Shown here: one piece after another, positions 1 through 64,000 of the stretch
Layout of the letters: each line of letters starts with the position of its first letter
Position numbering within the stretch: the stretch's first letter is position 1
Source: Nitrospirota bacterium
Lineage (GTDB): Bacteria; Nitrospirota; UBA9217
Direction: 5' to 3'
Assembly (NCBI GenBank): GCA_963749655.1
Contig: CAVVOB010000030.1
Coordinates: 256,001 to 320,000, forward strand
DNA: 64,000 nt
The notes under the pieces: model-generated
Database searches by the model: none
What the model saw: only the letters and a program-made list of their open reading frames with translations
Told to the model about the DNA's origin: nothing
Program-made: the position numbers and the translations under genes

Positions 1-292
<292 letters not shown>

Positions 293-404
293 TGACGTGT
301 GGGTGATCGGCCGAAAGGTGTTCACCAGCAGTAACGGATTGCGGTAGACCCACGTAGATGAATGGTCATGGCAAGGGGGCAGTGCCCTCTTCTGGAGGTA
401 TACA

Positions 405-4550
<4,146 letters not shown>

Positions 4551-4644
4551 TATTACGTATACAGCCGGGCTTGGTGATAATACGCCAGGAATTGCTGGTC
4601 ACCGTTGCCTGGAATGTTTATGAATACTTATCGGTAAAAAAAGC

Positions 4645-4673
4645 TTGACATTGTAGCCCTATGTCGATATAAT
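4645..4673 (+). promoter_or_regulatory. sigma70 promoter of str/S10 superoperon
   Basis: TTGACA(4645-50)-17 nt-TATAAT(4668-73), perfect consensus upstream of rpsL. Confidence 0.9.
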
Positions 4674-4737
4674 TACCGGGTTTTGACTCAACGTTTTTAA
4701 AAATGATCTATTTTATTGTTTTTAAGGAGTAAATCTC

Positions 4738-5109
4738 GTGCCTACCGTCAGTCAATTGGTCAGAAAAGGCAGGTCGCTTGCCGCAGGCAAAACCAAGAGT
4801 CCTGCGCTTAAAAGCTGCCCGCAGAAGCGTGGAGTTTGCATCAGAGTGTATACGACCACGCCAAAGAAGCCAAACTCAGCCCTTCGGAAGGTCGCGAGGG
4901 TCAGGCTCACGAATGGGATGGAGGTTACCACCTATATCCCCGGCGTGGGGCATAATTTGCAGGAGCACTCCATTGTGCTTATTCGTGGAGGCAGGGTTAA
5001 GGACCTTCCTGGTGTGCGTTACCATATCGTACGCGGAACGCTTGACACCGTTGGGGTTGCAAACCGCAAGCAGGGGCGTTCCAAGTATGGAGCGAAGAGG
5101 CCGAAGTAG
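4738..5109 (+). CDS. rpsL: 30S ribosomal protein S12
   Basis: [29 protein letters not shown]. Confidence 0.99.
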
Positions 5110-5172
5110 TAGGTCGGACAGTTTAAACGTGTATGCCGCTGATGCGGCGATGAATCTTAAAGAAGGTATGCC

Positions 5173-5643
5173 ATGCCGAGAAAAAGTGTCGTTGTAAAAA
5201 GAGAGACATTACCCGATCCGAAGTACAATAGCAAAATGCTGGCCAAGTTCGTGAATGTTCTTATGCGTAAGGGCAAAAAGAGCACGGCAGAAGCGATTTG
5301 CTATAAAGCGCTGGATCGTATCCAAGCGAAGACTAACGGTGATCCTATTGCTGTCTTCAAGAAGGCCGTCGAAAACCTGAAGCCGGCTCTTGAGGTGAAG
5401 TCCCGGCGGGTAGGAGGAGCATCGTATCAGGTGCCGATCGAAGTCAAGCAACCGAGAAGGCTTTCGCTTGCATATCGGTGGTTGCGGCTTTATGCCTCGC
5501 AGAGGCCGGAGAAGTCCATGGTTGATAAACTTGCAGGCGAGATCATGGATGCATCGAACAACACCGGCGCGGCTGTGAAGAAAAAAGAAGACGTCCACCG
5601 TATGGCCGAGGCCAATAAAGCCTTCGCCCACTATCGCTGGTAA
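5173..5643 (+). CDS. rpsG: 30S ribosomal protein S7
   Basis: [30 protein letters not shown]. Confidence 0.99.
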
Positions 5644-5672
5644 GGTGTTCACGAGGGAGCGGAGGAATTATT

Positions 5673-7766
5673 TTGGCTAGGCAGTATTCACTGGAAAATA
5701 CACGCAACATCGGGATTATGGCCCACATTGACGCCGGGAAAACGACGACGACCGAGCGTATTCTGTATTATACCGGTGTTTCTTATAAGATTGGCGAAGT
5801 GCACGACGGTACCGCGGTCATGGACTGGATGGTCCAGGAGCAGGAGCGCGGGATAACGATTACATCAGCGGCGACGACCTGCTTCTGGCGCGATAAGCGC
5901 ATCAATATAATTGATACGCCAGGCCATGTGGATTTTACGATTGAAGTGGAACGGTCGCTGCGGGTTCTTGACGGCGCGGTAGCAGCCTTCGACTCAGTGA
6001 GCGGAGTAGAGCCGCAGTCCGAGACGGTCTGGCGCCAGGCAGATAAATACAAAGTCCCGCGTATCGCATTCATGAACAAGATGGACCGTATAGGCGCGGA
6101 CTTCTATATGAGCGTTCAGTCGATGATTGACCGTCTCGGTGCGAATGCAGTGCCGATCCAGCTTCCCGTCGGTGCCGAGGATAAGTTCCGCGGCTGCATT
6201 GACCTGGTGAAGATGAAAGCCGTACTGTTCAACGACGAGACGCTTGGTGCAAAATACGTTGTTGAAGATATACCCGCAGACCTCCTCCCTCAGGCGAAAG
6301 AATACCGGGAGCGGATGATCGAAAAGATCGCTGATGCGGATGACACGGTCATGGAAAGGTTCCTGAATGGCGAGGTGCCTACGGAGGCCGAGATCATGAC
6401 CGCAATCCGCAAGGGCACGATCTCCATGAAGATATTCCCGGTCATCTGCGGGTCGGCATTTAAAAACAAAGGTGTGCAGTTGCTGCTCGACGCAGTCGTA
6501 GATTATCTCCCTTCACCGTTGGATATTCCCCCCGTTACGGGTATCGACCCGAAGGGCGGCGGAGAAATAACACGTTTGACGTCTGATAGCGAACCTTTTG
6601 CGGCCGTGGCTTTCAAGATCATGACGGATCCCTTCGTAGGACAGCTGACCTTTATCAGGGTCTACTCCGGGACACTGAACTCCGGATCGTATGTTTATAA
6701 CTCAACAAAAGGGCAGCGGGAGCGTGTCGGCAGGCTGCTCAAGATGCATGCGAACAAACGCGAAGAGATCCAGGAAATCTACTCCGGGGATATCTGTGCG
6801 GCCGTTGGGCTCAAGAGCACACTGACTGGCCATACGCTGTGCGATGAGAATAAACCGGTTATCCTCGAAGCGATGACGTTCCCGGAACCGGTGATCCACA
6901 TCGCTATCGAGCCGAAGACCAAAGCGGACCAGGAAAAACTTGGACTTTCTCTCCAGAAACTGATGCAGGAAGACCCGTCGTTCCGTGTTCATACTGACCA
7001 GGAAACCGGTCAAACCATCATTTCCGGTATGGGCGAATTGCACCTGGAGATCATTGTCGATCGTCTGATGCGAGAGTTCAAAGTTGATGCAAATGTTGGA
7101 AAGCCTCAGGTTGCTTATCGTGAAACGATCAAGAAGAAGGTAACGGCGGAAGGTAAGTTTGTTCGTCAGTCCGGTGGCCGCGGTCAGTATGGGCATGCGG
7201 TGCTGGAACTCGAGCCTCAGGAGCCGGGAAAAGGCTTTGAGTTTGTTAATAAGGTCGTGGGCGGTGCAGTGCCCAAGGAATATGTTGCTCCGATCGGGAA
7301 AGGCATTGAAGAGGCGATGGAGAATGGAGTAATCGCCGGCTACCCAATGGTTGATATAAAGGTTACGCTCATTGACGGCTCCTACCATGATGTCGATTCC
7401 TCGGAAATGGCGTTCAAGATAGCCGGTTCCATGGGCTTCAAGGAAGGTGCGGCAAAGGCCAATCCGACCTTGCTTGAACCTATCATGGCTGTCGAAGTTG
7501 TCTGCGCCGAAGAGTATATGGGCGATATTATCGGAGACCTCAATTCCCGTCGCGGACGGGTACAGGGCATGAATATTCGGGGCTCCGGACGAGTCATTAC
7601 TGCTCAGGTGCCTCTGTCCGAGATGTTCGGTTATGCTACGGACATCCGATCCAAAACCCAGGGCAGAGCTACCTATACTATGCAGTTCGCACATTATGAG
7701 GAAGTGCCTAAGACGATATCCGAGCAGATCATAGCGAAGGTAAAGGGCGAGGCAGTTAAGAAGTAA
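5673..7766 (+). CDS. fusA: elongation factor G
   Basis: [21 protein letters not shown]; 697 aa; TTG start. Confidence 0.99.
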
Positions 7767-7812
7767 TTTTTTAGTACATTAAGTTTTCACTTCCCTACAG
7801 GAGGGGTACGGC

Positions 7813-9012
7813 ATGGCAAAGGCAAAATTTGAGAGGACGAAACCACACGTGAACGTGGGCACCATCGGCCATGTGGACCACGGCAAGACGACCTTGACGG
7901 CGGCCATCACGAAGGTGCTTTCCTTCAAGAACATGGCGAGTTTTGTATCCTACGATAATATCGACAAGGCCCCGGAAGAACGCGAGCGCGGCATCACGAT
8001 CGCAACGGCGCACGTGGAGTACCAGACGGATAAGCGCCACTATGCCCATGTTGACTGCCCCGGTCACGCTGACTATGTGAAGAACATGATCACGGGTGCG
8101 GCGCAGATGGACGGCGCCATCCTGGTGGTGTCGGCCGCAGACGGCCCGATGCCGCAGACGCGCGAGCATATCCTGCTGGCCCGCCAGGTGGGCGTTCCGT
8201 ACATCGTGGTGTACATGAACAAGGTTGACATGGTAGACGACCCCGAGCTGATCGAGCTGGTCGAGCTGGAAGTTCGCGAACTGCTGTCGAAGTACCAGTT
8301 CCCCGGCGACAAGACCCCGATCGTGAAAGGGAGCGCCCTGAAGGCCCTCCAGAGCGAGAGCAAGGATGTGAATGCTCCTGAGTACAAGAGCATCATGGAG
8401 TTGATGGATGCCTTGGACAGCTACATTCCTCAACCGAAGCGCGATATCGATAAACCCTATCTCATGCCGATCGAAGACGTGTTTTCGATTGCCGGTCGCG
8501 GGACGGTGGTGACAGGCAGAATCGAGCGCGGCATCGTGAAGGTGAGCGACGAAATCGAGATCGTAGGCATCAAGCCGACGCAGAAGACGGTGGTCACGGG
8601 CGTTGAGATGTTCCGGAAGCTTCTGGACCAGGGAGAGGCAGGAGACAACGTTGGTGTGCTTCTTCGTGGTGTCAAGAAAGAGGACGTGGAGCGCGGCATG
8701 GTGCTGGCCAAGCCCGGGAGCATCACCCCCCACACCAAGTTCAAGGCAGAGGCGTATATTTTGACGAAGGAAGAGGGCGGCCGCCACACGCCGTTCTTCA
8801 ATGGCTACCGTCCGCAGTTTTACTTCCGTACGACGGACGTGACGGGCGTGGTAAAGCTGGCTGAAGGAGTGGAGATGGTTATGCCGGGCGATAATATGAG
8901 CTGCTCGGTAGAGCTGATCACGCCGATTGCCATGGACAAGGAGCTCCGGTTCGCCATCCGCGAGGGCGGCCGCACCGTGGGCGCCGGCGTCATCACTGAA
9001 GTGATCGAGTAA
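7813..9012 (+). CDS. tuf: elongation factor Tu
   Basis: [36 protein letters not shown]. Confidence 0.99.
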
Positions 9013-9033
9013 GAGAGAGAGAAGGGACAGCAC

Positions 9034-9339
9034 GTGACACAGAAGATCAGAATACGCTTAAAAGGCTACGACCACAGATTGCTGGACCAGTCAGCTGTGG
9101 AGATCATGGATACGGCAAAACGGACTGGCGCAAAAGTATCTGGGCCCATTCCGCTTCCGACCAGAATCAACCGTTGGACCGTGCTTCGGTCTCCCCACGT
9201 GGACAAAAAATCCCGTGAGCAGTTCGAGATCAGGACGCACAAACGATTGATGGACATTCTTGATCCGACTCCGCAGACGGTCGATGCTCTGATGAAGCTG
9301 GATCTGGCTGCAGGCGTTGACGTGGAGATAAAATTGTAG
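9034..9339 (+). CDS. rpsJ: 30S ribosomal protein S10
   Basis: [27 protein letters not shown]. Confidence 0.99.
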
Positions 9340-9425
9340 TTCTGGGGCCGGGCTGCTCAGGGAACCGAGATGATGCAAAAATACTCGGGGGAAACTGATC
9401 GGACTGGCGTGTGAAGGGAAATGCA

Positions 9426-10040
9426 ATGAGCAAGGGATTAATTGGGAAAAAAATAGGGATGAGCCAGCATTTCCGCGGCGGTGAACTTATTCCCGTAACG
9501 GTGATCCAGGCCGGACCCTGCACCGTGGTGCAGAAGAAAACCGCAGCAAAGGACGGTTACGATTCCGTTCAACTCGCGTTCAGTGAAGAAAAAAAGAAAG
9601 AGCGAGTGACGAAAGCAATGGCCGGTCATTTTCAGAAGGCGAGTATCAATCCGCACCGGTTTCTCAGGGAATTCCGGACCGCTGAGTACGAGCAGGGGCA
9701 AACCGTTACGGTGGAAATGTTTCAGAAGGGTGAGCGTATTGCCGTTAGCGGCGTAAGCAAGGGAAAAGGATTCGCTGGCGTCATGAAGCGCCATAACTTT
9801 GCCGGAGGACCGGGAGGCCACGGTTCCATGTTTAATCGAAGACCCGGTTCAATCGGCGCCAGTGCTTATCCATCTCGCGTTTGGCCGGGTAAAAAACTTC
9901 CCGGTCACATGGGCACGGTAAACGTTACGATCAAAAATATCGAGATCGTCGAAGTTCGTCCGGACCAGAACCTCTTGTTCGTTCGGGGAGCAGTCCCGGG
10001 CGGTGAGAACGGGCTTGTCCTTATTTATAAGGCTGATTAA
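9426..10040 (+). CDS. rplC: 50S ribosomal protein L3
   Basis: GLIGKKIGM, SKGKGFAGVMKRHNF; start moved to ATG 9426. Confidence 0.98.
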   Translation: MSKGLIGKKIGMSQHFRGGELIPVTVIQAGPCTVVQKKTAAKDGYDSVQLAFSEEKKKERVTKAMAGHFQKASINPHRFLREFRTAEYEQGQTVTVEMFQKGERIAVSGVSKGKGFAGVMKRHNFAGGPGGHGSMFNRRPGSIGASAYPSRVWPGKKLPGHMGTVNVTIKNIEIVEVRPDQNLLFVRGAVPGGENGLVLIYKAD

Positions 10041-10066
10041 TATTCAGGAAGCAGGGGAATAGGAAA

Positions 10067-10690
10067 ATGCCGTCAGTCGCAATAGTAGACCAGAATAATA
10101 AAAAAGTGAAGGATGTTGAACTTCCCAGCCTTTTTTCCACGGAAGTGAGGCCCTACCTTCTGCACACAGCAGTGGTAAATCAGCTGGCAAACAGAAGGGC
10201 CGGTACGGCTGCCACTAAGAATAAGGCTCTGGTGAGCGGTGGCGGCAAAAAGCCGTTTAAGCAGAAGGGCACAGGCAGAGCGCGTGCCGGCAGCAACCGG
10301 TCCCCTCTGTGGCGGCACGGTGGAACGATTTTCGGACCTATGCCGAGAGATTATTCCTCCGCCCTACCCAAGAAAACGAAGCGGGCAGCACTTATTGATG
10401 CAGTAGCGTCAAAGGTCTCCGAAAACAGGTTGGTCCTCCTCGATAATCTCAACCTGGCGGAACCCAAGACCAAGCTGATGTCGACAATGCTCGAGGCGCT
10501 GGGGATTCAGGAAAACGCCCTTGTGCTTATTTTGGGCGAGAACATCAATCTGCGACTTGCATCGCGAAACATTCCTTCGGTCAAAGTGCTCAAGATGGAT
10601 AACATCAATGTGTATGATCTGCTCAAGTACCGTTACCTCATCACCACGCAGGACGCATTGAACGCCATGCAGGAGGTGTACGGAAAATGA
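10067..10690 (+). CDS. rplD: 50S ribosomal protein L4
   Basis: KPFKQKGTGRARAGS, GGTIFGP. Confidence 0.98.
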   Translation: MPSVAIVDQNNKKVKDVELPSLFSTEVRPYLLHTAVVNQLANRRAGTAATKNKALVSGGGKKPFKQKGTGRARAGSNRSPLWRHGGTIFGPMPRDYSSALPKKTKRAALIDAVASKVSENRLVLLDNLNLAEPKTKLMSTMLEALGIQENALVLILGENINLRLASRNIPSVKVLKMDNINVYDLLKYRYLITTQDALNAMQEVYGK

Positions 10691-10980
10691 TGGGCGATCT
10701 TTATGATATCATCCGGGTCCCGCGCATTACCGAGAAAGGTGCGCGACTCAAGGAAAAGAACAATGTTCTGACCTTTGAAGTAAGTGTCAGCGCCAACAAA
10801 ATACAGGTAAAAAAGGCGATTGAAGGAATTTTCAAGGTAAAAGTTGCAGATATTACGACCGTTAAGAATGCAGGAAAAAAGAAGCGCGTCGGAACAAGAT
10901 TGGGCCGTCGGTCCGATTGGAAAAAAGCATATGTGACGCTGAAGCCAGGCGAAAAGATAGATATATTTGAGGGTGCTTAA
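10687..10980 (+). CDS. rplW: 50S ribosomal protein L23
   Basis: PRITEK, WKKAYVTL; S10 operon position. Confidence 0.98.
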   Translation: MMGDLYDIIRVPRITEKGARLKEKNNVLTFEVSVSANKIQVKKAIEGIFKVKVADITTVKNAGKKKRVGTRLGRRSDWKKAYVTLKPGEKIDIFEGA

Positions 10981-11808
10981 ATGCCGGTAAAGTCCTACAA
11001 TCCAACATCTCCGGGGAGACGGTTCCAAACAACTTCTACCTTTGAAGAAGTGACAAGAAGCACGCCGGAGAAATCGCTTCTCGTGAAGCTCAGCCAGAGC
11101 GGCGGACGAAATAACCGCGGCAAAGTTACCGTCCGTTATCGGGGCGGCTGGCACAAGAAAAAATATCGGATCGTCGATTTCAGACGTGATAAGATCGGAA
11201 TTCCTGCCAAGATCGCAGCCATCGAATATGATCCGAACCGCACAGCGCGCATTGCCCTTCTTCATTATGCCGATGGTGAAAAGCGGTATATCCTCGCTCC
11301 GCTCGGATTGAAGGTGGGCGATACGGTAGTGTCCGGGCCTGATGCCGACATTAAGCCCGGGAACGCCCTTCCCTTGGCGTCGATTCCCGTTGGCACCATG
11401 CTTCACAACGTAGAGCTCAAGAAGGGCTCCGGCGGACAGCTTGCCCGGAGTGCCGGCGCATCCGCGCAGCTTCTTGCGAGAGAAGGCGAGTACGCGACGA
11501 TACGGCTGAACTCAGGTGAAGTACGCATGGTCCGTTCCGAGTGTATGGCGTCAATCGGACAAGTTGGAAATTTGGATCACGAAAATATCAGCATCGGGAA
11601 GGCCGGTAGATCCCGATGGATGGGCATGCGGCCGAGAGTTCGTGGCGTGGCAAAAAACCCGGTTGACCATCCCCTCGGAGGCGGTGAGGGCAAGTCATCG
11701 GGCGGCAGACCGGGGTGTTCCCCGTGGGGTCTCCCTGATGGAACAAAGACCCGGAAAAACAAGACAACGACAAAGTTTATTATTTCACGAAGAACAAAGA
11801 GCAGGTAA
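10981..11808 (+). CDS. rplB: 50S ribosomal protein L2
   Basis: [24 protein letters not shown]. Confidence 0.99.
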
Positions 11809-11832
11809 ACAAAGAAAAAGCGGAGGAATACG

Positions 11833-12123
11833 GTGCCGAGATCAGTTAAAAAAGGCCCTTTTATCGACGGGAGCCTCATGAAAAAGGTTGAGTCCATGAA
11901 TACGACGGGAGAGAAGAAACTCCTTAAGACATGGTCCCGAAGATCGACGATTACGCCTGAATTTGTTGGGCACACCATCGCGGTACACAACGGCAAAAAG
12001 TTTATCCCTGTGTATGTCGGTGAGAACATGGTCGGACACAAGCTGGGAGAATTTTCGCCGACGCGTACGTTCAAGGCGCACGGTGGATCAAAGGCTGCGG
12101 AAAAGGCGAGCGCTCCGAAGTAA
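11833..12123 (+). CDS. rpsS: 30S ribosomal protein S19
   Basis: [18 protein letters not shown]. Confidence 0.99.
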
Positions 12124-12160
12124 TTCGGATCGCGCCGTTCATGAGAGTGAGGATGTCAGT

Positions 12161-12490
12161 ATGGAAGCAAGCGCAACAGTAAGACATATACGCATCACGC
12201 CGCGCAAGGCGCGACAGGTTATTGATCTTATTCGCGGGAAAAGGGTGGGGGACGCCATTAATATCCTCACCTTTACACCGCTTCATGCAGCACGTATTGT
12301 CAAGAAACTTCTTGATTCCGCAGTGGCCAACGCTGAGCAGAAAAAGGTCGGCGACCTGGATACGCTCACGGTAGCCAAGGCATACGTCAACCAGGGTGTC
12401 ACCATGAAGCGTATGCGGGCAAGGGCTATGGGCCGGGGCAATGTGATTAAGAAGAGGACCAGCCACATAACGGTGGTTCTTTCGGCATAG
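12161..12490 (+). CDS. rplV: 50S ribosomal protein L22
   Basis: [23 protein letters not shown]; start at ATG 12161 after GAGG. Confidence 0.98.
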
Positions 12491-12510
12491 GTTTACTGAA
12501 CGGAGGCATC

Positions 12511-13155
12511 ATGGGACAGAAGGTACATCCGGTCGGGTTTCGACTGGGGATAATAAAGACGTGGGAATCCCGCTGGTTTTCTCAAAAGAACTACGCAGCG
12601 CTCCTGCACGAGGACATCCGCATCCGTAAGATCGTTAAGGAGCGGCTTATGCATGCCGGAGTTGCCAAAGTGGAGATTGAGCGGGCAGGCCAGAAGGCAA
12701 AAATCAATATTCATACCGCCCGCCCCGGCATCATTATCGGCAAGAAAGGCGCCGAGGTAGACAAACTTAAAAAAGATCTCGAAGCCATGACCGGCAAGCA
12801 GATGTATATCAATATTCAGGAAATCAGACGGCCTGAGCTCGATGCGCAACTTGTTGCCGAGAATATTGCGCTCCAGCTGGAGCGGCGTATTGCGTTCCGC
12901 AGGGCAATGAAAAAAGCTGTCACTTCGGCACTTCGCTTGGGTGCGCAGGGAATCAAAATCACCTGTGCGGGCCGGCTCGCCGGTGCTGAAATAGCAAGGA
13001 CCGAGTGGTATCGCGAGGGCCGCGTTCCTCTCCACACTTTGCGGGCAGATATCAACTACGGATTCTTTGAGGCCAAGACCACGATGGGTCAGATTGGCGT
13101 CAAGGTATGGATTTATCGCGGAGATATTCTTCAGCAGCCGACCAGCGCTGCTTGA
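12511..13155 (+). CDS. rpsC: 30S ribosomal protein S3
   Basis: [25 protein letters not shown]. Confidence 0.99.
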
Positions 13156-13200
13156 GCGCTCAGTGCTGAGCGAATTATAAGGGATTAAAGGACTGCAATC

Positions 13201-13617
13201 ATGTTGGCACCAAAACGAGTAAAACACCGGAAGATGCATAAGGGCAGGATGAAGGGTACGGCCTACCGTGGTGCGGAAGTGAGCTACGGTGAGTTCGGCC
13301 TGAAAGTCATGGAGCCGGGATGGATCACGAGCAGACAAATTGAAGCTGCACGTATCGCTATGACCCGCTATGTAAAACGAGGCGGCAAAATATGGATTCG
13401 AATTTTCCCGGATAAGCCGATAACGAAAAAACCCGCCGAGACCCGCATGGGAAAAGGAAAAGGCGCGCCGGAGTACTGGGTAGCGGTTGTTAAGCCGGGT
13501 CGCGTGCTGTATGAAATGGGCGGCGTTGACGAGTCCGTGGCCAGAGAAGCGTTCCGGTTGGCGGCATATAAATTGCCGATTGCCACAAAGTTCGTCTCCC
13601 GGGAGGCTGAAATATGA
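13201..13617 (+). CDS. rplP: 50S ribosomal protein L16
   Basis: [19 protein letters not shown]. Confidence 0.99.
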
Positions 13618-13814
13618 AAACACGAGCACGGGAATTGAGGGATTTGTCGACCGATGAACTGCAAGCCAAAGCTGTTGAGCTGAAGCAGGAACTTTTTAAC
13701 CTCCGGATTCAGCAGGCAATGGGTCAGATAGAGAACCCCATGCGGTTGAGAACGTTGCGCAAGGATATTGCAAAAGCAAAAACGGTGTTAAAGGAAAAAT
13801 ATGGACGAAGCTAA
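13614..13814 (+). CDS. rpmC: 50S ribosomal protein L29
   Basis: ELR...ELFNLR...RKDIA pattern; operon position. Confidence 0.97.
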
Positions 13815-14058
13815 AAAGAGAAAAGCGTACATTGGACAGGTCATCAGCGACAAAATGGACAAGACTGTTGTGCTGGCGGTAACGAGGCGCATTGCGCATT
13901 CTCGGTATGGCAAGACCGTCAAGCGCACCACGAAGTTCAAGGCCCATGATGAAAAGAATGAGTGCAAGGTGGGCGATGTTGTGAAGTTCATCGAAACGCG
14001 CCCGTTGTCAAAGGAAAAACGGTGGAAGGTTCTCGAAATTGTCGAGAAAGCCAACTAA
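13801..14058 (+). CDS. rpsQ: 30S ribosomal protein S17
   Basis: [26 protein letters not shown]. Confidence 0.98.
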
Positions 14059-14093
14059 TTAATCAGGCGATAGATTTCGCAGAGGATTGAGAG

Positions 14094-14462
14094 ATGATTC
14101 AGCAGCAGACCGTTCTGGACGTTGCCGATAATTCCGGCGCAAAAAAAGTCATGTGCATCAAGGTTCTTGGCGGTACGCGGAAGCGCTACGCCACCCTGGG
14201 CGATGTAATCGTGGTGGCTATTAAGATCGCGATTCCCGAGGGACAGGTAAAAAAAGGGACCGTGGCCAAAGCGGTCGTCGTCCGCACAACGAAGGAAGTG
14301 CGCCGGCAGGATGGGTCCTATATTAAGTTTGACAGGAATGCTGCGGTGCTCATCAATAACTCAAATGAGCCGATCGGAACGCGTATCTTCGGGCCGGTTG
14401 CCCGCGAGCTTCGCAAGAAAAATTTCATGAAAATTATCTCGCTGGCGCCCGAGGTTCTGTAG
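14094..14462 (+). CDS. rplN: 50S ribosomal protein L14
   Basis: [21 protein letters not shown]. Confidence 0.99.
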
Positions 14463-14505
14463 TTTCAGCCGAGAAATCCAGCCGAGGACAAGCAGGAACG
14501 ATAAA

Positions 14506-14817
14506 ATGCTGATAAAGAAAAATGACAATGTAATGGTGATCTCCGGTAAGGAGAAGGGAAAGCGGGGCAGGGTCATCGCCGTTTACCCCACAACCAACAG
14601 GATTCTGGTGGAAAAACTCAACATGATCAAGCGCCATACGCGCCCCAATCAGCAGCTGCGTCAGGGCGGTATTGTTGAGAAGGAAAGCCCCCTTGCCGCA
14701 TCGAATGTCCGTCTGGTATGCTCGAAGTGCGACAAGCCCACGAGCACCGCACGGAAGGACCAAGGGGATGGTACGCGTGCACGAGTGTGCAAGCTCTGCA
14801 GTGAGACGATTGATTGA
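14506..14817 (+). CDS. rplX: 50S ribosomal protein L24
   Basis: KOW motif VMVISGKEKGKRG; GGIVEKESP. Confidence 0.97.
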   Translation: MLIKKNDNVMVISGKEKGKRGRVIAVYPTTNRILVEKLNMIKRHTRPNQQLRQGGIVEKESPLAASNVRLVCSKCDKPTSTARKDQGDGTRARVCKLCSETID

Positions 14818-14877
14818 GCATGCATGCGCAGCTGAACGGTAGAGATATCAAAGCTCGTTAAATAGGATAAGCAAACC

Positions 14878-15579
14878 ATGGCAGATAAAAAAGACAAAAA
14901 AGAAGAGTCAAAAAGCAGCCCCAAAAAAGCGGCGGCCAAGGCACCGAAAGCCGGTGCCAAGGGCAAGACTTCAGCTGCGGCAGAACAAAAACAGGCGCAG
15001 GACGAAAAGTCCCCGAAAAGCGCACCTGAGCAAATCCCGGTGCCGCGCTTGAAAAAACGGTACCATGACGTTGCCGTTCCTTCACTCATGAAGGAGTTCC
15101 AGTATAAGAACCCCATGCAGGCGCCGAAGCTTGTGAAGATCGTTCTTAACATGGGCATGGGCGAGGCGATTACGAACGCAAAGGCGCTTGACCATGCGGC
15201 AGAGGAAATGACGAAGATTTCCGGACAGCGGCCCGTCATCACTCGTGCAAAGAAATCCATTGCAAACTACAAGCTGAGAGAGGGAATGCCGATCGGCTGC
15301 ATGGTCACTCTTCGGCGGGAGCGGATGTACGAGTTCCTCGACCGGTTTATCAGCGCGGCTTTGCCGAGAATCAGGGATTTCAAGGGCATTTCTTCAAAAT
15401 CCTTTGACGGGAGAGGAAATTACTCCCTGGGTATCAAAGAGCAGGTCATCTTCCCCGAGATAGAAATCGACAAGGTGGATTCGATTCACGGGATGGACAT
15501 TGTGATTGTGACAACGGCAAAAACCGATGAGGAGGGCAGGGCGTTGCTCGGCCACCTCGGCATGCCGTATCGGAAGTAG
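14878..15579 (+). CDS. rplE: 50S ribosomal protein L5 with N-terminal Lys/Ala-rich extension
   Basis: [29 protein letters not shown]; about 55 extra N-terminal residues. Confidence 0.98.
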
Positions 15580-15608
15580 TCCGGACAGCCGGATATGATG
15601 GAGGAATA

Positions 15609-15794
15609 ATGGCAAAGAAGTCGCTGATCGCAAAGGCGCAGAGGCCTTCGAAGTTCAAAGTGCGAGATTATCACCGCTGTCCCCTGTGTGGACGCTCCCG
15701 GGGATATCTGAGAAAATTCGATATGTGCAGAATTTGTTTTAGGAACAGGGCGCTCCGGGGAGAGATTCCGGGTGTGACTAAGGCGAGCTGGTAA
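15609..15794 (+). CDS. rpsN: 30S ribosomal protein S14, Zn-binding (type Z)
   Basis: 61 aa; CPLC...CRIC. Confidence 0.98.
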
Positions 15795-15812
15795 GTAAAG
15801 GGGTTTGAACCG

Positions 15813-16208
15813 ATGATGACCGATCCGATCGCGGACATGCTGACGCGTATCCGCAATGCCAGTAAGGCAAAACATGAAAAAGTTGATATTCCTTCATCAA
15901 AGCTGAAGATTGAGATCGCGAAGATTCTCAAGGATGAGGGTTATGTGAAGAATGTCAAGCTTGTAAAAGACCGCAGGCAGGGCTTGATCCGGGTGTATCT
16001 CAAATATACCGATGAGGAGCTGCCCGTGATCCAGGGCATCAAGCGGGTGAGCCGCCCAGGGTGCAGGGTTTATACCGGCAACGATTCAATTCCCAAAGTC
16101 TTGGCAGGACTCGGCACGGCGATTCTCTCCACGCCAAAGGGAATACAGACTGGTAAGCAGGCAAAGAAGGATAATGTCGGGGGAGAAGTTATCTGTCACG
16201 TGTGGTAG
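15813..16208 (+). CDS. rpsH: 30S ribosomal protein S8
   Basis: [21 protein letters not shown]. Confidence 0.99.
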
Positions 16209-16253
16209 TTTTTGTAGGATCATCTCGCTCTCATAAAGAGTTTAGGAGTTGTT

Positions 16254-16808
16254 ATGTCAAGGGTTGGTAAAAAACCGATTGAGATTCCATCCGGGGTCGA
16301 AGCAAAGCTCACGCCCGGGAAAATTACGCTCAAGGGACCGTTGGGCGAGATCAGTCAGGACTTGCATCCGAAGATGACGGTCAAAAAGGAGAGCAATCAG
16401 CTCCTCGTCGAACGGCCGACGAACCAGAAAATATATCGCGAACTCCATGGTCTGACGAGAAATCTGATCGCGAACATGGTTACCGGAGTGAGCAAGGGGT
16501 ACGAAAAAACCCTCGAAATTTCCGGCGTTGGTTTCAAAGCTGCGGTCGCGGCCCAGGGGGCGAATTTAATGCTCACTCTCGGCTTCTCTCATCCCATCGT
16601 TTATCCGCTTCCGAAAGGGATTAAAGCGACGGTTGATGCGAAGCAGACGCAGATTACGCTGAAGGGCGTGGACAAACAGCTGGTCGGACAGATTGCCGCT
16701 AACTTGAGGAGTCTCAAGAAGCCGGAACCGTATAAGGGAAAGGGAATCAAGTACAGTACTGAGGTCATTCAGCGCAAGGAAGGCAAAGCAGGTAAAGGCG
16801 GAAAATAA
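16254..16808 (+). CDS. rplF: 50S ribosomal protein L6
   Basis: MSRVGKKPI, PEPYKGKGIKY. Confidence 0.99.
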   Translation: MSRVGKKPIEIPSGVEAKLTPGKITLKGPLGEISQDLHPKMTVKKESNQLLVERPTNQKIYRELHGLTRNLIANMVTGVSKGYEKTLEISGVGFKAAVAAQGANLMLTLGFSHPIVYPLPKGIKATVDAKQTQITLKGVDKQLVGQIAANLRSLKKPEPYKGKGIKYSTEVIQRKEGKAGKGGK

Positions 16809-16858
16809 ATAACCTGACGTGCAGTTAATATGAGCAGGCAGGACGTGGAGATAGAAAC

Positions 16859-17221
16859 GTGGCACAGAGCAAATTAAAATCCAGGCAAAGACGACACGTA
16901 CGAATCAGAAAAAAAGTGCTCGGAACCGCAAGCAGGCCGAGATTGAGCGTATTTAAAAGCTTAAGCCATATCTACGCGCAGATCATAGACGACGCCACGG
17001 GGACGACGCTCATTACCGCATCTACCACAGAGAAAACCCTCAAGGCGGGCATAAAGCACGGCGGTAACGTTGCAGCTGCAAAAGCTGTCGGCGCCAGCAT
17101 CGCGGATCGGGCGCTTGGCAAGAACATCAAGGCGGTTGTTTTTGATCGTGGTGGTTATCAGTATCACGGATGCGTCAAGGCATTGGCGGAAGCAGCCCGT
17201 GAAAAGGGGCTCAGTTTTTAG
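16859..17221 (+). CDS. rplR: 50S ribosomal protein L18
   Basis: [20 protein letters not shown]. Confidence 0.98.
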
Positions 17222-17247
17222 GACCAGCATTAATATCGGAGGCGGCA

Positions 17248-17763
17248 TTGGCAGAACGATACAACAATACAAAAGATGCGGGTGAGGGAGACGGGCTGAA
17301 GGACAAGCTTGTTTACCTGAACCGGGTCGCCAAAGTGGTAAAGGGCGGCAAGCGCTTTAATTTCAGCGCACTTGTGGTTGTGGGGGATGGCCACGGGAAA
17401 ATCGGTGTCGGCAAGGGGAAAGCAGCCGAGGCGCCAGTGGCTATCAAGAAGGCGGTTGAACGCGCCAAGAAGAATATGGTGCTCGTCTCTCTCAAGGGAG
17501 ATACTATCCCCCATGAGGTGCTGGGACATTATGGCGCGGGCAAGGTATTGCTCAAGCCCGCTTCCGAAGGTACCGGCTTGATTGCCGGCGGTGCAAGCAG
17601 GTCCGTGCTCGAAGTCGTCGGCGTTCGCAATGTGCTCTGTAAGTCCCTCGGATCCAGCAATCCTCACAACGTAGTAAGCGCAACGATAAACGGCTTGACC
17701 AGATTGCGCAGCGTTGAGCAGGTGGCGGCGCTTCGGGGTAGATCAGTGGAGGAGTTTGCTTAA
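17248..17763 (+). CDS. rpsE: 30S ribosomal protein S5
   Basis: [23 protein letters not shown]. Confidence 0.98.
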
Positions 17764-17764
17764 C

Positions 17765-17965
17765 ATGGCGAAGAGCGGAGAAAAGCTGCTGAAGATCACC
17801 CTCGTAAAGAGCGGGATTGCAAGACCGGGAAAGCACAAGGTCGTTTTGATTGGACTGGGCCTTAAAAAACTGAACAAATCGGTGGTACGACAGGATACAC
17901 CTCAGATTCGCGGCATGCTTAATAAGGTCAGTCATCTGATCCATGTTGAGGAAGTAACCAAATAA
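17765..17965 (+). CDS. rpmD: 50S ribosomal protein L30
   Basis: LKITLVKS...LGLKKLN...DTPQIRGM; start ATG 17765. Confidence 0.96.
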
Positions 17966-17994
17966 TCGCCACGATCCAGGACAGGATTATCATT

Positions 17995-18435
17995 ATGAGA
18001 TTAGAAGAACTGAAACCCGCAAAAGGGTCAACAAAAAAATCAAAAAGAGTCGGCAGAGGCCCCGGTTCGGGATCGGGAAAAACGTCGGCAAAGGGTCACA
18101 AAGGTCAGAAGGCCCGGTCCGGCGGTGTGAAGGGAGCCGGATTTGAAGGCGGCCAGATGCCGCTTCAACGCAGGATTCCCAAAAGAGGATTTACGAATAT
18201 TTTCCGGAAGGAATATTCCGTCGTTAATCTATCGGATCTCGACAAGGTTGCAGGTTCCGGATCCGTGACGCCTGAATTGCTCATGCAGAACGGTTTGATC
18301 AAGGACCTGAAGGCGGGCGTGAAGATACTCGGCATGGGAGAGTGTAAAACGAAATTGACCGTGCGCGCCCACAAGTTCAGTAAAAGCGCCGTTGAAAAAA
18401 TCCAGGCCGCTGGCGGCAAGGTTGAGGTGATCTAA
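17995..18435 (+). CDS. rplO: 50S ribosomal protein L15
   Basis: [26 protein letters not shown]. Confidence 0.99.
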
Positions 18436-18438
18436 CCC

Positions 18439-19737
18439 TTGTTCACCGGCCTGAAGAACATATTCAATATCCCCGAACTCCGAAAGCGTATTGTTTTTAC
18501 GCTCTTGATGCTTGCTGTCTATCGCATTGGTGCACACATTCCGACCCCGGGCGTCAAGGGTGAGGCGCTCAGTCAGTTCCTTCATCAGTCTGCAGCCGGT
18601 CTGATGGGATTCTTTGATATGTTTTCAGGCGGTGCGCTGTCGAGAGTAACGATTTTCGCGCTGGGGATCATGCCGTATATTACGGCGTCTATCGTACTGC
18701 AATTGCTGACCGTCGTCATTCCGCGGCTGCAGGCGCTGGCGAAAGAGGGTGAATCCGGCCGAAAGAAAATCACGGAATATACCCGTTACGGCACTGTTCT
18801 CATCGCGGGCTTCCAATCATTCTGGATGGCTGTCGGCATCGAGAAGATGGGCGATGGCGCCTTCGTCGATTCAGCAGGCTGGTCATTCCGCATTCTTACC
18901 ATGATCACGCTGACAGCAGGGACGACCTTCATCATGTGGCTCGGCGAACAGATCACTGAGCGAGGCATCGGCAACGGGATTTCTTTGATCATTTTTGCGG
19001 GCATCGTTGCAGGCTTCCCCCGTGCGGTAACCAATACCATCGGGCTGGTGAGCTCCGGAGAAATTGCCTACTTCATGATTTTCGTCATCATCGCCTTGAT
19101 CATTTCCGTTGTCGCGGCGATTATCGTGATGGAGCGCGGTCAGCGCAAAATTGCGATTCAATATGCCCAGCGGATGGTAGGAAGAAAAATTTACAAAGGT
19201 CAGAGCACGCATCTCCCGCTTAAAATAAATTCGTCCGGGGTGATACCGCCGATCTTTGCATCTTCGATTTTGCTTTTTCCCGCTACCATCGCCGGATTCG
19301 TGCAGGTGGGCTGGCTTCAGTGGGTGGCCCAGCAGCTTTCCCCGGGGAAAGCGCTTTATACTATTGTCTACGTTGTCATGATTGTCGGATTTTCTTACTT
19401 CTACACGGCAATTGTGTTCAACCCCGTGGATATTGCAGACAACTTGAAGAAATATGGCGGATTTATTCCGGGGATCAGGCCGGGCAAGAAAACCTCGGAC
19501 TATCTCTTCAAGGTGTTGAACCGAATCACGCTCGGTGGGGCCTTGTACCTTGCGGCAGTATGCGTACTTCCTGATATTTTTTATAAGTTTTTTAACGTTC
19601 CCTTTTATTTCGGTGGGACGTCGCTGCTGATCGTGATCGGCGTCGCTCTCGATACGGTTTCCCAGATAGAGTCGCATTTAATTCAGAGACACTATGGAGG
19701 TTTCCTGAAAGGCGCTTCGATCAAAGGAAGACGTTAA
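18439..19737 (+). CDS. secY: preprotein translocase subunit SecY
   Basis: [33 protein letters not shown]. Confidence 0.99.
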
Positions 19738-19751
19738 ATCCTGGAGCGGCC

Positions 19752-20501
19752 ATGATCATTCTCAAGTCCCTGCAAGAGATTGAAAAAATCAGGAAAGCCT
19801 GCCTTGTGGTAGCGGACGCACTCGAAGGGGTACGCGAAGCCCTACGGGCGGGTATCAGTACTCAGGCTCTTGATGATATAGCGGAACGAATTATCATCGC
19901 AGCCCACGCGAAGCCGGCATTCAAGGGGTACCGGGGATATCCCAAGACAGTGTGCACCTCGATTAACAATGAGGTCATCCACGGGATTCCATCCAAGGAT
20001 ATTGTCGTGCGCGATGGCGACATCGTCAGCGTAGATGTGGGAGCAATTGTAGATGGATTCTATGGGGATGCTGCAGTAACCCTGCCGGTTGGAGCGGTTA
20101 CCTCAGAAGCCGAACGACTGATTAAGGTAACCGAGGAATCTCTGTATCGAGGCATTGAGCAGGCAAGACCTGGCAGCAGACTGTATGACATTTCCTATGC
20201 TGTTCAGAGCCACGTTGAGTCCCATGGCTATTCGGTTGTACGGGAATTTGTAGGACACGGAATTGGCCGAAATCTGCATGAAGACCCGCAGATTCCCAAT
20301 TTTGGATCGCATGGACAGGGACCACGGATCAAGCAAGGCATGGTATTCGCAATCGAGCCTATGGTGAACCGGGGCGGAAGCGCTACAGTCGTCAAGGAGG
20401 ATGGATGGACAGCGGTTACCGCGGATGGAAGCCTGTCAGCGCATTTTGAACACACGATAGCGGTTATGCCGGATGGACCTTGGATCCTCACGAAGAAGTA
20501 A
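19752..20501 (+). CDS. map: methionine aminopeptidase type I
   Basis: HGIP, GHGIG...HEDP, AIEPM, SAHFEHT. Confidence 0.98.
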   Translation: MIILKSLQEIEKIRKACLVVADALEGVREALRAGISTQALDDIAERIIIAAHAKPAFKGYRGYPKTVCTSINNEVIHGIPSKDIVVRDGDIVSVDVGAIVDGFYGDAAVTLPVGAVTSEAERLIKVTEESLYRGIEQARPGSRLYDISYAVQSHVESHGYSVVREFVGHGIGRNLHEDPQIPNFGSHGQGPRIKQGMVFAIEPMVNRGGSATVVKEDGWTAVTADGSLSAHFEHTIAVMPDGPWILTKK

Positions 20502-20558
20502 TGGCGATACCTCCCGAGAGTATTGGGTTTAGGAAAGATTGACGGTACGCAAGATAAT

Positions 20559-20777
20559 ATGGCAAAAGAAGACTCCATAGAGGTTCAAGGTACGGTGCTC
20601 GAGACATTGCCCAATGCGATGTTTCGTGTGGAAATGGAAAATGGGCATAAAATTTTGGCGCACATTTCGGGGAAAATGCGGATGCACTTTATCAAGATAC
20701 TCCCCGGGGATAAGGTAACGGTTGAATTGACGCCCTATGATCTTACGCGGGGCAGGATAACGTATCGTTTTAAGTAA
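20559..20777 (+). CDS. infA: translation initiation factor IF-1
   Basis: [11 protein letters not shown]...LPNAMF...PYDLTRGRI; start ATG 20559. Confidence 0.99.
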
Positions 20778-20836
20778 AACAGGATGCCTTTGTGGCATTG
20801 ATGTTTATACCGCTAGAGAAATGGAAGTGTTGAGAT

Positions 20837-20950
20837 ATGAAAGTTCGCTCATCTGTTCGTAAAATATGCCCCAAGTGTACGATTATCCGCCGCAAGGGAA
20901 TTGTGAGGGTAATCTGCTCAAATGCTCGGCATAAGCAGCGTCAGGGTTAG
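20837..20950 (+). CDS. rpmJ: 50S ribosomal protein L36 (not in ORF track)
   Basis: Hand translation [37 protein letters not shown]. Confidence 0.98.
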
Positions 20951-21051
20951 CAGGAAGCAGACGCAAGCGCATCGCTATTCATGAACTGTCATGTGAAACC
21001 GCTTTTGCTCGACGTGAAGCATAAGACGGTTCCGCTGACTGAGGAGGAAAC

Positions 21052-21444
21052 GTGGCACGAATTGCCGGGGTAGATCTCCCCAAAGATAAAAAAATCGAGA
21101 TTGCACTCACCTATATTTTCGGTATAGGTCCGACATCCGCAAAAAAAATTCTTGCAGAAGCCGGCATAGATCCGAATATGAAAAGCAGCAATCTGGCAGA
21201 GTCGGATATCGTTAAGATACGAACCATTCTCGATCGAGACTTTACCGTTGAGGGCGATCTTCGAAGAAATGTTACGATGCACATCAAACGGTTGATGGAT
21301 ATCGGAAGCTACCGTGGCCTCAGGCACCGCAAAGGATTGCCTGCACGAGGCCAGCGGACGAAGACAAATGCAAGGACGCGGAAAGGTCCTAAAAAGTCCG
21401 CCATGTCAGGCAAGGGCAAGAAAAAAGGGATGGCTAAGAAGTAA
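21052..21444 (+). CDS. rpsM: 30S ribosomal protein S13
   Basis: [23 protein letters not shown]. Confidence 0.99.
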
Positions 21445-21509
21445 AACGCAGGTGGCGACGCTGGTGGCCGGCATGAACCGGGACTCTGCGTCTTGAATGA
21501 GGAGGAAAG

Positions 21510-21884
21510 ATGGCCAAGAAGGGCAAGGAAAAAAAGAATGTGGCCAATGGAATTGCGCACATCCACGCGTCGTTCAATAACACTATTGTGACGATCACCG
21601 ATACCGCAGGCAATGTCATCACGTGGTCGAGTTCCGGGAATAAGGGCTTCAAGGGTTCGCGTAAAAGTACGCCCTTTGCCTCTCAGCTGGCCGCGGAAAC
21701 AGCCGCGAAAAAGGCCATGGAGCACGGCATGAGGCAGGTAGAGGTTTATGTTAAAGGTCCGGGAACAGGAAGAGAGTCGGCTATTCGGTCGATACAGGCT
21801 GCCGGGCTTGAAATCGTGGCAATCAAGGATGTCACGCCGATTCCGCACAATGGATGCAGGCCGCCAAAGCGGAGACGGGTATAG
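21510..21884 (+). CDS. rpsK: 30S ribosomal protein S11
   Basis: [29 protein letters not shown]. Confidence 0.99.
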
Positions 21885-21917
21885 TTTCGGCACAGGGCTA
21901 ACACAGGAGGAGTACAC

Positions 21918-22547
21918 GTGGCACGGTATATTGGATCAGTTTGTAAACTCTGCAGAAGAGAGGGAATGAAGCTTTTTCTGAAAGCGGAGCGCTGTTATAC
22001 TGACAAGTGCGGGATAACGCGGAGAAGCTATCCGCCGGGACAACACGGGCAGGCGAGGATCAAGCAGTCGGAATACAGCCTGCAGTTGCGTGAAAAACAG
22101 AAAATCCGTAGAGTCTATGGGGTGCTGGAGCGTCAATTCCGGAGCTGTTTTGAAAAAGCGGAACGGATGAAGGGCGTCACCGGTGACAATCTGCTTCAGC
22201 TTTTGGAGCGCAGACTCGATAACGTGGTCCAGCGCATGGGGTTTGCCGGCGCGAAAAAAGAAGCACGGCAGTTTGTTCGTCACGGCCACATTCTGGTAAA
22301 CGGCAAGAAGGTCAACATTCCATCCTATCTCCTCAAAGCCGGCGATGTTGTGGAGTTGCGGGAAAAGAGCAGGGGCATTGTCCAGATTCAGCAGACGCTC
22401 GCCGCTGTTGAGAAGCGAGGATTTCCGTCATGGCTGGAGATTGACAAGACCCAATTCAGGGGGAAAGTACTCTCATTGCCTGCTCGGGACGAGTGCACGT
22501 TGCCGACCGTGAAAGAGCAGCTTGTCGTCGAGCTCTACTCGAAGTAA
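21918..22547 (+). CDS. rpsD: 30S ribosomal protein S4
   Basis: [24 protein letters not shown]. Confidence 0.99.
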
Positions 22548-22657
22548 TATCATCGGATCAGGTAATGTACCGCCGCCGAGGACTGCGTGGGCGCCCCTCA
22601 CCTGGGGTGCTCCTTGGTCTTTATTAATAAGTTTTTTCGCTCCGTTCTGGAGGACCC

Positions 22658-23680
22658 ATGCTCAAGAAAGCCAAAGATTTCCAGATGCCCAAGAAGCTTC
22701 AATACGATTCAAAAAAAATAAGCGACACATACGGGAAGTTCACGGCTGAGCCTTTGGAGCGCGGTTTTGGAACTACGTTGGGCAATTCCTTGCGTCGAGT
22801 TCTGTTATCCTCTTTGGAAGGATCAGCAATTACGTCCCTGAAAATTTCGGGAGTGCAGCACGAGTTCTCAAGCATACCGGGAGTTATCGAGGATACAACG
22901 GACCTGATTCTCAACCTCAAGGAAGTCAGGCTCAAACTGCATACGGACAAGCCTAAAACCTTATATCTCAGAGCCAAAGGTCCGGGCGAGGTCCTGGCTA
23001 AGGACATCGAGTCCGATGCGGAAGTGGAAATCCTGAACCCCGAGCTCCATCTTGCCACAATCGACAAAAACGGCAAGCTTGAACTGGAAATGCGCGCTCG
23101 TCGAGGCAGAGGGTATGTATCCTCTGATAAAAACAAGGAGCCCGGCCAGGCGATTGGTGTCATTCCCATCGACTCGATCTTTTCTCCGATCAGGAAAGTG
23201 AATTTCAAGGTCGAGAATGCTCGCGTAGGGCAGGATACGGACTACGATAAGCTCGTCCTTGAAGTGTGGACCGACGGCAGTATTAAGCCTGATGACGCTG
23301 TTGCCCATGCGTCCAAGCTGCTGAAGGACCACTTGTCTATTTTCATACACTTGCCGGAGGAAGAAGAGGACGTTCCCGTCACGGAGGAAGAGATCAAGAA
23401 GGTGCCTGCGTTCAACGAGAACCTGCTTCGAAGTGTGAACGAGCTTGAACTTTCCGTTCGTGCGGCCAACTGTCTTAAAAATGCGGGAATAGAAACCATT
23501 GCCGAGATGGTTCAGAAAACCGAGAGCGAAATGCTGAAAACGAAAAATTTCGGAAGAAAATCCCTGAATGAAATAAAGGAAATTCTTTCGGAAATGGGCC
23601 TTTCACTCGGCATGAAAGTCGACGATAAAATCGTGGCGGAAGCCAGGCGTCTTCTGGCAGAAAAACCGAGCGAAGCGTAA
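22658..23680 (+). CDS. rpoA: RNA polymerase alpha subunit
   Basis: EPLERGFGTTLGNSLRRVLLSS, ELELSVRAANCL. Confidence 0.99.
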   Translation: MLKKAKDFQMPKKLQYDSKKISDTYGKFTAEPLERGFGTTLGNSLRRVLLSSLEGSAITSLKISGVQHEFSSIPGVIEDTTDLILNLKEVRLKLHTDKPKTLYLRAKGPGEVLAKDIESDAEVEILNPELHLATIDKNGKLELEMRARRGRGYVSSDKNKEPGQAIGVIPIDSIFSPIRKVNFKVENARVGQDTDYDKLVLEVWTDGSIKPDDAVAHASKLLKDHLSIFIHLPEEEEDVPVTEEEIKKVPAFNENLLRSVNELELSVRAANCLKNAGIETIAEMVQKTESEMLKTKNFGRKSLNEIKEILSEMGLSLGMKVDDKIVAEARRLLAEKPSEA

Positions 23681-23713
23681 CACTAATTAATACAGGTTGG
23701 TAAGGAAAATACT

Positions 23714-24124
23714 ATGAGACATGGATGCGCAGGCAGACAATTTGGCAGAAACACGGGTCACCGGAAAGCCCTCCTGAAGATGCTCGTGACAGCGCTGCTG
23801 AAGAACGAAAAAATCGAGACGACAACGGCCAAAGCAAAGGAAATTCGTCCTTTGGCGGAAAAAATGATCACGCTGGGCAAGAGGGGCGATCTGCATGCGA
23901 GACGTTTGGCGCAGAGTTTCATTCAGGACGAGTCTGTCGTGAGCAGCCTTTTTTCTAAAATTGCCCCGAGGTTTGCTTCCCGGCAGGGAGGGTATACAAG
24001 GATCACTCCGACTCGAAACCGCCCCGGTGATGCGGCCCCGATGGCAGTGATCGAGCTGGTCGAGCGCGAGCAGCCGTCGTCAAGCGGCGCCAAAAAATCC
24101 GCGGAAAAAACAACGGCAGCCTGA
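23714..24124 (+). CDS. rplQ: 50S ribosomal protein L17
   Basis: MRH...HRKA...[10 protein letters not shown]...GGYTRI. Confidence 0.99.
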
Positions 24125-24235
24125 TTGCGGTAAGTCCCCAATTTTCAACCGATGGCTAAATCGTCTGTTCGATCAAGCGGCATAGGCATACGATCTCTGC
24201 ACTTATAGTCGCCGGAATTTCATACAACTGAGCTC

Positions 24236-24266
24236 AAAGGCAAGGGTATTAACCCTTGCCTTTTTT
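24236..24266 (+). terminator. intrinsic terminator of ribosomal superoperon
   Basis: AAAGGCAAGGGT-ATTA-ACCCTTGCCTTT plus T tract. Confidence 0.9.
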
Positions 24267-24273
24267 ATTTGCA

Positions 24274-24302
24274 TTTACACAAAATTGCTTTTGTGTTAAA
24301 AT
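24274..24302 (+). promoter_or_regulatory. sigma70 promoter of signalling cluster with palindrome in spacer
   Basis: TTTACA-17-TAAAAT with extended -10 TG; ACACAAAA-TTGC-TTTTGTGT at 24277-24296. Confidence 0.6.
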
Positions 24303-24331
24303 GCCATTCGCGTCGCTGTCAGCGGAGAACC

Positions 24332-26435
24332 ATGGCAGAGGAAATAAGCATAGTCTCGCCTTTCATGTCGCGGGTGCGACGAGCAGCTTCCCGGTGGTGG
24401 GGCGGAATCGGGTGCCGCGTTTCTTTTTTCATGATGGTCGCGCTCATTCTTGTCGCGGCGCTTGTAGGCTCCTTTTTTTTCTGGGAAGAAAAGAAGAACC
24501 TTGATACCGAGATTCGAGGCAGAGCACTGTACGTGGCGCGTGAACTTGCAGCGCTGGCCGCAGACGACATCGTAACCGGCAACCGGTCCGAACTCTATAA
24601 GAAAATTTCCTCCTCCCTTTGTCGCCCACGAAGATTCCCCAGCCGGACGAACCCTCCTTTACTTGATGATTTATGACCGCGATTGTGAGCTCCTGATCGG
24701 AAGTACCGCGAACGAAGTCTTTTTCAACAGCGGTTCATATTTTTACACGCTCCCGTCAGAAAAGAGCGCGGTCCGTGATGAGGTCCAGCTGAAGTGCGAT
24801 CTTGAACAGTTGAACGAACCTTTCTTTACCGTTAAGAAGAATAATGTCTATGACCTGATTCTGCCGATTGCCGATGGAAAGATTACGGTGGGTTATGTGC
24901 GGGTCGGCATTTCAGGACAGCGGTTCGAGCAGCGATTCTCCGCTATCATGAAAAGAGCGGCTGTCGCGCTATTCGGCATCCTGCTCGTGGGGATGGCGTT
25001 CAGTCAGATCATCGCGCACGGCATAACAAAGCCGATCCAGCAGTTGAGCGATGCCGCAGAGAAGCTCAGCCAGCAGAATTGGGACGCACCGCTTCCTGTC
25101 AAAGGAGACGATGAACTGAGCAAGCTGGGGCACACTTTTAACCAAATGGCTCAGACGCTGAAGCAGCGGGAAGCAAGCCTTTCGAGGGGAAACCGGGACC
25201 TGTTCATTCTGCATACCACCGGTTTGGACCTCATGGAGAGCCTGGATCGGAACGCTCTTATCATTAAGGTGGCTGCACGAGTTGAAGATCTTGTGCGTGC
25301 GGATACGACAGCACTGTCTGTTGTGGATTCATCGGACCGGGTACTTACTTATTTGGGCGTGTACGGGCACAGGGCTAGAGTTCTGAAGGAGCGGGAACTC
25401 CCGATCGAGGCCGGCGGCATCTACAATTGGCTTGCGAGTTACGGAACCCCGCTTTTGATTTCGGACGCACAATCCGATTTTCGCCTCGACGGAGATTTGA
25501 TGCGCTCGCTCGGGGTGAGAAGCCTCATGGCTGTACCGCTGTGGTCGTCAAACACGATGATCGGGCTGCTCACGGCAGTGAATAAGAATGGCGGAGCTTG
25601 CTTTGACAAGCATGATCTAAGACTGTTCACGGTTTTCTCCAACCTCGTGTCAGCGGCACTGCAGAATGCGTCGCTCTATAACGACCTGAAGAACAAAATG
25701 GATGAGCTGAAGACAGCCCAGGAACAGCTTGTACGGTCTACCAAGATGGCGGCCATCGGAGAGCTGTCGGCCAATGTCGCACACGAGATAAATAATCCGC
25801 TGACGAGTGTCCTCGGGTATACAACGCACTTGTTGAAAACACTGGAGATGCCTGAACCGTCGAGAAAGATACTCGGGATGATGGAGCAGGAGACGCTCAG
25901 GGTCCGAAAAATAATCAGAAACCTTCTTGATTTCGCCCGTCAGCGGCCGGCATGGATGCGGCCCGAGGATGTGTCGATACCGCTTCGGGAAACGGTCGCT
26001 CTTTTCCAGGGAATCGCTCGCGATACATCCGTTGTCATTCGTGAAGATTATCAGCCTGGGCCGATTCTCGTAAATATGGATCATAATGAAATTAAGCAGG
26101 TCTTCATCAACATCGTCAATAACGCTCTCCAGGCCATGGAGGAGGGAGGGGAATTGAACATCCGCATGTACGGCCTGGACGAGAGCAATATTGTGATTGA
26201 GTTCCGGGATACCGGCACCGGCATCGAGCCGAAGCATCTCCATAGGATCTTTGAACCATTCTTTTCCACAAAAAACAACGGCGACGGAACGGGACTGGGG
26301 CTGTCCATCAGTTATCGCATTGTGCAGCATCATGGAGGGAGAATCGAGACGGAAAGCGTACCCGGGCACGGCACCACGTTCAAGGTTGTTCTTCCCCGGC
26401 ATCGTCACGTCTCGACAGCAGAGCAGTCACTATGA
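24332..26435 (+). CDS. membrane sensor histidine kinase (TM-periplasmic-TM-HAMP-GAF-HisKA-HATPase); frameshift near 24610
   Basis: ATG 24332 after GGAG; TM1 in the first frame, remainder in ORF 24663..26435; H-box AHEINNPL, DTGTG, FEPFFST, GTGLGL. Confidence 0.88.
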
Positions 26436-26451
26436 GCGAGGCGAGGGAAAT

Positions 26452-27375
26452 ATGAAGCGGATCAACTTCATGATTGCGGTCATCATGGTTCTGTCAATGT
26501 CACTGGGCTCCTGCCAGAAGGACAAAACTGATAGCAGGGATGACAAAAAAGTACAGGCTCAGCAGGAGCTGCTGATCGGACTGATTCCCGAGCAGAATGT
26601 GTTCCGGCAACGCGAACGCTACATGGCCTTGCGGAAGTATCTGACCGACAGGCTCGGCATCACCGTGAATTTTACGAGTCTCAGCAGGTACGGGAACATT
26701 CTCGAGCGTTTCACAACAGAAAAAATGGATGGAGCCTTTTTTGGCAGTTTTACCTTTGGCTTGGCCTACAGCCAGATAGGCGTTGAGCCGGTCGCAAGGC
26801 CGGTGAATCTTGACGGCACCTCCACCTACCACGGATACCTGTTTGTTCGAAAAGACAGCGGTATCCGCAGTGCAGCGGATATGCGCGGCAAACGCTTCGT
26901 GTTCGTCGATCGGGCGACGACAGCAGGCTATCTGTTTCCCCTCGCCTGGTTCAGGGAGAAAGGGGTTGCAGATCTGCGAAGCTATCTGGGAGAAACGTTC
27001 TTTGCCGGGAGTCATGACGCAGCCATTCTGGCTGTGTTGAACAGGGAAGCCGATATCGGTGCGGCAAAAAATACGATTTACGATCAGCTGGCATCGGAGA
27101 ACCCCCGTCTCAACAACGAACTGGCTATTCTGGCGACGTCCGGAGTTGTCCCTCAAAACTGTCTCGCAGTTCGCAAGAACCTCGATCCGGAGGTGAAAAG
27201 CGCCCTGAAAAAGGTCCTTGTGGAAATGGATCGGGACCGGGAAGGTGTGGAAGTACTGCGTCGGTTTGGTGCACGGGGTTTCGTCGAAACAAACAACACC
27301 GACTTCGCTTATCTGTATAAACTGACGTCGGAAGTCGGAATCGATCTGAAAACGTACCGGTACAGAAACGAATGA
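26452..27375 (+). CDS. PhnD/phosphonate-binding-like periplasmic lipoprotein
   Basis: Lipobox LGSC after ATG 26452; IGLIPEQ, Y..YLFVRKDS, DRATTAGYLFP, GSHDAAILAV. Confidence 0.85.
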   Translation: MKRINFMIAVIMVLSMSLGSCQKDKTDSRDDKKVQAQQELLIGLIPEQNVFRQRERYMALRKYLTDRLGITVNFTSLSRYGNILERFTTEKMDGAFFGSFTFGLAYSQIGVEPVARPVNLDGTSTYHGYLFVRKDSGIRSAADMRGKRFVFVDRATTAGYLFPLAWFREKGVADLRSYLGETFFAGSHDAAILAVLNREADIGAAKNTIYDQLASENPRLNNELAILATSGVVPQNCLAVRKNLDPEVKSALKKVLVEMDRDREGVEVLRRFGARGFVETNNTDFAYLYKLTSEVGIDLKTYRYRNE

Positions 27376-27388
27376 CGGGAACCTCTCG

Positions 27389-28828
27389 ATGAAGAAAAAA
27401 ATCCTGATGGGCTTCGGGCTGCTTCTCGCCATATTTCTCGGCGGAAGTATCATCGCCGTGATTTACATAACGAAGACGTCACAACGCATGGACAAGCTGA
27501 TCATGCTTCACCAGGTGGAAATTCTGCGCGAGGATCTGATCATTCATGTACAGCAGGTCCAGGCCCATATCTACCGGAGCAAGATCAGAAACGGCGGGGA
27601 TGCGGACGTGCTGATCGCACAGGTGCAGGAGATGGATCGCGTCATGGACTCCTGCGTGGGATGTCACCATTCTCCGGAACTGGCGCAGGGGCTGCTCGGC
27701 ATGCAAGACATGGCGAATGATTATAAGGGTGCGATCAGCCGGCTTCTCACGGCATCGGCGAATCCCCAGCGGATACTGGCGCTCGAACGTCGCGCACAGG
27801 ATCTGGGACAGGAGCTGATAACCATGACGCAGGGCATGGCCTTTACTGCCAATATGCGTCTTCAGCAGAAGACCCAGGAAACCATGGCCACCATCCGGGA
27901 AGTTCGTACAACGCTGTACGTCACTCTTCTGCTGGGGTTTGTGCTGGCGGTTCTTATCGCCTATTTCCTGGCAAGAAGCCTGGATCAACGCTTGAAAAAG
28001 CTCATGGAGGCAACCCGACGGATTGCCCGTGGCGAGCTGCAGCATCGGGTCGACATCGATGACAGCCCGGGAGGAGAGTTCGCTGAGCTGGCTGCATCGT
28101 TCAATACGATGACGCAAAACCTGCACCTTTCCCAGCGGCAGCTCGTGCAGAGCGCCAAACTGGCTGCAATAGGCGAACTTGCCACCAATGTCGCCTATGA
28201 AGTCAACAGCCCGCTGACCGGCATATTGGGGTACGCCGGTCTTTTGCTCAAGGCGGATGATATCCCTGATGAAAAGAAGGAACAATTGAGAACGATCGAG
28301 CGGGAAACCCTGAAGGCGAGGGAAACCCTGAAGCACCTGCTGGATTTTTCCCGAAGAAAACCCCCGCGGCTCGTTAACACTAATCTTTCAGCCCTCATCC
28401 AGGACGTTCTCGTCCTGGTCCGGGGACAGGCAAGAATGGGCAGCGTCGAGATCGTGCAGGACTGTTCGATCGGCCTGACGCAGATTGCCATTGACCCCGA
28501 TGAAATGAAACAGGTATTCGTGAATTTGATCAACAATGCTTTTTTTGCCATGCCGAAGGGAGGAAGGCTCTCAATCCGGTGCAGACAGGAGAGGGACCGG
28601 CTGGCCAAGGATGTCGTTGTCGTAGAGGTGACCGATACGGGTAATGGAATTCCGGAAGATCATATGGACAAGATATTTGATCCTTTTTTTACAACGCGCG
28701 CCGACAGCGGGGGAACGGGATTGGGGCTGTCGATAAGCTATATGATTGTCCAGAACCATGGTGGACGAATCGATGTGGAAAGCAAGTTAGGCCAGGGCTC
28801 GACGTTTCGGGTCATACTGCCGGTTTAA
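27389..28828 (+). CDS. membrane HAMP histidine-kinase-like protein with periplasmic CxxCH and His->Tyr H-box
   Basis: CVGCH at 27653-27667 between two TM helices; H-box reads AYEVNSPL; N/G1/F/G2 boxes intact. Confidence 0.88.
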   Translation: MKKKILMGFGLLLAIFLGGSIIAVIYITKTSQRMDKLIMLHQVEILREDLIIHVQQVQAHIYRSKIRNGGDADVLIAQVQEMDRVMDSCVGCHHSPELAQGLLGMQDMANDYKGAISRLLTASANPQRILALERRAQDLGQELITMTQGMAFTANMRLQQKTQETMATIREVRTTLYVTLLLGFVLAVLIAYFLARSLDQRLKKLMEATRRIARGELQHRVDIDDSPGGEFAELAASFNTMTQNLHLSQRQLVQSAKLAAIGELATNVAYEVNSPLTGILGYAGLLLKADDIPDEKKEQLRTIERETLKARETLKHLLDFSRRKPPRLVNTNLSALIQDVLVLVRGQARMGSVEIVQDCSIGLTQIAIDPDEMKQVFVNLINNAFFAMPKGGRLSIRCRQERDRLAKDVVVVEVTDTGNGIPEDHMDKIFDPFFTTRADSGGTGLGLSISYMIVQNHGGRIDVESKLGQGSTFRVILPV

Positions 28829-28932
28829 TGGACGGTCGCGCAAAAGGGCAGGGAAGAGTGCCGTTGTACGCTTTTTCAGGTGCATCCCTTCCCCCTGTCC
28901 GATCTTCGGGACCAGGATGAGGAGCTGAGAAG

Positions 28933-30461
28933 ATGGCTGGAGAAAAGATTCTCGTCGTCGATGACGAGGAAATGATCAGAGATCTTTGTTATCATATCCT
29001 GACGGCTGAGGGATACCAGGTGACTACGGTGGCCAACGGCGATGCGGCGCTGGAAGAGCTGTCCCGTTCAGCCGTGGATCTGATGATCACGGACATCAAG
29101 ATGCCGGGAATCGACGGACTCGAGCTCTTCGAGCGGGTGAAGGAGCAGAACCAGGACCTGGTAACGATTTTTATCACCGGCCATGGCACACTCGATACGG
29201 CGATCGAGTCGCTCATGCGCGGCGTTGACGGGTTCGTCCTCAAACCCTTTACCCAGGAGGAATTGCTCGGCGCGGTTGACCGTGCCATCAGCCGGAGCAG
29301 GCTCAAGAAGGAGAACATCAGGCTCAAGGCCTTGATCCCGCTGTTCGAGATCAGCAAGCTGCTGGTGACCGAGATCGATCTCGCGCATTTGTTCAAGATC
29401 ATCACCGAGGTGCTGGTGCAGGAATTCTCCGTGGACCGCGTCTCGCTTATGCTCATGGATGAGGCCAGCGGTACCCTCCTGATCCGCGCGTCCCACGGTC
29501 TGCCGACGGAGACGGCCTTGAAAGCCCGCCGCAGGATGGGCGAGGGCGTTGCCGGACTGGTGCTGAAATACAGAAAGCCGCTCATCATCTCGGCGGGAAA
29601 GCATCCGGACCAGGAGGTGATGGACGTGATCAATCTTGAGAACATGCCGGCATCATCGATGTCGGTTCCGCTCATCGGCAAGAATAAGATTTTCGGCGTG
29701 CTGAACGTGAGCAAATTGTCCGGCCCCCCCTTTACCACGAGCGACCTCCAGGTCGTCCTGATCCTCTCGAGCCAGGTGGTCACGGCCATGGAGAACGCGT
29801 CGTTGTATGAAGACCTGCGCGAGAATTACTTCCGGACCGTACAGGCTCTCGTGGCGGCCGTCGAGGCTAAAGACCCTTATACCCGCTGGCACTCCACCAA
29901 TGTCGCGAAATATGCAGTGGCGATCGCGACGGGATCATCGGCATGAGTCCGTCCCAGCTCGAAGAGATCCACATCGCATCCATTCTCCATGATGTCGGCA
30001 AGATCGGCATCAGCGAGCTCATCATCAGCAAGCCGGAGCGCCTGAGCAGGGAGGAATTCGACATTATGAAGGACCATCCGGCCCATGGTATCAGGATCCT
30101 TGAGCCGATCGGATTTTCTCCCTCCATTACGAGCGCCATTTATCAGCACCACGAGCGCTGGGACGGGAAAGGTTACCCCCGGGGGCTGTCCGGAGAACAG
30201 ATTACGCTTTCCGCCCGCATCCTGAATGTCGCCGATACCGTCGATGCCATGGTGTCCGAGCGTCCCTACCGCGGTACGATATCGAGCCAGCAGGTTCTCC
30301 TGGAGCTGGAGCGGGAGGCGGGACACCAGTTTGATCCGCAGGTTGCCGCATCCGCACGGCGTCTGATTGAAAAGGGCCTGCTCAAACTCGGCATGCATTC
30401 CTACTACCAGTATGCCGCTGCAGCGGATAAAATCGAGAAAAACAGCAAAGAAGCTCTCTAG
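28933..30461 (+). CDS. response regulator REC-GAF-HD-GYP (putative c-di-GMP phosphodiesterase); frameshift near 29930
   Basis: ILVVDDE, TDIKMPG, KPF; KDPYTRWHS continues in the next frame as HDVGKIG, HHERWDGKGYP, DAMVSERPYR. Confidence 0.88.
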
Positions 30462-30532
30462 CGGCCCGGAGCGTGATTCGCAGCCGCCGTCAGGCGGGGA
30501 GAGTACGTGCCTTGCGAAATGACAGCGAAAAA

Positions 30533-32126
30533 ATGAAAGCAGCGCGCCAGAGAGACATATCCCGGAACGAGGGACGTGATGACATGCTGCACCACCTCGG
30601 CAGTCTCGTGGACAGCGTTACCACGGGGATCATTTCTCTCGATGGCGAAGGACAGGATCCGCGTGTTCAACACTGCTGCCGAAACCTGGTTCGGCCTGCC
30701 GCGGGTCATGGTGATCGGAAGGCACATGGATGAAATCGGCAGGATCATGGGCTTTGACGATCATTCGCTCCGGGCGCTGTGGGAGAGGCTTTCCGACGCT
30801 GTCTGGGCTGCAGGCGCAGCGGTTGATCTCGAGTATGACCTCGTGCTGCAAAGGGGCCGGCGACGGACCATGAGCTACAGTGTCTATCCTCTCGGCCGGA
30901 CGGCGTGGTCGGTCGGCAACGGCGTCGTGATCATGCTGGAGGACATCACTCGAAAAAAGGAAATGGAGGAGCAGATTTCGGACGCCCGCAAGAGGCTGCT
31001 TGCCGTGTTCGACGGGATCACTGATGGAATACAGGTCATTGACGCAGACTTCCGGATCACTGCGGTAAACAAGTCTATGCGAACGCTTCTTGCCAGGAAC
31101 ATCAAGGTCGGATCGCTCTGCTACGAGGCGTGTTCCTTTGGTTCGACGATTTGTATCGACTGCCCGGCCGAGGAGACCTTTCGGACGGGACAGCCTGCGT
31201 CGCTTACAAAAAAGATCATCGATACTGCGGCCGGTCCTGATGAGCGCGTTGTGGAGATCAGCACTTTTCCGCTTCTGGACCGGGTCAATCGTGTCGTCCA
31301 GGTCGTGGAATATATCAAGGAAGTCACCGAAAAGGCGAGGCTCGCAGAACGGCTGGAACATTCCCGCAGGCTTGCCGAACTCGGTGAAATGGCGGCCCGC
31401 GTAGCCCATGAAGTGCGGAATCCGCTGAATGCAATTACCGGAGCCGCGCATTATCTTTCCACCGAACATGCCGACAATGAGACGCTCGTAAAGTTCACCG
31501 ATCTTATCAAGCGGCAGGCGACCAGGGTCAATCAGGTGGCATCGGACCTCCTGTATGTCTCCAAGCCCCTGCGGACCCGGCTTACGCCGGTGCAGGTGAA
31601 CGCCGTAATTGACCAGGTGCTCGATTCCCTCTGCGAGCAGCTCCACGATCAACGGATAGAAGTTGTCCAGTCACCTGCGCCGGACATCCCCCCGATCTTT
31701 GCCGATGAGCTCCAGATAGAACAGGCTGTTCAGAACATTCTCCGGAACGCAGTCGAGGCCATGTCCGGCGGCGGTACGCTCCGGATATCCACCGCGTTGA
31801 CGGCAGGGCGCTCCGTCGTGGAAATCATCATGGAGGACACGGGACAGGGCATTCCGGAACAGGACCGTGAACGGATATTTCAGTCCTTTTTTACCACAAA
31901 GATCAAGGGGACCGGTCTTGGATTGACCATCGTGCAGCGCGTTCTCAAGAACCACGGCGGCGAGATTGTAATGGAGCATCCGGCAGGCGGCGGCACCCGG
32001 GTGGTGGTCAGGCTCCCGGTGAAGGGCGGTCCGCAGGTTCCGGGCCCTGAGTGCGGAGATGAGCGGGGCGGAACGGCAATCAATGCTCCGTCTGCGACAG
32101 CCCCTGCGCCGAAGCAGAAGTCATGA
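30533..32126 (+). CDS. cytoplasmic PAS-PAS histidine kinase; frameshift near 30652; start uncertain
   Basis: PAS start [16 protein letters not shown] in one frame joins [10 protein letters not shown] in the next; [19 protein letters not shown]. Confidence 0.85.
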
Positions 32127-33529
32127 AAGGTTCCCTTTTGATAGTCGATGATGAGCCGGACATCCTGCTCGTCATGTCGGCAAATCTTGAAAAAGAGGGC
32201 TACGAGGTCGAAACCGCGCAAGACGGAGTCGAGGCACTGCGTAAGCTGGAAGGCAGGGATTTTGATGTGATCATCGTCGATCACCGGATGCCCCGCCTTA
32301 CCGGCATGGAGTTTCTCGGACGCCTGCGGAACGGCTACCTTTCCGGTCCCGACAGGAACGACATCCCGGTCATCGTTGTTTCCGCCTATGGTACCATCGA
32401 GATGGCGGTCAAGGCCATGAAGGACGGCGCCTACAGTTATCTTACCAAACCGATCCAATACGAGGACCTGAGCCTGCAGGTCAAGAATGCCGTCGAGCGC
32501 CGCTCTCTCTCCCGCGAAGTGCTGAATCTTCGCCAGGAAGTCGAGGAGCGGTACCAGTTCGGGAACATCCTCGGAAGAAATCCTCAGATGCAGGAGGTGT
32601 TCCACCTCATCCGCACCGTAGCAGAAACCGATGCCACGGTCCTGGTCCACGGCGAGAGCGGAACGGGTAAGGAACTCATCGCCCGCGCCATTCATTACAA
32701 CAGCCGGCGAAAGGACCGCCCCTTCGTGGTTGTGAGTTGTTCCGCCCTTCCTGAAACGCTCCTTGAGAGCGAGCTTTTCGGGCATGAGAAGGGGGCGTTC
32801 ACCGGGGCGATCCGGCAGCGCATCGGCAGGTTCGAGATGGCCGACGGCGGGACGGTGTTCCTTGATGAGATCGGCGAGATGTCCATGTCGGTCCAGCTGA
32901 AGCTCCTGCGCGTGCTCCAGGAACGTGAATTCGAACGGGTCGGCGGGAATAAAACGGTCAAGGTCGACGTCCGGGTCATCGCAGCCACGCACAAGGATCT
33001 TCATCAGGCCATGCGGGAACGGCTGTTCCGTGAGGACCTGTTCTACCGGCTCAACGTGGTTCCTATAAAACTTCCGCCTCTCCGCGAGCGGCTGGACGAT
33101 GTTCCCCTGCTGGCAGCCCATTTTCTGCGAAAATACAGCGATAAGAATCAGAAGACGATCACTTCGATTTCACCGGAGGCCCTCGCTGCGCTCATGCGGT
33201 ACTCTTATCCCGGGAACGTCCGTGAATTGGAGAATATCATTGAACGCGCGGTGATCATGGGAAAGGGTGATTCGCTCAGCGGCGTCGCTCTGAAGCGCAG
33301 CGGCGCCGGCGGGGATTTTGCTATGCCGTTGCGGATGGGAAACGATATTCAGCCGTTCAGGAAGACGAAGACCGATATCGTGGAGCGGTTCGAGAAGGAG
33401 TATTTTTCCCGGCTCCTGCGGATGTACCGCGGCAACATGAGCCGTGCGGCCGAGCATGCAGGCATGAACATCAAGAACCTGCATGAAAAAATGGCGCGGT
33501 ACGGGTTGAAGAAGGAAGATTTCAAGTAG
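32123..33529 (+). CDS. sigma54-dependent NtrC-family response regulator
   Basis: REC domain; [37 protein letters not shown]; Fis-type HTH. Confidence 0.95.
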
Positions 33530-33610
33530 CCAGGCGGCCGGCGGTGCGATTTCGGGAGTGAGCTCATTCCCGGTGTATGCAGGGGCTTCCGGTGCGTCCT
33601 TTTCGCGGTC

Positions 33611-34207
33611 TTACTGTTGTGATGCAGGCAGGCCGCCTGCATCGGTGGGACAGGACGACAGCAGCGGCTGTTTCAATTTTTTTCCGGTGAGGGAAAGCAG
33701 CAGCAGGAACAGGGCCGAGAACCCGAGCGAGTTCAGGATGCGGTTCTCCCTGCCCAGCAGGTTCATCAGAACCATGACCGGAAAACCAGCCGTCATCAGC
33801 ACCCACCCTTCACGATAGCCGAAGCAGTACGCTTCCTTCCCCACCATGCCGCCCGCGCCTGCGCAGACCATACCGACTCCCGCGATCATGATCAAGCCTG
33901 CATACTGCTCGGGCGCGATAAGGGAGCCTGAGACCTGAAGGCCCAGTCCGGCAAGGACGGATCCGAGAATGAAGCCTTTCATCCATCCACGCCGGATCAG
34001 GAGGGAGAGGGCGGACAGCAATACTCCGGCTTCGAACAGCATGATGCCTGCGGTATAAAAGGGGCTTTCAAGCGGATACAATACCGCTGTCGCCCCTGCG
34101 CCCAGTACCTGAACAACCAGGCCGGCACGGTAGGAGACATCTTGACGGCGTCCATGGGTCAAGCCTGACACTGCAATGTGTTGTTCCAGAGTTGGGGGTG
34201 CTGACAT
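33611..34207 (-). CDS. integral membrane protein, DUF2301-like
   Basis: Multiple TM helices; KEAYCF motif recalled for this family. Confidence 0.65.
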   Translation of the reverse strand: MSAPPTLEQHIAVSGLTHGRRQDVSYRAGLVVQVLGAGATAVLYPLESPFYTAGIMLFEAGVLLSALSLLIRRGWMKGFILGSVLAGLGLQVSGSLIAPEQYAGLIMIAGVGMVCAGAGGMVGKEAYCFGYREGWVLMTAGFPVMVLMNLLGRENRILNSLGFSALFLLLLSLTGKKLKQPLLSSCPTDAGGLPASQQ

Positions 34208-34213
34208 GGGAGC

Positions 34214-34242
34214 CTTATATCATGAGGGATCCAATTTTGCAA
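34214..34242 (-). promoter_or_regulatory. sigma70 promoter, probably leaderless transcript
   Basis: Minus strand TTGCAA-17-TATAAG (extended TG), 6 nt, then ATG 34207; no SD. Confidence 0.55.
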
Positions 34243-34383
34243 GGGTAAAACCCAAAAGGTCTATAACGTTGTGGCAAAATCACCTGTGACAACGGCCACA
34301 CTGACTTTTTAATAGTTTCAATAGGAAGCAACTTTTTGGAGTCCTTGGCCATCTAAGAAGGCAATCCCCAGGGTAGAAAACTC

Positions 34384-34412
34384 TTGACTTAAGTATGTGA
34401 CTTTGTTATAGT
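34384..34412 (+). promoter_or_regulatory. sigma70 promoter upstream of porin
   Basis: TTGACT-17-TATAGT with extended -10 TG. Confidence 0.65.
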
Positions 34413-34850
34413 CCGCAATAAGTTTTTCCTGGAACTTACGTTTCAAACGCATTCCGAAGCTTTCCTGTAATTGCACAACGACGTGGCAGTTTGTAATAGT
34501 GGCAGTTTCGCGCGGCTCATACTAGCAATGATCACCACTAGCAGACCAACATATCGTCAGCATTCCCGCATTCCCTTTGATCGTTCCGGCACGATAAAAG
34601 GGCATTTCACCGGAAGTGAATTCTCGGCAGTAAAAATAGAAATTGATATCTCTTCGCTATGTAAAGTTGAGGCTCAACATCCTTGGTTACATGGAAACGC
34701 ACTCGATCTTTTATAAGGAAAGGGGGGGTGGGTAACTCATATAATACTTGCTTCAAAGTCCTGATTCAGCACCGTTTTGAGTACTATCATGAGGTTTCAG
34801 CACGTTCCGAGCAGAATTCGGAACAAAATCTAGCATAGGGAGGATAAACA

Positions 34851-36194
34851 ATGAAGAAGTTTTTTGTCTTGTTCGTAGTTGTGGCAATGACCTGCTTCAG
34901 CGCCATGGCCTTTGCCGCAGACGTGACCGTAGGCGGAAGCCTGGAAGTCCGGAGCAGGAACTTCAGCAATCTTGACCTGTTCAAATCCACGGACAGCAGC
35001 AGCGACGTACAGCGCGACACGCAGCAGCGGATTCGCCTGGATGTGGCAGCAAAGGCAGGCGACGATGTAAAAGGCAAGATCCAGATCGAGCAGGACTTCG
35101 GATCCGGCGGTCAGGATTGGGGTACCTGCAACGGCGGCGCTTGCCTCCCCTCCGCTGCATATGGTAATACCGGTACTGCCAACGGCACGGCCATCGGTTT
35201 CCGTGAAGCCTGGATCAGCTTCAACGTTCCTGGTGTTCCGGTGAACGTGACGGCAGGTCATCAGCTCCTGATGCTCGGCGAAGGCGGATTCTTCCGCTCC
35301 ATGCATTATGGTTCCGATGCCTGGGTCGTTGCCAACGTGACCGGCAACAACACGCTCGCTTTCGTTGACTGGAAAGTCATGGAAGGCGCGGTCAACCGCT
35401 CCGATGATATCGATGCTTATGTGCTCCTCGATGTTTACAAGATCGACGACAAGAACACCGTCGGCATCAACATCACCCAGCTCAATGACCCCTATGCTTC
35501 GATCTCCAGCGCAACGGGATGGATGGGTTCGACGAGCAATCTCTTCAAGAAAATCGAGCTCACGAACTATGAATTGACCTACGGCGGCGCACTCGGCCCG
35601 GTGAATCTCAAGGCCGAGGTCGACTTCCAGCAGGGCAAGGCAACAGCCTCGACCTCAACAGGCAAGGACGTAAAATTCAAGGGCAACCTGATCCTGGTTA
35701 AGGGTAATTTGCCCGTGGATCCGTTGACCATCAACTTCACGCTCGCCCGCGGATCGGGCAACAAGAATGCCGACGTAACGGACGGCAACCAGTTCGTGAA
35801 TGCTCTTGATGTCGATCCTCACTACACCTTCCTGTATGAGTATAAGCTCACGCAGAAGAATGCCGCCAACTACATTGCCGGCACCACCTCTTCCAAGAAC
35901 ATGGGCTTTGCTAATACCACGGCTCTCAACATCGGTGCTACCTTTGCCGCTATGAAGAACCTGAACATCGGCGCCAACCTCTGGTTCCTGCAGGCAACCG
36001 AGAAAGTGGCTGATGTAAAGAACGGCGGCACTGCCAAGACCAACGAGCTCGGCAACGAAATCGATGTTAACATCGCCTGGAAGCTCTATGACAACCTGAC
36101 TTGGAACTGGGACCTCGGCTACTTCATGCCCGGCAAGGGCATGGGTAAGGATGCCGCAACCGGTATTCAGGGCGTTCTCGCCTTCAAGTTCTAA
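34851..36194 (+). CDS. outer membrane beta-barrel porin (alginate-export/OmpJ-like)
   Basis: Sec signal AMAFA-A, amphipathic strands, C-terminal Phe, SD GGAGG, own terminator. Confidence 0.85.
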   Translation: MKKFFVLFVVVAMTCFSAMAFAADVTVGGSLEVRSRNFSNLDLFKSTDSSSDVQRDTQQRIRLDVAAKAGDDVKGKIQIEQDFGSGGQDWGTCNGGACLPSAAYGNTGTANGTAIGFREAWISFNVPGVPVNVTAGHQLLMLGEGGFFRSMHYGSDAWVVANVTGNNTLAFVDWKVMEGAVNRSDDIDAYVLLDVYKIDDKNTVGINITQLNDPYASISSATGWMGSTSNLFKKIELTNYELTYGGALGPVNLKAEVDFQQGKATASTSTGKDVKFKGNLILVKGNLPVDPLTINFTLARGSGNKNADVTDGNQFVNALDVDPHYTFLYEYKLTQKNAANYIAGTTSSKNMGFANTTALNIGATFAAMKNLNIGANLWFLQATEKVADVKNGGTAKTNELGNEIDVNIAWKLYDNLTWNWDLGYFMPGKGMGKDAATGIQGVLAFKF

Positions 36195-36232
36195 TTCGTG
36201 CGCGCCATATCGGCGCTCATGACGCAGTATTT

Positions 36233-36266
36233 AAAGCCCGGGGGAGAAATCCTCCGGGCTTTTTTT
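36233..36266 (+). terminator. intrinsic terminator after porin
   Basis: AAAGCCCGGGGGA-GAAA-TCCTCCGGGC plus T7. Confidence 0.9.
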
Positions 36267-36686
36267 GAGCGTTTTACGGAAGATCAGCAGAATTTTCCGA
36301 GCACTATCGGCATGTCTAACCACAAACGCCCGATATGTTCCCGCTGATGAAGCCCCCTTTGAGGGAGCTGCCGTGCAGTTTGCTGCCTCATTTAAAGAGC
36401 CGGTCAGTCGGGTCGGGAGGAGATCCACCAAGACTTTGTCTTCACGTTTCTCCGGGTAAATGTCAGTGCTGCCTTGTTTTTTCCCGCCTCGGTGTCTGTT
36501 CTATATCTCCCTGATTATGACTCTTATTGATCAAAAAATGCATCGCAACCGGCAGGAAAGGTCTTGTTCGGTGAAATATTGTGTGATAATATGCAGCGCG
36601 TCTGTCAGGGCTCTCATTGGTTAAATTGGACGAAAGATGTTTGAGCAAAGCACTGCATCACGGTACTCAGTTTTTGGGGAGAGAAA

Positions 36687-37067
36687 ATGGAGCAGAATCG
36701 CAATGGAGCAACGATTCTCGTCGTGGATGACGAGCAGCCGGTAGCCGAGCTCACCCGGGATATCCTCCTTCGCTTCGGCTATAAGGTAATAATCTCGAAC
36801 AGCGGAGAGGATGCTCTTGCACTGTATAAGCGGCAATCAGCCGAGATAGGAATGGTCCTGCTCGATATGGTCATGCCCGGTATGGCGGGCGCGGAGATCT
36901 ACCGCAGCCTGCGCGCAATAAACCCTGTGGTCAAAGTGCTCCTTGCCAGCGGGTATAGCCAGGACCGTGATGCGGAAGGGCTGTTGACCGAAGGCGCCGC
37001 AGGCTTTATCCAGAAGCCATACCGGATCAATGATCTGATAAAGGCGATAAACAAGGTCGGTTGCTGA
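36687..37067 (+). CDS. single-domain response regulator
   Basis: ILVVDDE, LLDMVMPG, ASGY, KPY. Confidence 0.9.
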   Translation: MEQNRNGATILVVDDEQPVAELTRDILLRFGYKVIISNSGEDALALYKRQSAEIGMVLLDMVMPGMAGAEIYRSLRAINPVVKVLLASGYSQDRDAEGLLTEGAAGFIQKPYRINDLIKAINKVGC

Positions 37068-37321
37068 AACCTTCAGCGAGACTAAACAACGGCAGGGGCG
37101 GACTTTATGGACGCTGCCGGCTGATGGCTGTCGCTTCTCTTCCTGATTTCAGCAGTCCTCGTCCTTCAGCCGCATGCCGAACCGCCTGGGCAGGGGACTT
37201 TGAAATGTCCTTCCCCACGATTGCAGAAAAAAATAAAAAAACTCCCAGGCCCGGCAAATTTTCTACCGATCCCTGAGAGCGTGACACTATCTCTCTGCTT
37301 GAAAAGAATATGACCTGAAGT

Positions 37322-38176
37322 CTACTTCGGATTCTGCAGCCTGGCAGCCTTGACGACATGCTTGAGAAGAACCCGCGTCGTGACGGTGCCTACACCGCCG
37401 GGAACGGGCGTGATCGCACCGGCGACCTCCTTGGCCGGTTCGGTGTCCACATCGCCGAAGAGCTTGTCTCCCTCCACATTAATTCCCACGTCCATGACCG
37501 TAGCGCCGTTCTTGATGTAATCCGTCGTGATCATCTTCGCCTTTCCGATCGCAGCGACAAGAATGTCGGCGCGGCGGCAAGCACCGGGCAGGTCCTTGGT
37601 CCGGGAATGGCAGACCGTGACCGTTGCGTTCTCGCCGAGGAGCAGCATGGACATGGGTTTGCCCACGACCATCGAACGGCCGATCACGACGGCTTCCTTT
37701 CCGCTCATCGGAATCTGATAGAAACGAAGGATTTCCATGACCGCCTGCGGTGTTGCCGGCGGGAAGCCGGTCATATCTCCAGCCATGATCTTGCCGGCAT
37801 TCACGGGATTAAAGCAGTCTACGTCCTTTTCCGGTGAAAGGATGTACTTCACAACGTCCTCGCTGATCTGCTTGGGGAACGGCCGCATCACGATGATGCC
37901 GTGAATGTTCTTGTCCGCGTTACGCTGCTTAAGGACGTTCACAAAATCGTCCTGGCTCGTGGTCCCCGGCAGTTGCTCGATATCGCAGCCGATGCCGTTC
38001 TTTTCAGCCATCTTTTTTGCGCTGTTCGCATAGGCCAGCGAATCAGCGGCCTCTCCCACGATCATGATCTTGAGCGTGGGGTTGACGCCCTTTGTCTTGA
38101 GTTCCAGGACTTCTTTCTGAATGTCCTGGTCCATCTTCTGCGCCACTTCTTTTCCCGTCAGTAGTTTAGCCGGCAT
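37322..38176 (-). CDS. folD: methylenetetrahydrofolate dehydrogenase FolD (probably monofunctional)
   Basis: KDVD, GRSMVVGKP, DVGIN, ITPVPGGVG. Confidence 0.95.
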   Translation of the reverse strand: MPAKLLTGKEVAQKMDQDIQKEVLELKTKGVNPTLKIMIVGEAADSLAYANSAKKMAEKNGIGCDIEQLPGTTSQDDFVNVLKQRNADKNIHGIIVMRPFPKQISEDVVKYILSPEKDVDCFNPVNAGKIMAGDMTGFPPATPQAVMEILRFYQIPMSGKEAVVIGRSMVVGKPMSMLLLGENATVTVCHSRTKDLPGACRRADILVAAIGKAKMITTDYIKNGATVMDVGINVEGDKLFGDVDTEPAKEVAGAITPVPGGVGTVTTRVLLKHVVKAARLQNPK

Positions 38177-38205
38177 GGTGGGCTCCTTTTCAATAACTTA
38201 TTTTT

Positions 38206-38284
38206 GCATAGGGCAGAGAGCAAAGGGCAGAGAGAAACGACAAGTTCCATTAGAGAACAGTGCCCCATGCGCTATGCTCCATGC
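38206..38284. repeat. heptamer tandem repeats in inverted arrangement
   Basis: GCATAGG GCAGAGA GCAAAGG GCAGAGA ... TGCCCCA TGCGCTA TGCTCCA TGC between fchA and folD. Confidence 0.75.
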
Positions 38285-38290
38285 CGAATC

Positions 38291-38917
38291 TTATCCCATC
38301 TTCTTATAGGTCGTCGTCATAACGGATTTTTCAAGCGCCGCCACTTGAGCGAGGACATCCTGCATGCGGCTCCACGTTTCCTTGTTGTAGGACTCGTCCT
38401 TGATGCTGTTGACATTGATCTTGACGTTCAGAGCCGCACTCTGCGCGCAGGCCTGGGCGAGAAGCACTGCCACGCCTGCGTCGCTTACCGCCGCCGTATT
38501 GCCGATTTCCGCAGCGCGCTCAGAAAGTTTTGCCACCTCAAGGGATTTAAGGCCGATTTCAAAGGGGACCTGGCAGGCTTTCTTCAGAGCTTCCTGCATC
38601 TTTTCGGTTCTCGCGGCCTTTTCAGCGTCGGTGTTCTTCGGCATCTTGTAGACCGCTGACAGAGCGCCGTACGCTTCCGTGTCCTTCTGGATCAGGTCCT
38701 GCATCTCCCCGCGAAGCTTTTCCGATGCCGCCAGCAAAGTCTCGATAGCCGGCTGAACATCTTTGTATTTTTCCTTGCCGAGCGTCAAGTTCGCAACCAT
38801 GCTCACCAGTGCCGCACCGAGGGACCCGACAAGGGCGGCCACACTGCCGCCGCCCGGCTCCGGTGACTTGCTTGCCAGTTTGTCCATGAAGTGCCGTAAA
38901 GGCTGATCTATATACAC
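38291..38917 (-). CDS. fchA: cyclodeaminase/methenyltetrahydrofolate cyclohydrolase (FTCD_C family)
   Basis: LASKSPEPGGGSVAAL, SDAGVA, NVKIN; GTG 38917 after GGAGG; adjacent to folD. Confidence 0.88.
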   Translation of the reverse strand: MYIDQPLRHFMDKLASKSPEPGGGSVAALVGSLGAALVSMVANLTLGKEKYKDVQPAIETLLAASEKLRGEMQDLIQKDTEAYGALSAVYKMPKNTDAEKAARTEKMQEALKKACQVPFEIGLKSLEVAKLSERAAEIGNTAAVSDAGVAVLLAQACAQSAALNVKINVNSIKDESYNKETWSRMQDVLAQVAALEKSVMTTTYKKMG

Positions 38918-38961
38918 AATGTCCTCCTGCAATGATAATAATGTTGTGACGTGGGATAAAA

Positions 38962-38990
38962 AGAATAAAGAAAGCGCCGTTTTTTGTCAA
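38962..38990 (-). promoter_or_regulatory. sigma70 promoter of fchA-folD
   Basis: Minus strand TTGACA-17-TATTCT. Confidence 0.7.
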
Positions 38991-38991
38991 T

Positions 38992-39067
38992 AAAAAAATG
39001 CTCCCCAACACGAATCAGCCGTGTCGAAGGAGCATTTCAGGGGAGGCACGATAAAGCAACACAATAC
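38992..39067 (-). ncRNA. candidate small RNA, about 75 nt
   Basis: Promoter-like TTGACT-17-TATAAA (39102-39074), CCTCCCC segment, ~17-bp hairpin plus T7; no ORF. Confidence 0.45.
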
Positions 39068-39125
39068 GAACTATTTATAATGGTAATTATAGAACAAGTC
39101 AAGTGGAAAATAGCAAAACTTTATC

Positions 39126-39155
39126 TTGACTCTATTTCGTGAGCTTTGGTATTAT
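39126..39155 (+). promoter_or_regulatory. sigma70 promoter of ccdA-MerR
   Basis: TTGACT-18-TATTAT. Confidence 0.5.
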
Positions 39156-39187
39156 ACATGCTCTGGCGTAGGGAGGATGTTTGCTGC

Positions 39188-39904
39188 ATGGATATTTCGC
39201 ACGGTTTGACGCTTCCGGCGTTATCGTTTTCTGTTCTCATGGGATTCGTTTCCTTCGCATCGCCATGCATCCTTCCCCTGATCCCTTCTTATGTATCGTA
39301 TATCACCGGCATCAGCTACGACGAACTGGTAGGGCGGGAATCCCGCAGGCGCACCATCAACATCAGCCTGCTTCATTCTCTTGCCTTTGTCGCCGGCTTT
39401 ACCATTATCTTTGTGCTGCTCGGCGCAACCGCGAGCCTTGCAGGTAACGTTCTTTCACAGCATCTCGATGCGATTCGCATTGCGGGCGGAGTGCTTATCA
39501 TCCTCATGGGCGTATTCGTCATGGATGTCGTCCAACTCCCCTTTCTGCAGCGGGAGGCGCGTCTGCAGCTTAAGACTCGCCCCGCCGGTTTTTTCGGGAC
39601 CGTTGTCGTGGGGATGGTCTTCGGAGCCGGCTGGACGCCCTGTACGGGCCCCTTTCTCGGCTCTGTCCTGGCGCTTGCGATGGAGGCTGATACGCTGAAG
39701 CGCGGCATGGTGCTTCTCACCTTTTACTCGCTGGGGCTGGGGATCCCCTTTATCCTCTCGGCTGTCGCAATCAGCGCGTTTTTGTCGTCTTTCAACAGGT
39801 TGAAAAAGCATTTCAAGGTCATGAAAATCGTGAGCGGTGCGGTTCTGGTCATCATGGGTGTGCTCCTGATCACGGACAAAATGACCATCCTCATAATTCG
39901 ATAG
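39188..39904 (+). CDS. ccdA: cytochrome c biogenesis protein CcdA
   Basis: FASPCILPLIP and GWTPCTGP redox Cys motifs; six TM; start ATG 39188. Confidence 0.92.
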   Translation: MDISHGLTLPALSFSVLMGFVSFASPCILPLIPSYVSYITGISYDELVGRESRRRTINISLLHSLAFVAGFTIIFVLLGATASLAGNVLSQHLDAIRIAGGVLIILMGVFVMDVVQLPFLQREARLQLKTRPAGFFGTVVVGMVFGAGWTPCTGPFLGSVLALAMEADTLKRGMVLLTFYSLGLGIPFILSAVAISAFLSSFNRLKKHFKVMKIVSGAVLVIMGVLLITDKMTILIIR

Positions 39905-39927
39905 AGACTCGGGGGAATAATAACGTT

Positions 39928-40350
39928 ATGTCAGCGGACGGCTTGGATGTACTAAAGGACAAGGATGCACCGCTCTATACCATGGGGGTTGCCGCGAAAC
40001 TCGTCGGCACCACGGCTCAGACGCTCAGGCTTTATGAGAAGCACGGCCTGATCCTTCCCACGCGGGAGCGCAGGAACAGGTTGTACACGGAGAACGACAT
40101 CAAGTGGCTCCGGTGCATCCGGGAATTAATTCATTCGAAAAAGATAAGCATCGAGGGAATAAAAAAGCTGCTGGACTATGCGCCCTGCTGGGAGATCAAG
40201 GATTGCCCCGACGATCGCCGCGTGGTTTGTACGGCATTTACGGACAAGAGCAAGCCGTGCTGGGAAACAACCCGGTGCCGCATGGAAAATGACTGTTCCA
40301 CCTGCGTGGTGTTCCTGAAGAACGGGAAGAAGGCCGCGAAGAAACAGTAG
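39928..40350 (+). CDS. MerR/HspR-like regulator with Cys-rich (two-CW) C-terminal domain
   Basis: YTMGVAAKL...QTLRLYEKHGL...RLYT; CWEIKDC...C...CWETTRC...CSTC. Confidence 0.85.
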   Translation: MSADGLDVLKDKDAPLYTMGVAAKLVGTTAQTLRLYEKHGLILPTRERRNRLYTENDIKWLRCIRELIHSKKISIEGIKKLLDYAPCWEIKDCPDDRRVVCTAFTDKSKPCWETTRCRMENDCSTCVVFLKNGKKAAKKQ

Positions 40351-40380
40351 CCATCCGACAGCTGCAGGACCTGAATAAAC

Positions 40381-40414
40381 AAAAGCCGGGAGCCAATTCG
40401 CCTCCCGGCTTTTT
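40381..40414. terminator. bidirectional intrinsic terminator
   Basis: AAAAGCCGGGAG-loop-CTCCCGGCTTTTT between convergent genes. Confidence 0.88.
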
Positions 40415-40431
40415 CTGTCCACGGCTTCCTT

Positions 40432-41106
40432 TTAGGGATGCTCATCCACCCACACTTCGCCGTCGGGCGTGGTCTCTTTCTTCCAGATCGGCGTGATGCG
40501 TTTCAGTTCGTCGATGCAGAACCTGCAGGCCTGAAAAGCCTCCTGACGATGACCTGAGGCGACGACGATCAAGACGATGTCCTCTCCCACCGGCACGGTA
40601 CCTATGCGATGAACGATCGTCGCGTCGATCACGCCGAACTCCTTGATCGCCCGCTCCCTGATTTCTCCGAGCTTCTTTTCAGCCATGCCGGGGTAGTGCT
40701 CGAACTCGAGCTTTGCTACCTCTTTTTCCCGCGAGACGTCGCGCGTCGCTCCGAGAAAGGTTACGACAGCCCCGATGGATGTCGACCCTTTTTTCAATTC
40801 TCTGACTTCGTGCTCGATTGAAAAAGGCTCCGCCTGGACACGAACATGTCCGCGTGCCGTATTCCCGCCTGAAAAGGGCGGCATGAGCGCCACCTCGTCT
40901 CCGTCCCTGACCGGCGCCTCAGGCCTTGCTAATTCCTGGTTCACCGTTACCATGATCCTGCCGCAGGAAAGGATGTCCGCCAGCGACGGTTGTTCGCGGG
41001 CCACCTGTGCAAGCAGTGCAGCGATGGTGCCGCCCGCGAATTCAACGATTAACTCGTCAGTGCCTGCTTTTTCTCTTAAGAGAGCAAATAATTTGACCGT
41101 TATCAT
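40432..41106 (-). CDS. fused molybdopterin synthase MoaD-MoaE (MoaX-like)
   Basis: MITVKLFALLRE...DEVALMPPFSGG followed in frame by GAVVTFLG, HRIG, PIWKKE; start ATG 41106. Confidence 0.92.
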   Translation of the reverse strand: MITVKLFALLREKAGTDELIVEFAGGTIAALLAQVAREQPSLADILSCGRIMVTVNQELARPEAPVRDGDEVALMPPFSGGNTARGHVRVQAEPFSIEHEVRELKKGSTSIGAVVTFLGATRDVSREKEVAKLEFEHYPGMAEKKLGEIRERAIKEFGVIDATIVHRIGTVPVGEDIVLIVVASGHRQEAFQACRFCIDELKRITPIWKKETTPDGEVWVDEHP

Positions 41107-41266
41107 AAGCGTAGCGTCCTTCGCCGCGACCGGCCGTTTGATGGCCGGACACCGGGTCTTAGAAAGTGAGAATTCCTGCTGCAGGGAGCCTTGGCCTGCG
41201 CTGACTGTGAAAAAATTTGGTCCTGAACAACTGCACGGATTGCATCGGGCTCGATCCTGTTCCCGA

Positions 41267-42109
41267 TCAGTATGCTCCGGCAAGAAGTGGTTTGCCGGAG
41301 CGAGGAAAGACATCGGCCGATTCCGCCTCCGCGAAGAGCCTGTCCACGGCCTTGATACCCTCAGGTCCCAGGTCGAGCGAAAAGTCGTTCACATAAAGGT
41401 CGATGTGGCTCTTCATCACGTTGTTGTCCATCTCCTGGCTGTGCTGCCGGCAGTATTCCAAAACTTCTTCACCGTGAGATCTGGCGTAGGTGAGGCTTTC
41501 TCTTATGCCCGCCTCCACGCTGAGCAGGACCTCGGAGCCGAGAACGCGTTTTCCGAGAATGGCGCCCAGGGGGATGGGAAGTCCCGTGTGTTCCTCCCAC
41601 CATGCTCCGAGATCGATCAGCTTTTCGAGTCCATACAGCGGATAGGTAAAGCGGCTCTCATGAATGATGAGCCCGGCCCGGGCCGTGCCTTCCGAAACGG
41701 CGCTCATGATGCGGTCGAAGGGCATGACGATGATATTCGCAAGCGAGGGATCGAACAAGCGAAGGAGCAGGTAGGCCGTGGTGAGCGCGCCGGGGATGGC
41801 AATGGGGCCTTCCTTGATATCGGACAACCCGGTCCCCGGACGTACCACGAGGAGAGGGCCGCAGCCCCGGCCGAGCGCACCGCCGGAGCGAAGCAGCGCA
41901 TAGTGCTCGCGAAGGTGCCCCAGGGCATGATAGGAAATTTTGGTTATATCAAGCCGGTTGTCGAGTGCCAGCTGGTTCAGGGTTTCGACATCTTCGAGCC
42001 GCTCCTCGAACCTGATGCCCGGTACCCGGACACGACCGTGGATGAGGGCGTAAAAAATGAATGTGTCGTTGGGGCAGGGCGAGTAGCCGATCGTAAGGGT
42101 CTGACTCAT
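41267..42109 (-). CDS. mqnD: 1,4-dihydroxy-6-naphthoate synthase
   Basis: SPCPNDTFIF, GALGRGCGPL, IHESRFTY, PIPLG, HIDLYVN. Confidence 0.95.
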   Translation of the reverse strand: MSQTLTIGYSPCPNDTFIFYALIHGRVRVPGIRFEERLEDVETLNQLALDNRLDITKISYHALGHLREHYALLRSGGALGRGCGPLLVVRPGTGLSDIKEGPIAIPGALTTAYLLLRLFDPSLANIIVMPFDRIMSAVSEGTARAGLIIHESRFTYPLYGLEKLIDLGAWWEEHTGLPIPLGAILGKRVLGSEVLLSVEAGIRESLTYARSHGEEVLEYCRQHSQEMDNNVMKSHIDLYVNDFSLDLGPEGIKAVDRLFAEAESADVFPRSGKPLLAGAY

Positions 42110-42183
42110 AGGGCGTCCCGCACCAGGCTGACTGAGACCGGATTGTGTCTTTTCCGGGGTTTATTCCGCATTCCGCAATCGTT

Positions 42184-42915
42184 TCACCTCTCCCAGTCCT
42201 CCACGATACAGCGCACGGCCTGCTGCACCGCCCGGACTGCCCGGGGAATGTCCCACGTTGCGAGGTCCCGGTCCTTGACGAGATTGGAGATGCCGCGCAC
42301 TTCGAGCCAGGGGACTCCGTGCAGTTCCGCAACCTGCGCCACTGCAGCGCCCTCCATGTTCTCACACAGGCCGTGATACCGTTGTTCGAGCTCTCGCGCC
42401 CGCGCTGCGGTTCCGGTGCAGGTAGACAGGGTCACAAAGGAACCGACGTGGACGCTGCTTTTGTCCATCTTCCGGCTTTCAAGGAGCGAGCGGAGTGAAC
42501 GCCGTACGAGCTGCTCCGATGCGGCGTAGGTCGAATAAATCACGGAGGAAGCGGTCTTGATCAGGGGGATGCCGATGTATTCCGCGTCCTTGAACCCTTC
42601 ATGGGTCAGCACGCCTTCGTCGCCCGCGATCTCCTCCTTTGCGAGCGCGATGTCGCCGATGCCGGCTCCTGCGGACGGGTAGGCGCCGCCGATGCCGAAA
42701 ACGACGAGGGCATCGCAATCAAAGCGCGTAAGAAGCAGCGTTGCAGCGTGGGCCGCATTCACCTTGCCCATGCCGCTGACGCACAGGAGGACCGGCTTGC
42801 TGCCCAGTCTGCTCTCGATCACGGAGAGGGAGCCCACCGTAGTGGTCCTCGCCGCGTGGTCCTCTCCGAGGAGCAGATTTGCCTCCGACTCGACCGAACA
42901 GATGAGTGCGATCAT
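42184..42915 (-). CDS. mqnB: futalosine hydrolase
   Basis: SGMGKVNAA, FGIGGAY, TLSTCTGT, ENMEGAAVA, EVRGISN; next to mqnD; start ATG 42915. Confidence 0.9.
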   Translation of the reverse strand: MIALICSVESEANLLLGEDHAARTTTVGSLSVIESRLGSKPVLLCVSGMGKVNAAHAATLLLTRFDCDALVVFGIGGAYPSAGAGIGDIALAKEEIAGDEGVLTHEGFKDAEYIGIPLIKTASSVIYSTYAASEQLVRRSLRSLLESRKMDKSSVHVGSFVTLSTCTGTAARARELEQRYHGLCENMEGAAVAQVAELHGVPWLEVRGISNLVKDRDLATWDIPRAVRAVQQAVRCIVEDWER

Positions 42916-43007
42916 GGTCTTCCCTGACTTGACCCCGCTGGCCTTGAGAGCATTCAATGCAGTCCTGTATCGTCAACGCTGCCGTCCTGTTCCTCCATGA
43001 AGAAGTG

Positions 43008-43440
43008 TCAGAACTCCAGCATTGCCCCGCCCGATCTTTCGTCAACCTTCTTGCGGGCCTCAATCCCCGACATCTCTGCAATGACTGCCTCGACAACAAG
43101 ATATATCGAGCTGTCTCTGCGGATGCATCCCGTTACGGTCTGGTGGTCCCGTCCCACGGCGCAGTAGAGGTGGATAACCGGATCCTCACCCTTCCGGAAC
43201 AGGGTATCGATGCCGAGGACCTCGCGGCCGTCGGAGAAGTCGAACCAGAGGGGTGTCAGCGGGATCTCGGGTTTTTGCGGTCCCGATACAACGCCGGCTG
43301 AACAGAGGCCTCCCGGGAGCAGGATCGTAGCGACCCTGATATTTTCGCTGACTGCCATGGTTCTTCAGGCCGCCGGGAAGATTGTCCTGGTCATCGAATC
43401 GAACCAGAAAAACCCGACCAAGGGCACCCTGGTGGCATTT
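43008..43440 (-). pseudogene. degenerate PPC/DUF296 domain gene
   Basis: GALGRVFLVRFDD in one frame, rest in another; no start codon at expected place; expected HxH reads HLY. Confidence 0.65.
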
Positions 43441-43551
43441 CGGAGATATCTCACTGAAAAATAATGCTTTATTATTTATTAGACCTGGGAATATCTTCCG
43501 TGAAGAGTCCAGCATACCCTAAAAATACCCTTGAATATACCATAGTTTCGA

Positions 43552-43580
43552 TTGCACTTCTATGGCAATTTTGTTATGAT
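43552..43580 (+). promoter_or_regulatory. sigma70 promoter of aroC-aroK-aroB
   Basis: TTGCAC-17-TATGAT with extended -10 TG. Confidence 0.6.
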
Positions 43581-43676
43581 GGCCCCAATTTTAAAGGTAT
43601 TTTTCATGATATTACGGTTATTTCGACAACATGAGGGTGTTCTTGGCGTAAGGAAATGACGGGAGGGGGAAACATA

Positions 43677-44867
43677 ATGCTGCGATTTTTAACCGCCGGT
43701 GAGTCTCATGGAGAGCTCTTGATGGGCATCCTTGAAGGAATGCCTGCCGGGCTTCTTATCAGGGTCACGGACATTGACCGCGACCTGTCCAGAAGGCAGG
43801 TCGGGTACGGACGGGGCAACCGGATGAAGATCGAAAAGGATTCGGTCAAGATCTACAGCGGCGTGCGCTGGGGGAGAACGCTCGGCAGCCCGATCGGGCT
43901 CATGGTCCGGAACAAGGACTGGGAAAACTGGCGTGACAAAATGTCCCCTGACCCCATGTTTCTGAACTCCGCCGACCCCGTGACCCGGCCCCGGCCCGGT
44001 CATGCGGACCTCGCCGGCGCGCTCAAATACGGCATGACCGACGTACGGAACGTCCTTGAACGCTCGAGCGCGCGGGAGACCGCCATGCGGGTGGCCGTCG
44101 GCGCTGTTGCGAAAAGGCTGCTCGAGGAGTTCGGCATCGAGGTCGTGAGCCAGGTGCTCTCCATCGACGGGGTCTATTCCAAGGTTCCCAAATTGTCCCT
44201 CCCGGAGCTGAAAAAGCGCGTCGAGTCGTCGGAGCTGCGATGCGCGGATCCGGACGCCGAGAAGCGGATGATGCGGAAGATCGACGAGGCAAAGCTCGCG
44301 GGAGATTCGCTGGGCGGCGTGATCGAGGTCATCATTTCAGGCGCTCCCGTCGGCCTTGGCAGCCATGTGCACTGGGACCGGAAGCTGGACGCCAGGCTTG
44401 CCGGGGCGCTGATGAGCATCCAGGCGATCAAGGGCGTCGAAGTCGGCGCCGGGTTCGGAGCGGCGAACCGTCCCGGGTCGCAGGTGCATGACGAGATCTT
44501 CTGGAACAGGAAGGAAGGCTTCTACCGCAAGACCAACATGGCGGGCGGCATCGAGGGCGGGATCAGCAACGGCGACGTGATCACGCTCCGCGCGGCCATG
44601 AAACCCATTCCGACGCTCATGAAGCCCCTCCGGTCCGTGGACCTGGCGAGCAAGAAGCCCTTTAAGGCGAGCGTGGAGCGGTCCGACGTCTGCGCCGTGC
44701 CGGCAGCCGGCGTCGTGGCCGAGGCTGCGACGGCCTTCGAGATAGCGGCGGCCCTGATCGAGAAGTTCGGCGGCGACAGCATTGACGAAATGAAACGGAA
44801 CTATCATTGGTACCAGAAGCACCTGAAGGCCCGGATGGACGTGGAAGAGGAGCAGGTCAGGAAATAG
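43677..44867 (+). CDS. aroC: chorismate synthase
   Basis: [35 protein letters not shown]. Confidence 0.98.
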
Positions 44868-44945
44868 GGGGCAGGGAGTCGGGAGATATTTCTCGCACAA
44901 GCGGCACGGCACGAAGCGATCTTCCTGAACTTCCCTCGGCAATTC

Positions 44946-45461
44946 ATGTTCAAAAACATCATCCTGACGGGATTCATGGGCGTGGGCAAGACCAGCGTCG
45001 GCACGCAGCTTGCGAAGGACCTCGGCTACACGTTCGTGGACACCGACCAGCTCATCGAGGCGGACCAGCGCCTTACCATCAACGCCATCTTTTCGAAGTT
45101 CGGCGAACCCTATTTCCGCGAGGTCGAGGCGAAAATCATCGGACAGGTCATGGAGGGAGGGTCCCAGGTGGTCTCCACCGGAGGCGGCGCGGTGATCTGG
45201 GACATGAACCGGGCCGCCTTCAAAAAGGCCGGCCTCGTGGTTTGCCTTACGGCGCGTCCCGAGGTCATTTACGAGCGCATCAAGCATGAGACCCACCGCC
45301 CCCTGATCCAGACCGCAGATCCGCAGGCGAAGATCAGGGAGCTTCTCGACGGCCGTGCGAAATTTTATTCCCAGGCGGACGTGATCATCGACACCTCGGA
45401 AAAGTCGGTTGCCGACGTCATCACCGCGATCAAAGAGAGAATCAAGCATGCATACTGTTAA
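44946..45461 (+). CDS. aroK: shikimate kinase
   Basis: GFMGVGKT, DTD, GEPYFR, STGGG, RPL. Confidence 0.97.
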   Translation: MFKNIILTGFMGVGKTSVGTQLAKDLGYTFVDTDQLIEADQRLTINAIFSKFGEPYFREVEAKIIGQVMEGGSQVVSTGGGAVIWDMNRAAFKKAGLVVCLTARPEVIYERIKHETHRPLIQTADPQAKIRELLDGRAKFYSQADVIIDTSEKSVADVITAIKERIKHAYC

Positions 45462-46530
45462 CGTCAGCCTCGGCGAGAGGAGCTACGATATCGAGATCGG
45501 AACCGGCCTGGACCGGGCCGGAGAGCGGCTTGCCGGGCTCGGGTTCGGCAAAAAGATGGCCCTGGTGACGAACCCCACGGTCAAGGACCTCTACGGACAG
45601 CGGATCCTGGACAGCCTCAAGGCATCGGGCTTCATGGTCATGCCCGTCGTCATTCCCGACGGCGAACAGCACAAGACCCTGGATTGGGCCAACTCCATCT
45701 ATACGGCGCTTCTCGTCAACAGCTTCGACAGAAAATCCCCGCTCGTCGCCCTCGGCGGCGGCGTGATCGGAGACCTGACCGGGTTCGCGGCCGCGACATT
45801 CATGCGGGGCGTGCCTTTTGTCCAGGTCCCGACAACGCTCCTCTCCATGGTGGACAGCAGCGTCGGCGGGAAGACCGGCGTCAACCACGCCATGGCCAAG
45901 AACATGATCGGCGCCTTCTATCAGCCGAAGAAGGTGCTCATGGACCTCGGCGTGCTCAAGACCCTGCCGAGGGAGGAGTTCCTTTCAGGCATGGCGGAAG
46001 TGATCAAGTACGGCGTGATCCGCGACGCTGCGTTTTTCGAATACCTCGACCGCAACCGTGAGAAGATCCTGGCCCTCGATCCCGAGGCCCTTGAGCATAT
46101 CATCCGGCGCTCCTGCGAGATCAAGTCAGAGGTCGTGAGCCTCGACGAGCGCGAGGGGGGGCTTCGTGCGATCCTGAACTTCGGCCATACGGTGGGCCAC
46201 GCAGTCGAGACGGCGGAGAATTACACCATGCGCCACGGCTACGCCGTTTCGATCGGCATGGTCATGGCCGCGCGACTTGCCCGCCGGAGCGGCCTGTGCG
46301 ACGCGAACCTGGCGGAGCGGACCGAGCAGCTTCTCCGGTCCTACGGCCTGCCCGTGGATTTTTCCGCGCTCGGACGCAGACCGTCCGCCCGGGAACTCAT
46401 GGATACCATGCAGATCGACAAGAAAGCCGAGGGCGGCAAGGTGAAGTTCGTGCTGCCGAAAAAGATCGGGGAAGTCGTCGTTACGAAGGAATGGGATGAA
46501 GGCGTGCTGAAAAGCATCCTGGACGCCTGA
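45448..46530 (+). CDS. aroB: 3-dehydroquinate synthase
   Basis: GGGVIGD, PTTLLSMVDSSVGGKT, LNFGHT; start ATG 45448. Confidence 0.98.
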   Translation: MHTVNVSLGERSYDIEIGTGLDRAGERLAGLGFGKKMALVTNPTVKDLYGQRILDSLKASGFMVMPVVIPDGEQHKTLDWANSIYTALLVNSFDRKSPLVALGGGVIGDLTGFAAATFMRGVPFVQVPTTLLSMVDSSVGGKTGVNHAMAKNMIGAFYQPKKVLMDLGVLKTLPREEFLSGMAEVIKYGVIRDAAFFEYLDRNREKILALDPEALEHIIRRSCEIKSEVVSLDEREGGLRAILNFGHTVGHAVETAENYTMRHGYAVSIGMVMAARLARRSGLCDANLAERTEQLLRSYGLPVDFSALGRRPSARELMDTMQIDKKAEGGKVKFVLPKKIGEVVVTKEWDEGVLKSILDA

Positions 46531-46555
46531 TTTCCTTTTCTGTAGGGGATACTCA

Positions 46556-47248
46556 ATGAGCGAATACCTCTGGCATTGCCCTTTCTGCAACAGTGAACAA
46601 GCCGTTACTGAAAGCGGCCGACAGGCGTCTTTTGCCGATCTTACCATCGACAATGCCGAGGGCCCGCGCCGCCTCGTCGTAAAGTTCGTCGTTTGCCCTG
46701 ACCCGAAATGCAGAAAATTTTCGCTGACCGTTTCCCTCCATGGCCTTGAAACGAGCGGAAGCCGCTCCTATACGGGGAAACATATCAAGTCCTGGGCGCT
46801 TGTTCCTCCGTCGAACGCCCGGGCCTTCCCCGTGGCCATTCCCCCGCAGGTTCTGCAGGACTATCACGAAGCATGTCTCACCCTGGAGCAGAGTCCCAAG
46901 GTCGCGGCAGCGCTGTCGCGGCGCTGCCTGTCCGCGATGCTGCGTGACTACTGGCAGGTTCAGCCGGGGAGGCTCGTCGACGAGTTCCGTCAGGTCAAGG
47001 GCACGGCTGATCCTCTCACCTGGGAGGCCATCGAGTCGGTCAGGAATACCGGCATGATCGGCGCACGGTTCGAGAGCGAAGGGGCCGAGATCGTCGATGC
47101 GGAACCCGGCGAGGCCAGGCTCCTGATCGGGCTTATCGAGACGCTCATCCAGGACTGGTACGTGGGCCGGGAAGAGCGGCGAAAGCGGCTGGAACAGCTG
47201 AAGCAGATCACCGGCGAGGGCACGACTGAGAAGGAACAGCCGGATTGA
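46556..47248 (+). CDS. DUF4145 (HEPN-like) protein with N-terminal Cys ribbon
   Basis: CPFC...CPDPKC; DYHEAC...SPKVAAALSRRCL pattern. Confidence 0.7.
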   Translation: MSEYLWHCPFCNSEQAVTESGRQASFADLTIDNAEGPRRLVVKFVVCPDPKCRKFSLTVSLHGLETSGSRSYTGKHIKSWALVPPSNARAFPVAIPPQVLQDYHEACLTLEQSPKVAAALSRRCLSAMLRDYWQVQPGRLVDEFRQVKGTADPLTWEAIESVRNTGMIGARFESEGAEIVDAEPGEARLLIGLIETLIQDWYVGREERRKRLEQLKQITGEGTTEKEQPD

Positions 47249-47323
47249 CCTGACGGCGATGCTGGATTTACGGCCTGCCCAGTCCCTCCTGCGGAAGAAT
47301 CTCATGTATAATTATACTCAGCC

Positions 47324-48742
47324 ATGAATGCCGCTGCCGCAACATATCTTTCTCAACTCGCTTCCATCACCGATCGCAAAGTATATCTCGTCGGCGGGTC
47401 CGTCCGCGACCTCCTGCTCGGCAGGCAGGACCTCAAGGACATCGACCTGCTGATGCCCTCCGGCTCAGAGGAGGTCGCGCGGAAATTCGCCGAACGGATC
47501 AAGGGGAGCTTCTTTTTTCTCGACGAAGAGCGCAAGATCACGCGCGTCGTGAAACAGGGCGAAGGCGAAGCTCTCCAGTTCGATTTTACGAACATCGAAG
47601 GTCCGGACCTCGCCGCCGATCTCGGCAGACGGGATTTTACGATCAATGCCATGGCGCTCGATCTGCGGGAGTTTCTCGCACGGGGATCCCTCGAAGGATT
47701 AATCGACCTGTTCGGCGGAAGAGACGACGTAAAAAACAGGACCATCCGGGTGGCGAAGCCGGCTGTGCTGACGGAGGATCCGCTCCGCCTTCTGCGCGCA
47801 GCGCGGTTTGCCGCGACGCTCGGTTTCCGCATCGAGGACAGGACCGCGGAGCACATTCGCCTGCGCGCGCGGGCGCTCTCCGACGCCGCTCCCGAACGGA
47901 TCCGGGACGAGTTCTTCCTCCTTCTGGCGGAACGTGATGCGGAAAAGAACCTTCAGCTGCTCGATTCGCTCGGTCTGTTGTCCCGTCTGCTTCCCGAGCT
48001 CGAACCGCTGCGCGGGTTTGCGCCGGGCCGGTATCATGTTCACGACGTCCTGACCCACTCCTTGAAGACCACAGGATATCTCGACGCCGTCCTCGATGAT
48101 CTCGCAGACCTGGCTTCCGACCACGCAGACTCCGTTCGCAGCCATCTGGAAGAGCAGTTGGAGCACCAGATCACGAGAAAAGCGGCCCTTCGCTTTGCCT
48201 GCCTGCTCCACGACAACGCCAAACCCGAAACCTTCAGCAGCATCGACGGACATATCCGCTTTCACGGCCATGACCATGCGGGCGCGGAAAAGGCCGCTTT
48301 CATCTGCCGGCGGTTCAGGCTGTCACGGGACACCGAGAAGGCCGTCTCGAAGGTCATCAAGCAGCACATGCGTTTGTTCAATCTCTCAGCGCCCGGCGGA
48401 CCGAGCAGGAACGCCCTATACCGATACTGCCGCGATCTGGGCGATGCCGTGCCCGAAGGCCTTCTCCTTGCCCAGGCCGACGCCCGCGCAACCTATGAGA
48501 TCATGCCGAAGGAAAAGTTCACCGATACCACGAAAACCATGGCGGCTGTCCTGGACTTTTATTACGGCAAGTTCCTGAAGACCGAGGCCAGGCCCTTCGT
48601 GACCGGCCAGGACCTGATCAACGCGGGCTTCGTCCCGGGGCCGAAGTTCCGCGAAATCCTGGAAGAGGTAAAAGAGCGGCAGGCGGAGGGAGCGCTCAAG
48701 AACCGCGATGAGGCGCTTGACTACCTGAAGAACTTCAGGTAA
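47324..48742 (+). CDS. class II tRNA nucleotidyltransferase with HD domain, probable CC-adding enzyme
   Basis: GGSVRD...DID, RRDFTINAM, EDPLR, LLHD; very short flexible loop. Confidence 0.85.
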   Translation: MNAAAATYLSQLASITDRKVYLVGGSVRDLLLGRQDLKDIDLLMPSGSEEVARKFAERIKGSFFFLDEERKITRVVKQGEGEALQFDFTNIEGPDLAADLGRRDFTINAMALDLREFLARGSLEGLIDLFGGRDDVKNRTIRVAKPAVLTEDPLRLLRAARFAATLGFRIEDRTAEHIRLRARALSDAAPERIRDEFFLLLAERDAEKNLQLLDSLGLLSRLLPELEPLRGFAPGRYHVHDVLTHSLKTTGYLDAVLDDLADLASDHADSVRSHLEEQLEHQITRKAALRFACLLHDNAKPETFSSIDGHIRFHGHDHAGAEKAAFICRRFRLSRDTEKAVSKVIKQHMRLFNLSAPGGPSRNALYRYCRDLGDAVPEGLLLAQADARATYEIMPKEKFTDTTKTMAAVLDFYYGKFLKTEARPFVTGQDLINAGFVPGPKFREILEEVKERQAEGALKNRDEALDYLKNFR

Positions 48743-48762
48743 AACCGAAACGGAGTGTTTGT

Positions 48763-48999
48763 ATGAAGAAAAGAATTGAAGAAATGTCGATCGACGAATT
48801 GAAAATAGAATTGAACCGCCTCAAGGACAACCTTTGCGACCTCGAGGACATGCACACTTTTACCTTCGGCAAGACCTCGGTCCACATCGGCGCGGAAAAA
48901 GCGCAGAACCTGACCCAGGAATACGAGGATGAATGCCGCCTGTTCAACGAGCAGATCGCGGCAGTGGAGAAGCTGCTGAAGACAAAGGGCGTCAGGTAG
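48763..48999 (+). CDS. small charged coiled-coil hypothetical protein
   Basis: 78-aa ORF with GGAG SD, fills the gap between genes. Confidence 0.65.
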   Translation: MKKRIEEMSIDELKIELNRLKDNLCDLEDMHTFTFGKTSVHIGAEKAQNLTQEYEDECRLFNEQIAAVEKLLKTKGVR

Positions 49000-49001
49000 T
49001 A

Positions 49002-50987
49002 TTATTCCTGTAGCCCTTTCACGAGATCATAGATTCCCGGATAATCGCTTTTTACTGCGTCCGTCTCTTCCCTGAGCATCCTGAGCGCCTCGGGAATGTG
49101 TTTTTCAAAGTACTTCTTGCCCTTGACCGCGGAAAGGAATCCGTAGGCGCCAAGCGCCTGCATATGGCGCTGGAGCCGGCAGGGGACGAGGCTTTCCCGG
49201 AATACGCCCGCCTGAAATTCGTAGGGCTGTTTTTCCCGCTCACTCACATAGTAGGCAAGCAGTTTTTCCCGCATCCTGTCGTCCAGCCGGAAATAGGGGT
49301 CCCAGAGGATCGACGCAACGTCGTAGGCCGCCGGCGCCATGCGCGCGCCCTGGAAGTCGATGACCCGCGGCATGCCGCCTGCGGTGATCATGATGTTCTG
49401 GCTCTGGAAGTCGCGATGGATCACGCCCTTCGGGTAGGCGTCCACCTTCCGGGCAAGGAGATGGAACTCTTCCTCGATGGCCGTCCGGTTTGACACTACA
49501 TTCCCCTTCATCCCGATCACGAAGCGCTCAAGAAAATAACCGGTCTCCCACCGCAGATGTTCATAGTCGAAGATCCGCGATTTGAGGAGCAGGCATTCAT
49601 GCACGTGGCTGGTGATGCGGGAATGAAGCGTTACGAGGACATCGAGGACGCTGCGGTAGATATCCTCGATATGGTCCGCGTCGTGGGGGAACTTCATGTA
49701 GGAGTAAAGGCTGGTGTCGCCCAGGTCCTCGAAGAGCGCGTGCTTTCCTGCATCGTCGGAAGCGATCAGGCCCGGTACGGGGATCGAATGGCCCGAGAAG
49801 AACCGGGTGTAGACGATATGCCGTTCATAATCCGGGTCGTCAGGCCTGCATTCCATGAGGACCGCCGATTTACCGTCGTTCCGCACGCGGAAGTAGCGTC
49901 GGTCGGAGCCGCCGAGCCCGATGAGGACGGCGTCCGCGCGGATCCCGGATTGCGAATTTCGAATCGCGGATCGAGGCGCTTCGGCTGCGACGCCGAAGTA
50001 GCGCGCGAAGAGCGGATCTGCGAGAGATATCGTCTTTTGCTCCCGCGCGTGGAGCGTGGGCTGCATGTCCGTTTCCCGGAGATCGACGGCATAGTCCGGA
50101 CCGATGATCCGGTTTTTCTGTCTGCCTGAAACGCGCGCACCGGGCATCACGATGCAGTTCCTGATCCGCGCCTTGTCGTCTACCGTGCTTCCCTGTTCCA
50201 GCACGACATAGCCGTCTATCCCGATCTTTCCGCACTGCGCTGCAGGAGATCGATGGACCATTTCCCCTGTCTCCCGCAGGGCGTCGAGAACGCTGCCTGC
50301 ATAGGCCGCGGGCGTTCCGACGTCGTTCCAGTAGGCCCCGGTGACATCAAGCGCCTGCACGCGGCGCCCCGCTTTCGCGGCTGCGAGCCACGCAACGGTC
50401 GCATGGGACACGCCCGGAGGAAGGAACTGCAGGATCTCGGGCGAGTACAGGGCAATGCCGGTGTAGGCCGTTTTGTTCGCGACGCGGCCCGGATCGGGCC
50501 GGGAGTCCCCGGGGTTCTCGACGTCCAGAACGAGGCCGTTGTCATCGATGACCACATTGCTGAGCCTCGGGATCCGGTGCGTAACAAGTGTGGCGGTGTT
50601 GTTGTTCCGGAAATGGGTCTCGATCAGTCGCGAGAAATCGATGTCGAGGAGGATGTCGGAATTATGGACGATGAAGGGGCACTTGGACAGCAGCAGTTCG
50701 GCGTTCTTGAGCGCGCCGCCGGTGCCGAGGATAGGGTCCTCGGGGAAGAAGGTGATGCGGCTGGTCCAGGGTGACGAACCGGCCCACGATCGTATCAACT
50801 CCGGCTTCCAGTGAAGGTTGATCCCGATAGCGCCGTCGCACACCGAGGTAAGCCGCTCCAGGATGATCTCGATAAGCGGCTTGCCGAGTATCGGGAGCAG
50901 CGGCTTGGGCAGGTGGTTTGTTATAGGCTTCATCCGCTCGCCGAGGCCCGCGGCGGGGAGAAATATGGTGATTTGATGCTTGAACAT
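49002..50987 (-). CDS. fused MurU-like nucleotidyltransferase / AmgK-like sugar kinase
   Basis: PAAGLGERMKP...PKPL, GTGG; GGSDRRYFR, HRDFQSQN, IDFQ, YDVASILWDPY. Confidence 0.88.
   Translation of the reverse strand: MFKHQITIFLPAAGLGERMKPITNHLPKPLLPILGKPLIEIILERLTSVCDGAIGINLHWKPELIRSWAGSSPWTSRITFFPEDPILGTGGALKNAELLLSKCPFIVHNSDILLDIDFSRLIETHFRNNNTATLVTHRIPRLSNVVIDDNGLVLDVENPGDSRPDPGRVANKTAYTGIALYSPEILQFLPPGVSHATVAWLAAAKAGRRVQALDVTGAYWNDVGTPAAYAGSVLDALRETGEMVHRSPAAQCGKIGIDGYVVLEQGSTVDDKARIRNCIVMPGARVSGRQKNRIIGPDYAVDLRETDMQPTLHAREQKTISLADPLFARYFGVAAEAPRSAIRNSQSGIRADAVLIGLGGSDRRYFRVRNDGKSAVLMECRPDDPDYERHIVYTRFFSGHSIPVPGLIASDDAGKHALFEDLGDTSLYSYMKFPHDADHIEDIYRSVLDVLVTLHSRITSHVHECLLLKSRIFDYEHLRWETGYFLERFVIGMKGNVVSNRTAIEEEFHLLARKVDAYPKGVIHRDFQSQNIMITAGGMPRVIDFQGARMAPAAYDVASILWDPYFRLDDRMREKLLAYYVSEREKQPYEFQAGVFRESLVPCRLQRHMQALGAYGFLSAVKGKKYFEKHIPEALRMLREETDAVKSDYPGIYDLVKGLQE
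49939..49973. repeat. five degenerate heptamers inside a coding linker
   Basis: CGGATCC CGGATTG CGAATTT CGAATCG CGGATCG, encoding RSAIRNSQSGIR on the minus strand. Confidence 0.65.
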
Positions 50988-50994
50988 ATTTTTT

Positions 50995-51100
50995 GCCACG
51001 AATTTACACGAATTTTCACGAAGAAGGACTTTAAATTAAGATTACGATATGTACGATATGTAAATTTTTTAAATTCGTGTCCATTCGTGTAATTCGTGGC
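50995..51100. repeat. inverted element with 9-10-nt periodic arms
   Basis: GCCACGAATT TACACGAATT TTCACGAA ... TTCGTGT CCATTCGTGT AATTCGTGGC; perfect 10-bp terminal IR; AT-rich core with TACGATATG x2. Confidence 0.85.
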
Positions 51101-51138
51101 TGATTCGTTTTTGAGTCATTCGGGGTTTTTTGCGGCCC

Positions 51139-52326
51139 TCATCGATAGAGCAAATATTTCTTCCGTGTCTTCTCGAACGCCCTCGCTTCTTCCTTCCACC
51201 ACTTTTCCATCCCGTCCAGATCGTTCCACGCTTCGACGTCCTTCCGCAGCCGGTCCGTTCCCGCAAGGATGTCGATGGGAAGGTTGATCTCTTCGTATTC
51301 GTAGGGCGGCTGGTTCCACTTGAACTCGCGGGGATAGGTGTTGTGGACGGCTTTCAGGATCGCGACGCCGGTCTTGAAAGGCCTGAATTTTTCCCGGTCC
51401 ATGACATGGATCTGCGCCCCGCCGCAGAGAGACCCCGCGTGCTTCTGGAACGTGGGCTGGAACGAGAGCGGGCGGAAGACCACGCCGGGAAGCCTGAACT
51501 CCCGCAGCACGTTCACGATCGTTTCCGCGTGAATGAAGGGCGCCCCGAATATTTCGAAGGGCCGGGTCGTGCCGCGGCCCTCGGACAGGTTCGTCGCCTC
51601 GAGCAGGCACATGCCGGGATAGACGAGCGCCGTGTCGAGGGTGGGCATGTTGGGCGAGGGCAGGACCCAGGGAAGGCCGGTGTGGTCGAACCACATCTTC
51701 CTTTTCCAGCCCTTCATGGCAATGACGCGGTAGTCGAGGTCCCGGTGGAAAGCGTCGCGCAGATATCCGCCGATTTCGCCGATGGTCATGCCGTGGCGTA
51801 CGGGCAGCGGCCGCAGCCCCACGAAGGACGAAAAATCGGGCTGCAGCACCGGGCCTTCGGCAAGATGACCGGCAATGGGATTGGGCCGGTCGAGCACGAG
51901 CACGGATTTGCCCGCCTCGCGGCAGGCCTGCATGCAGAGCTCGAGGGTCCAGATGAAGGTGTAATAGCGGCTGCCCACGTCCTGCAGGTCGATCACGAGG
52001 ACGTCGATGTTCGCGAGCATCTCGGGCCGGGGCTTGCGCGCCTTGCCGTAGAGGCTGTAGACCGGCAGTCCCGTGGACGGGTCGCGGAACCCTTCCCACT
52101 CGATCATATTGTCCTGGGTCTGGCCCAGGATGCCGTGCTGCGGACCGAAAAGCGTCGTGACCAGGAATTTTTTCGAAGCCCTGCAGACCGCGACCGCGTG
52201 CTGCAGCCTGCTGTTCACCGACGCCGGATGGACCACGAGCCCGATGCGGGCGCCCCTGAACTCGCGGGGCCACCGGGCATCAACGAGATCGAGGCCGGTG
52301 CGGGTCAATTTTTTTCCTGTCGGCAT
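51139..52326 (-). CDS. exo-beta-N-acetylmuramidase NamZ family (DUF1343)
   Basis: LFGPQHG, YSLYG, DLQDVGSRYYTF, DRPNP, RHGMTIGE, PSPNMP, SEGRGTTRPFE; start ATG 52326, no signal peptide. Confidence 0.92.
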   Translation of the reverse strand: MPTGKKLTRTGLDLVDARWPREFRGARIGLVVHPASVNSRLQHAVAVCRASKKFLVTTLFGPQHGILGQTQDNMIEWEGFRDPSTGLPVYSLYGKARKPRPEMLANIDVLVIDLQDVGSRYYTFIWTLELCMQACREAGKSVLVLDRPNPIAGHLAEGPVLQPDFSSFVGLRPLPVRHGMTIGEIGGYLRDAFHRDLDYRVIAMKGWKRKMWFDHTGLPWVLPSPNMPTLDTALVYPGMCLLEATNLSEGRGTTRPFEIFGAPFIHAETIVNVLREFRLPGVVFRPLSFQPTFQKHAGSLCGGAQIHVMDREKFRPFKTGVAILKAVHNTYPREFKWNQPPYEYEEINLPIDILAGTDRLRKDVEAWNDLDGMEKWWKEEARAFEKTRKKYLLYR

Positions 52327-52332
52327 GGCCAG

Positions 52333-52420
52333 ATTATATTGCCTGCGAAGTTGAATAGCAACAGGAAAGTTCCCCCCTGATGCTCCGCACGTTGAAAATG
52401 CGCGGCGGCTCATCTATAAT
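52333..52420. promoter_or_regulatory. divergent sigma70 promoters, both apparently leaderless
   Basis: Minus: TTGCTA(52361-56)-17-TATAAT(52338-33), 6 nt, ATG. Plus: TTGAAA(52392-97)-17-TATAAT(52415-20), 6 nt, ATG. Confidence 0.75.
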
Positions 52421-52426
52421 AGCTCC

Positions 52427-52600
52427 ATGCCCTACAAAGTCGTGGAAACGAGCGTTGTTACCGACGAGGAGATCGAGCGCATCCTGAACGAGTGGACGGA
52501 GAAAGGATACGTTTTTGAAAGTATCCAGTTCGTGACCGCGGTGTCCTCCAAGAGGCCGTCCATGGCCTTCCTGTTCTTTACGAGGAGTCCTTCAGCGTAA
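52427..52600 (+). CDS. 57-aa protein, DUF4177-like (not in ORF track)
   Basis: MPYKVVETSVVTDEEIERILNEWTEKGYVFESIQFVTAVSSKRPSMAFLFFTRSPSA*; promoter directly upstream. Confidence 0.75.
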   Translation: MPYKVVETSVVTDEEIERILNEWTEKGYVFESIQFVTAVSSKRPSMAFLFFTRSPSA

Positions 52601-52614
52601 GAAGTCAAAAATAT

Positions 52615-52690
52615 ACCGCAAAGCCGCCGAGAGCGCCGAGGACCCGTCGATCTTTAAGTCTTGTTCTCCGCGTCTCTTCGCCTCGGCGGT
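52615..52690. repeat. inverted element with ~9-nt periodic arms
   Basis: ACCGCAAAGCCGCCGAGAGCGCCGAG ... CTCCGCGTCTCTTCGCCTCGGCGGT. Confidence 0.7.
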
Positions 52691-52819
52691 TAAATCGGTT
52701 TTTCCGAATTCCTGAATCAATGAAACCATAAGAGATCGTGTCACACACGAAACCCCGAAGATCACTAAAGAAAATAATTTCGATTTTATCATCTCCCGGG
52801 CACCGGGAAAGGAGTCTGC

Positions 52820-53519
52820 ATGCACGTCCTGATCATAAAAAACGTCTTCAGCGAAGGCCCGGGAACGATCGAAGAACACCTTCGGACCAGGCGCATCCCT
52901 TATACGCAGATCGACCTCAGCATCGGCGACGCCGCGCCGAACCTGGACGCCTTTTCCCACGTGGTCGTCCTTGGCGGACCCATGGCGGTGTACGAGATGC
53001 ATAAATATCCCTACCTGATCACCGAGGCTTTACTCATCGACCGCGCTATCAAGGCGGGCAAACCGGTCCTGGGCGTATGTCTCGGGGCGCAAATGGTTGC
53101 TCATGTGCTGGGGGCCAAGGTCTACCCCGGCGGAGCGAAGGAGATCGGCTGGTTCGAGGTTTCGCTTACCGAGGCCGGCGCAGCCGATCCCTGCCTGTCT
53201 GCTCTGAAACTTCCGGGAAAAAGCGCTGCGCAGGTCTTTCAATGGCACGGGGACACCTTTGACCTGCCCCGCAGCGCCGTGCGGCTGGCATCATCGGGCC
53301 TCTATCCGAACCAGGCTTTCCGCTACGGGGAAAGCGTTTATGCGCTCCAATTCCATATAGAAGTAACACCGGAGATCGTTCAGACCTGGCTTGCCCCGGA
53401 GAAGGGCATCGATTTCAGCGGGATCAACGCCGATTCAGAGAAGATTCTACGGAGCCTACCGCGAGCGGGCCGCGGCATTTTACGCGCGTTTCTTCACACC
53501 ATCTCCGGACAGCGAGTGA
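52820..53519 (+). CDS. type 1 glutamine amidotransferase; frameshift near 53447
   Basis: LGGPM, GVCLGAQ, QWHGDTF, QFHIE; removing one base gives ...YGAYRERAAAFYARFF... stop 53519, clear of the gspC promoter. Confidence 0.85.
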
Positions 53520-53576
53520 CAGGCGATGGAACGCATCTCCAGGCCTGTAAATCCGCGCTCCTCAACGCGTTAGTAA

Positions 53577-53605
53577 TTGACAACCCTGGATGTAAAGAGT
53601 ATAAT
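53577..53605 (+). promoter_or_regulatory. sigma70 promoter of T2SS operon
   Basis: TTGACA-17-TATAAT perfect consensus, 40 nt before gspC. Confidence 0.88.
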
Positions 53606-53645
53606 TTTCTGAGTTTAAAAGGGCATTTGACGAAGCGAAAGTATT

Positions 53646-54464
53646 ATGAAAGAACAGAAAACGGTCCATAATCTCATTCTGGTTGCGCTCCTCACGGTGT
53701 CGGCCTATTTTCTCGCAGATACGGTGGACGCCATGATCGGCCGGAGTCTTGAAGCAACTCCGACCTATGCCATGCCGGTGCAGCGCGATCGTCAGGGCCT
53801 GCAGCCCCAGCACACGATGAGCGATTATTCTTCCATCCTGGAGCGCGGGCTGTTCGGCGAGGGGAGAGGGCCGTCAGCCGGACCTGCCGCCGCAGCCGCA
53901 TCAGCCTATACGCTGATCGGGACCGTGGAGGGCGAAATGTTCGCCGGCGCCGTGCTCGATGACGGCACAGGCCAGGTTTTCTACCGGATTCATCAGCGGA
54001 TGCCCGACGGATCCTCCATCATCAAGGTGATGCGCGAGAAGGTCATGCTGCGAAAGTCCGACGGCACGACCGTTACGATCCAGGTCGTCGACGATACGAA
54101 GATCGTGCCCCTTAAGAACGGCAGCGATGTGAAGCGGCTTTCGGACGGCAAGTACGTGGTCGACCAGAAGGAAGTGCTCGCCAGCACCGAGAATATGAGC
54201 CAGATCCTGACGCAGGCGAGGGCGCTTCCTTTCATAGAGCAGGGAAAGACCGTGGGGTTCAGGATCAGCGAGATCACGCCCGGAAGCATCTACGAAAAGA
54301 TCGGCCTGCAGAACGGCGACGTGATCCAGAAGGTTAATGCACAGGACGTGGACGATCCGGCAAAATTCTTCCAGCTTTACCAGGGGCTCAAGAACGAGCA
54401 GAGCATCACTATCGACCTTCTTCGCGGCGGCCAGCGCCAAACCCTGAATTACGAAATTCGCTAA
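53646..54464 (+). CDS. gspC: type II secretion protein GspC
   Basis: N-terminal TM, HR domain (LIGTV), PDZ (GLQNGDVIQKVN); first gene of gsp operon. Confidence 0.88.
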   Translation: MKEQKTVHNLILVALLTVSAYFLADTVDAMIGRSLEATPTYAMPVQRDRQGLQPQHTMSDYSSILERGLFGEGRGPSAGPAAAAASAYTLIGTVEGEMFAGAVLDDGTGQVFYRIHQRMPDGSSIIKVMREKVMLRKSDGTTVTIQVVDDTKIVPLKNGSDVKRLSDGKYVVDQKEVLASTENMSQILTQARALPFIEQGKTVGFRISEITPGSIYEKIGLQNGDVIQKVNAQDVDDPAKFFQLYQGLKNEQSITIDLLRGGQRQTLNYEIR

Positions 54465-54469
54465 ACCAC

Positions 54470-54623
54470 GCCACAGAGGCATGGAAGCTAGATCCCGAAC
54501 GCGAAATCCTAAACGCTCAGCAGCAGGTGCCAGCGACCTGGGAAGCATCGCGTCTGACTCCCGGCTCTTGTTTAGTATTTCGAGTTTCGGATTTAGTATC
54601 GGAATTCCCCCTCTCTCTGTGGC
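54470..54623. repeat. nested inverted repeat element, gspC-gspD junction
   Basis: Outer GCCACAGAG/CTCTGTGGC; inner CCGAACGCGAAATCCTAAAC vs GTTTAGTATTTCGAGTTTCGG. Confidence 0.75.
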
Positions 54624-54647
54624 ATATTCTTTTTCCGGAGGACAAGA

Positions 54648-56675
54648 GTGAAAAGAACTGTAGCCCTGACGCTCGTAATAGGGCTTGTGTGCGCTCCGGC
54701 ATCCTACGCTCAGACGTCAGGAAAGCCGGATTCTGCGGGAACGGCCTCACCGGAGCCCGCGTCCGTCCGCCCTTCGCCGGACCAGCAGGAAGTGAAGAAA
54801 CGCCGGTCAAGCGACGATTTCATAACGCTCAATTTTACGAATATCGACATCAGTGCGCTCGTCAAGGTGATGAGCGAGCTGACCCGCCGCAACTTTATCC
54901 TCGATGAGCGCGTGACCGGCAAGGTGACGCTCATGACGCCGACGAAGATCTCCCCTGATGAGGCCTATCAGGTGTTTCTCTCGGCGCTCGAGATCAAGGG
55001 CTTCACGGCTTTTGAGGACGGCAAGGTCGTCCGGATCATCGCCGCGGCCTCGGCGCGCCAGAGCGGACTCAAGGTCGTCCAGGACGGCGACATGCGCGGG
55101 GAAGGGTTCGTGACCAAGCTTATCCGTATGAGTTACGTCAACCCCCAGGAGATCGTCCGCACGATCTCGCCGCTCGTGAGCAAGGACGGTTCCATCTTGG
55201 CCTATGCCCCGACGAACTCGGTCATCGTTACCGACACCGTGTCCAATATCAGGAAGCTCGACAGCCTTATTCATGCCATGGACACGGCTGCGCCCGACGG
55301 CAAGGGAAAGATCAACGTCTATTATCTCAGGAACGCCAATTCCGAGGAGCTTGCCAAGATCATGCAGGCGCTCGTATCCAAGCTGCCGGTGCCGACCGCT
55401 GCCGGGGCCGCCCAGGCTGCCGGGGCCGCCAGCATCCTTGAAGGAAGCGTTTCCATCAATTCGGACAAAGCCACGAACTCGCTCATCGTCGTCGCTTCCC
55501 CCGGCGATTACGAGATTATGAAAGACGTGATCCAGAAGCTCGATATCAGGCGCCGCCAGGTCTATGTGGAGGCCGCCATCATCGAGATGAGCCTTTCAAA
55601 GCAGCGCGACCTCGGATTCGAGTTCCAGGTTCCCGTCTCCCAGAGCGCGATCGACGGCACCTCGGCGGCCGCCGTCGGAGGGACGAACTTCGGCAACATC
55701 GGCAATGTGGTGACCGGCGGGCCCGCCGGCCTTGCCAGCATGAACGGACTGGCCATAGGGGCGATCAAGGGCTCTTTTACGTATAACGGCACAACCTTTC
55801 TCAGTGTGGGAGCGCTTCTGCACGCCCTCCAGACCGACTCCGATGTGAATGTCCTGTCGACGCCCAATATTCTCACCATGGACAACCAGAAGGCCGAGAT
55901 CATGGTCGGCCAGAACGTCCCCTTTGTGACCGGCCAGACGCAGAATGCGACGACGGGCAGCGGGACCCTGTTCAACTCCATCGAACGCAAGGACGTGGGC
56001 ATTTCGCTTAAAATCACGCCCCAGATCACGTCCGACGACAACGTGCGGCTCGAAATCTACCAGGAAATCTCCGATGTGGTTCAAAGCGCCACGGCCTCGA
56101 GCAACGGCCCCACGACAAGCAAGCGCTCGGCGAGCACGACCGTCGTCGTGAAGGACCGCCAGACCATGGTCATCGGCGGCCTGATCCGCGACAACGTGGT
56201 TGCGACGACCTCGAAGGTGCCGTTCCTGGGCGATATCCCCGTCCTCGGCTGGCTTTTCAAGTCGAAGTCGACGAGGGTCGAAAAGACGAACCTCATGATC
56301 TTCCTGACGCCCTATATCATCAAGGACGAGGCTGAGGCGAACGAGCTGACGAACATGAAAAACAAGTCTCTCGAGGATTTCCGGAAGGAGTATCGCATCG
56401 AGAAGAAGAGCATCGAACCTACGAAGCTCAAGCCGAAGGCAGAAGGGCCGTCGGAGAAGCCGGCCGCGGCCGTGACGGCCCCCGCTGCCGCTGGTTCCGC
56501 GCCGACCGTCACTGCGGCGCCTTCCTCCGCAGCGCCCCAACAGCCGGAGGCGGTGAGCGGCGCCCCGGTCCGGAATCCTCCGGTTGTGTCAGCGCCGCCG
56601 CAGGAGCCGGCGTCCTCCCCCACAGCGACCCTGCCTCCGGGAAAGCCCGAGGCCCCGAAAGAGGACGCGCGGTGA
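54648..56675 (+). CDS. gspD: type II secretion secretin GspD
   Basis: Signal peptide, N0 domain, RRQVYVEAAI, NVLSTP, KVPFLGDIPVLGWLF; Pro/Ala-rich tail. Confidence 0.95.
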   Translation: MKRTVALTLVIGLVCAPASYAQTSGKPDSAGTASPEPASVRPSPDQQEVKKRRSSDDFITLNFTNIDISALVKVMSELTRRNFILDERVTGKVTLMTPTKISPDEAYQVFLSALEIKGFTAFEDGKVVRIIAAASARQSGLKVVQDGDMRGEGFVTKLIRMSYVNPQEIVRTISPLVSKDGSILAYAPTNSVIVTDTVSNIRKLDSLIHAMDTAAPDGKGKINVYYLRNANSEELAKIMQALVSKLPVPTAAGAAQAAGAASILEGSVSINSDKATNSLIVVASPGDYEIMKDVIQKLDIRRRQVYVEAAIIEMSLSKQRDLGFEFQVPVSQSAIDGTSAAAVGGTNFGNIGNVVTGGPAGLASMNGLAIGAIKGSFTYNGTTFLSVGALLHALQTDSDVNVLSTPNILTMDNQKAEIMVGQNVPFVTGQTQNATTGSGTLFNSIERKDVGISLKITPQITSDDNVRLEIYQEISDVVQSATASSNGPTTSKRSASTTVVVKDRQTMVIGGLIRDNVVATTSKVPFLGDIPVLGWLFKSKSTRVEKTNLMIFLTPYIIKDEAEANELTNMKNKSLEDFRKEYRIEKKSIEPTKLKPKAEGPSEKPAAAVTAPAAAGSAPTVTAAPSSAAPQQPEAVSGAPVRNPPVVSAPPQEPASSPTATLPPGKPEAPKEDAR

Positions 56676-58360
56676 GACGGCTGCTCGGCGAGATACTTGT
56701 TGAGTCCGGGCTGTCCCAGGAACGGCTCAAAAAAGCGCTGGAACTCCAGAAGAAACGGGGCGGCCGGATCGGCGCGCTGCTGATACGGCTCAGCTTCGTG
56801 ACGGAAGAAGAGGTGCTCAAGGCCCTCGGCGCGCAGCTCGGCCTGGCCTATCTGTCCGATCCCGGCGAGATCGACAGCGAGCTCGCGTTGAAGCTCCCGA
56901 TCTCCTACGCAAAAAAGGCCCTGGTCCTTCCGCTTCGGCGCGACAACGGGACGATCCTCGCGGCCACGTCCGAACCGCTCAACCTTTCCATGCTGGACGA
57001 CCTTTCGGCGCTGCTCGGCGCCGATATCGCGCTCTGCCTCGTTCCTTCCGACAAGATCCTCGACCGTTTGAACCGGCTGCACAGCGAGGACATGAACAAG
57101 GCCGAGGAGACGGTCCAGGAAATGGAGGAGGACGACCTGTCGTTCCTCGCGGCCGAGCTTGACGAGCCCACGGACCTGCTCGAAGTCACGGACGACGCCC
57201 CGATCATCCGGCTCGTCAATTCACTCCTGTCGCAGGCCATCCGCGAGCGCGCAAGCGACATCCACATCGAGCCCTTCGAGAAGGAGATGGTGGCGCGGTT
57301 CCGCATTGACGGCATCCTGTACAACATCCTTACGATCCAGAAGCGCTTCCAGGCCAGCATCGCGTCGCGCGTCAAGATCATGTCCAATCTCAACATCGCC
57401 GAGAAGCGCCTGCCCCAGGACGGCGGCATGCGGATCAAGATCGGCGGCAAGGACGTGGACATCCGCGTCTCCATCGTGCCCACGGCCTTCGGAGAGCGCA
57501 TCGTGCTTCGTCTCCTCTACCGCGAGAGCGCGCTCCTGCCGCTCGACCAGATCGGCTTTTCCGGCGATACGCTCACGCGGTTCAACGAAATGATCCAGCG
57601 GCCCCACGGGATCGTGCTCGTAACGGGCCCCACGGGAAGCGGGAAAACCACGACCCTCTACGCGTCGCTCTCGCAGATCAATTCTCCCGACAAGAACATC
57701 ATTACCATCGAGGACCCCATCGAGTACCAGCTCAAGGGCATCGGGCAGATCCAGGTGAACGCCAAGATCCAACTGACCTTTGCCGCGGGGCTCCGCTCCG
57801 TGCTCCGCCAGGACCCCGACGTGATCCTCGTGGGCGAGATCCGCGACGGGGAGACCGCCGAGATCGCGATCCAGGCGGCGCTCACCGGCCACCTCGTGTT
57901 CTCGACGCTCCATACGAATGATTCGGCCGGGGCGGTGACGCGGCTGATCGACATGAAAATCGAGCCGTTCCTGATCTCCTCGTCGGTCAATGCGATCCTG
58001 GCGCAGCGCCTTGTGCGCGTTCTCTGCTCGCAATGCCGGGAGCCCTACCAGATCACTCCCGCGGAAATTGCCGAGCTTGAGCTCAAGAGCGGCGTTGAAA
58101 ACACGACCGTGTACCGCGCCAAAGGCTGCGACGCCTGCTTCCACACCGGCTATCTCGGCCGTTCGGCGATCTACGAGCTGCTCACCGTGGACGATGATAT
58201 TCGACAGCTGATCATGAAAGACACCGATGCATCCACCATCAAGTACCAGGCCATGAACAAGGGCATGCGCACGCTCAGGCAGGACGGCGCCGCAAAGGTG
58301 CTCGCGGGCATCACCTCCGTCGATGAAGTGGTGCGGGTGACGCAGAAGGAAGCGCAATAA
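56672..58360 (+). CDS. gspE: type II secretion ATPase GspE
   Basis: ASDIHIEP, GPTGSGKTT, LRQDPDVILVGEIRD, two CxxC. Confidence 0.97.
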   Translation: MRRLLGEILVESGLSQERLKKALELQKKRGGRIGALLIRLSFVTEEEVLKALGAQLGLAYLSDPGEIDSELALKLPISYAKKALVLPLRRDNGTILAATSEPLNLSMLDDLSALLGADIALCLVPSDKILDRLNRLHSEDMNKAEETVQEMEEDDLSFLAAELDEPTDLLEVTDDAPIIRLVNSLLSQAIRERASDIHIEPFEKEMVARFRIDGILYNILTIQKRFQASIASRVKIMSNLNIAEKRLPQDGGMRIKIGGKDVDIRVSIVPTAFGERIVLRLLYRESALLPLDQIGFSGDTLTRFNEMIQRPHGIVLVTGPTGSGKTTTLYASLSQINSPDKNIITIEDPIEYQLKGIGQIQVNAKIQLTFAAGLRSVLRQDPDVILVGEIRDGETAEIAIQAALTGHLVFSTLHTNDSAGAVTRLIDMKIEPFLISSSVNAILAQRLVRVLCSQCREPYQITPAEIAELELKSGVENTTVYRAKGCDACFHTGYLGRSAIYELLTVDDDIRQLIMKDTDASTIKYQAMNKGMRTLRQDGAAKVLAGITSVDEVVRVTQKEAQ

Positions 58361-58363
58361 CGG

Positions 58364-58563
58364 CAGTTTTGAGTTGTGAGTTCTTAGTTTTGAGTTGAAA
58401 AGCTGGAACAAACAACTAAGAACTTATAACTCAACACTCAAAACTGATGGCCCGATAAAGAAGTTTTGAGTTCTGAGCTTTTAGTTTTGAGTTCGCAATT
58501 CGCTTGAAACAAGTCAGTACAGCGTTCACAACTAAGAACGTCATCACTCAACACTCAAAACTG
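58364..58563. repeat. two tandem heptamer-repeat hairpins, gspE-gspF junction
   Basis: (AGTTTTG-type)n ... (CAAAACT-type)n twice: 58364-58446 and 58462-58562. Confidence 0.9.
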
Positions 58564-58573
58564 AATTTAAACC

Positions 58574-59796
58574 ATGCCCGTTTTCGAATACAAAGGCGTT
58601 ACCGCCGTCGGGAAGAAGGTCTCCGGCGTCCAGGACGGCGACAGCCTGAAGGCCGTCAAGACACGGCTGAAAAAAGAAGGGGTCATCGTCCTCGACATCC
58701 GGGAAGGCACGTCGCTGCGCGCCGCCGGCCGCAGTACGGTCTCCTTCAGCTTCGGCAACCGGGTGAAGCTGGGCGACCTGGCCAATGCAACGCGGCAGCT
58801 CGCCACGCTGCTGTCCTCGGGACTGCCGCTGATGGATGCACTGTCCGTGCTCGTGGAGCAGGAGGAAGCCGCGCCGCTCAAGGGCGCTTTGGCCGCGGTG
58901 CGCGACAGCGTGCGGGAAGGCGCTTCGCTTGCCGACGCGCTCAAGGGCAATCCGAAGGCCTTTTCGCAACTGTACATCAACATGGTATCGGCAGGCGAGT
59001 CGAGCGGCACCCTGGAGATCACTCTCGACCGGCTCGCGGACTTTCTGGACGAACAGGTCCGGTTCCGCGGCAGGATCTCCGCCGCCCTTGCCTATCCGGC
59101 GTTCATGACCGTGATCGGCATCGGCATGCTCTTTTTCATCTTCAGCTTCGTGATGCCGCGCATCGTGGGCATGTTCGAGGACATGAAACAGCAGCTGCCG
59201 TTCATCACGACCATACTGCTCCTGGTCGTGCGGTTCCTGCAGTCGTTCTGGTGGGGGCTCATCCTGATCGCCGCCGGAGCGCGTCTATTCCTTCCGGAAG
59301 TACGCGGCAACGCACCGCGGGCAAGGAAAAGATCGATGCCCGGCTGCTCCGGCTTCCGGTCTTCGGGACCCTCATCAGGATGATCGCCGTTTCGCGGTTC
59401 ACCCGGACGCTCGGCACGCTGCTGCAGAGCGGCGTGCCCACGCTGACGGCCCTCGATATCGTGAAGAATGTGATCGGCAACACGGTGCTCGCGAACGCCG
59501 TGCAGAAGGCCCGTGAGAACGTGCGCGAGGGCGAACCCATCGCCGACCCGCTCCGGAGGAGCGGCCTCTTCCCGCCGGTGGTGGTGCAGATGGTCGCGGT
59601 GGGCGAGAAGAGCGGAGAACTTGAGAAAATGCTGCTCAAGATATCCGACTCCTTCGACCGTACCGTCGAAACGCGGCTCACCGGGCTCATGGCCCTCATG
59701 GAGCCGGTGATCATCCTCGTCATGGGGCTGATCATCGGGTTCGTCGTGATCGCGATCATGCTGCCGATGCTCGAGATGAGCTCGGGAGTGAGATGA
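58574..59796 (+). CDS. gspF: type II secretion protein GspF; frameshift(s) near 59280-59315
   Basis: TRQLATLLSSGLPL, AGESSGTL, AYP in one frame; RFTRTLGTLLQSGVP, VGEKSGEL, EP in another. Confidence 0.92.
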
Positions 59797-59807
59797 TGTA
59801 ATTAAGT

Positions 59808-59899
59808 ACGGAATGAACACGGATGAACACGGTTATGAATGCATAGAAGGTCCTTTTTTCTCCATCTGAATTTAGATACTGTGTATTATCTGTGGTTCC
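59808..59899. repeat. degenerate 10-nt periodic inverted element, gspF-gspG junction
   Basis: ATGAACACGG x2 (59813-59832) ... CTGTGTATTATCTGTGGTTCC. Confidence 0.6.
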
Positions 59900-59925
59900 A
59901 AATGTCTTGAAGGAGGTTTTGTGCC

Positions 59926-60359
59926 ATGAAGAATCGAAAGGCTTTACCCTCATCGAAATCATGGTGGTCATCATCATCCTCGGCCTGCTTGCCGGCCTGG
60001 TGCTGCCCAAGTTCCTGGGCCAGGAGGAAAAGGCAAAGGTCGAGGTCGCGAAGACGCAGATCCGGGCGCTCGAAGGCGCGCTGGACGCCTACAAGCTCGA
60101 CAACGGCTTTTACCCGTCGTCCGATCAGGGGCTCGATGCCCTGATCAAGAAGCCGGAGACCGGACGCATCCCCGACAAATGGCGGGAGGGCGGCTACCTC
60201 AAGCCCGCGCGAATCCCCAAGGACCCCTGGGGCAAGGACTACGTCTACATCTCCCCGGGAAGCGAGAGCAGGGAATATGAGATCGTTTCCTACGGAGCCG
60301 ACGGCGAGCCCGGAGGCGACGGCAACAACGCGGACATCGAGAGTTGGAAGATGCAGTAA
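59926..60359 (+). CDS. gspG: major pseudopilin GspG; SD-linked ATG is one base out of frame
   Basis: GFTLIEIMVV, YKLDNG.YP, GGYL, PKDPWG, SYGADG; AGGAGG-ATG 59926 needs -1 at CGA AAG to give MKNRKG|FTLIE. Confidence 0.92.
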
Positions 60360-60365
60360 AAGAAT

Positions 60366-60899
60366 ATGGGGCAAGGGGCAAGGGTCAAGGGTCAGGGAAG
60401 AACCAGTCTCAATGGGTTCACGCTCATCGAGATGATGGTGGTGCTCGCGGTGCTCGGCGTCATGCTGACGCTGATCATTCCGCGCCTCGCGGACCTGGGC
60501 GAGGCGAACCTGAAGCGGAGCGCCCGGCACCTGACGGGCATGATCCGTTTTTTGCGCGATGAGGCCCAGGCCAAGAAGAATACCTACCGGCTCCGGTTCG
60601 ATGTCCAGGCCGGGCACTACTGGGCCGAGGTCATGACCCAGACAGCCGAGCAGGCCGTCGAATTCAGGCGCTGGGAGTCGGAAATGGGGACCGTGGCCGA
60701 CCTGTCCGGAAGCACCGCCTTCCGCGACGTCAAGGTGAGCAGCCATCCCGACGATCCGTATATCGAGTTTTATCCCAACGGGTGGGTTGAGAGCGCGTTC
60801 ATCCACCTGCGCGACGGAAGCGACAAGGATTTTACGCTTCATGTGAAACCGCTCACCGGAGATACGGAGCTTCTCGACGGATACGTGGAGGAGAAGTAG
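60366..60899 (+). CDS. gspH: minor pseudopilin GspH
   Basis: G|FTLIEMMVV prepilin motif; IEFYPNG; operon position. Confidence 0.85.
   Translation: MGQGARVKGQGRTSLNGFTLIEMMVVLAVLGVMLTLIIPRLADLGEANLKRSARHLTGMIRFLRDEAQAKKNTYRLRFDVQAGHYWAEVMTQTAEQAVEFRRWESEMGTVADLSGSTAFRDVKVSSHPDDPYIEFYPNGWVESAFIHLRDGSDKDFTLHVKPLTGDTELLDGYVEEK
60368..60395 (+). repeat. four heptamers encoding the GspH leader
   Basis: GGGGCAA GGGGCAA GGGTCAA GGGTCAG. Confidence 0.8.
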
Positions 60900-60903
60900 G
60901 GGA

Positions 60904-61060
60904 AATGCGGAATGCGGAGTGCGGAGTGCGGAATTGCCCCTCACCCCAACCCTCTCCCCGAGGGGGAGAGGGCGTGCCTTTTATTCCGCACTCCGACCTG
61001 TCCCCTGCGTTTACGAGTGCGGATGCACGGAGTGCGCGGGAATTCCGAATTCCGAATTCG
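60904..61060. repeat. composite nested repeat in gspI 5' end
   Basis: A(A/G)TGCGG x4; CCCTCTCCCC-GAG-GGGGAGAGGG hairpin; 76-bp element 60983-61058; ATTCCG(C/A) return arm. Confidence 0.9.
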
Positions 61061-61405
61061 AAAGGCTTCACCCTCCTCGAAGTAATGGTGGCCGTGGTGA
61101 TCATGTCATCGGTGCTGGTCACCCTGATCGGGCTCAGCAACAACAGCGTGCAGAACGTGAAGCGCGCGGAGCAGATTACCACTGCGACCATGCTGGCAAA
61201 GAGTATGATGGCCGATACGGTCATCATCAGGCCGCGCATGCCCGTGGAAGACGAGGGCACCTTCCCTGAGGAGGAATACAAGGATTACGCCTGGAAGAAG
61301 ACCATCATCGCCACCGAGGTCACCGGGATCATGGAAGTGCATGTCGCCGTGCTTTGGAAGGAAGGCGAGCGCACGGAGCAGGTGGAACTCTTGAGCTATG
61401 AATAG
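60905..61405 (+). CDS. gspI: minor pseudopilin GspI with up to 54-aa repeat-derived leader
   Basis: G|FTLLEVMVA at codons 54/55; EGTF...YAW...V.VAVLW. Confidence 0.85.
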   Translation: MRNAECGVRNCPSPQPSPRGGEGVPFIPHSDLSPAFTSADARSAREFRIPNSKGFTLLEVMVAVVIMSSVLVTLIGLSNNSVQNVKRAEQITTATMLAKSMMADTVIIRPRMPVEDEGTFPEEEYKDYAWKKTIIATEVTGIMEVHVAVLWKEGERTEQVELLSYE

Positions 61406-62123
61406 CATGACCGATTGCGGATTGCGGAATGCGGAATGGCAGAAAAGAGGTCGAATCAGGGATTATTTTAATCCGCAATCCGCAATCCGAATTCCGAAAT
61501 TGAAAGGTTTTACGCTTTTGGAAGTGCTGATCGCCGTGGCGATCATGGCAGGCATCCTGACCGTGATCTACATGAGCTTTTTTACGGTAAGCCGGAACAT
61601 CGAGCAGGCCGAGACGACCAGGGACATGGCGGACCTGGCGCGCACTCTTATGACCAGGATGTCGGACGAAGTGGCAAACGCCTATGTGAACACCAGCATG
61701 AATTCGCCCGTGGTCCTTACGGTTTTTTACGGCAAAAAGGTGGCGGAGGGAAACGGGGAAGACGCAAAGAGACATGACGAGCTCTCTCTTACCACGCTTA
61801 CGAACTCGCCCAGGCTGAACACGAAGGAGACCGACCTCTGGGAAGTGGGCTATTTTTTCAGGCAGAAGCCGGACGGGTCGGGCTGGGTCCTGTATCGCAG
61901 GGAAAAGCGCTTGCTGAGCCCCGATACTCCCGCCCTTGAAGGCGGCGACGAGTATGAGCTTACCGACCGCGTCGATCATTTGCGGCTCCGCTACAGCACC
62001 GGCACCGACTGGTCGGAGGAATGGGACAGCAAGACCAGACGCAACACGCCGAAGGAATTCGAGATCAACCTCGTGCTCACGGACGGTTCGGCGTACACTA
62101 CGCACGTCGAGGTGGGACGGTAG
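61398..62123 (+). CDS. gspJ: minor pseudopilin GspJ
   Basis: G|FTLLEVLIA; EVGY, LYRRE, W.EEWDS; operon position. Confidence 0.88.
   Translation: MNSMTDCGLRNAEWQKRGRIRDYFNPQSAIRIPKLKGFTLLEVLIAVAIMAGILTVIYMSFFTVSRNIEQAETTRDMADLARTLMTRMSDEVANAYVNTSMNSPVVLTVFYGKKVAEGNGEDAKRHDELSLTTLTNSPRLNTKETDLWEVGYFFRQKPDGSGWVLYRREKRLLSPDTPALEGGDEYELTDRVDHLRLRYSTGTDWSEEWDSKTRRNTPKEFEINLVLTDGSAYTTHVEVGR
61413..61500. repeat. heptamer inverted repeat in gspJ 5' end
   Basis: GATTGCG GATTGCG GAATGCG GAAT ... AATCCGC AATCCGC AATCCGA ATTCCGA. Confidence 0.88.
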
Positions 62124-62124
62124 C

Positions 62125-62200
62125 AATGCGGAATGCGGAATTCCCGCGCACTCCGTGCATCCGCACTCGTAAACGCCGGGGACAGGCCGGAATGCGGAAT
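62125..62200. repeat. inverted copy of the 76-bp element at 60983-61058
   Basis: Reverse complement matches at 71/76 positions with a 41-bp identical core (hand alignment). Confidence 0.9.
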
Positions 62201-63044
62201 GCAAACCGCAGCGATGCAGAACAATCGCGGCGTGGCGCTGATCATCGTGCTGCTGGTCACGGCGCTTCTGATCGCCCTGGTTTTCGAGTTCGCCTACGGC
62301 ACGCGGATCAGCATGCGCGCGGCAATCAATTTTCGCGACAGCCAGAGGGCATACTATCTTGCCCGCTCGGGCGTGAACGGGATCGGGCTGCTGCTGAGCT
62401 ATGATCTGAAGCAGAATTTGCCGCAGAACGATCTTGAGCAGCTCGACTGGACGGTTCCGCCCATCCCGCTGGCTGCCGATAGCGAGCTGCAGGTGCGCTG
62501 GGAGGACGAGAGCGGGAAGATCAATGTGAGCATCCTGACAAAAGGGAGTGACGGGTATAACCGGATGAGCCTGCTGTTCGATATCCAGGGGATCAGTCAG
62601 GAAACGCTCGACAAGATCAGCGCCTGGATGATGGAACAAAGAAAAAGCTTTTACCTGGTCACGGAGCTCCGCCAGTTTCTGAGCGACGAGGAATTTCGAA
62701 AAGTTAAGGATTTTGTGACCACGATCCAGACGAATACAACGAATAAGATCAATATCAATACCGCTCCTGCCAAGGTGCTTCAGAGTTTGGGCCTGGCCGC
62801 GTCGGATGCGAACCGGATCGTCGAGCTCAGAAAAGAACAGCCCTATTCCGACACGTCCGCAACGGGAAGAAAGATCGACACCGCGCCGGGCATGACGACG
62901 ACTATCCACGGCTGGCTGACTGATACGAGCAATGTTTTTAAAATCTATTCCTACGCCAAGGTCGGCGGATACGTAAAACAGGCGGAAGCGGTTATAACGC
63001 GGACAGCGACGGTGTTTACCGTGAATTACTGGAGAGTATTGTGA
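62133..63044 (+). CDS. gspK: minor pseudopilin GspK (start 62133, 62199 or 62214)
   Basis: RG|VALIIVLL, QRAYYLARSG, DESGKIN, KININTAP. Confidence 0.9.
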   Translation: MRNSRALRASALVNAGDRPECGMQTAAMQNNRGVALIIVLLVTALLIALVFEFAYGTRISMRAAINFRDSQRAYYLARSGVNGIGLLLSYDLKQNLPQNDLEQLDWTVPPIPLAADSELQVRWEDESGKINVSILTKGSDGYNRMSLLFDIQGISQETLDKISAWMMEQRKSFYLVTELRQFLSDEEFRKVKDFVTTIQTNTTNKININTAPAKVLQSLGLAASDANRIVELRKEQPYSDTSATGRKIDTAPGMTTTIHGWLTDTSNVFKIYSYAKVGGYVKQAEAVITRTATVFTVNYWRVL

Positions 63045-64000
63045 AAGTAGTCGGTTTGAACATATCAGCGGGCAAGGTCGCTGCTTCGATCGTCGAGAAG
63101 GGCCTGCGGAGCACGGAGCTCAAGGATTCCTTCAGCCGGACCTTCTCCAACGACGCAGAGCTCGCCGAGATCCTGCGCGAACAGGCGGGAAAGTGGACGG
63201 GCGCGCGCATCGTGTCGGCCATTTCCGGCCTGCGAATCAGTCAGCGCTCAGTGACCTTCCCTTTTGCCGACCGCAAGCGCGTGGAAAAGGCGCTTCCCTT
63301 CGAGCTCGAAGATATGGTGCCGTTCTCCCTCGATGAGGTGGAGCTCGATCACCTCGCGCTCGACAAGGACGGGGGAAAGGACAAGAAGAAGCCGACCGCT
63401 GTTGTGGCCATGATGGTCCCGAAGGCCGTTTTGCGCAGCCACCTCGAGCTCCTCGCATCGGCGGGCATCGATCCGCAGGCGATCCAGCCCTCCTTCCTCG
63501 GGCTGTGCCGCGTTGCCGGCATGATCCCGACCGAGGGACCCACGGTGGTTGTCGAGGGAAATGACCTCTGTCTGAAGGACGGCGGCGCCGTGAAGGCCTT
63601 CAGGAGCTTTTCCGACGCCCGGCCGTCCGGCGGCATCAAGCACACATTGAAGGCGCTCGAGACCGAGCACGGGATGCGGATCGAAAAAGCCGTCATTCTT
63701 TCGGAGAGCGAGCGTCTGCGCTCCGAGCTAGCGGGCCTAGAGATCGCCGTCGAGCTGGTCAGCCCCGATTTTCACGGCAAGACCGCGGACGATGCGGTGA
63801 GCCTGGGCCTCGCGCTGGCGGACGAGGTCAATTTCCGCAAGGGTGAATTCGCCTACCGCCTCGCCGATGTCGGTGACCGCAAGCGGAAACGCATGCTCAT
63901 CATCGCGGGGGCGGCAGCAGCGGTCCTAGCAGGGGTCAATCTGGGCGTCAAGTACTACCTCGTGGAGACGAGTTACAACAAGCTCGACCGCGAGATCCGG
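63041..64000 (+). CDS. gspL: type II secretion protein GspL, 5' part (partial; not in ORF track)
   Basis: Open frame from GTG 63041 to window end; FPFADRK...ALPFELE, VNFRKGEF then TM. Confidence 0.85.
   Translation, partial: MKVVGLNISAGKVAASIVEKGLRSTELKDSFSRTFSNDAELAEILREQAGKWTGARIVSAISGLRISQRSVTFPFADRKRVEKALPFELEDMVPFSLDEVELDHLALDKDGGKDKKKPTAVVAMMVPKAVLRSHLELLASAGIDPQAIQPSFLGLCRVAGMIPTEGPTVVVEGNDLCLKDGGAVKAFRSFSDARPSGGIKHTLKALETEHGMRIEKAVILSESERLRSELAGLEIAVELVSPDFHGKTADDAVSLGLALADEVNFRKGEFAYRLADVGDRKRKRMLIIAGAAAAVLAGVNLGVKYYLVETSYNKLDREIR

Follow-up and report, generated by a model that had tools for sequence, protein, structure and literature searches.

Minor pseudopilin leaders written in heptamer repeat DNA in a type II secretion gene cluster of a Nitrospirota bacterium

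Introduction

How can the 5′ ends of three neighboring genes consist mainly of 7-nt tandem arrays and hairpins and still be read as protein? The question is raised by the gspD-E-F-G-H-I-J-K-L cluster of a type II secretion system (T2SS) in a 64,000-nt stretch of DNA from a Nitrospirota bacterium, the whole of which is called the window here. In gspH, gspI and gspJ the span between the stop codon of the upstream gene and the prepilin cleavage motif G↓FT(L)xE (the arrow marks the cut) is largely made of such repeats and is open in the frame of the respective gene. Class III leaders are hydrophilic and positively charged, end in Gly and are removed on the cytoplasmic side; one review gives their length as 6–26 aa, those of pseudopilins being short (PMC4471445). 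A sequence-only reading of this DNA had proposed that the discarded leader is a safe harbor for in-frame insertions, comparable to the palindromic elements of Rickettsia, and that gain or loss of 7-nt units could switch the genes on and off. A literature search that did not extend to subscription journals found no account of pseudopilin or prepilin leaders made of repeats, nor of heptamer repeats in Nitrospirae, and repeat-built pseudopilin leaders are unusual and apparently undescribed. Judged from the DNA and its relatives, the leaders are really written in repeat DNA and are very probably translated.

Results

Gene identities were assigned from NCBIfam and Pfam profile matches (Table 1), and the gene order G-H-I-J-K is as expected. 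For the remaining pseudopilins these families were the best or near-best matches but were below the equivalog cut-offs, with 48.7 bits for GspH (cut-off 80), 41.2 bits for GspI (44.35; the XpsI model scored higher with 46.8 bits, its cut-off being 150), 35.3 bits for GspJ (64.85; PF11612, T2SSJ, was above its cut-off) and 114 bits for GspK (130). The cleavage motif models PF07963 (N_methyl) and TIGR02532 were above cut-off in GspG, GspH, GspI and GspJ, and direct reading found the features of a class III signal peptide, i.e., Gly at −1, then F/T/L/x/E (Glu at +5) followed by a hydrophobic helix, which in this class spans about 21 residues. No prepilin-peptidase family was detected in the subset of window ORFs that was scanned with profiles.

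Table 1. Coordinates of pseudopilin genes and repeat features in the window (positions count from the first nucleotide of the window)
Feature	Position	Strand	Description
Two heptamer-armed hairpins	58365..58565	+	gspE-gspF spacer; AGTTTTG / CAAAACT family; non-coding, TGA in + strand units
gspG	59919..60359	+	Major pseudopilin; TIGR01710, 185 bits, above cut-off
gspH ORF	60366..60899	+	Leader 60366–60416, 17 aa, MGQGARVKGQGRTSLNG; public protein P0241 shares the start
gspH heptamers	60368..60395	+	GGGGCAA x2, GGGTCAA, GGGTCAG; direct array inside the leader
gspI left heptamer arm	60904..60934	+	AATGCGG/AGTGCGG, 4.4 units
gspI ORF	60905..61405	+	Leader 60905–61066, 54 aa from ATG 60905 including the Gly; ATG 5 nt past the gspH stop
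Inner hairpin of gspI leader	60950..60972	+	CCCTCTCCCC-GAG-GGGGAGAGGG; peptide PSPRGGEG; dispersed repeat family
76-nt element	60983..61058	+	Heptamer flanks; 93% inverted copy at 62125–62200
gspJ ORF	61398..62123	+	Leader 61398–61508, 37 aa; ATG 61398 overlaps the gspI stop; public protein P0121 has the same start
gspJ leader hairpin	61413..61500	+	Left arm 61413–61438 (GATTGCG/GAATGCG), loop, right arm 61470–61500 (AATCCGC/AATTCCG)
76-nt element, inverted copy	62125..62200	+	Downstream of the gspJ stop, ahead of gspK; frame open from ATG 62133

The leader of gspG is short and free of repeats, and gspG orthologues begin with MTNQKG, MKNHKG or MKKNNSKG. In the window, a well-spaced SD and ATG 59926 miss the frame of G↓FTLIE by one base when compared with MKNHKG-type orthologue leaders. 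Two 1-nt insertions, near 59285 and 59312, interrupt gspF as compared to L001 and L003, which together with L002 are the fullest Nitrospirota relatives of the locus. By sequence, gspF and the start of gspG thus look broken, so that this T2SS copy may be decaying. That the repeat-filled leaders are part of such a decay is, however, quite unlikely: L001 and L003, with gspF intact at this site, share the long-leader layout (heptamer arrays score in L003, not in L001), the mature parts of GspH, GspI and GspJ are conserved across 120 homologues each with the cleavage motif intact, and the lesions could be local assembly errors, the other window genes that were checked matching their Pfam domains end to end.

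In gspH, ATG 60366 is the sole in-frame ATG, GTG or TTG between TAA 60357 and the Gly codon at 60414. Its array was scored by TRF as 3.4 copies at 94% match and forms no hairpin, the RNA fold being no better than that of shuffles (z +0.45). The description of this leader as four heptamers with no alternative start before G↓FTLIE was thereby borne out at the base level.

The gspI leader is longer and more composite. In-frame starts are ATG 60905 (54-aa leader), GTG 60926 and GTG 60974 (31 aa), and from the latter to the Gly codon at 61064 there is no ATG, GTG or TTG, only ATT 60983, CTG 60998 and ATT 61049. The left arm supplies ATG 60905, ATG 60912, GTG 60919 and GTG 60926, jointly covering all three frames, and three overlapping ORFs start at 60905, 60912 and 60919. 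Inverted arms (60922–60934 and 60983–60995) match perfectly over 13 nt. The peptide of the inner hairpin recurs in tandem in the unrelated ORFs P0364, P0366 and P0367, and that of the 76-nt element in P0363, from another record; the final part of this element (61040–61059) is GAATTCC repeated 2.9 times and ends 4 nt short of the Gly codon. Counted from the repeat searches, about 131 of the 162 nt of the leader are repeats and hairpins, and the region 60895–61075 is predicted to fold with −82.7 kcal/mol (z −3.57). The public gspI gene call, P0001 (106 aa), begins downstream of the cleavage motif.

In gspJ, ATG 61398, ATG 61407, TTG 61422 and TTG 61500 are in frame upstream of the Gly codon at 61506. 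The inverted arms (61413–61435 and 61472–61494) are 87% identical with 16 nt perfect, and the predicted fold of the region reaches −38.1 kcal/mol (z −2.91). Both the gspI and the gspJ leader had been said to consist almost entirely of repeat arms while staying open and in frame; both are open, but the description slightly overstates the case of gspJ, in which 57 of 102 nt belong to the two arms and 88 of 102 nt to the hairpin as a whole. The caveat that gspJ might start at TTG 61500 is real in this window, although the position is not conserved. At the following junction, gspK has a canonical-looking proximal start also at ATG 62214 (MQNNRG↓VALII).

A strict period-7 scan of the whole 64 kb returned six arrays, all within 60368–62141, and the window arrays comprise 2.1–4.4 units at 87–100% match (TRF). 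Matches to GCGGAATGCGGA with at most two mismatches numbered 30 as compared to 12.25 ± 3.84 expected (0 of 100 shuffles reached 30), 14 of them within 60900–62205. Outside the leaders, the two hairpins of the gspE-gspF spacer fold with z −5.69 and −3.14, and another gene has a similar in-frame array in its interdomain linker (49937–49973), where it is read as RSAIRNSQSGIR. The 76-nt element, with two copies in opposite orientations in the window, is a multi-copy dispersed element, and its peptide and the peptide PSPQPSP..GEG recur in unrelated ORFs of other records. When the 54-aa GspI leader was searched alone against 1.84 billion representatives, six matches were obtained, by appearance mostly translations of repeat DNA and none with a prepilin cleavage motif, which indicates that the inner elements are dispersed. 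No RAYT (Y1 transposase) was found among the 36 window ORFs scanned with Pfam.

Comparison with other loci showed that the site, and not the repeat unit, is shared. In 76 other loci the median distance from the upstream stop to the Gly codon is 31.5 nt (n = 176), as compared to 54–178 nt in the window and L002/L003, and the short gap probably represents the ancestral state. Period-7 arrays within 200 nt upstream of the Gly codon numbered 24, in the window and 10 of 80 loci, with units that differ by lineage (CACTCTT, GCGAACT, GAACATC, CACAACT, CCTGGAC and others); other heptamers occupy the same spot in loci of Syntrophia, Methylomirabilota and Thermodesulfovibrionales. A single mobile element behind all arrays was rejected on account of this variation between lineages.

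Stop codons are unevenly distributed over the frames of these gaps. At the 12 gspH, gspI and gspJ junctions of the window, L001, L002 and L003, counting stops strictly inside the gap, the frame of the gene contains 1 stop versus 13 and 12 in the other frames and is fully open at 11 of 12 junctions as compared to 4 and 5 of 12. The gspH and gspI gaps of the window itself are stop-free in all three frames, so that their openness is a property of the repeats rather than frame-specific evidence; the frame-specific signal stems from gspJ and the relatives. More distant lineages show a weak depletion (16 versus 27 and 26, summed rows); there the start often lies in the loop, with only the right arm coding. 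At all 10 gspH, gspI and gspJ junctions of the window and of the array-bearing L002, L003 and L015, an in-frame ATG is located −8 to +6 nt from where the upstream stop ends. Moreover, 14 of the 24 arrays lie wholly downstream of the nearest in-frame ATG, GTG or TTG, so that translation from any canonical start has to pass through them.

The inserts might instead be non-coding, with translation starting just before the Gly at a weak codon (TTG 61500 in gspJ, ATT 61049 in gspI) and the long ORFs being accidental. This would fit the three-frame openness of the window's gspH and gspI gaps, the occurrence of in-frame ATT, ATC or TTG 2–7 codons upstream of the Gly, the public gspI call, which disregards the long ORF, and L055, in which the left arm does have stops and the start lies in the loop. 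Indeed, the in-frame ATT and ATC codons in the right arms (61049, 61485, 61491), and in gspJ also TTG 61500, could be weak proximal starts. Non-coding inserts are nevertheless very unlikely given the frame-specific stop depletion, the coupled ATG at every one of the 10 junctions, the lack of any common alternative start in gspH and the arrays situated past the nearest canonical start. In addition, many homologues have no M, V or L among the 10 residues that precede the Gly (43 of 110 GspI, 66 of 112 GspJ and 42 of 106 GspH leaders of at least 12 aa).

The homologue set comprised 120 proteins each of GspI, GspJ and GspH (360 in total), in 354 of which the cleavage motif was found (117 GspI, 120 GspJ, 117 GspH). 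Median leader lengths were 29, 29 and 18 aa for GspI, GspJ and GspH with maxima of 50, 70 and 61 aa, and 108, 102 and 102 leaders, respectively, had at least 15 aa. With a mean hydropathy of −0.87 to −1.11 and a net charge above zero in 83–91%, the 354 leaders are class III-like, i.e., hydrophilic and positive. A 6-aa stretch encodable by a perfect heptamer tandem was present in 66 GspI, 72 GspJ and 60 GspH leaders, but in only 0, 1 and 3 shuffled ones. The same test applied to the mature parts as a control gave 1 for GspI, 2 for GspH and 90 of 120 for GspJ, the last being uninformative since all matches are one conserved motif, R[RKN]EKRE. In line with the coupled ATG, 90 of 120 GspJ homologues start with MN or MS, as the conserved overlap TATGA(G/A)TAG would predict. 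Leader length is often kept among orthologues that are only 52–72% identical: a leader of exactly 17 aa is found in 37 of 117 GspH proteins, and one of exactly 36 aa in 21 of 120 GspJ proteins. The homologous arrays have decayed by substitutions, and a few are expanded (P0282, 44 aa; P0292, 31 aa).

These data bear on the proposal that slippage by 7 nt between start and cleavage motif toggles single minor pseudopilins as in a contingency locus, the way CTCTT repeats do in Neisseria opa, a precedent described in PMC3745409. Non-triplet tandem repeats between start and gene body do recur in several phyla, a few homologues carry expanded arrays, and after a single-unit change gspH would be left only with starts located inside gspG, which makes lowered expression possible. 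Yet the window arrays are short and imperfect, the arrays of homologues have decayed while leader lengths were kept, the left arm of gspI offers starts in all three frames, and an in-frame canonical start was retained in 10 of 10 simulated single-unit (±7 nt) changes. Typical contingency arrays are longer than the 2.1–4.4 units found here. Gain or loss of units as an on/off switch, as put forward in the sequence-only reading, is therefore not supported, and we regard a contingency locus as most improbable.

A further possibility is that the repeats act in the mRNA, with intercistronic hairpins hiding the start regions, so that translation depends on the upstream ribosome, or setting mRNA stability, and with translation of the repeats as a side effect; either route would fix a low ratio of GspH, GspI, GspJ and GspK to GspG. 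Besides gspI and gspJ of the window, strong structures are predicted for gspH of L002 (z −6.78), gspI of L003 (z −4.55) and gspJ of L055 (z −4.37), and start codons lie within or beside the left arm, adjoining the upstream stop. gspG, which needs high output, combines a clean SD with a short leader in each of the three relatives in which it is present. At the 5′ ends of pseudopilin genes, period-7 arrays are over-represented (17 of 246, as compared to 8 of 466 for other ORFs; from rough ORF calls, with an odds ratio of 4.25 and p = 8e-4). Leader classes that share the conserved loop W-x-K-[QK]-G-R-x-R-C are maintained at 52–60% identity, and arms inferred from the peptides match better within than between leaders (mean cyclic distance 1.27 versus 1.62 ± 0.07; reached by 0 of 500 permutations), although this test is weak because the sequences are related and the heptamer family is narrow. 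Contrarily, the hairpin is not universal: only 5 of 10 leader regions of relatives have z ≤ −2, and the gspH array of the window as well as the direct arrays in gspJ of L003 (z +1.67), gspI of L065 (z +0.13) and gspJ of L038 (z +0.85) fold no better than shuffles, so that the hairpin was rejected as a common feature. A permissive Rfam search of 57800–63200 returned no family, the miRNA and snoRNA matches being at chance level and falling far short of the gathering scores. A function in the mRNA is compatible with translated leaders, but as the explanation of the repeats it seems unlikely to us.

Discussion

Here, the repeat-filled 5′ ends of gspH, gspI and gspJ are probably best explained as leaders that are translated through the repeats and then removed, the repeats being tolerated passengers. 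According to this explanation, the three genes would start at an ATG abutting or overlapping the stop of the preceding gene, i.e., by translational coupling, and ribosomes would read straight through the 7-nt arrays and hairpins, yielding prepilins with hydrophilic, net-positive leaders of 17, 54 and 37 aa. The leader would stay in the cytoplasm, and the prepilin peptidase would cut after the invariant Gly. Since the leader is cytoplasmic and cut off, its sequence and length would be almost free to vary, and repeat DNA landing or growing between the coupled ATG and the Gly codon would consequently be tolerated, provided that it contains no stop codon and that the frame is kept. Heptamer arrays suit this tolerance because three units (21 nt) read alike in all three frames. 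The inserts are presumably old and mostly stable, being inherited, decaying by point mutation and now and then being expanded or replaced.

The view of the discarded leader as a safe harbor for in-frame insertions thus gains support from the frame-specific lack of stops, the coupled ATG, the 14 of 24 arrays past the nearest start and the repeat-like leaders of homologues, and a tolerant site is the simplest explanation of these data. Three parts of this explanation are inferred: use of the distal ATG as the actual start, acceptance of leaders of this length by the peptidase, and repeats that are functionless. As a counterpoint, initiation of gspI should be impeded by the structure predicted over its start if coupling does not open it. 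Leaders of 30–70 aa, beyond the range of 6–26 aa, likewise speak against this explanation.

Enrichment of arrays at the 5′ ends and the conserved leader-length classes hint at more than passive tolerance. Tentatively, and with a rather low expectation of being right, the leader arrays may be viewed as a selected module with a regulatory role, shared across phyla, instead of passengers. Some units carry their own ATG with a GGAG one unit upstream (GCGGAGT GCGGAAT G); being stop-free and encoding the same peptide in three frames, such units could act as frame-proof, self-starting leader cassettes that are exchanged between the paralogous 5′ ends of gspH, gspI and gspJ. The arrays, alone or as inverted arms, would then tune coupled translation and hence the dose of pseudopilus tip subunits. 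If this were true, they would represent a new class of coding repeats that take part in regulating type IV filament systems.

With translated and discarded leaders as the preferred explanation, a prepilin-type leader would be able to absorb repeat DNA on a large scale, T2SS leader lengths would be pushed far past the textbook range, and the locus would offer a natural test of the tolerance of prepilin peptidase and membrane insertion. Repeat-built leaders would also explain why gene callers misplace these starts in Nitrospirota and related metagenome-assembled genomes. Across several phyla, unrelated heptamers recur in this position, where they may merely survive or may set the dose of pseudopilus tip subunits.

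Several known systems share parts of this picture. The cyanobacterial STRR are intergenic heptamer repeats. REP, REPIN and BIME elements are short dispersed palindromes between operon genes, occur in both orientations, and are by definition extragenic and RAYT-dependent; the repeats described here are inside leader ORFs and hence not extragenic, and their arms are tandem heptamers. For the TAACTGA repeats of Beggiatoaceae, and for long SSRs in general, 7 nt is the preferred repeat length and the units cluster just upstream of start codons (PMC4679880). TAACTGA has stop codons in it and stays non-coding, whereas the arrays of the pseudopilin genes are stop-free on the sense strand, lie inside the ORF and often form inverted arms. 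In mitochondrial genes of Nematomorpha both arms of inverted repeats lie within the coding sequence (PMC6649704). This is another kingdom and genome type, and the peptides there remain in the protein.

As in type IVb pilins and Flp, with their class III signal peptides, the leaders combine a hydrophilic, positive stretch with Gly, F/T/L/x/E and a helix. In contrast to the 6–26 aa given for class III leaders, the window leaders have 17, 54 (or 31) and 37 (or 34) aa, and those of the homologues, with medians of 18–29 aa, extend up to 50–70 aa. In Neisseria opa, coding CTCTT repeats are located in the leader-peptide region and switch at about 1e-3 per generation, as stated in PMC3745409. As in opa, a tandem repeat of non-triplet units separates the start codon from the body of the gene, and the gene product is exported. 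The opa arrays are long, whereas in the pseudopilin genes no array exceeds 4.4 units; these arrays have decayed and keep their length across diverged orthologues. The palindromic elements of Rickettsia are dispersed palindromes inside ORFs, in frame and translated (PMC10969869), and the comparison drawn with them earlier is apt in that the inserts are multi-copy, located inside the ORF, stop-free and frame-keeping. However, the Rickettsia peptides stay in the mature protein and belong to families of about 150 bp, whereas the pseudopilin leaders are built of 7-nt tandem units, often in two inverted arms, that differ between lineages and are all inserted upstream of the Gly cleavage site, in the part that is removed.

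Pseudopilin Genes and Their Repeat DNA

A type II secretion cluster, gspD-E-F-G-H-I-J-K and the start of gspL, lies in the final 10 kb of the window. In profile searches GspG scored above its NCBIfam cut-off; GspH, GspI, GspJ and GspK gave top or near-top family matches at scores below the equivalog cut-offs, in the gene order expected, and the prepilin cleavage/methylation motif was above cut-off in GspH, GspI and GspJ. Two long antisense ORFs of 352 and 526 aa cross the pseudopilin genes and repeats; most likely they are artefacts that arise from a G+C-rich sequence with few stops.

Genes, repeat arrays and related elements of the window
Feature	Position	Strand	Remark
gspD	54648-56675
gspF	58574-59796
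gspH	60366-60899	+
gspI	60905-61405	+
gspJ	61398-62123	+
Period-7 array	60368-60391		Tandem Repeats Finder
Period-7 array	60904-60934		Tandem Repeats Finder
Period-7 array	61040-61059		Tandem Repeats Finder
Period-7 array	61413-61438		Tandem Repeats Finder
Period-7 array	61470-61500		Tandem Repeats Finder
Period-7 array	62125-62141		Tandem Repeats Finder
Period-7 array	62188-62202		Tandem Repeats Finder
gspI inner pair	60922-60934 / 60983-60995
76-nt element	60983-61058
Inverted copy of 76-nt element	62125-62200		before gspK, 93%
gspJ hairpin arms	61413-61435 / 61472-61494
gspE-gspF spacer hairpin	58365-58445		z -5.69
gspE-gspF spacer hairpin	58462-58565		z -3.14
Antisense ORF	59886-60944	-	352 aa
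Antisense ORF	61329-62909	-	526 aa

The sequence-only reading had held that the leaders of gspH, gspI and gspJ, i.e., the prepilin N-termini up to cleavage after Gly in G|FT(L)xE, are written in repeat DNA, which was confirmed and extended by base-level reading, homologues and relatives. A stricter period-7 scan of the whole 64 kb returned six arrays, every one within 60368-62141, and the two-unit motif of the main heptamer family occurs 30 times in the window against 12.25 ± 3.84 expected, with 14 occurrences in the 1.3-kb pseudopilin stretch. Distant from the cluster, a two-unit ATTCCGC array (42163-42177) matches the main family exactly; the greedy plus-strand ORF around it (40775-42376) had no Pfam match.

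As proposed, gspH has no alternative start: downstream of the gspG stop, ATG 60366 is the sole in-frame ATG, GTG or TTG before the Gly codon at 60414, and four heptamer units make up codons 1-10, as a plain direct repeat without a hairpin (z +0.45). The claimed gspI starts ATG 60905 and GTG 60974 also stood, with GTG 60926 as a further one and no common start codon closer to Gly 61064, and the in-frame TTG 61500 at which gspJ could begin is present 2 codons 5' of Gly 61506, besides ATG 61398, ATG 61407 and TTG 61422. The gspJ leader forms a single hairpin (-38.1 kcal/mol, z -2.91), and that of gspI a nested composite (-82.7 kcal/mol, z -3.57) of outer heptamer arms, an inner pair, a CCCTCTCCCC-GAG-GGGGAGAGGG hairpin and the 76-nt element. 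No Rfam family matched within 57800-63200.

Homologues and Close Relatives

GspI, GspJ and GspH were each searched against the public protein collection, and the N-termini of the best 120 matches were examined (figures in the order GspI, GspJ, GspH). The cleavage motif was found in 117, 120 and 117; leaders had medians of 29, 29 and 18 aa (ranges 2-50, 3-70 and 5-61), and 108, 102 and 102 of them had at least 15 aa. Many resemble translated repeats, such as NAECGIRNSEW...PHSAFRIPHSKG, CGLRIADCG...NPQSAIRNPQSKG and MGQGSRVKGQG. A test for 6-aa windows that translate a perfect 7-nt tandem was positive in 66, 72 and 60 leaders as compared to 0, 1 and 3 shuffled leaders, and in mature parts for 1 GspI and 2 GspH; the mature GspJ control is void since all 90 of its matches are one conserved motif, R[RKN]EKRE. 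In the GspH homologues P0270, P0291 and P0304, Ala replaces the invariant Gly before FTLIE (...RNTAA|FTLIE), which, if real, would be expected to block cleavage.

A genome scan returned 80 loci. The closest four (L001, L002, L003 and L015) are from Nitrospirota metagenome-assembled genomes (MAGs) with 55-68% GspI identity, and the more distant ones from Desulfuromonadales, Syntrophia, Methylomirabilota and others. At the DNA level, the layout of the window recurs in L002, L003 and L015, namely upstream stop, touching ATG, heptamer left arm, loop, often the CCCTCTCCCC hairpin, and right arm, followed by one to three codons and GGC TTC ACC.

Two genes further upstream look damaged in the window. 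As compared to L001 and L003, gspF appears to have two 1-nt insertions, one near 59285 and the other some 25 nt on near 59312, which split it into two ORFs and put its C-terminal half out of frame; either gspF is a true pseudogene or the assembly is wrong at this place. In gspG, a strong Shine-Dalgarno sequence (SD; GGAGG) precedes a well-spaced ATG 59926, from which G|FTLIE is out of frame by one base; at the corresponding ATG, orthologues begin MKNHKG, MTNQKG and MKKNNSKG. In frame, gspG has no starts other than TTG 59919 (too near the SD; leader MCHEESKG), TTG 59907 and GTG 59892. The pattern suggests that 1 nt was lost from a run of A. Damage to this copy of the secretion system is possible, as is a local mistake in the assembly; L001 and L003, in which gspF is intact at that site, share the long-leader layout, with arrays scoring in L003 only.

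Probable Translation of the Repeats

Stop codons were counted strictly inside the gap from upstream stop to Gly codon at 12 junctions (gspH, gspI and gspJ of the window, L001, L002 and L003): the gene's frame contained 1 stop versus 13 and 12 in the other two, and was open in 11 of 12 junctions as compared to 4 and 5. All ten gspH, gspI and gspJ junctions of the window, L002, L003 and L015 have an in-frame ATG at -8 to +6 nt relative to the end of the upstream stop, as compared to none of three in L001, where few repeats are left. The gspJ ATG overlaps the final gspI codons (TATGA(G/A)TAG), in accordance with an MN or MS N-terminus in 90 of the best 120 GspJ homologues. An ATG adjoining or overlapping the upstream stop would fix the start to the upstream gene and place the variable DNA between start and Gly. 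Of 24 period-7 arrays within 200 nt 5' of a Gly codon (window plus 10 loci), 14 lie wholly 3' of the nearest in-frame ATG, GTG or TTG. Stop counts, coupled ATGs and array positions together indicate that the repeats are very probably translated. With a mean hydropathy of -0.87 to -1.11 and a net positive charge in 83-91%, homologue leaders are hydrophilic and in both respects resemble class III signal peptides, whose leader is established as hydrophilic and positively charged (PMC4471445).

Alternatively, the repeats might be purely non-coding, with starts proximal to the Gly codon. In-frame ATT/ATC codons in right arms and TTG 61500 are possible weak starts, the public gspI call P0001 (106 aa; window 61085-61405) begins past the cleavage motif, at the internal Met of ...LLEVMVAV, and the gspH and gspI gaps of the window are stop-free in all three frames, so that their openness is a property of the repeat units. 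We regard this alternative as unlikely, and less likely than a translated, tolerant leader. The homologue P0098 is called in the same way as P0001, and public-record start calls for these genes are unreliable.

Age of the Leaders and the Suggested Phase Variation

At the 76 other loci, the distance from upstream stop to Gly had a median of 31.5 nt (n = 176; at least 90 nt in 43) and leaders were mostly 4-13 aa, whereas the window, L002 and L003 have distances of 54-178 nt, which marks the long leaders as derived. Among the best 120 matches, GspH leaders had exactly 17 aa in 37 of 117 and 15-19 aa in 52, all of the MGQG.R.KGQG type, and GspJ leaders exactly 36 aa in 21 of 120 and 35-38 aa in 37, the arms of the 36-aa class enclosing a loop recognisable as W-x-K-[QK]-G-R-x-R-C. 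In their mature parts, these length-conserved proteins share only 52-72% identity. Judged from these comparisons, the long leaders are old, and their arrays have decayed by substitution with length kept.

Heptamer slippage shifts the reading frame, and the sequence-only reading had suggested that gain or loss of 7-nt units could switch these genes on and off. We rate such phase variation as unlikely, and less likely than a tolerant leader: the arrays are imperfect and reach at most 4.4 units, leader length is conserved over long divergence, and the gspI left arm supplies starts in all three frames (ATG 60905, ATG 60912 and GTG 60919/60926). When one unit was added to or removed from each of five arrays in simulation, an in-frame canonical start was kept in 10/10 cases, although for gspH the remaining starts lie inside gspG and are probably poor, so that a change of dose is possible. 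The closest precedent for a switch, the CTCTT repeat where opa genes encode their leader (PMC3745409), has contingency-locus features that are missing in the pseudopilin arrays.

Other Lineages and Dispersed Elements

A period-7 array lies within 200 nt 5' of a pseudopilin Gly codon in 10 of the 80 loci, with heptamer units unrelated between lineages: CACTCTT and GGAG-type arms in a deltaproteobacterial MAG (L058), GCGAACT and CCGGCAC in a Thermodesulfovibrionales genome (L038), GGGGTCA, GAACATC and ATGTTGG/CCAACAT in a Methylomirabilota MAG (L065), CCTGGAC in L049, and CACAACT in a Syntrophaceae MAG (L055), where the left arm has stops, the loop contains SD and ATG, and coding is confined to the right arm. 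By rough ORF calls, an array near the start was found for 17/246 pseudopilin-type ORFs versus 8/466 other ORFs of these sequences (odds ratio 4.25, p = 8e-4), and in the window alone for 3/4 versus 1/58. Stop depletion over the whole gap is weak in distant lineages (16 versus 27 and 26, rows summed), which fits starts inside the gap.

The 76-nt element is bounded by heptamers and encloses a hairpin; its peptide, PHSDLSPAFTSADARSAREFRIPH, is also the C-terminus of an unrelated 162-aa ORF in another record (P0363). The CCCTCTCCCC-GAG-GGGGAGAGGG hairpin and flank (60944-60975) translate to PSPQPSPRGGEG, which recurs several times in tandem in P0364, P0366 and P0367 of other records and in leaders of relatives, with two copies each in the L002 gspH and gspJ leaders; the hairpin seems to represent a repeat family of wide occurrence. 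When the 54-aa GspI leader was searched by itself, it gave 6 matches in all, to the 76-nt-element peptide and PSPQPSP..GEG tandems. Judging by these copies, the inner parts of the gspI leader are dispersed elements. No RAYT-like gene was present among 36 window ORFs scanned with Pfam.

Heptamer-armed hairpins also occur in the non-coding gspE-gspF spacer, with arms of another family (AGTTTTG/AGTTGTG versus CAAAACT/CACAACT); CACAACT, akin to this arm unit, is the coding right arm of the L055 gspJ leader. A degenerate heptamer array at 49937-49973 is in frame in the linker of an NTP_transferase-APH protein (minus-strand ORF 49002-50999), is read as ...PRSAIRNSQSGIR... and resembles right-arm peptides of the leaders; after the leaders, it makes a second tolerant part of a protein in which repeat DNA is housed. 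A decamer-armed hairpin (50997-51098; CACGAATTTA x2.6 / AATTCGTGTC x2.8) abuts the start codon GTG 50999 of that gene.

Proposed Mechanism and Comparison With Known Systems

The most likely mechanism, which we consider probable, is that translation of gspH, gspI and gspJ is coupled to the upstream gene and runs through repeat DNA, that prepilin peptidase would then remove the repeat-encoded leader, and that the leader would thus be a tolerant site for such DNA. A live rival, non-exclusive with this mechanism and possible rather than probable, is that the hairpins act in coupled translation or mRNA stability. Hairpins are frequent in the leader regions of relatives, with z of -2 or below in 5 of 10, but not universal (z > 0 in 3 of 10). 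Peptide-inferred arms matched slightly better within than between leaders (1.27 versus 1.62 ± 0.07, reached in 0 of 500 permutations); the relatedness of the sequences and the narrow heptamer family make this a weak test.

No account of prepilin or pseudopilin leaders built from repeats turned up in the literature searched. Their nearest known counterparts are in-frame insertions of Rickettsia palindromic elements (RPEs; PMC10969869), the long type IVb/Flp leaders (PMC4471445), intergenic heptamer repeats (PMC4679880) and the coding repeats of opa genes (PMC3745409).
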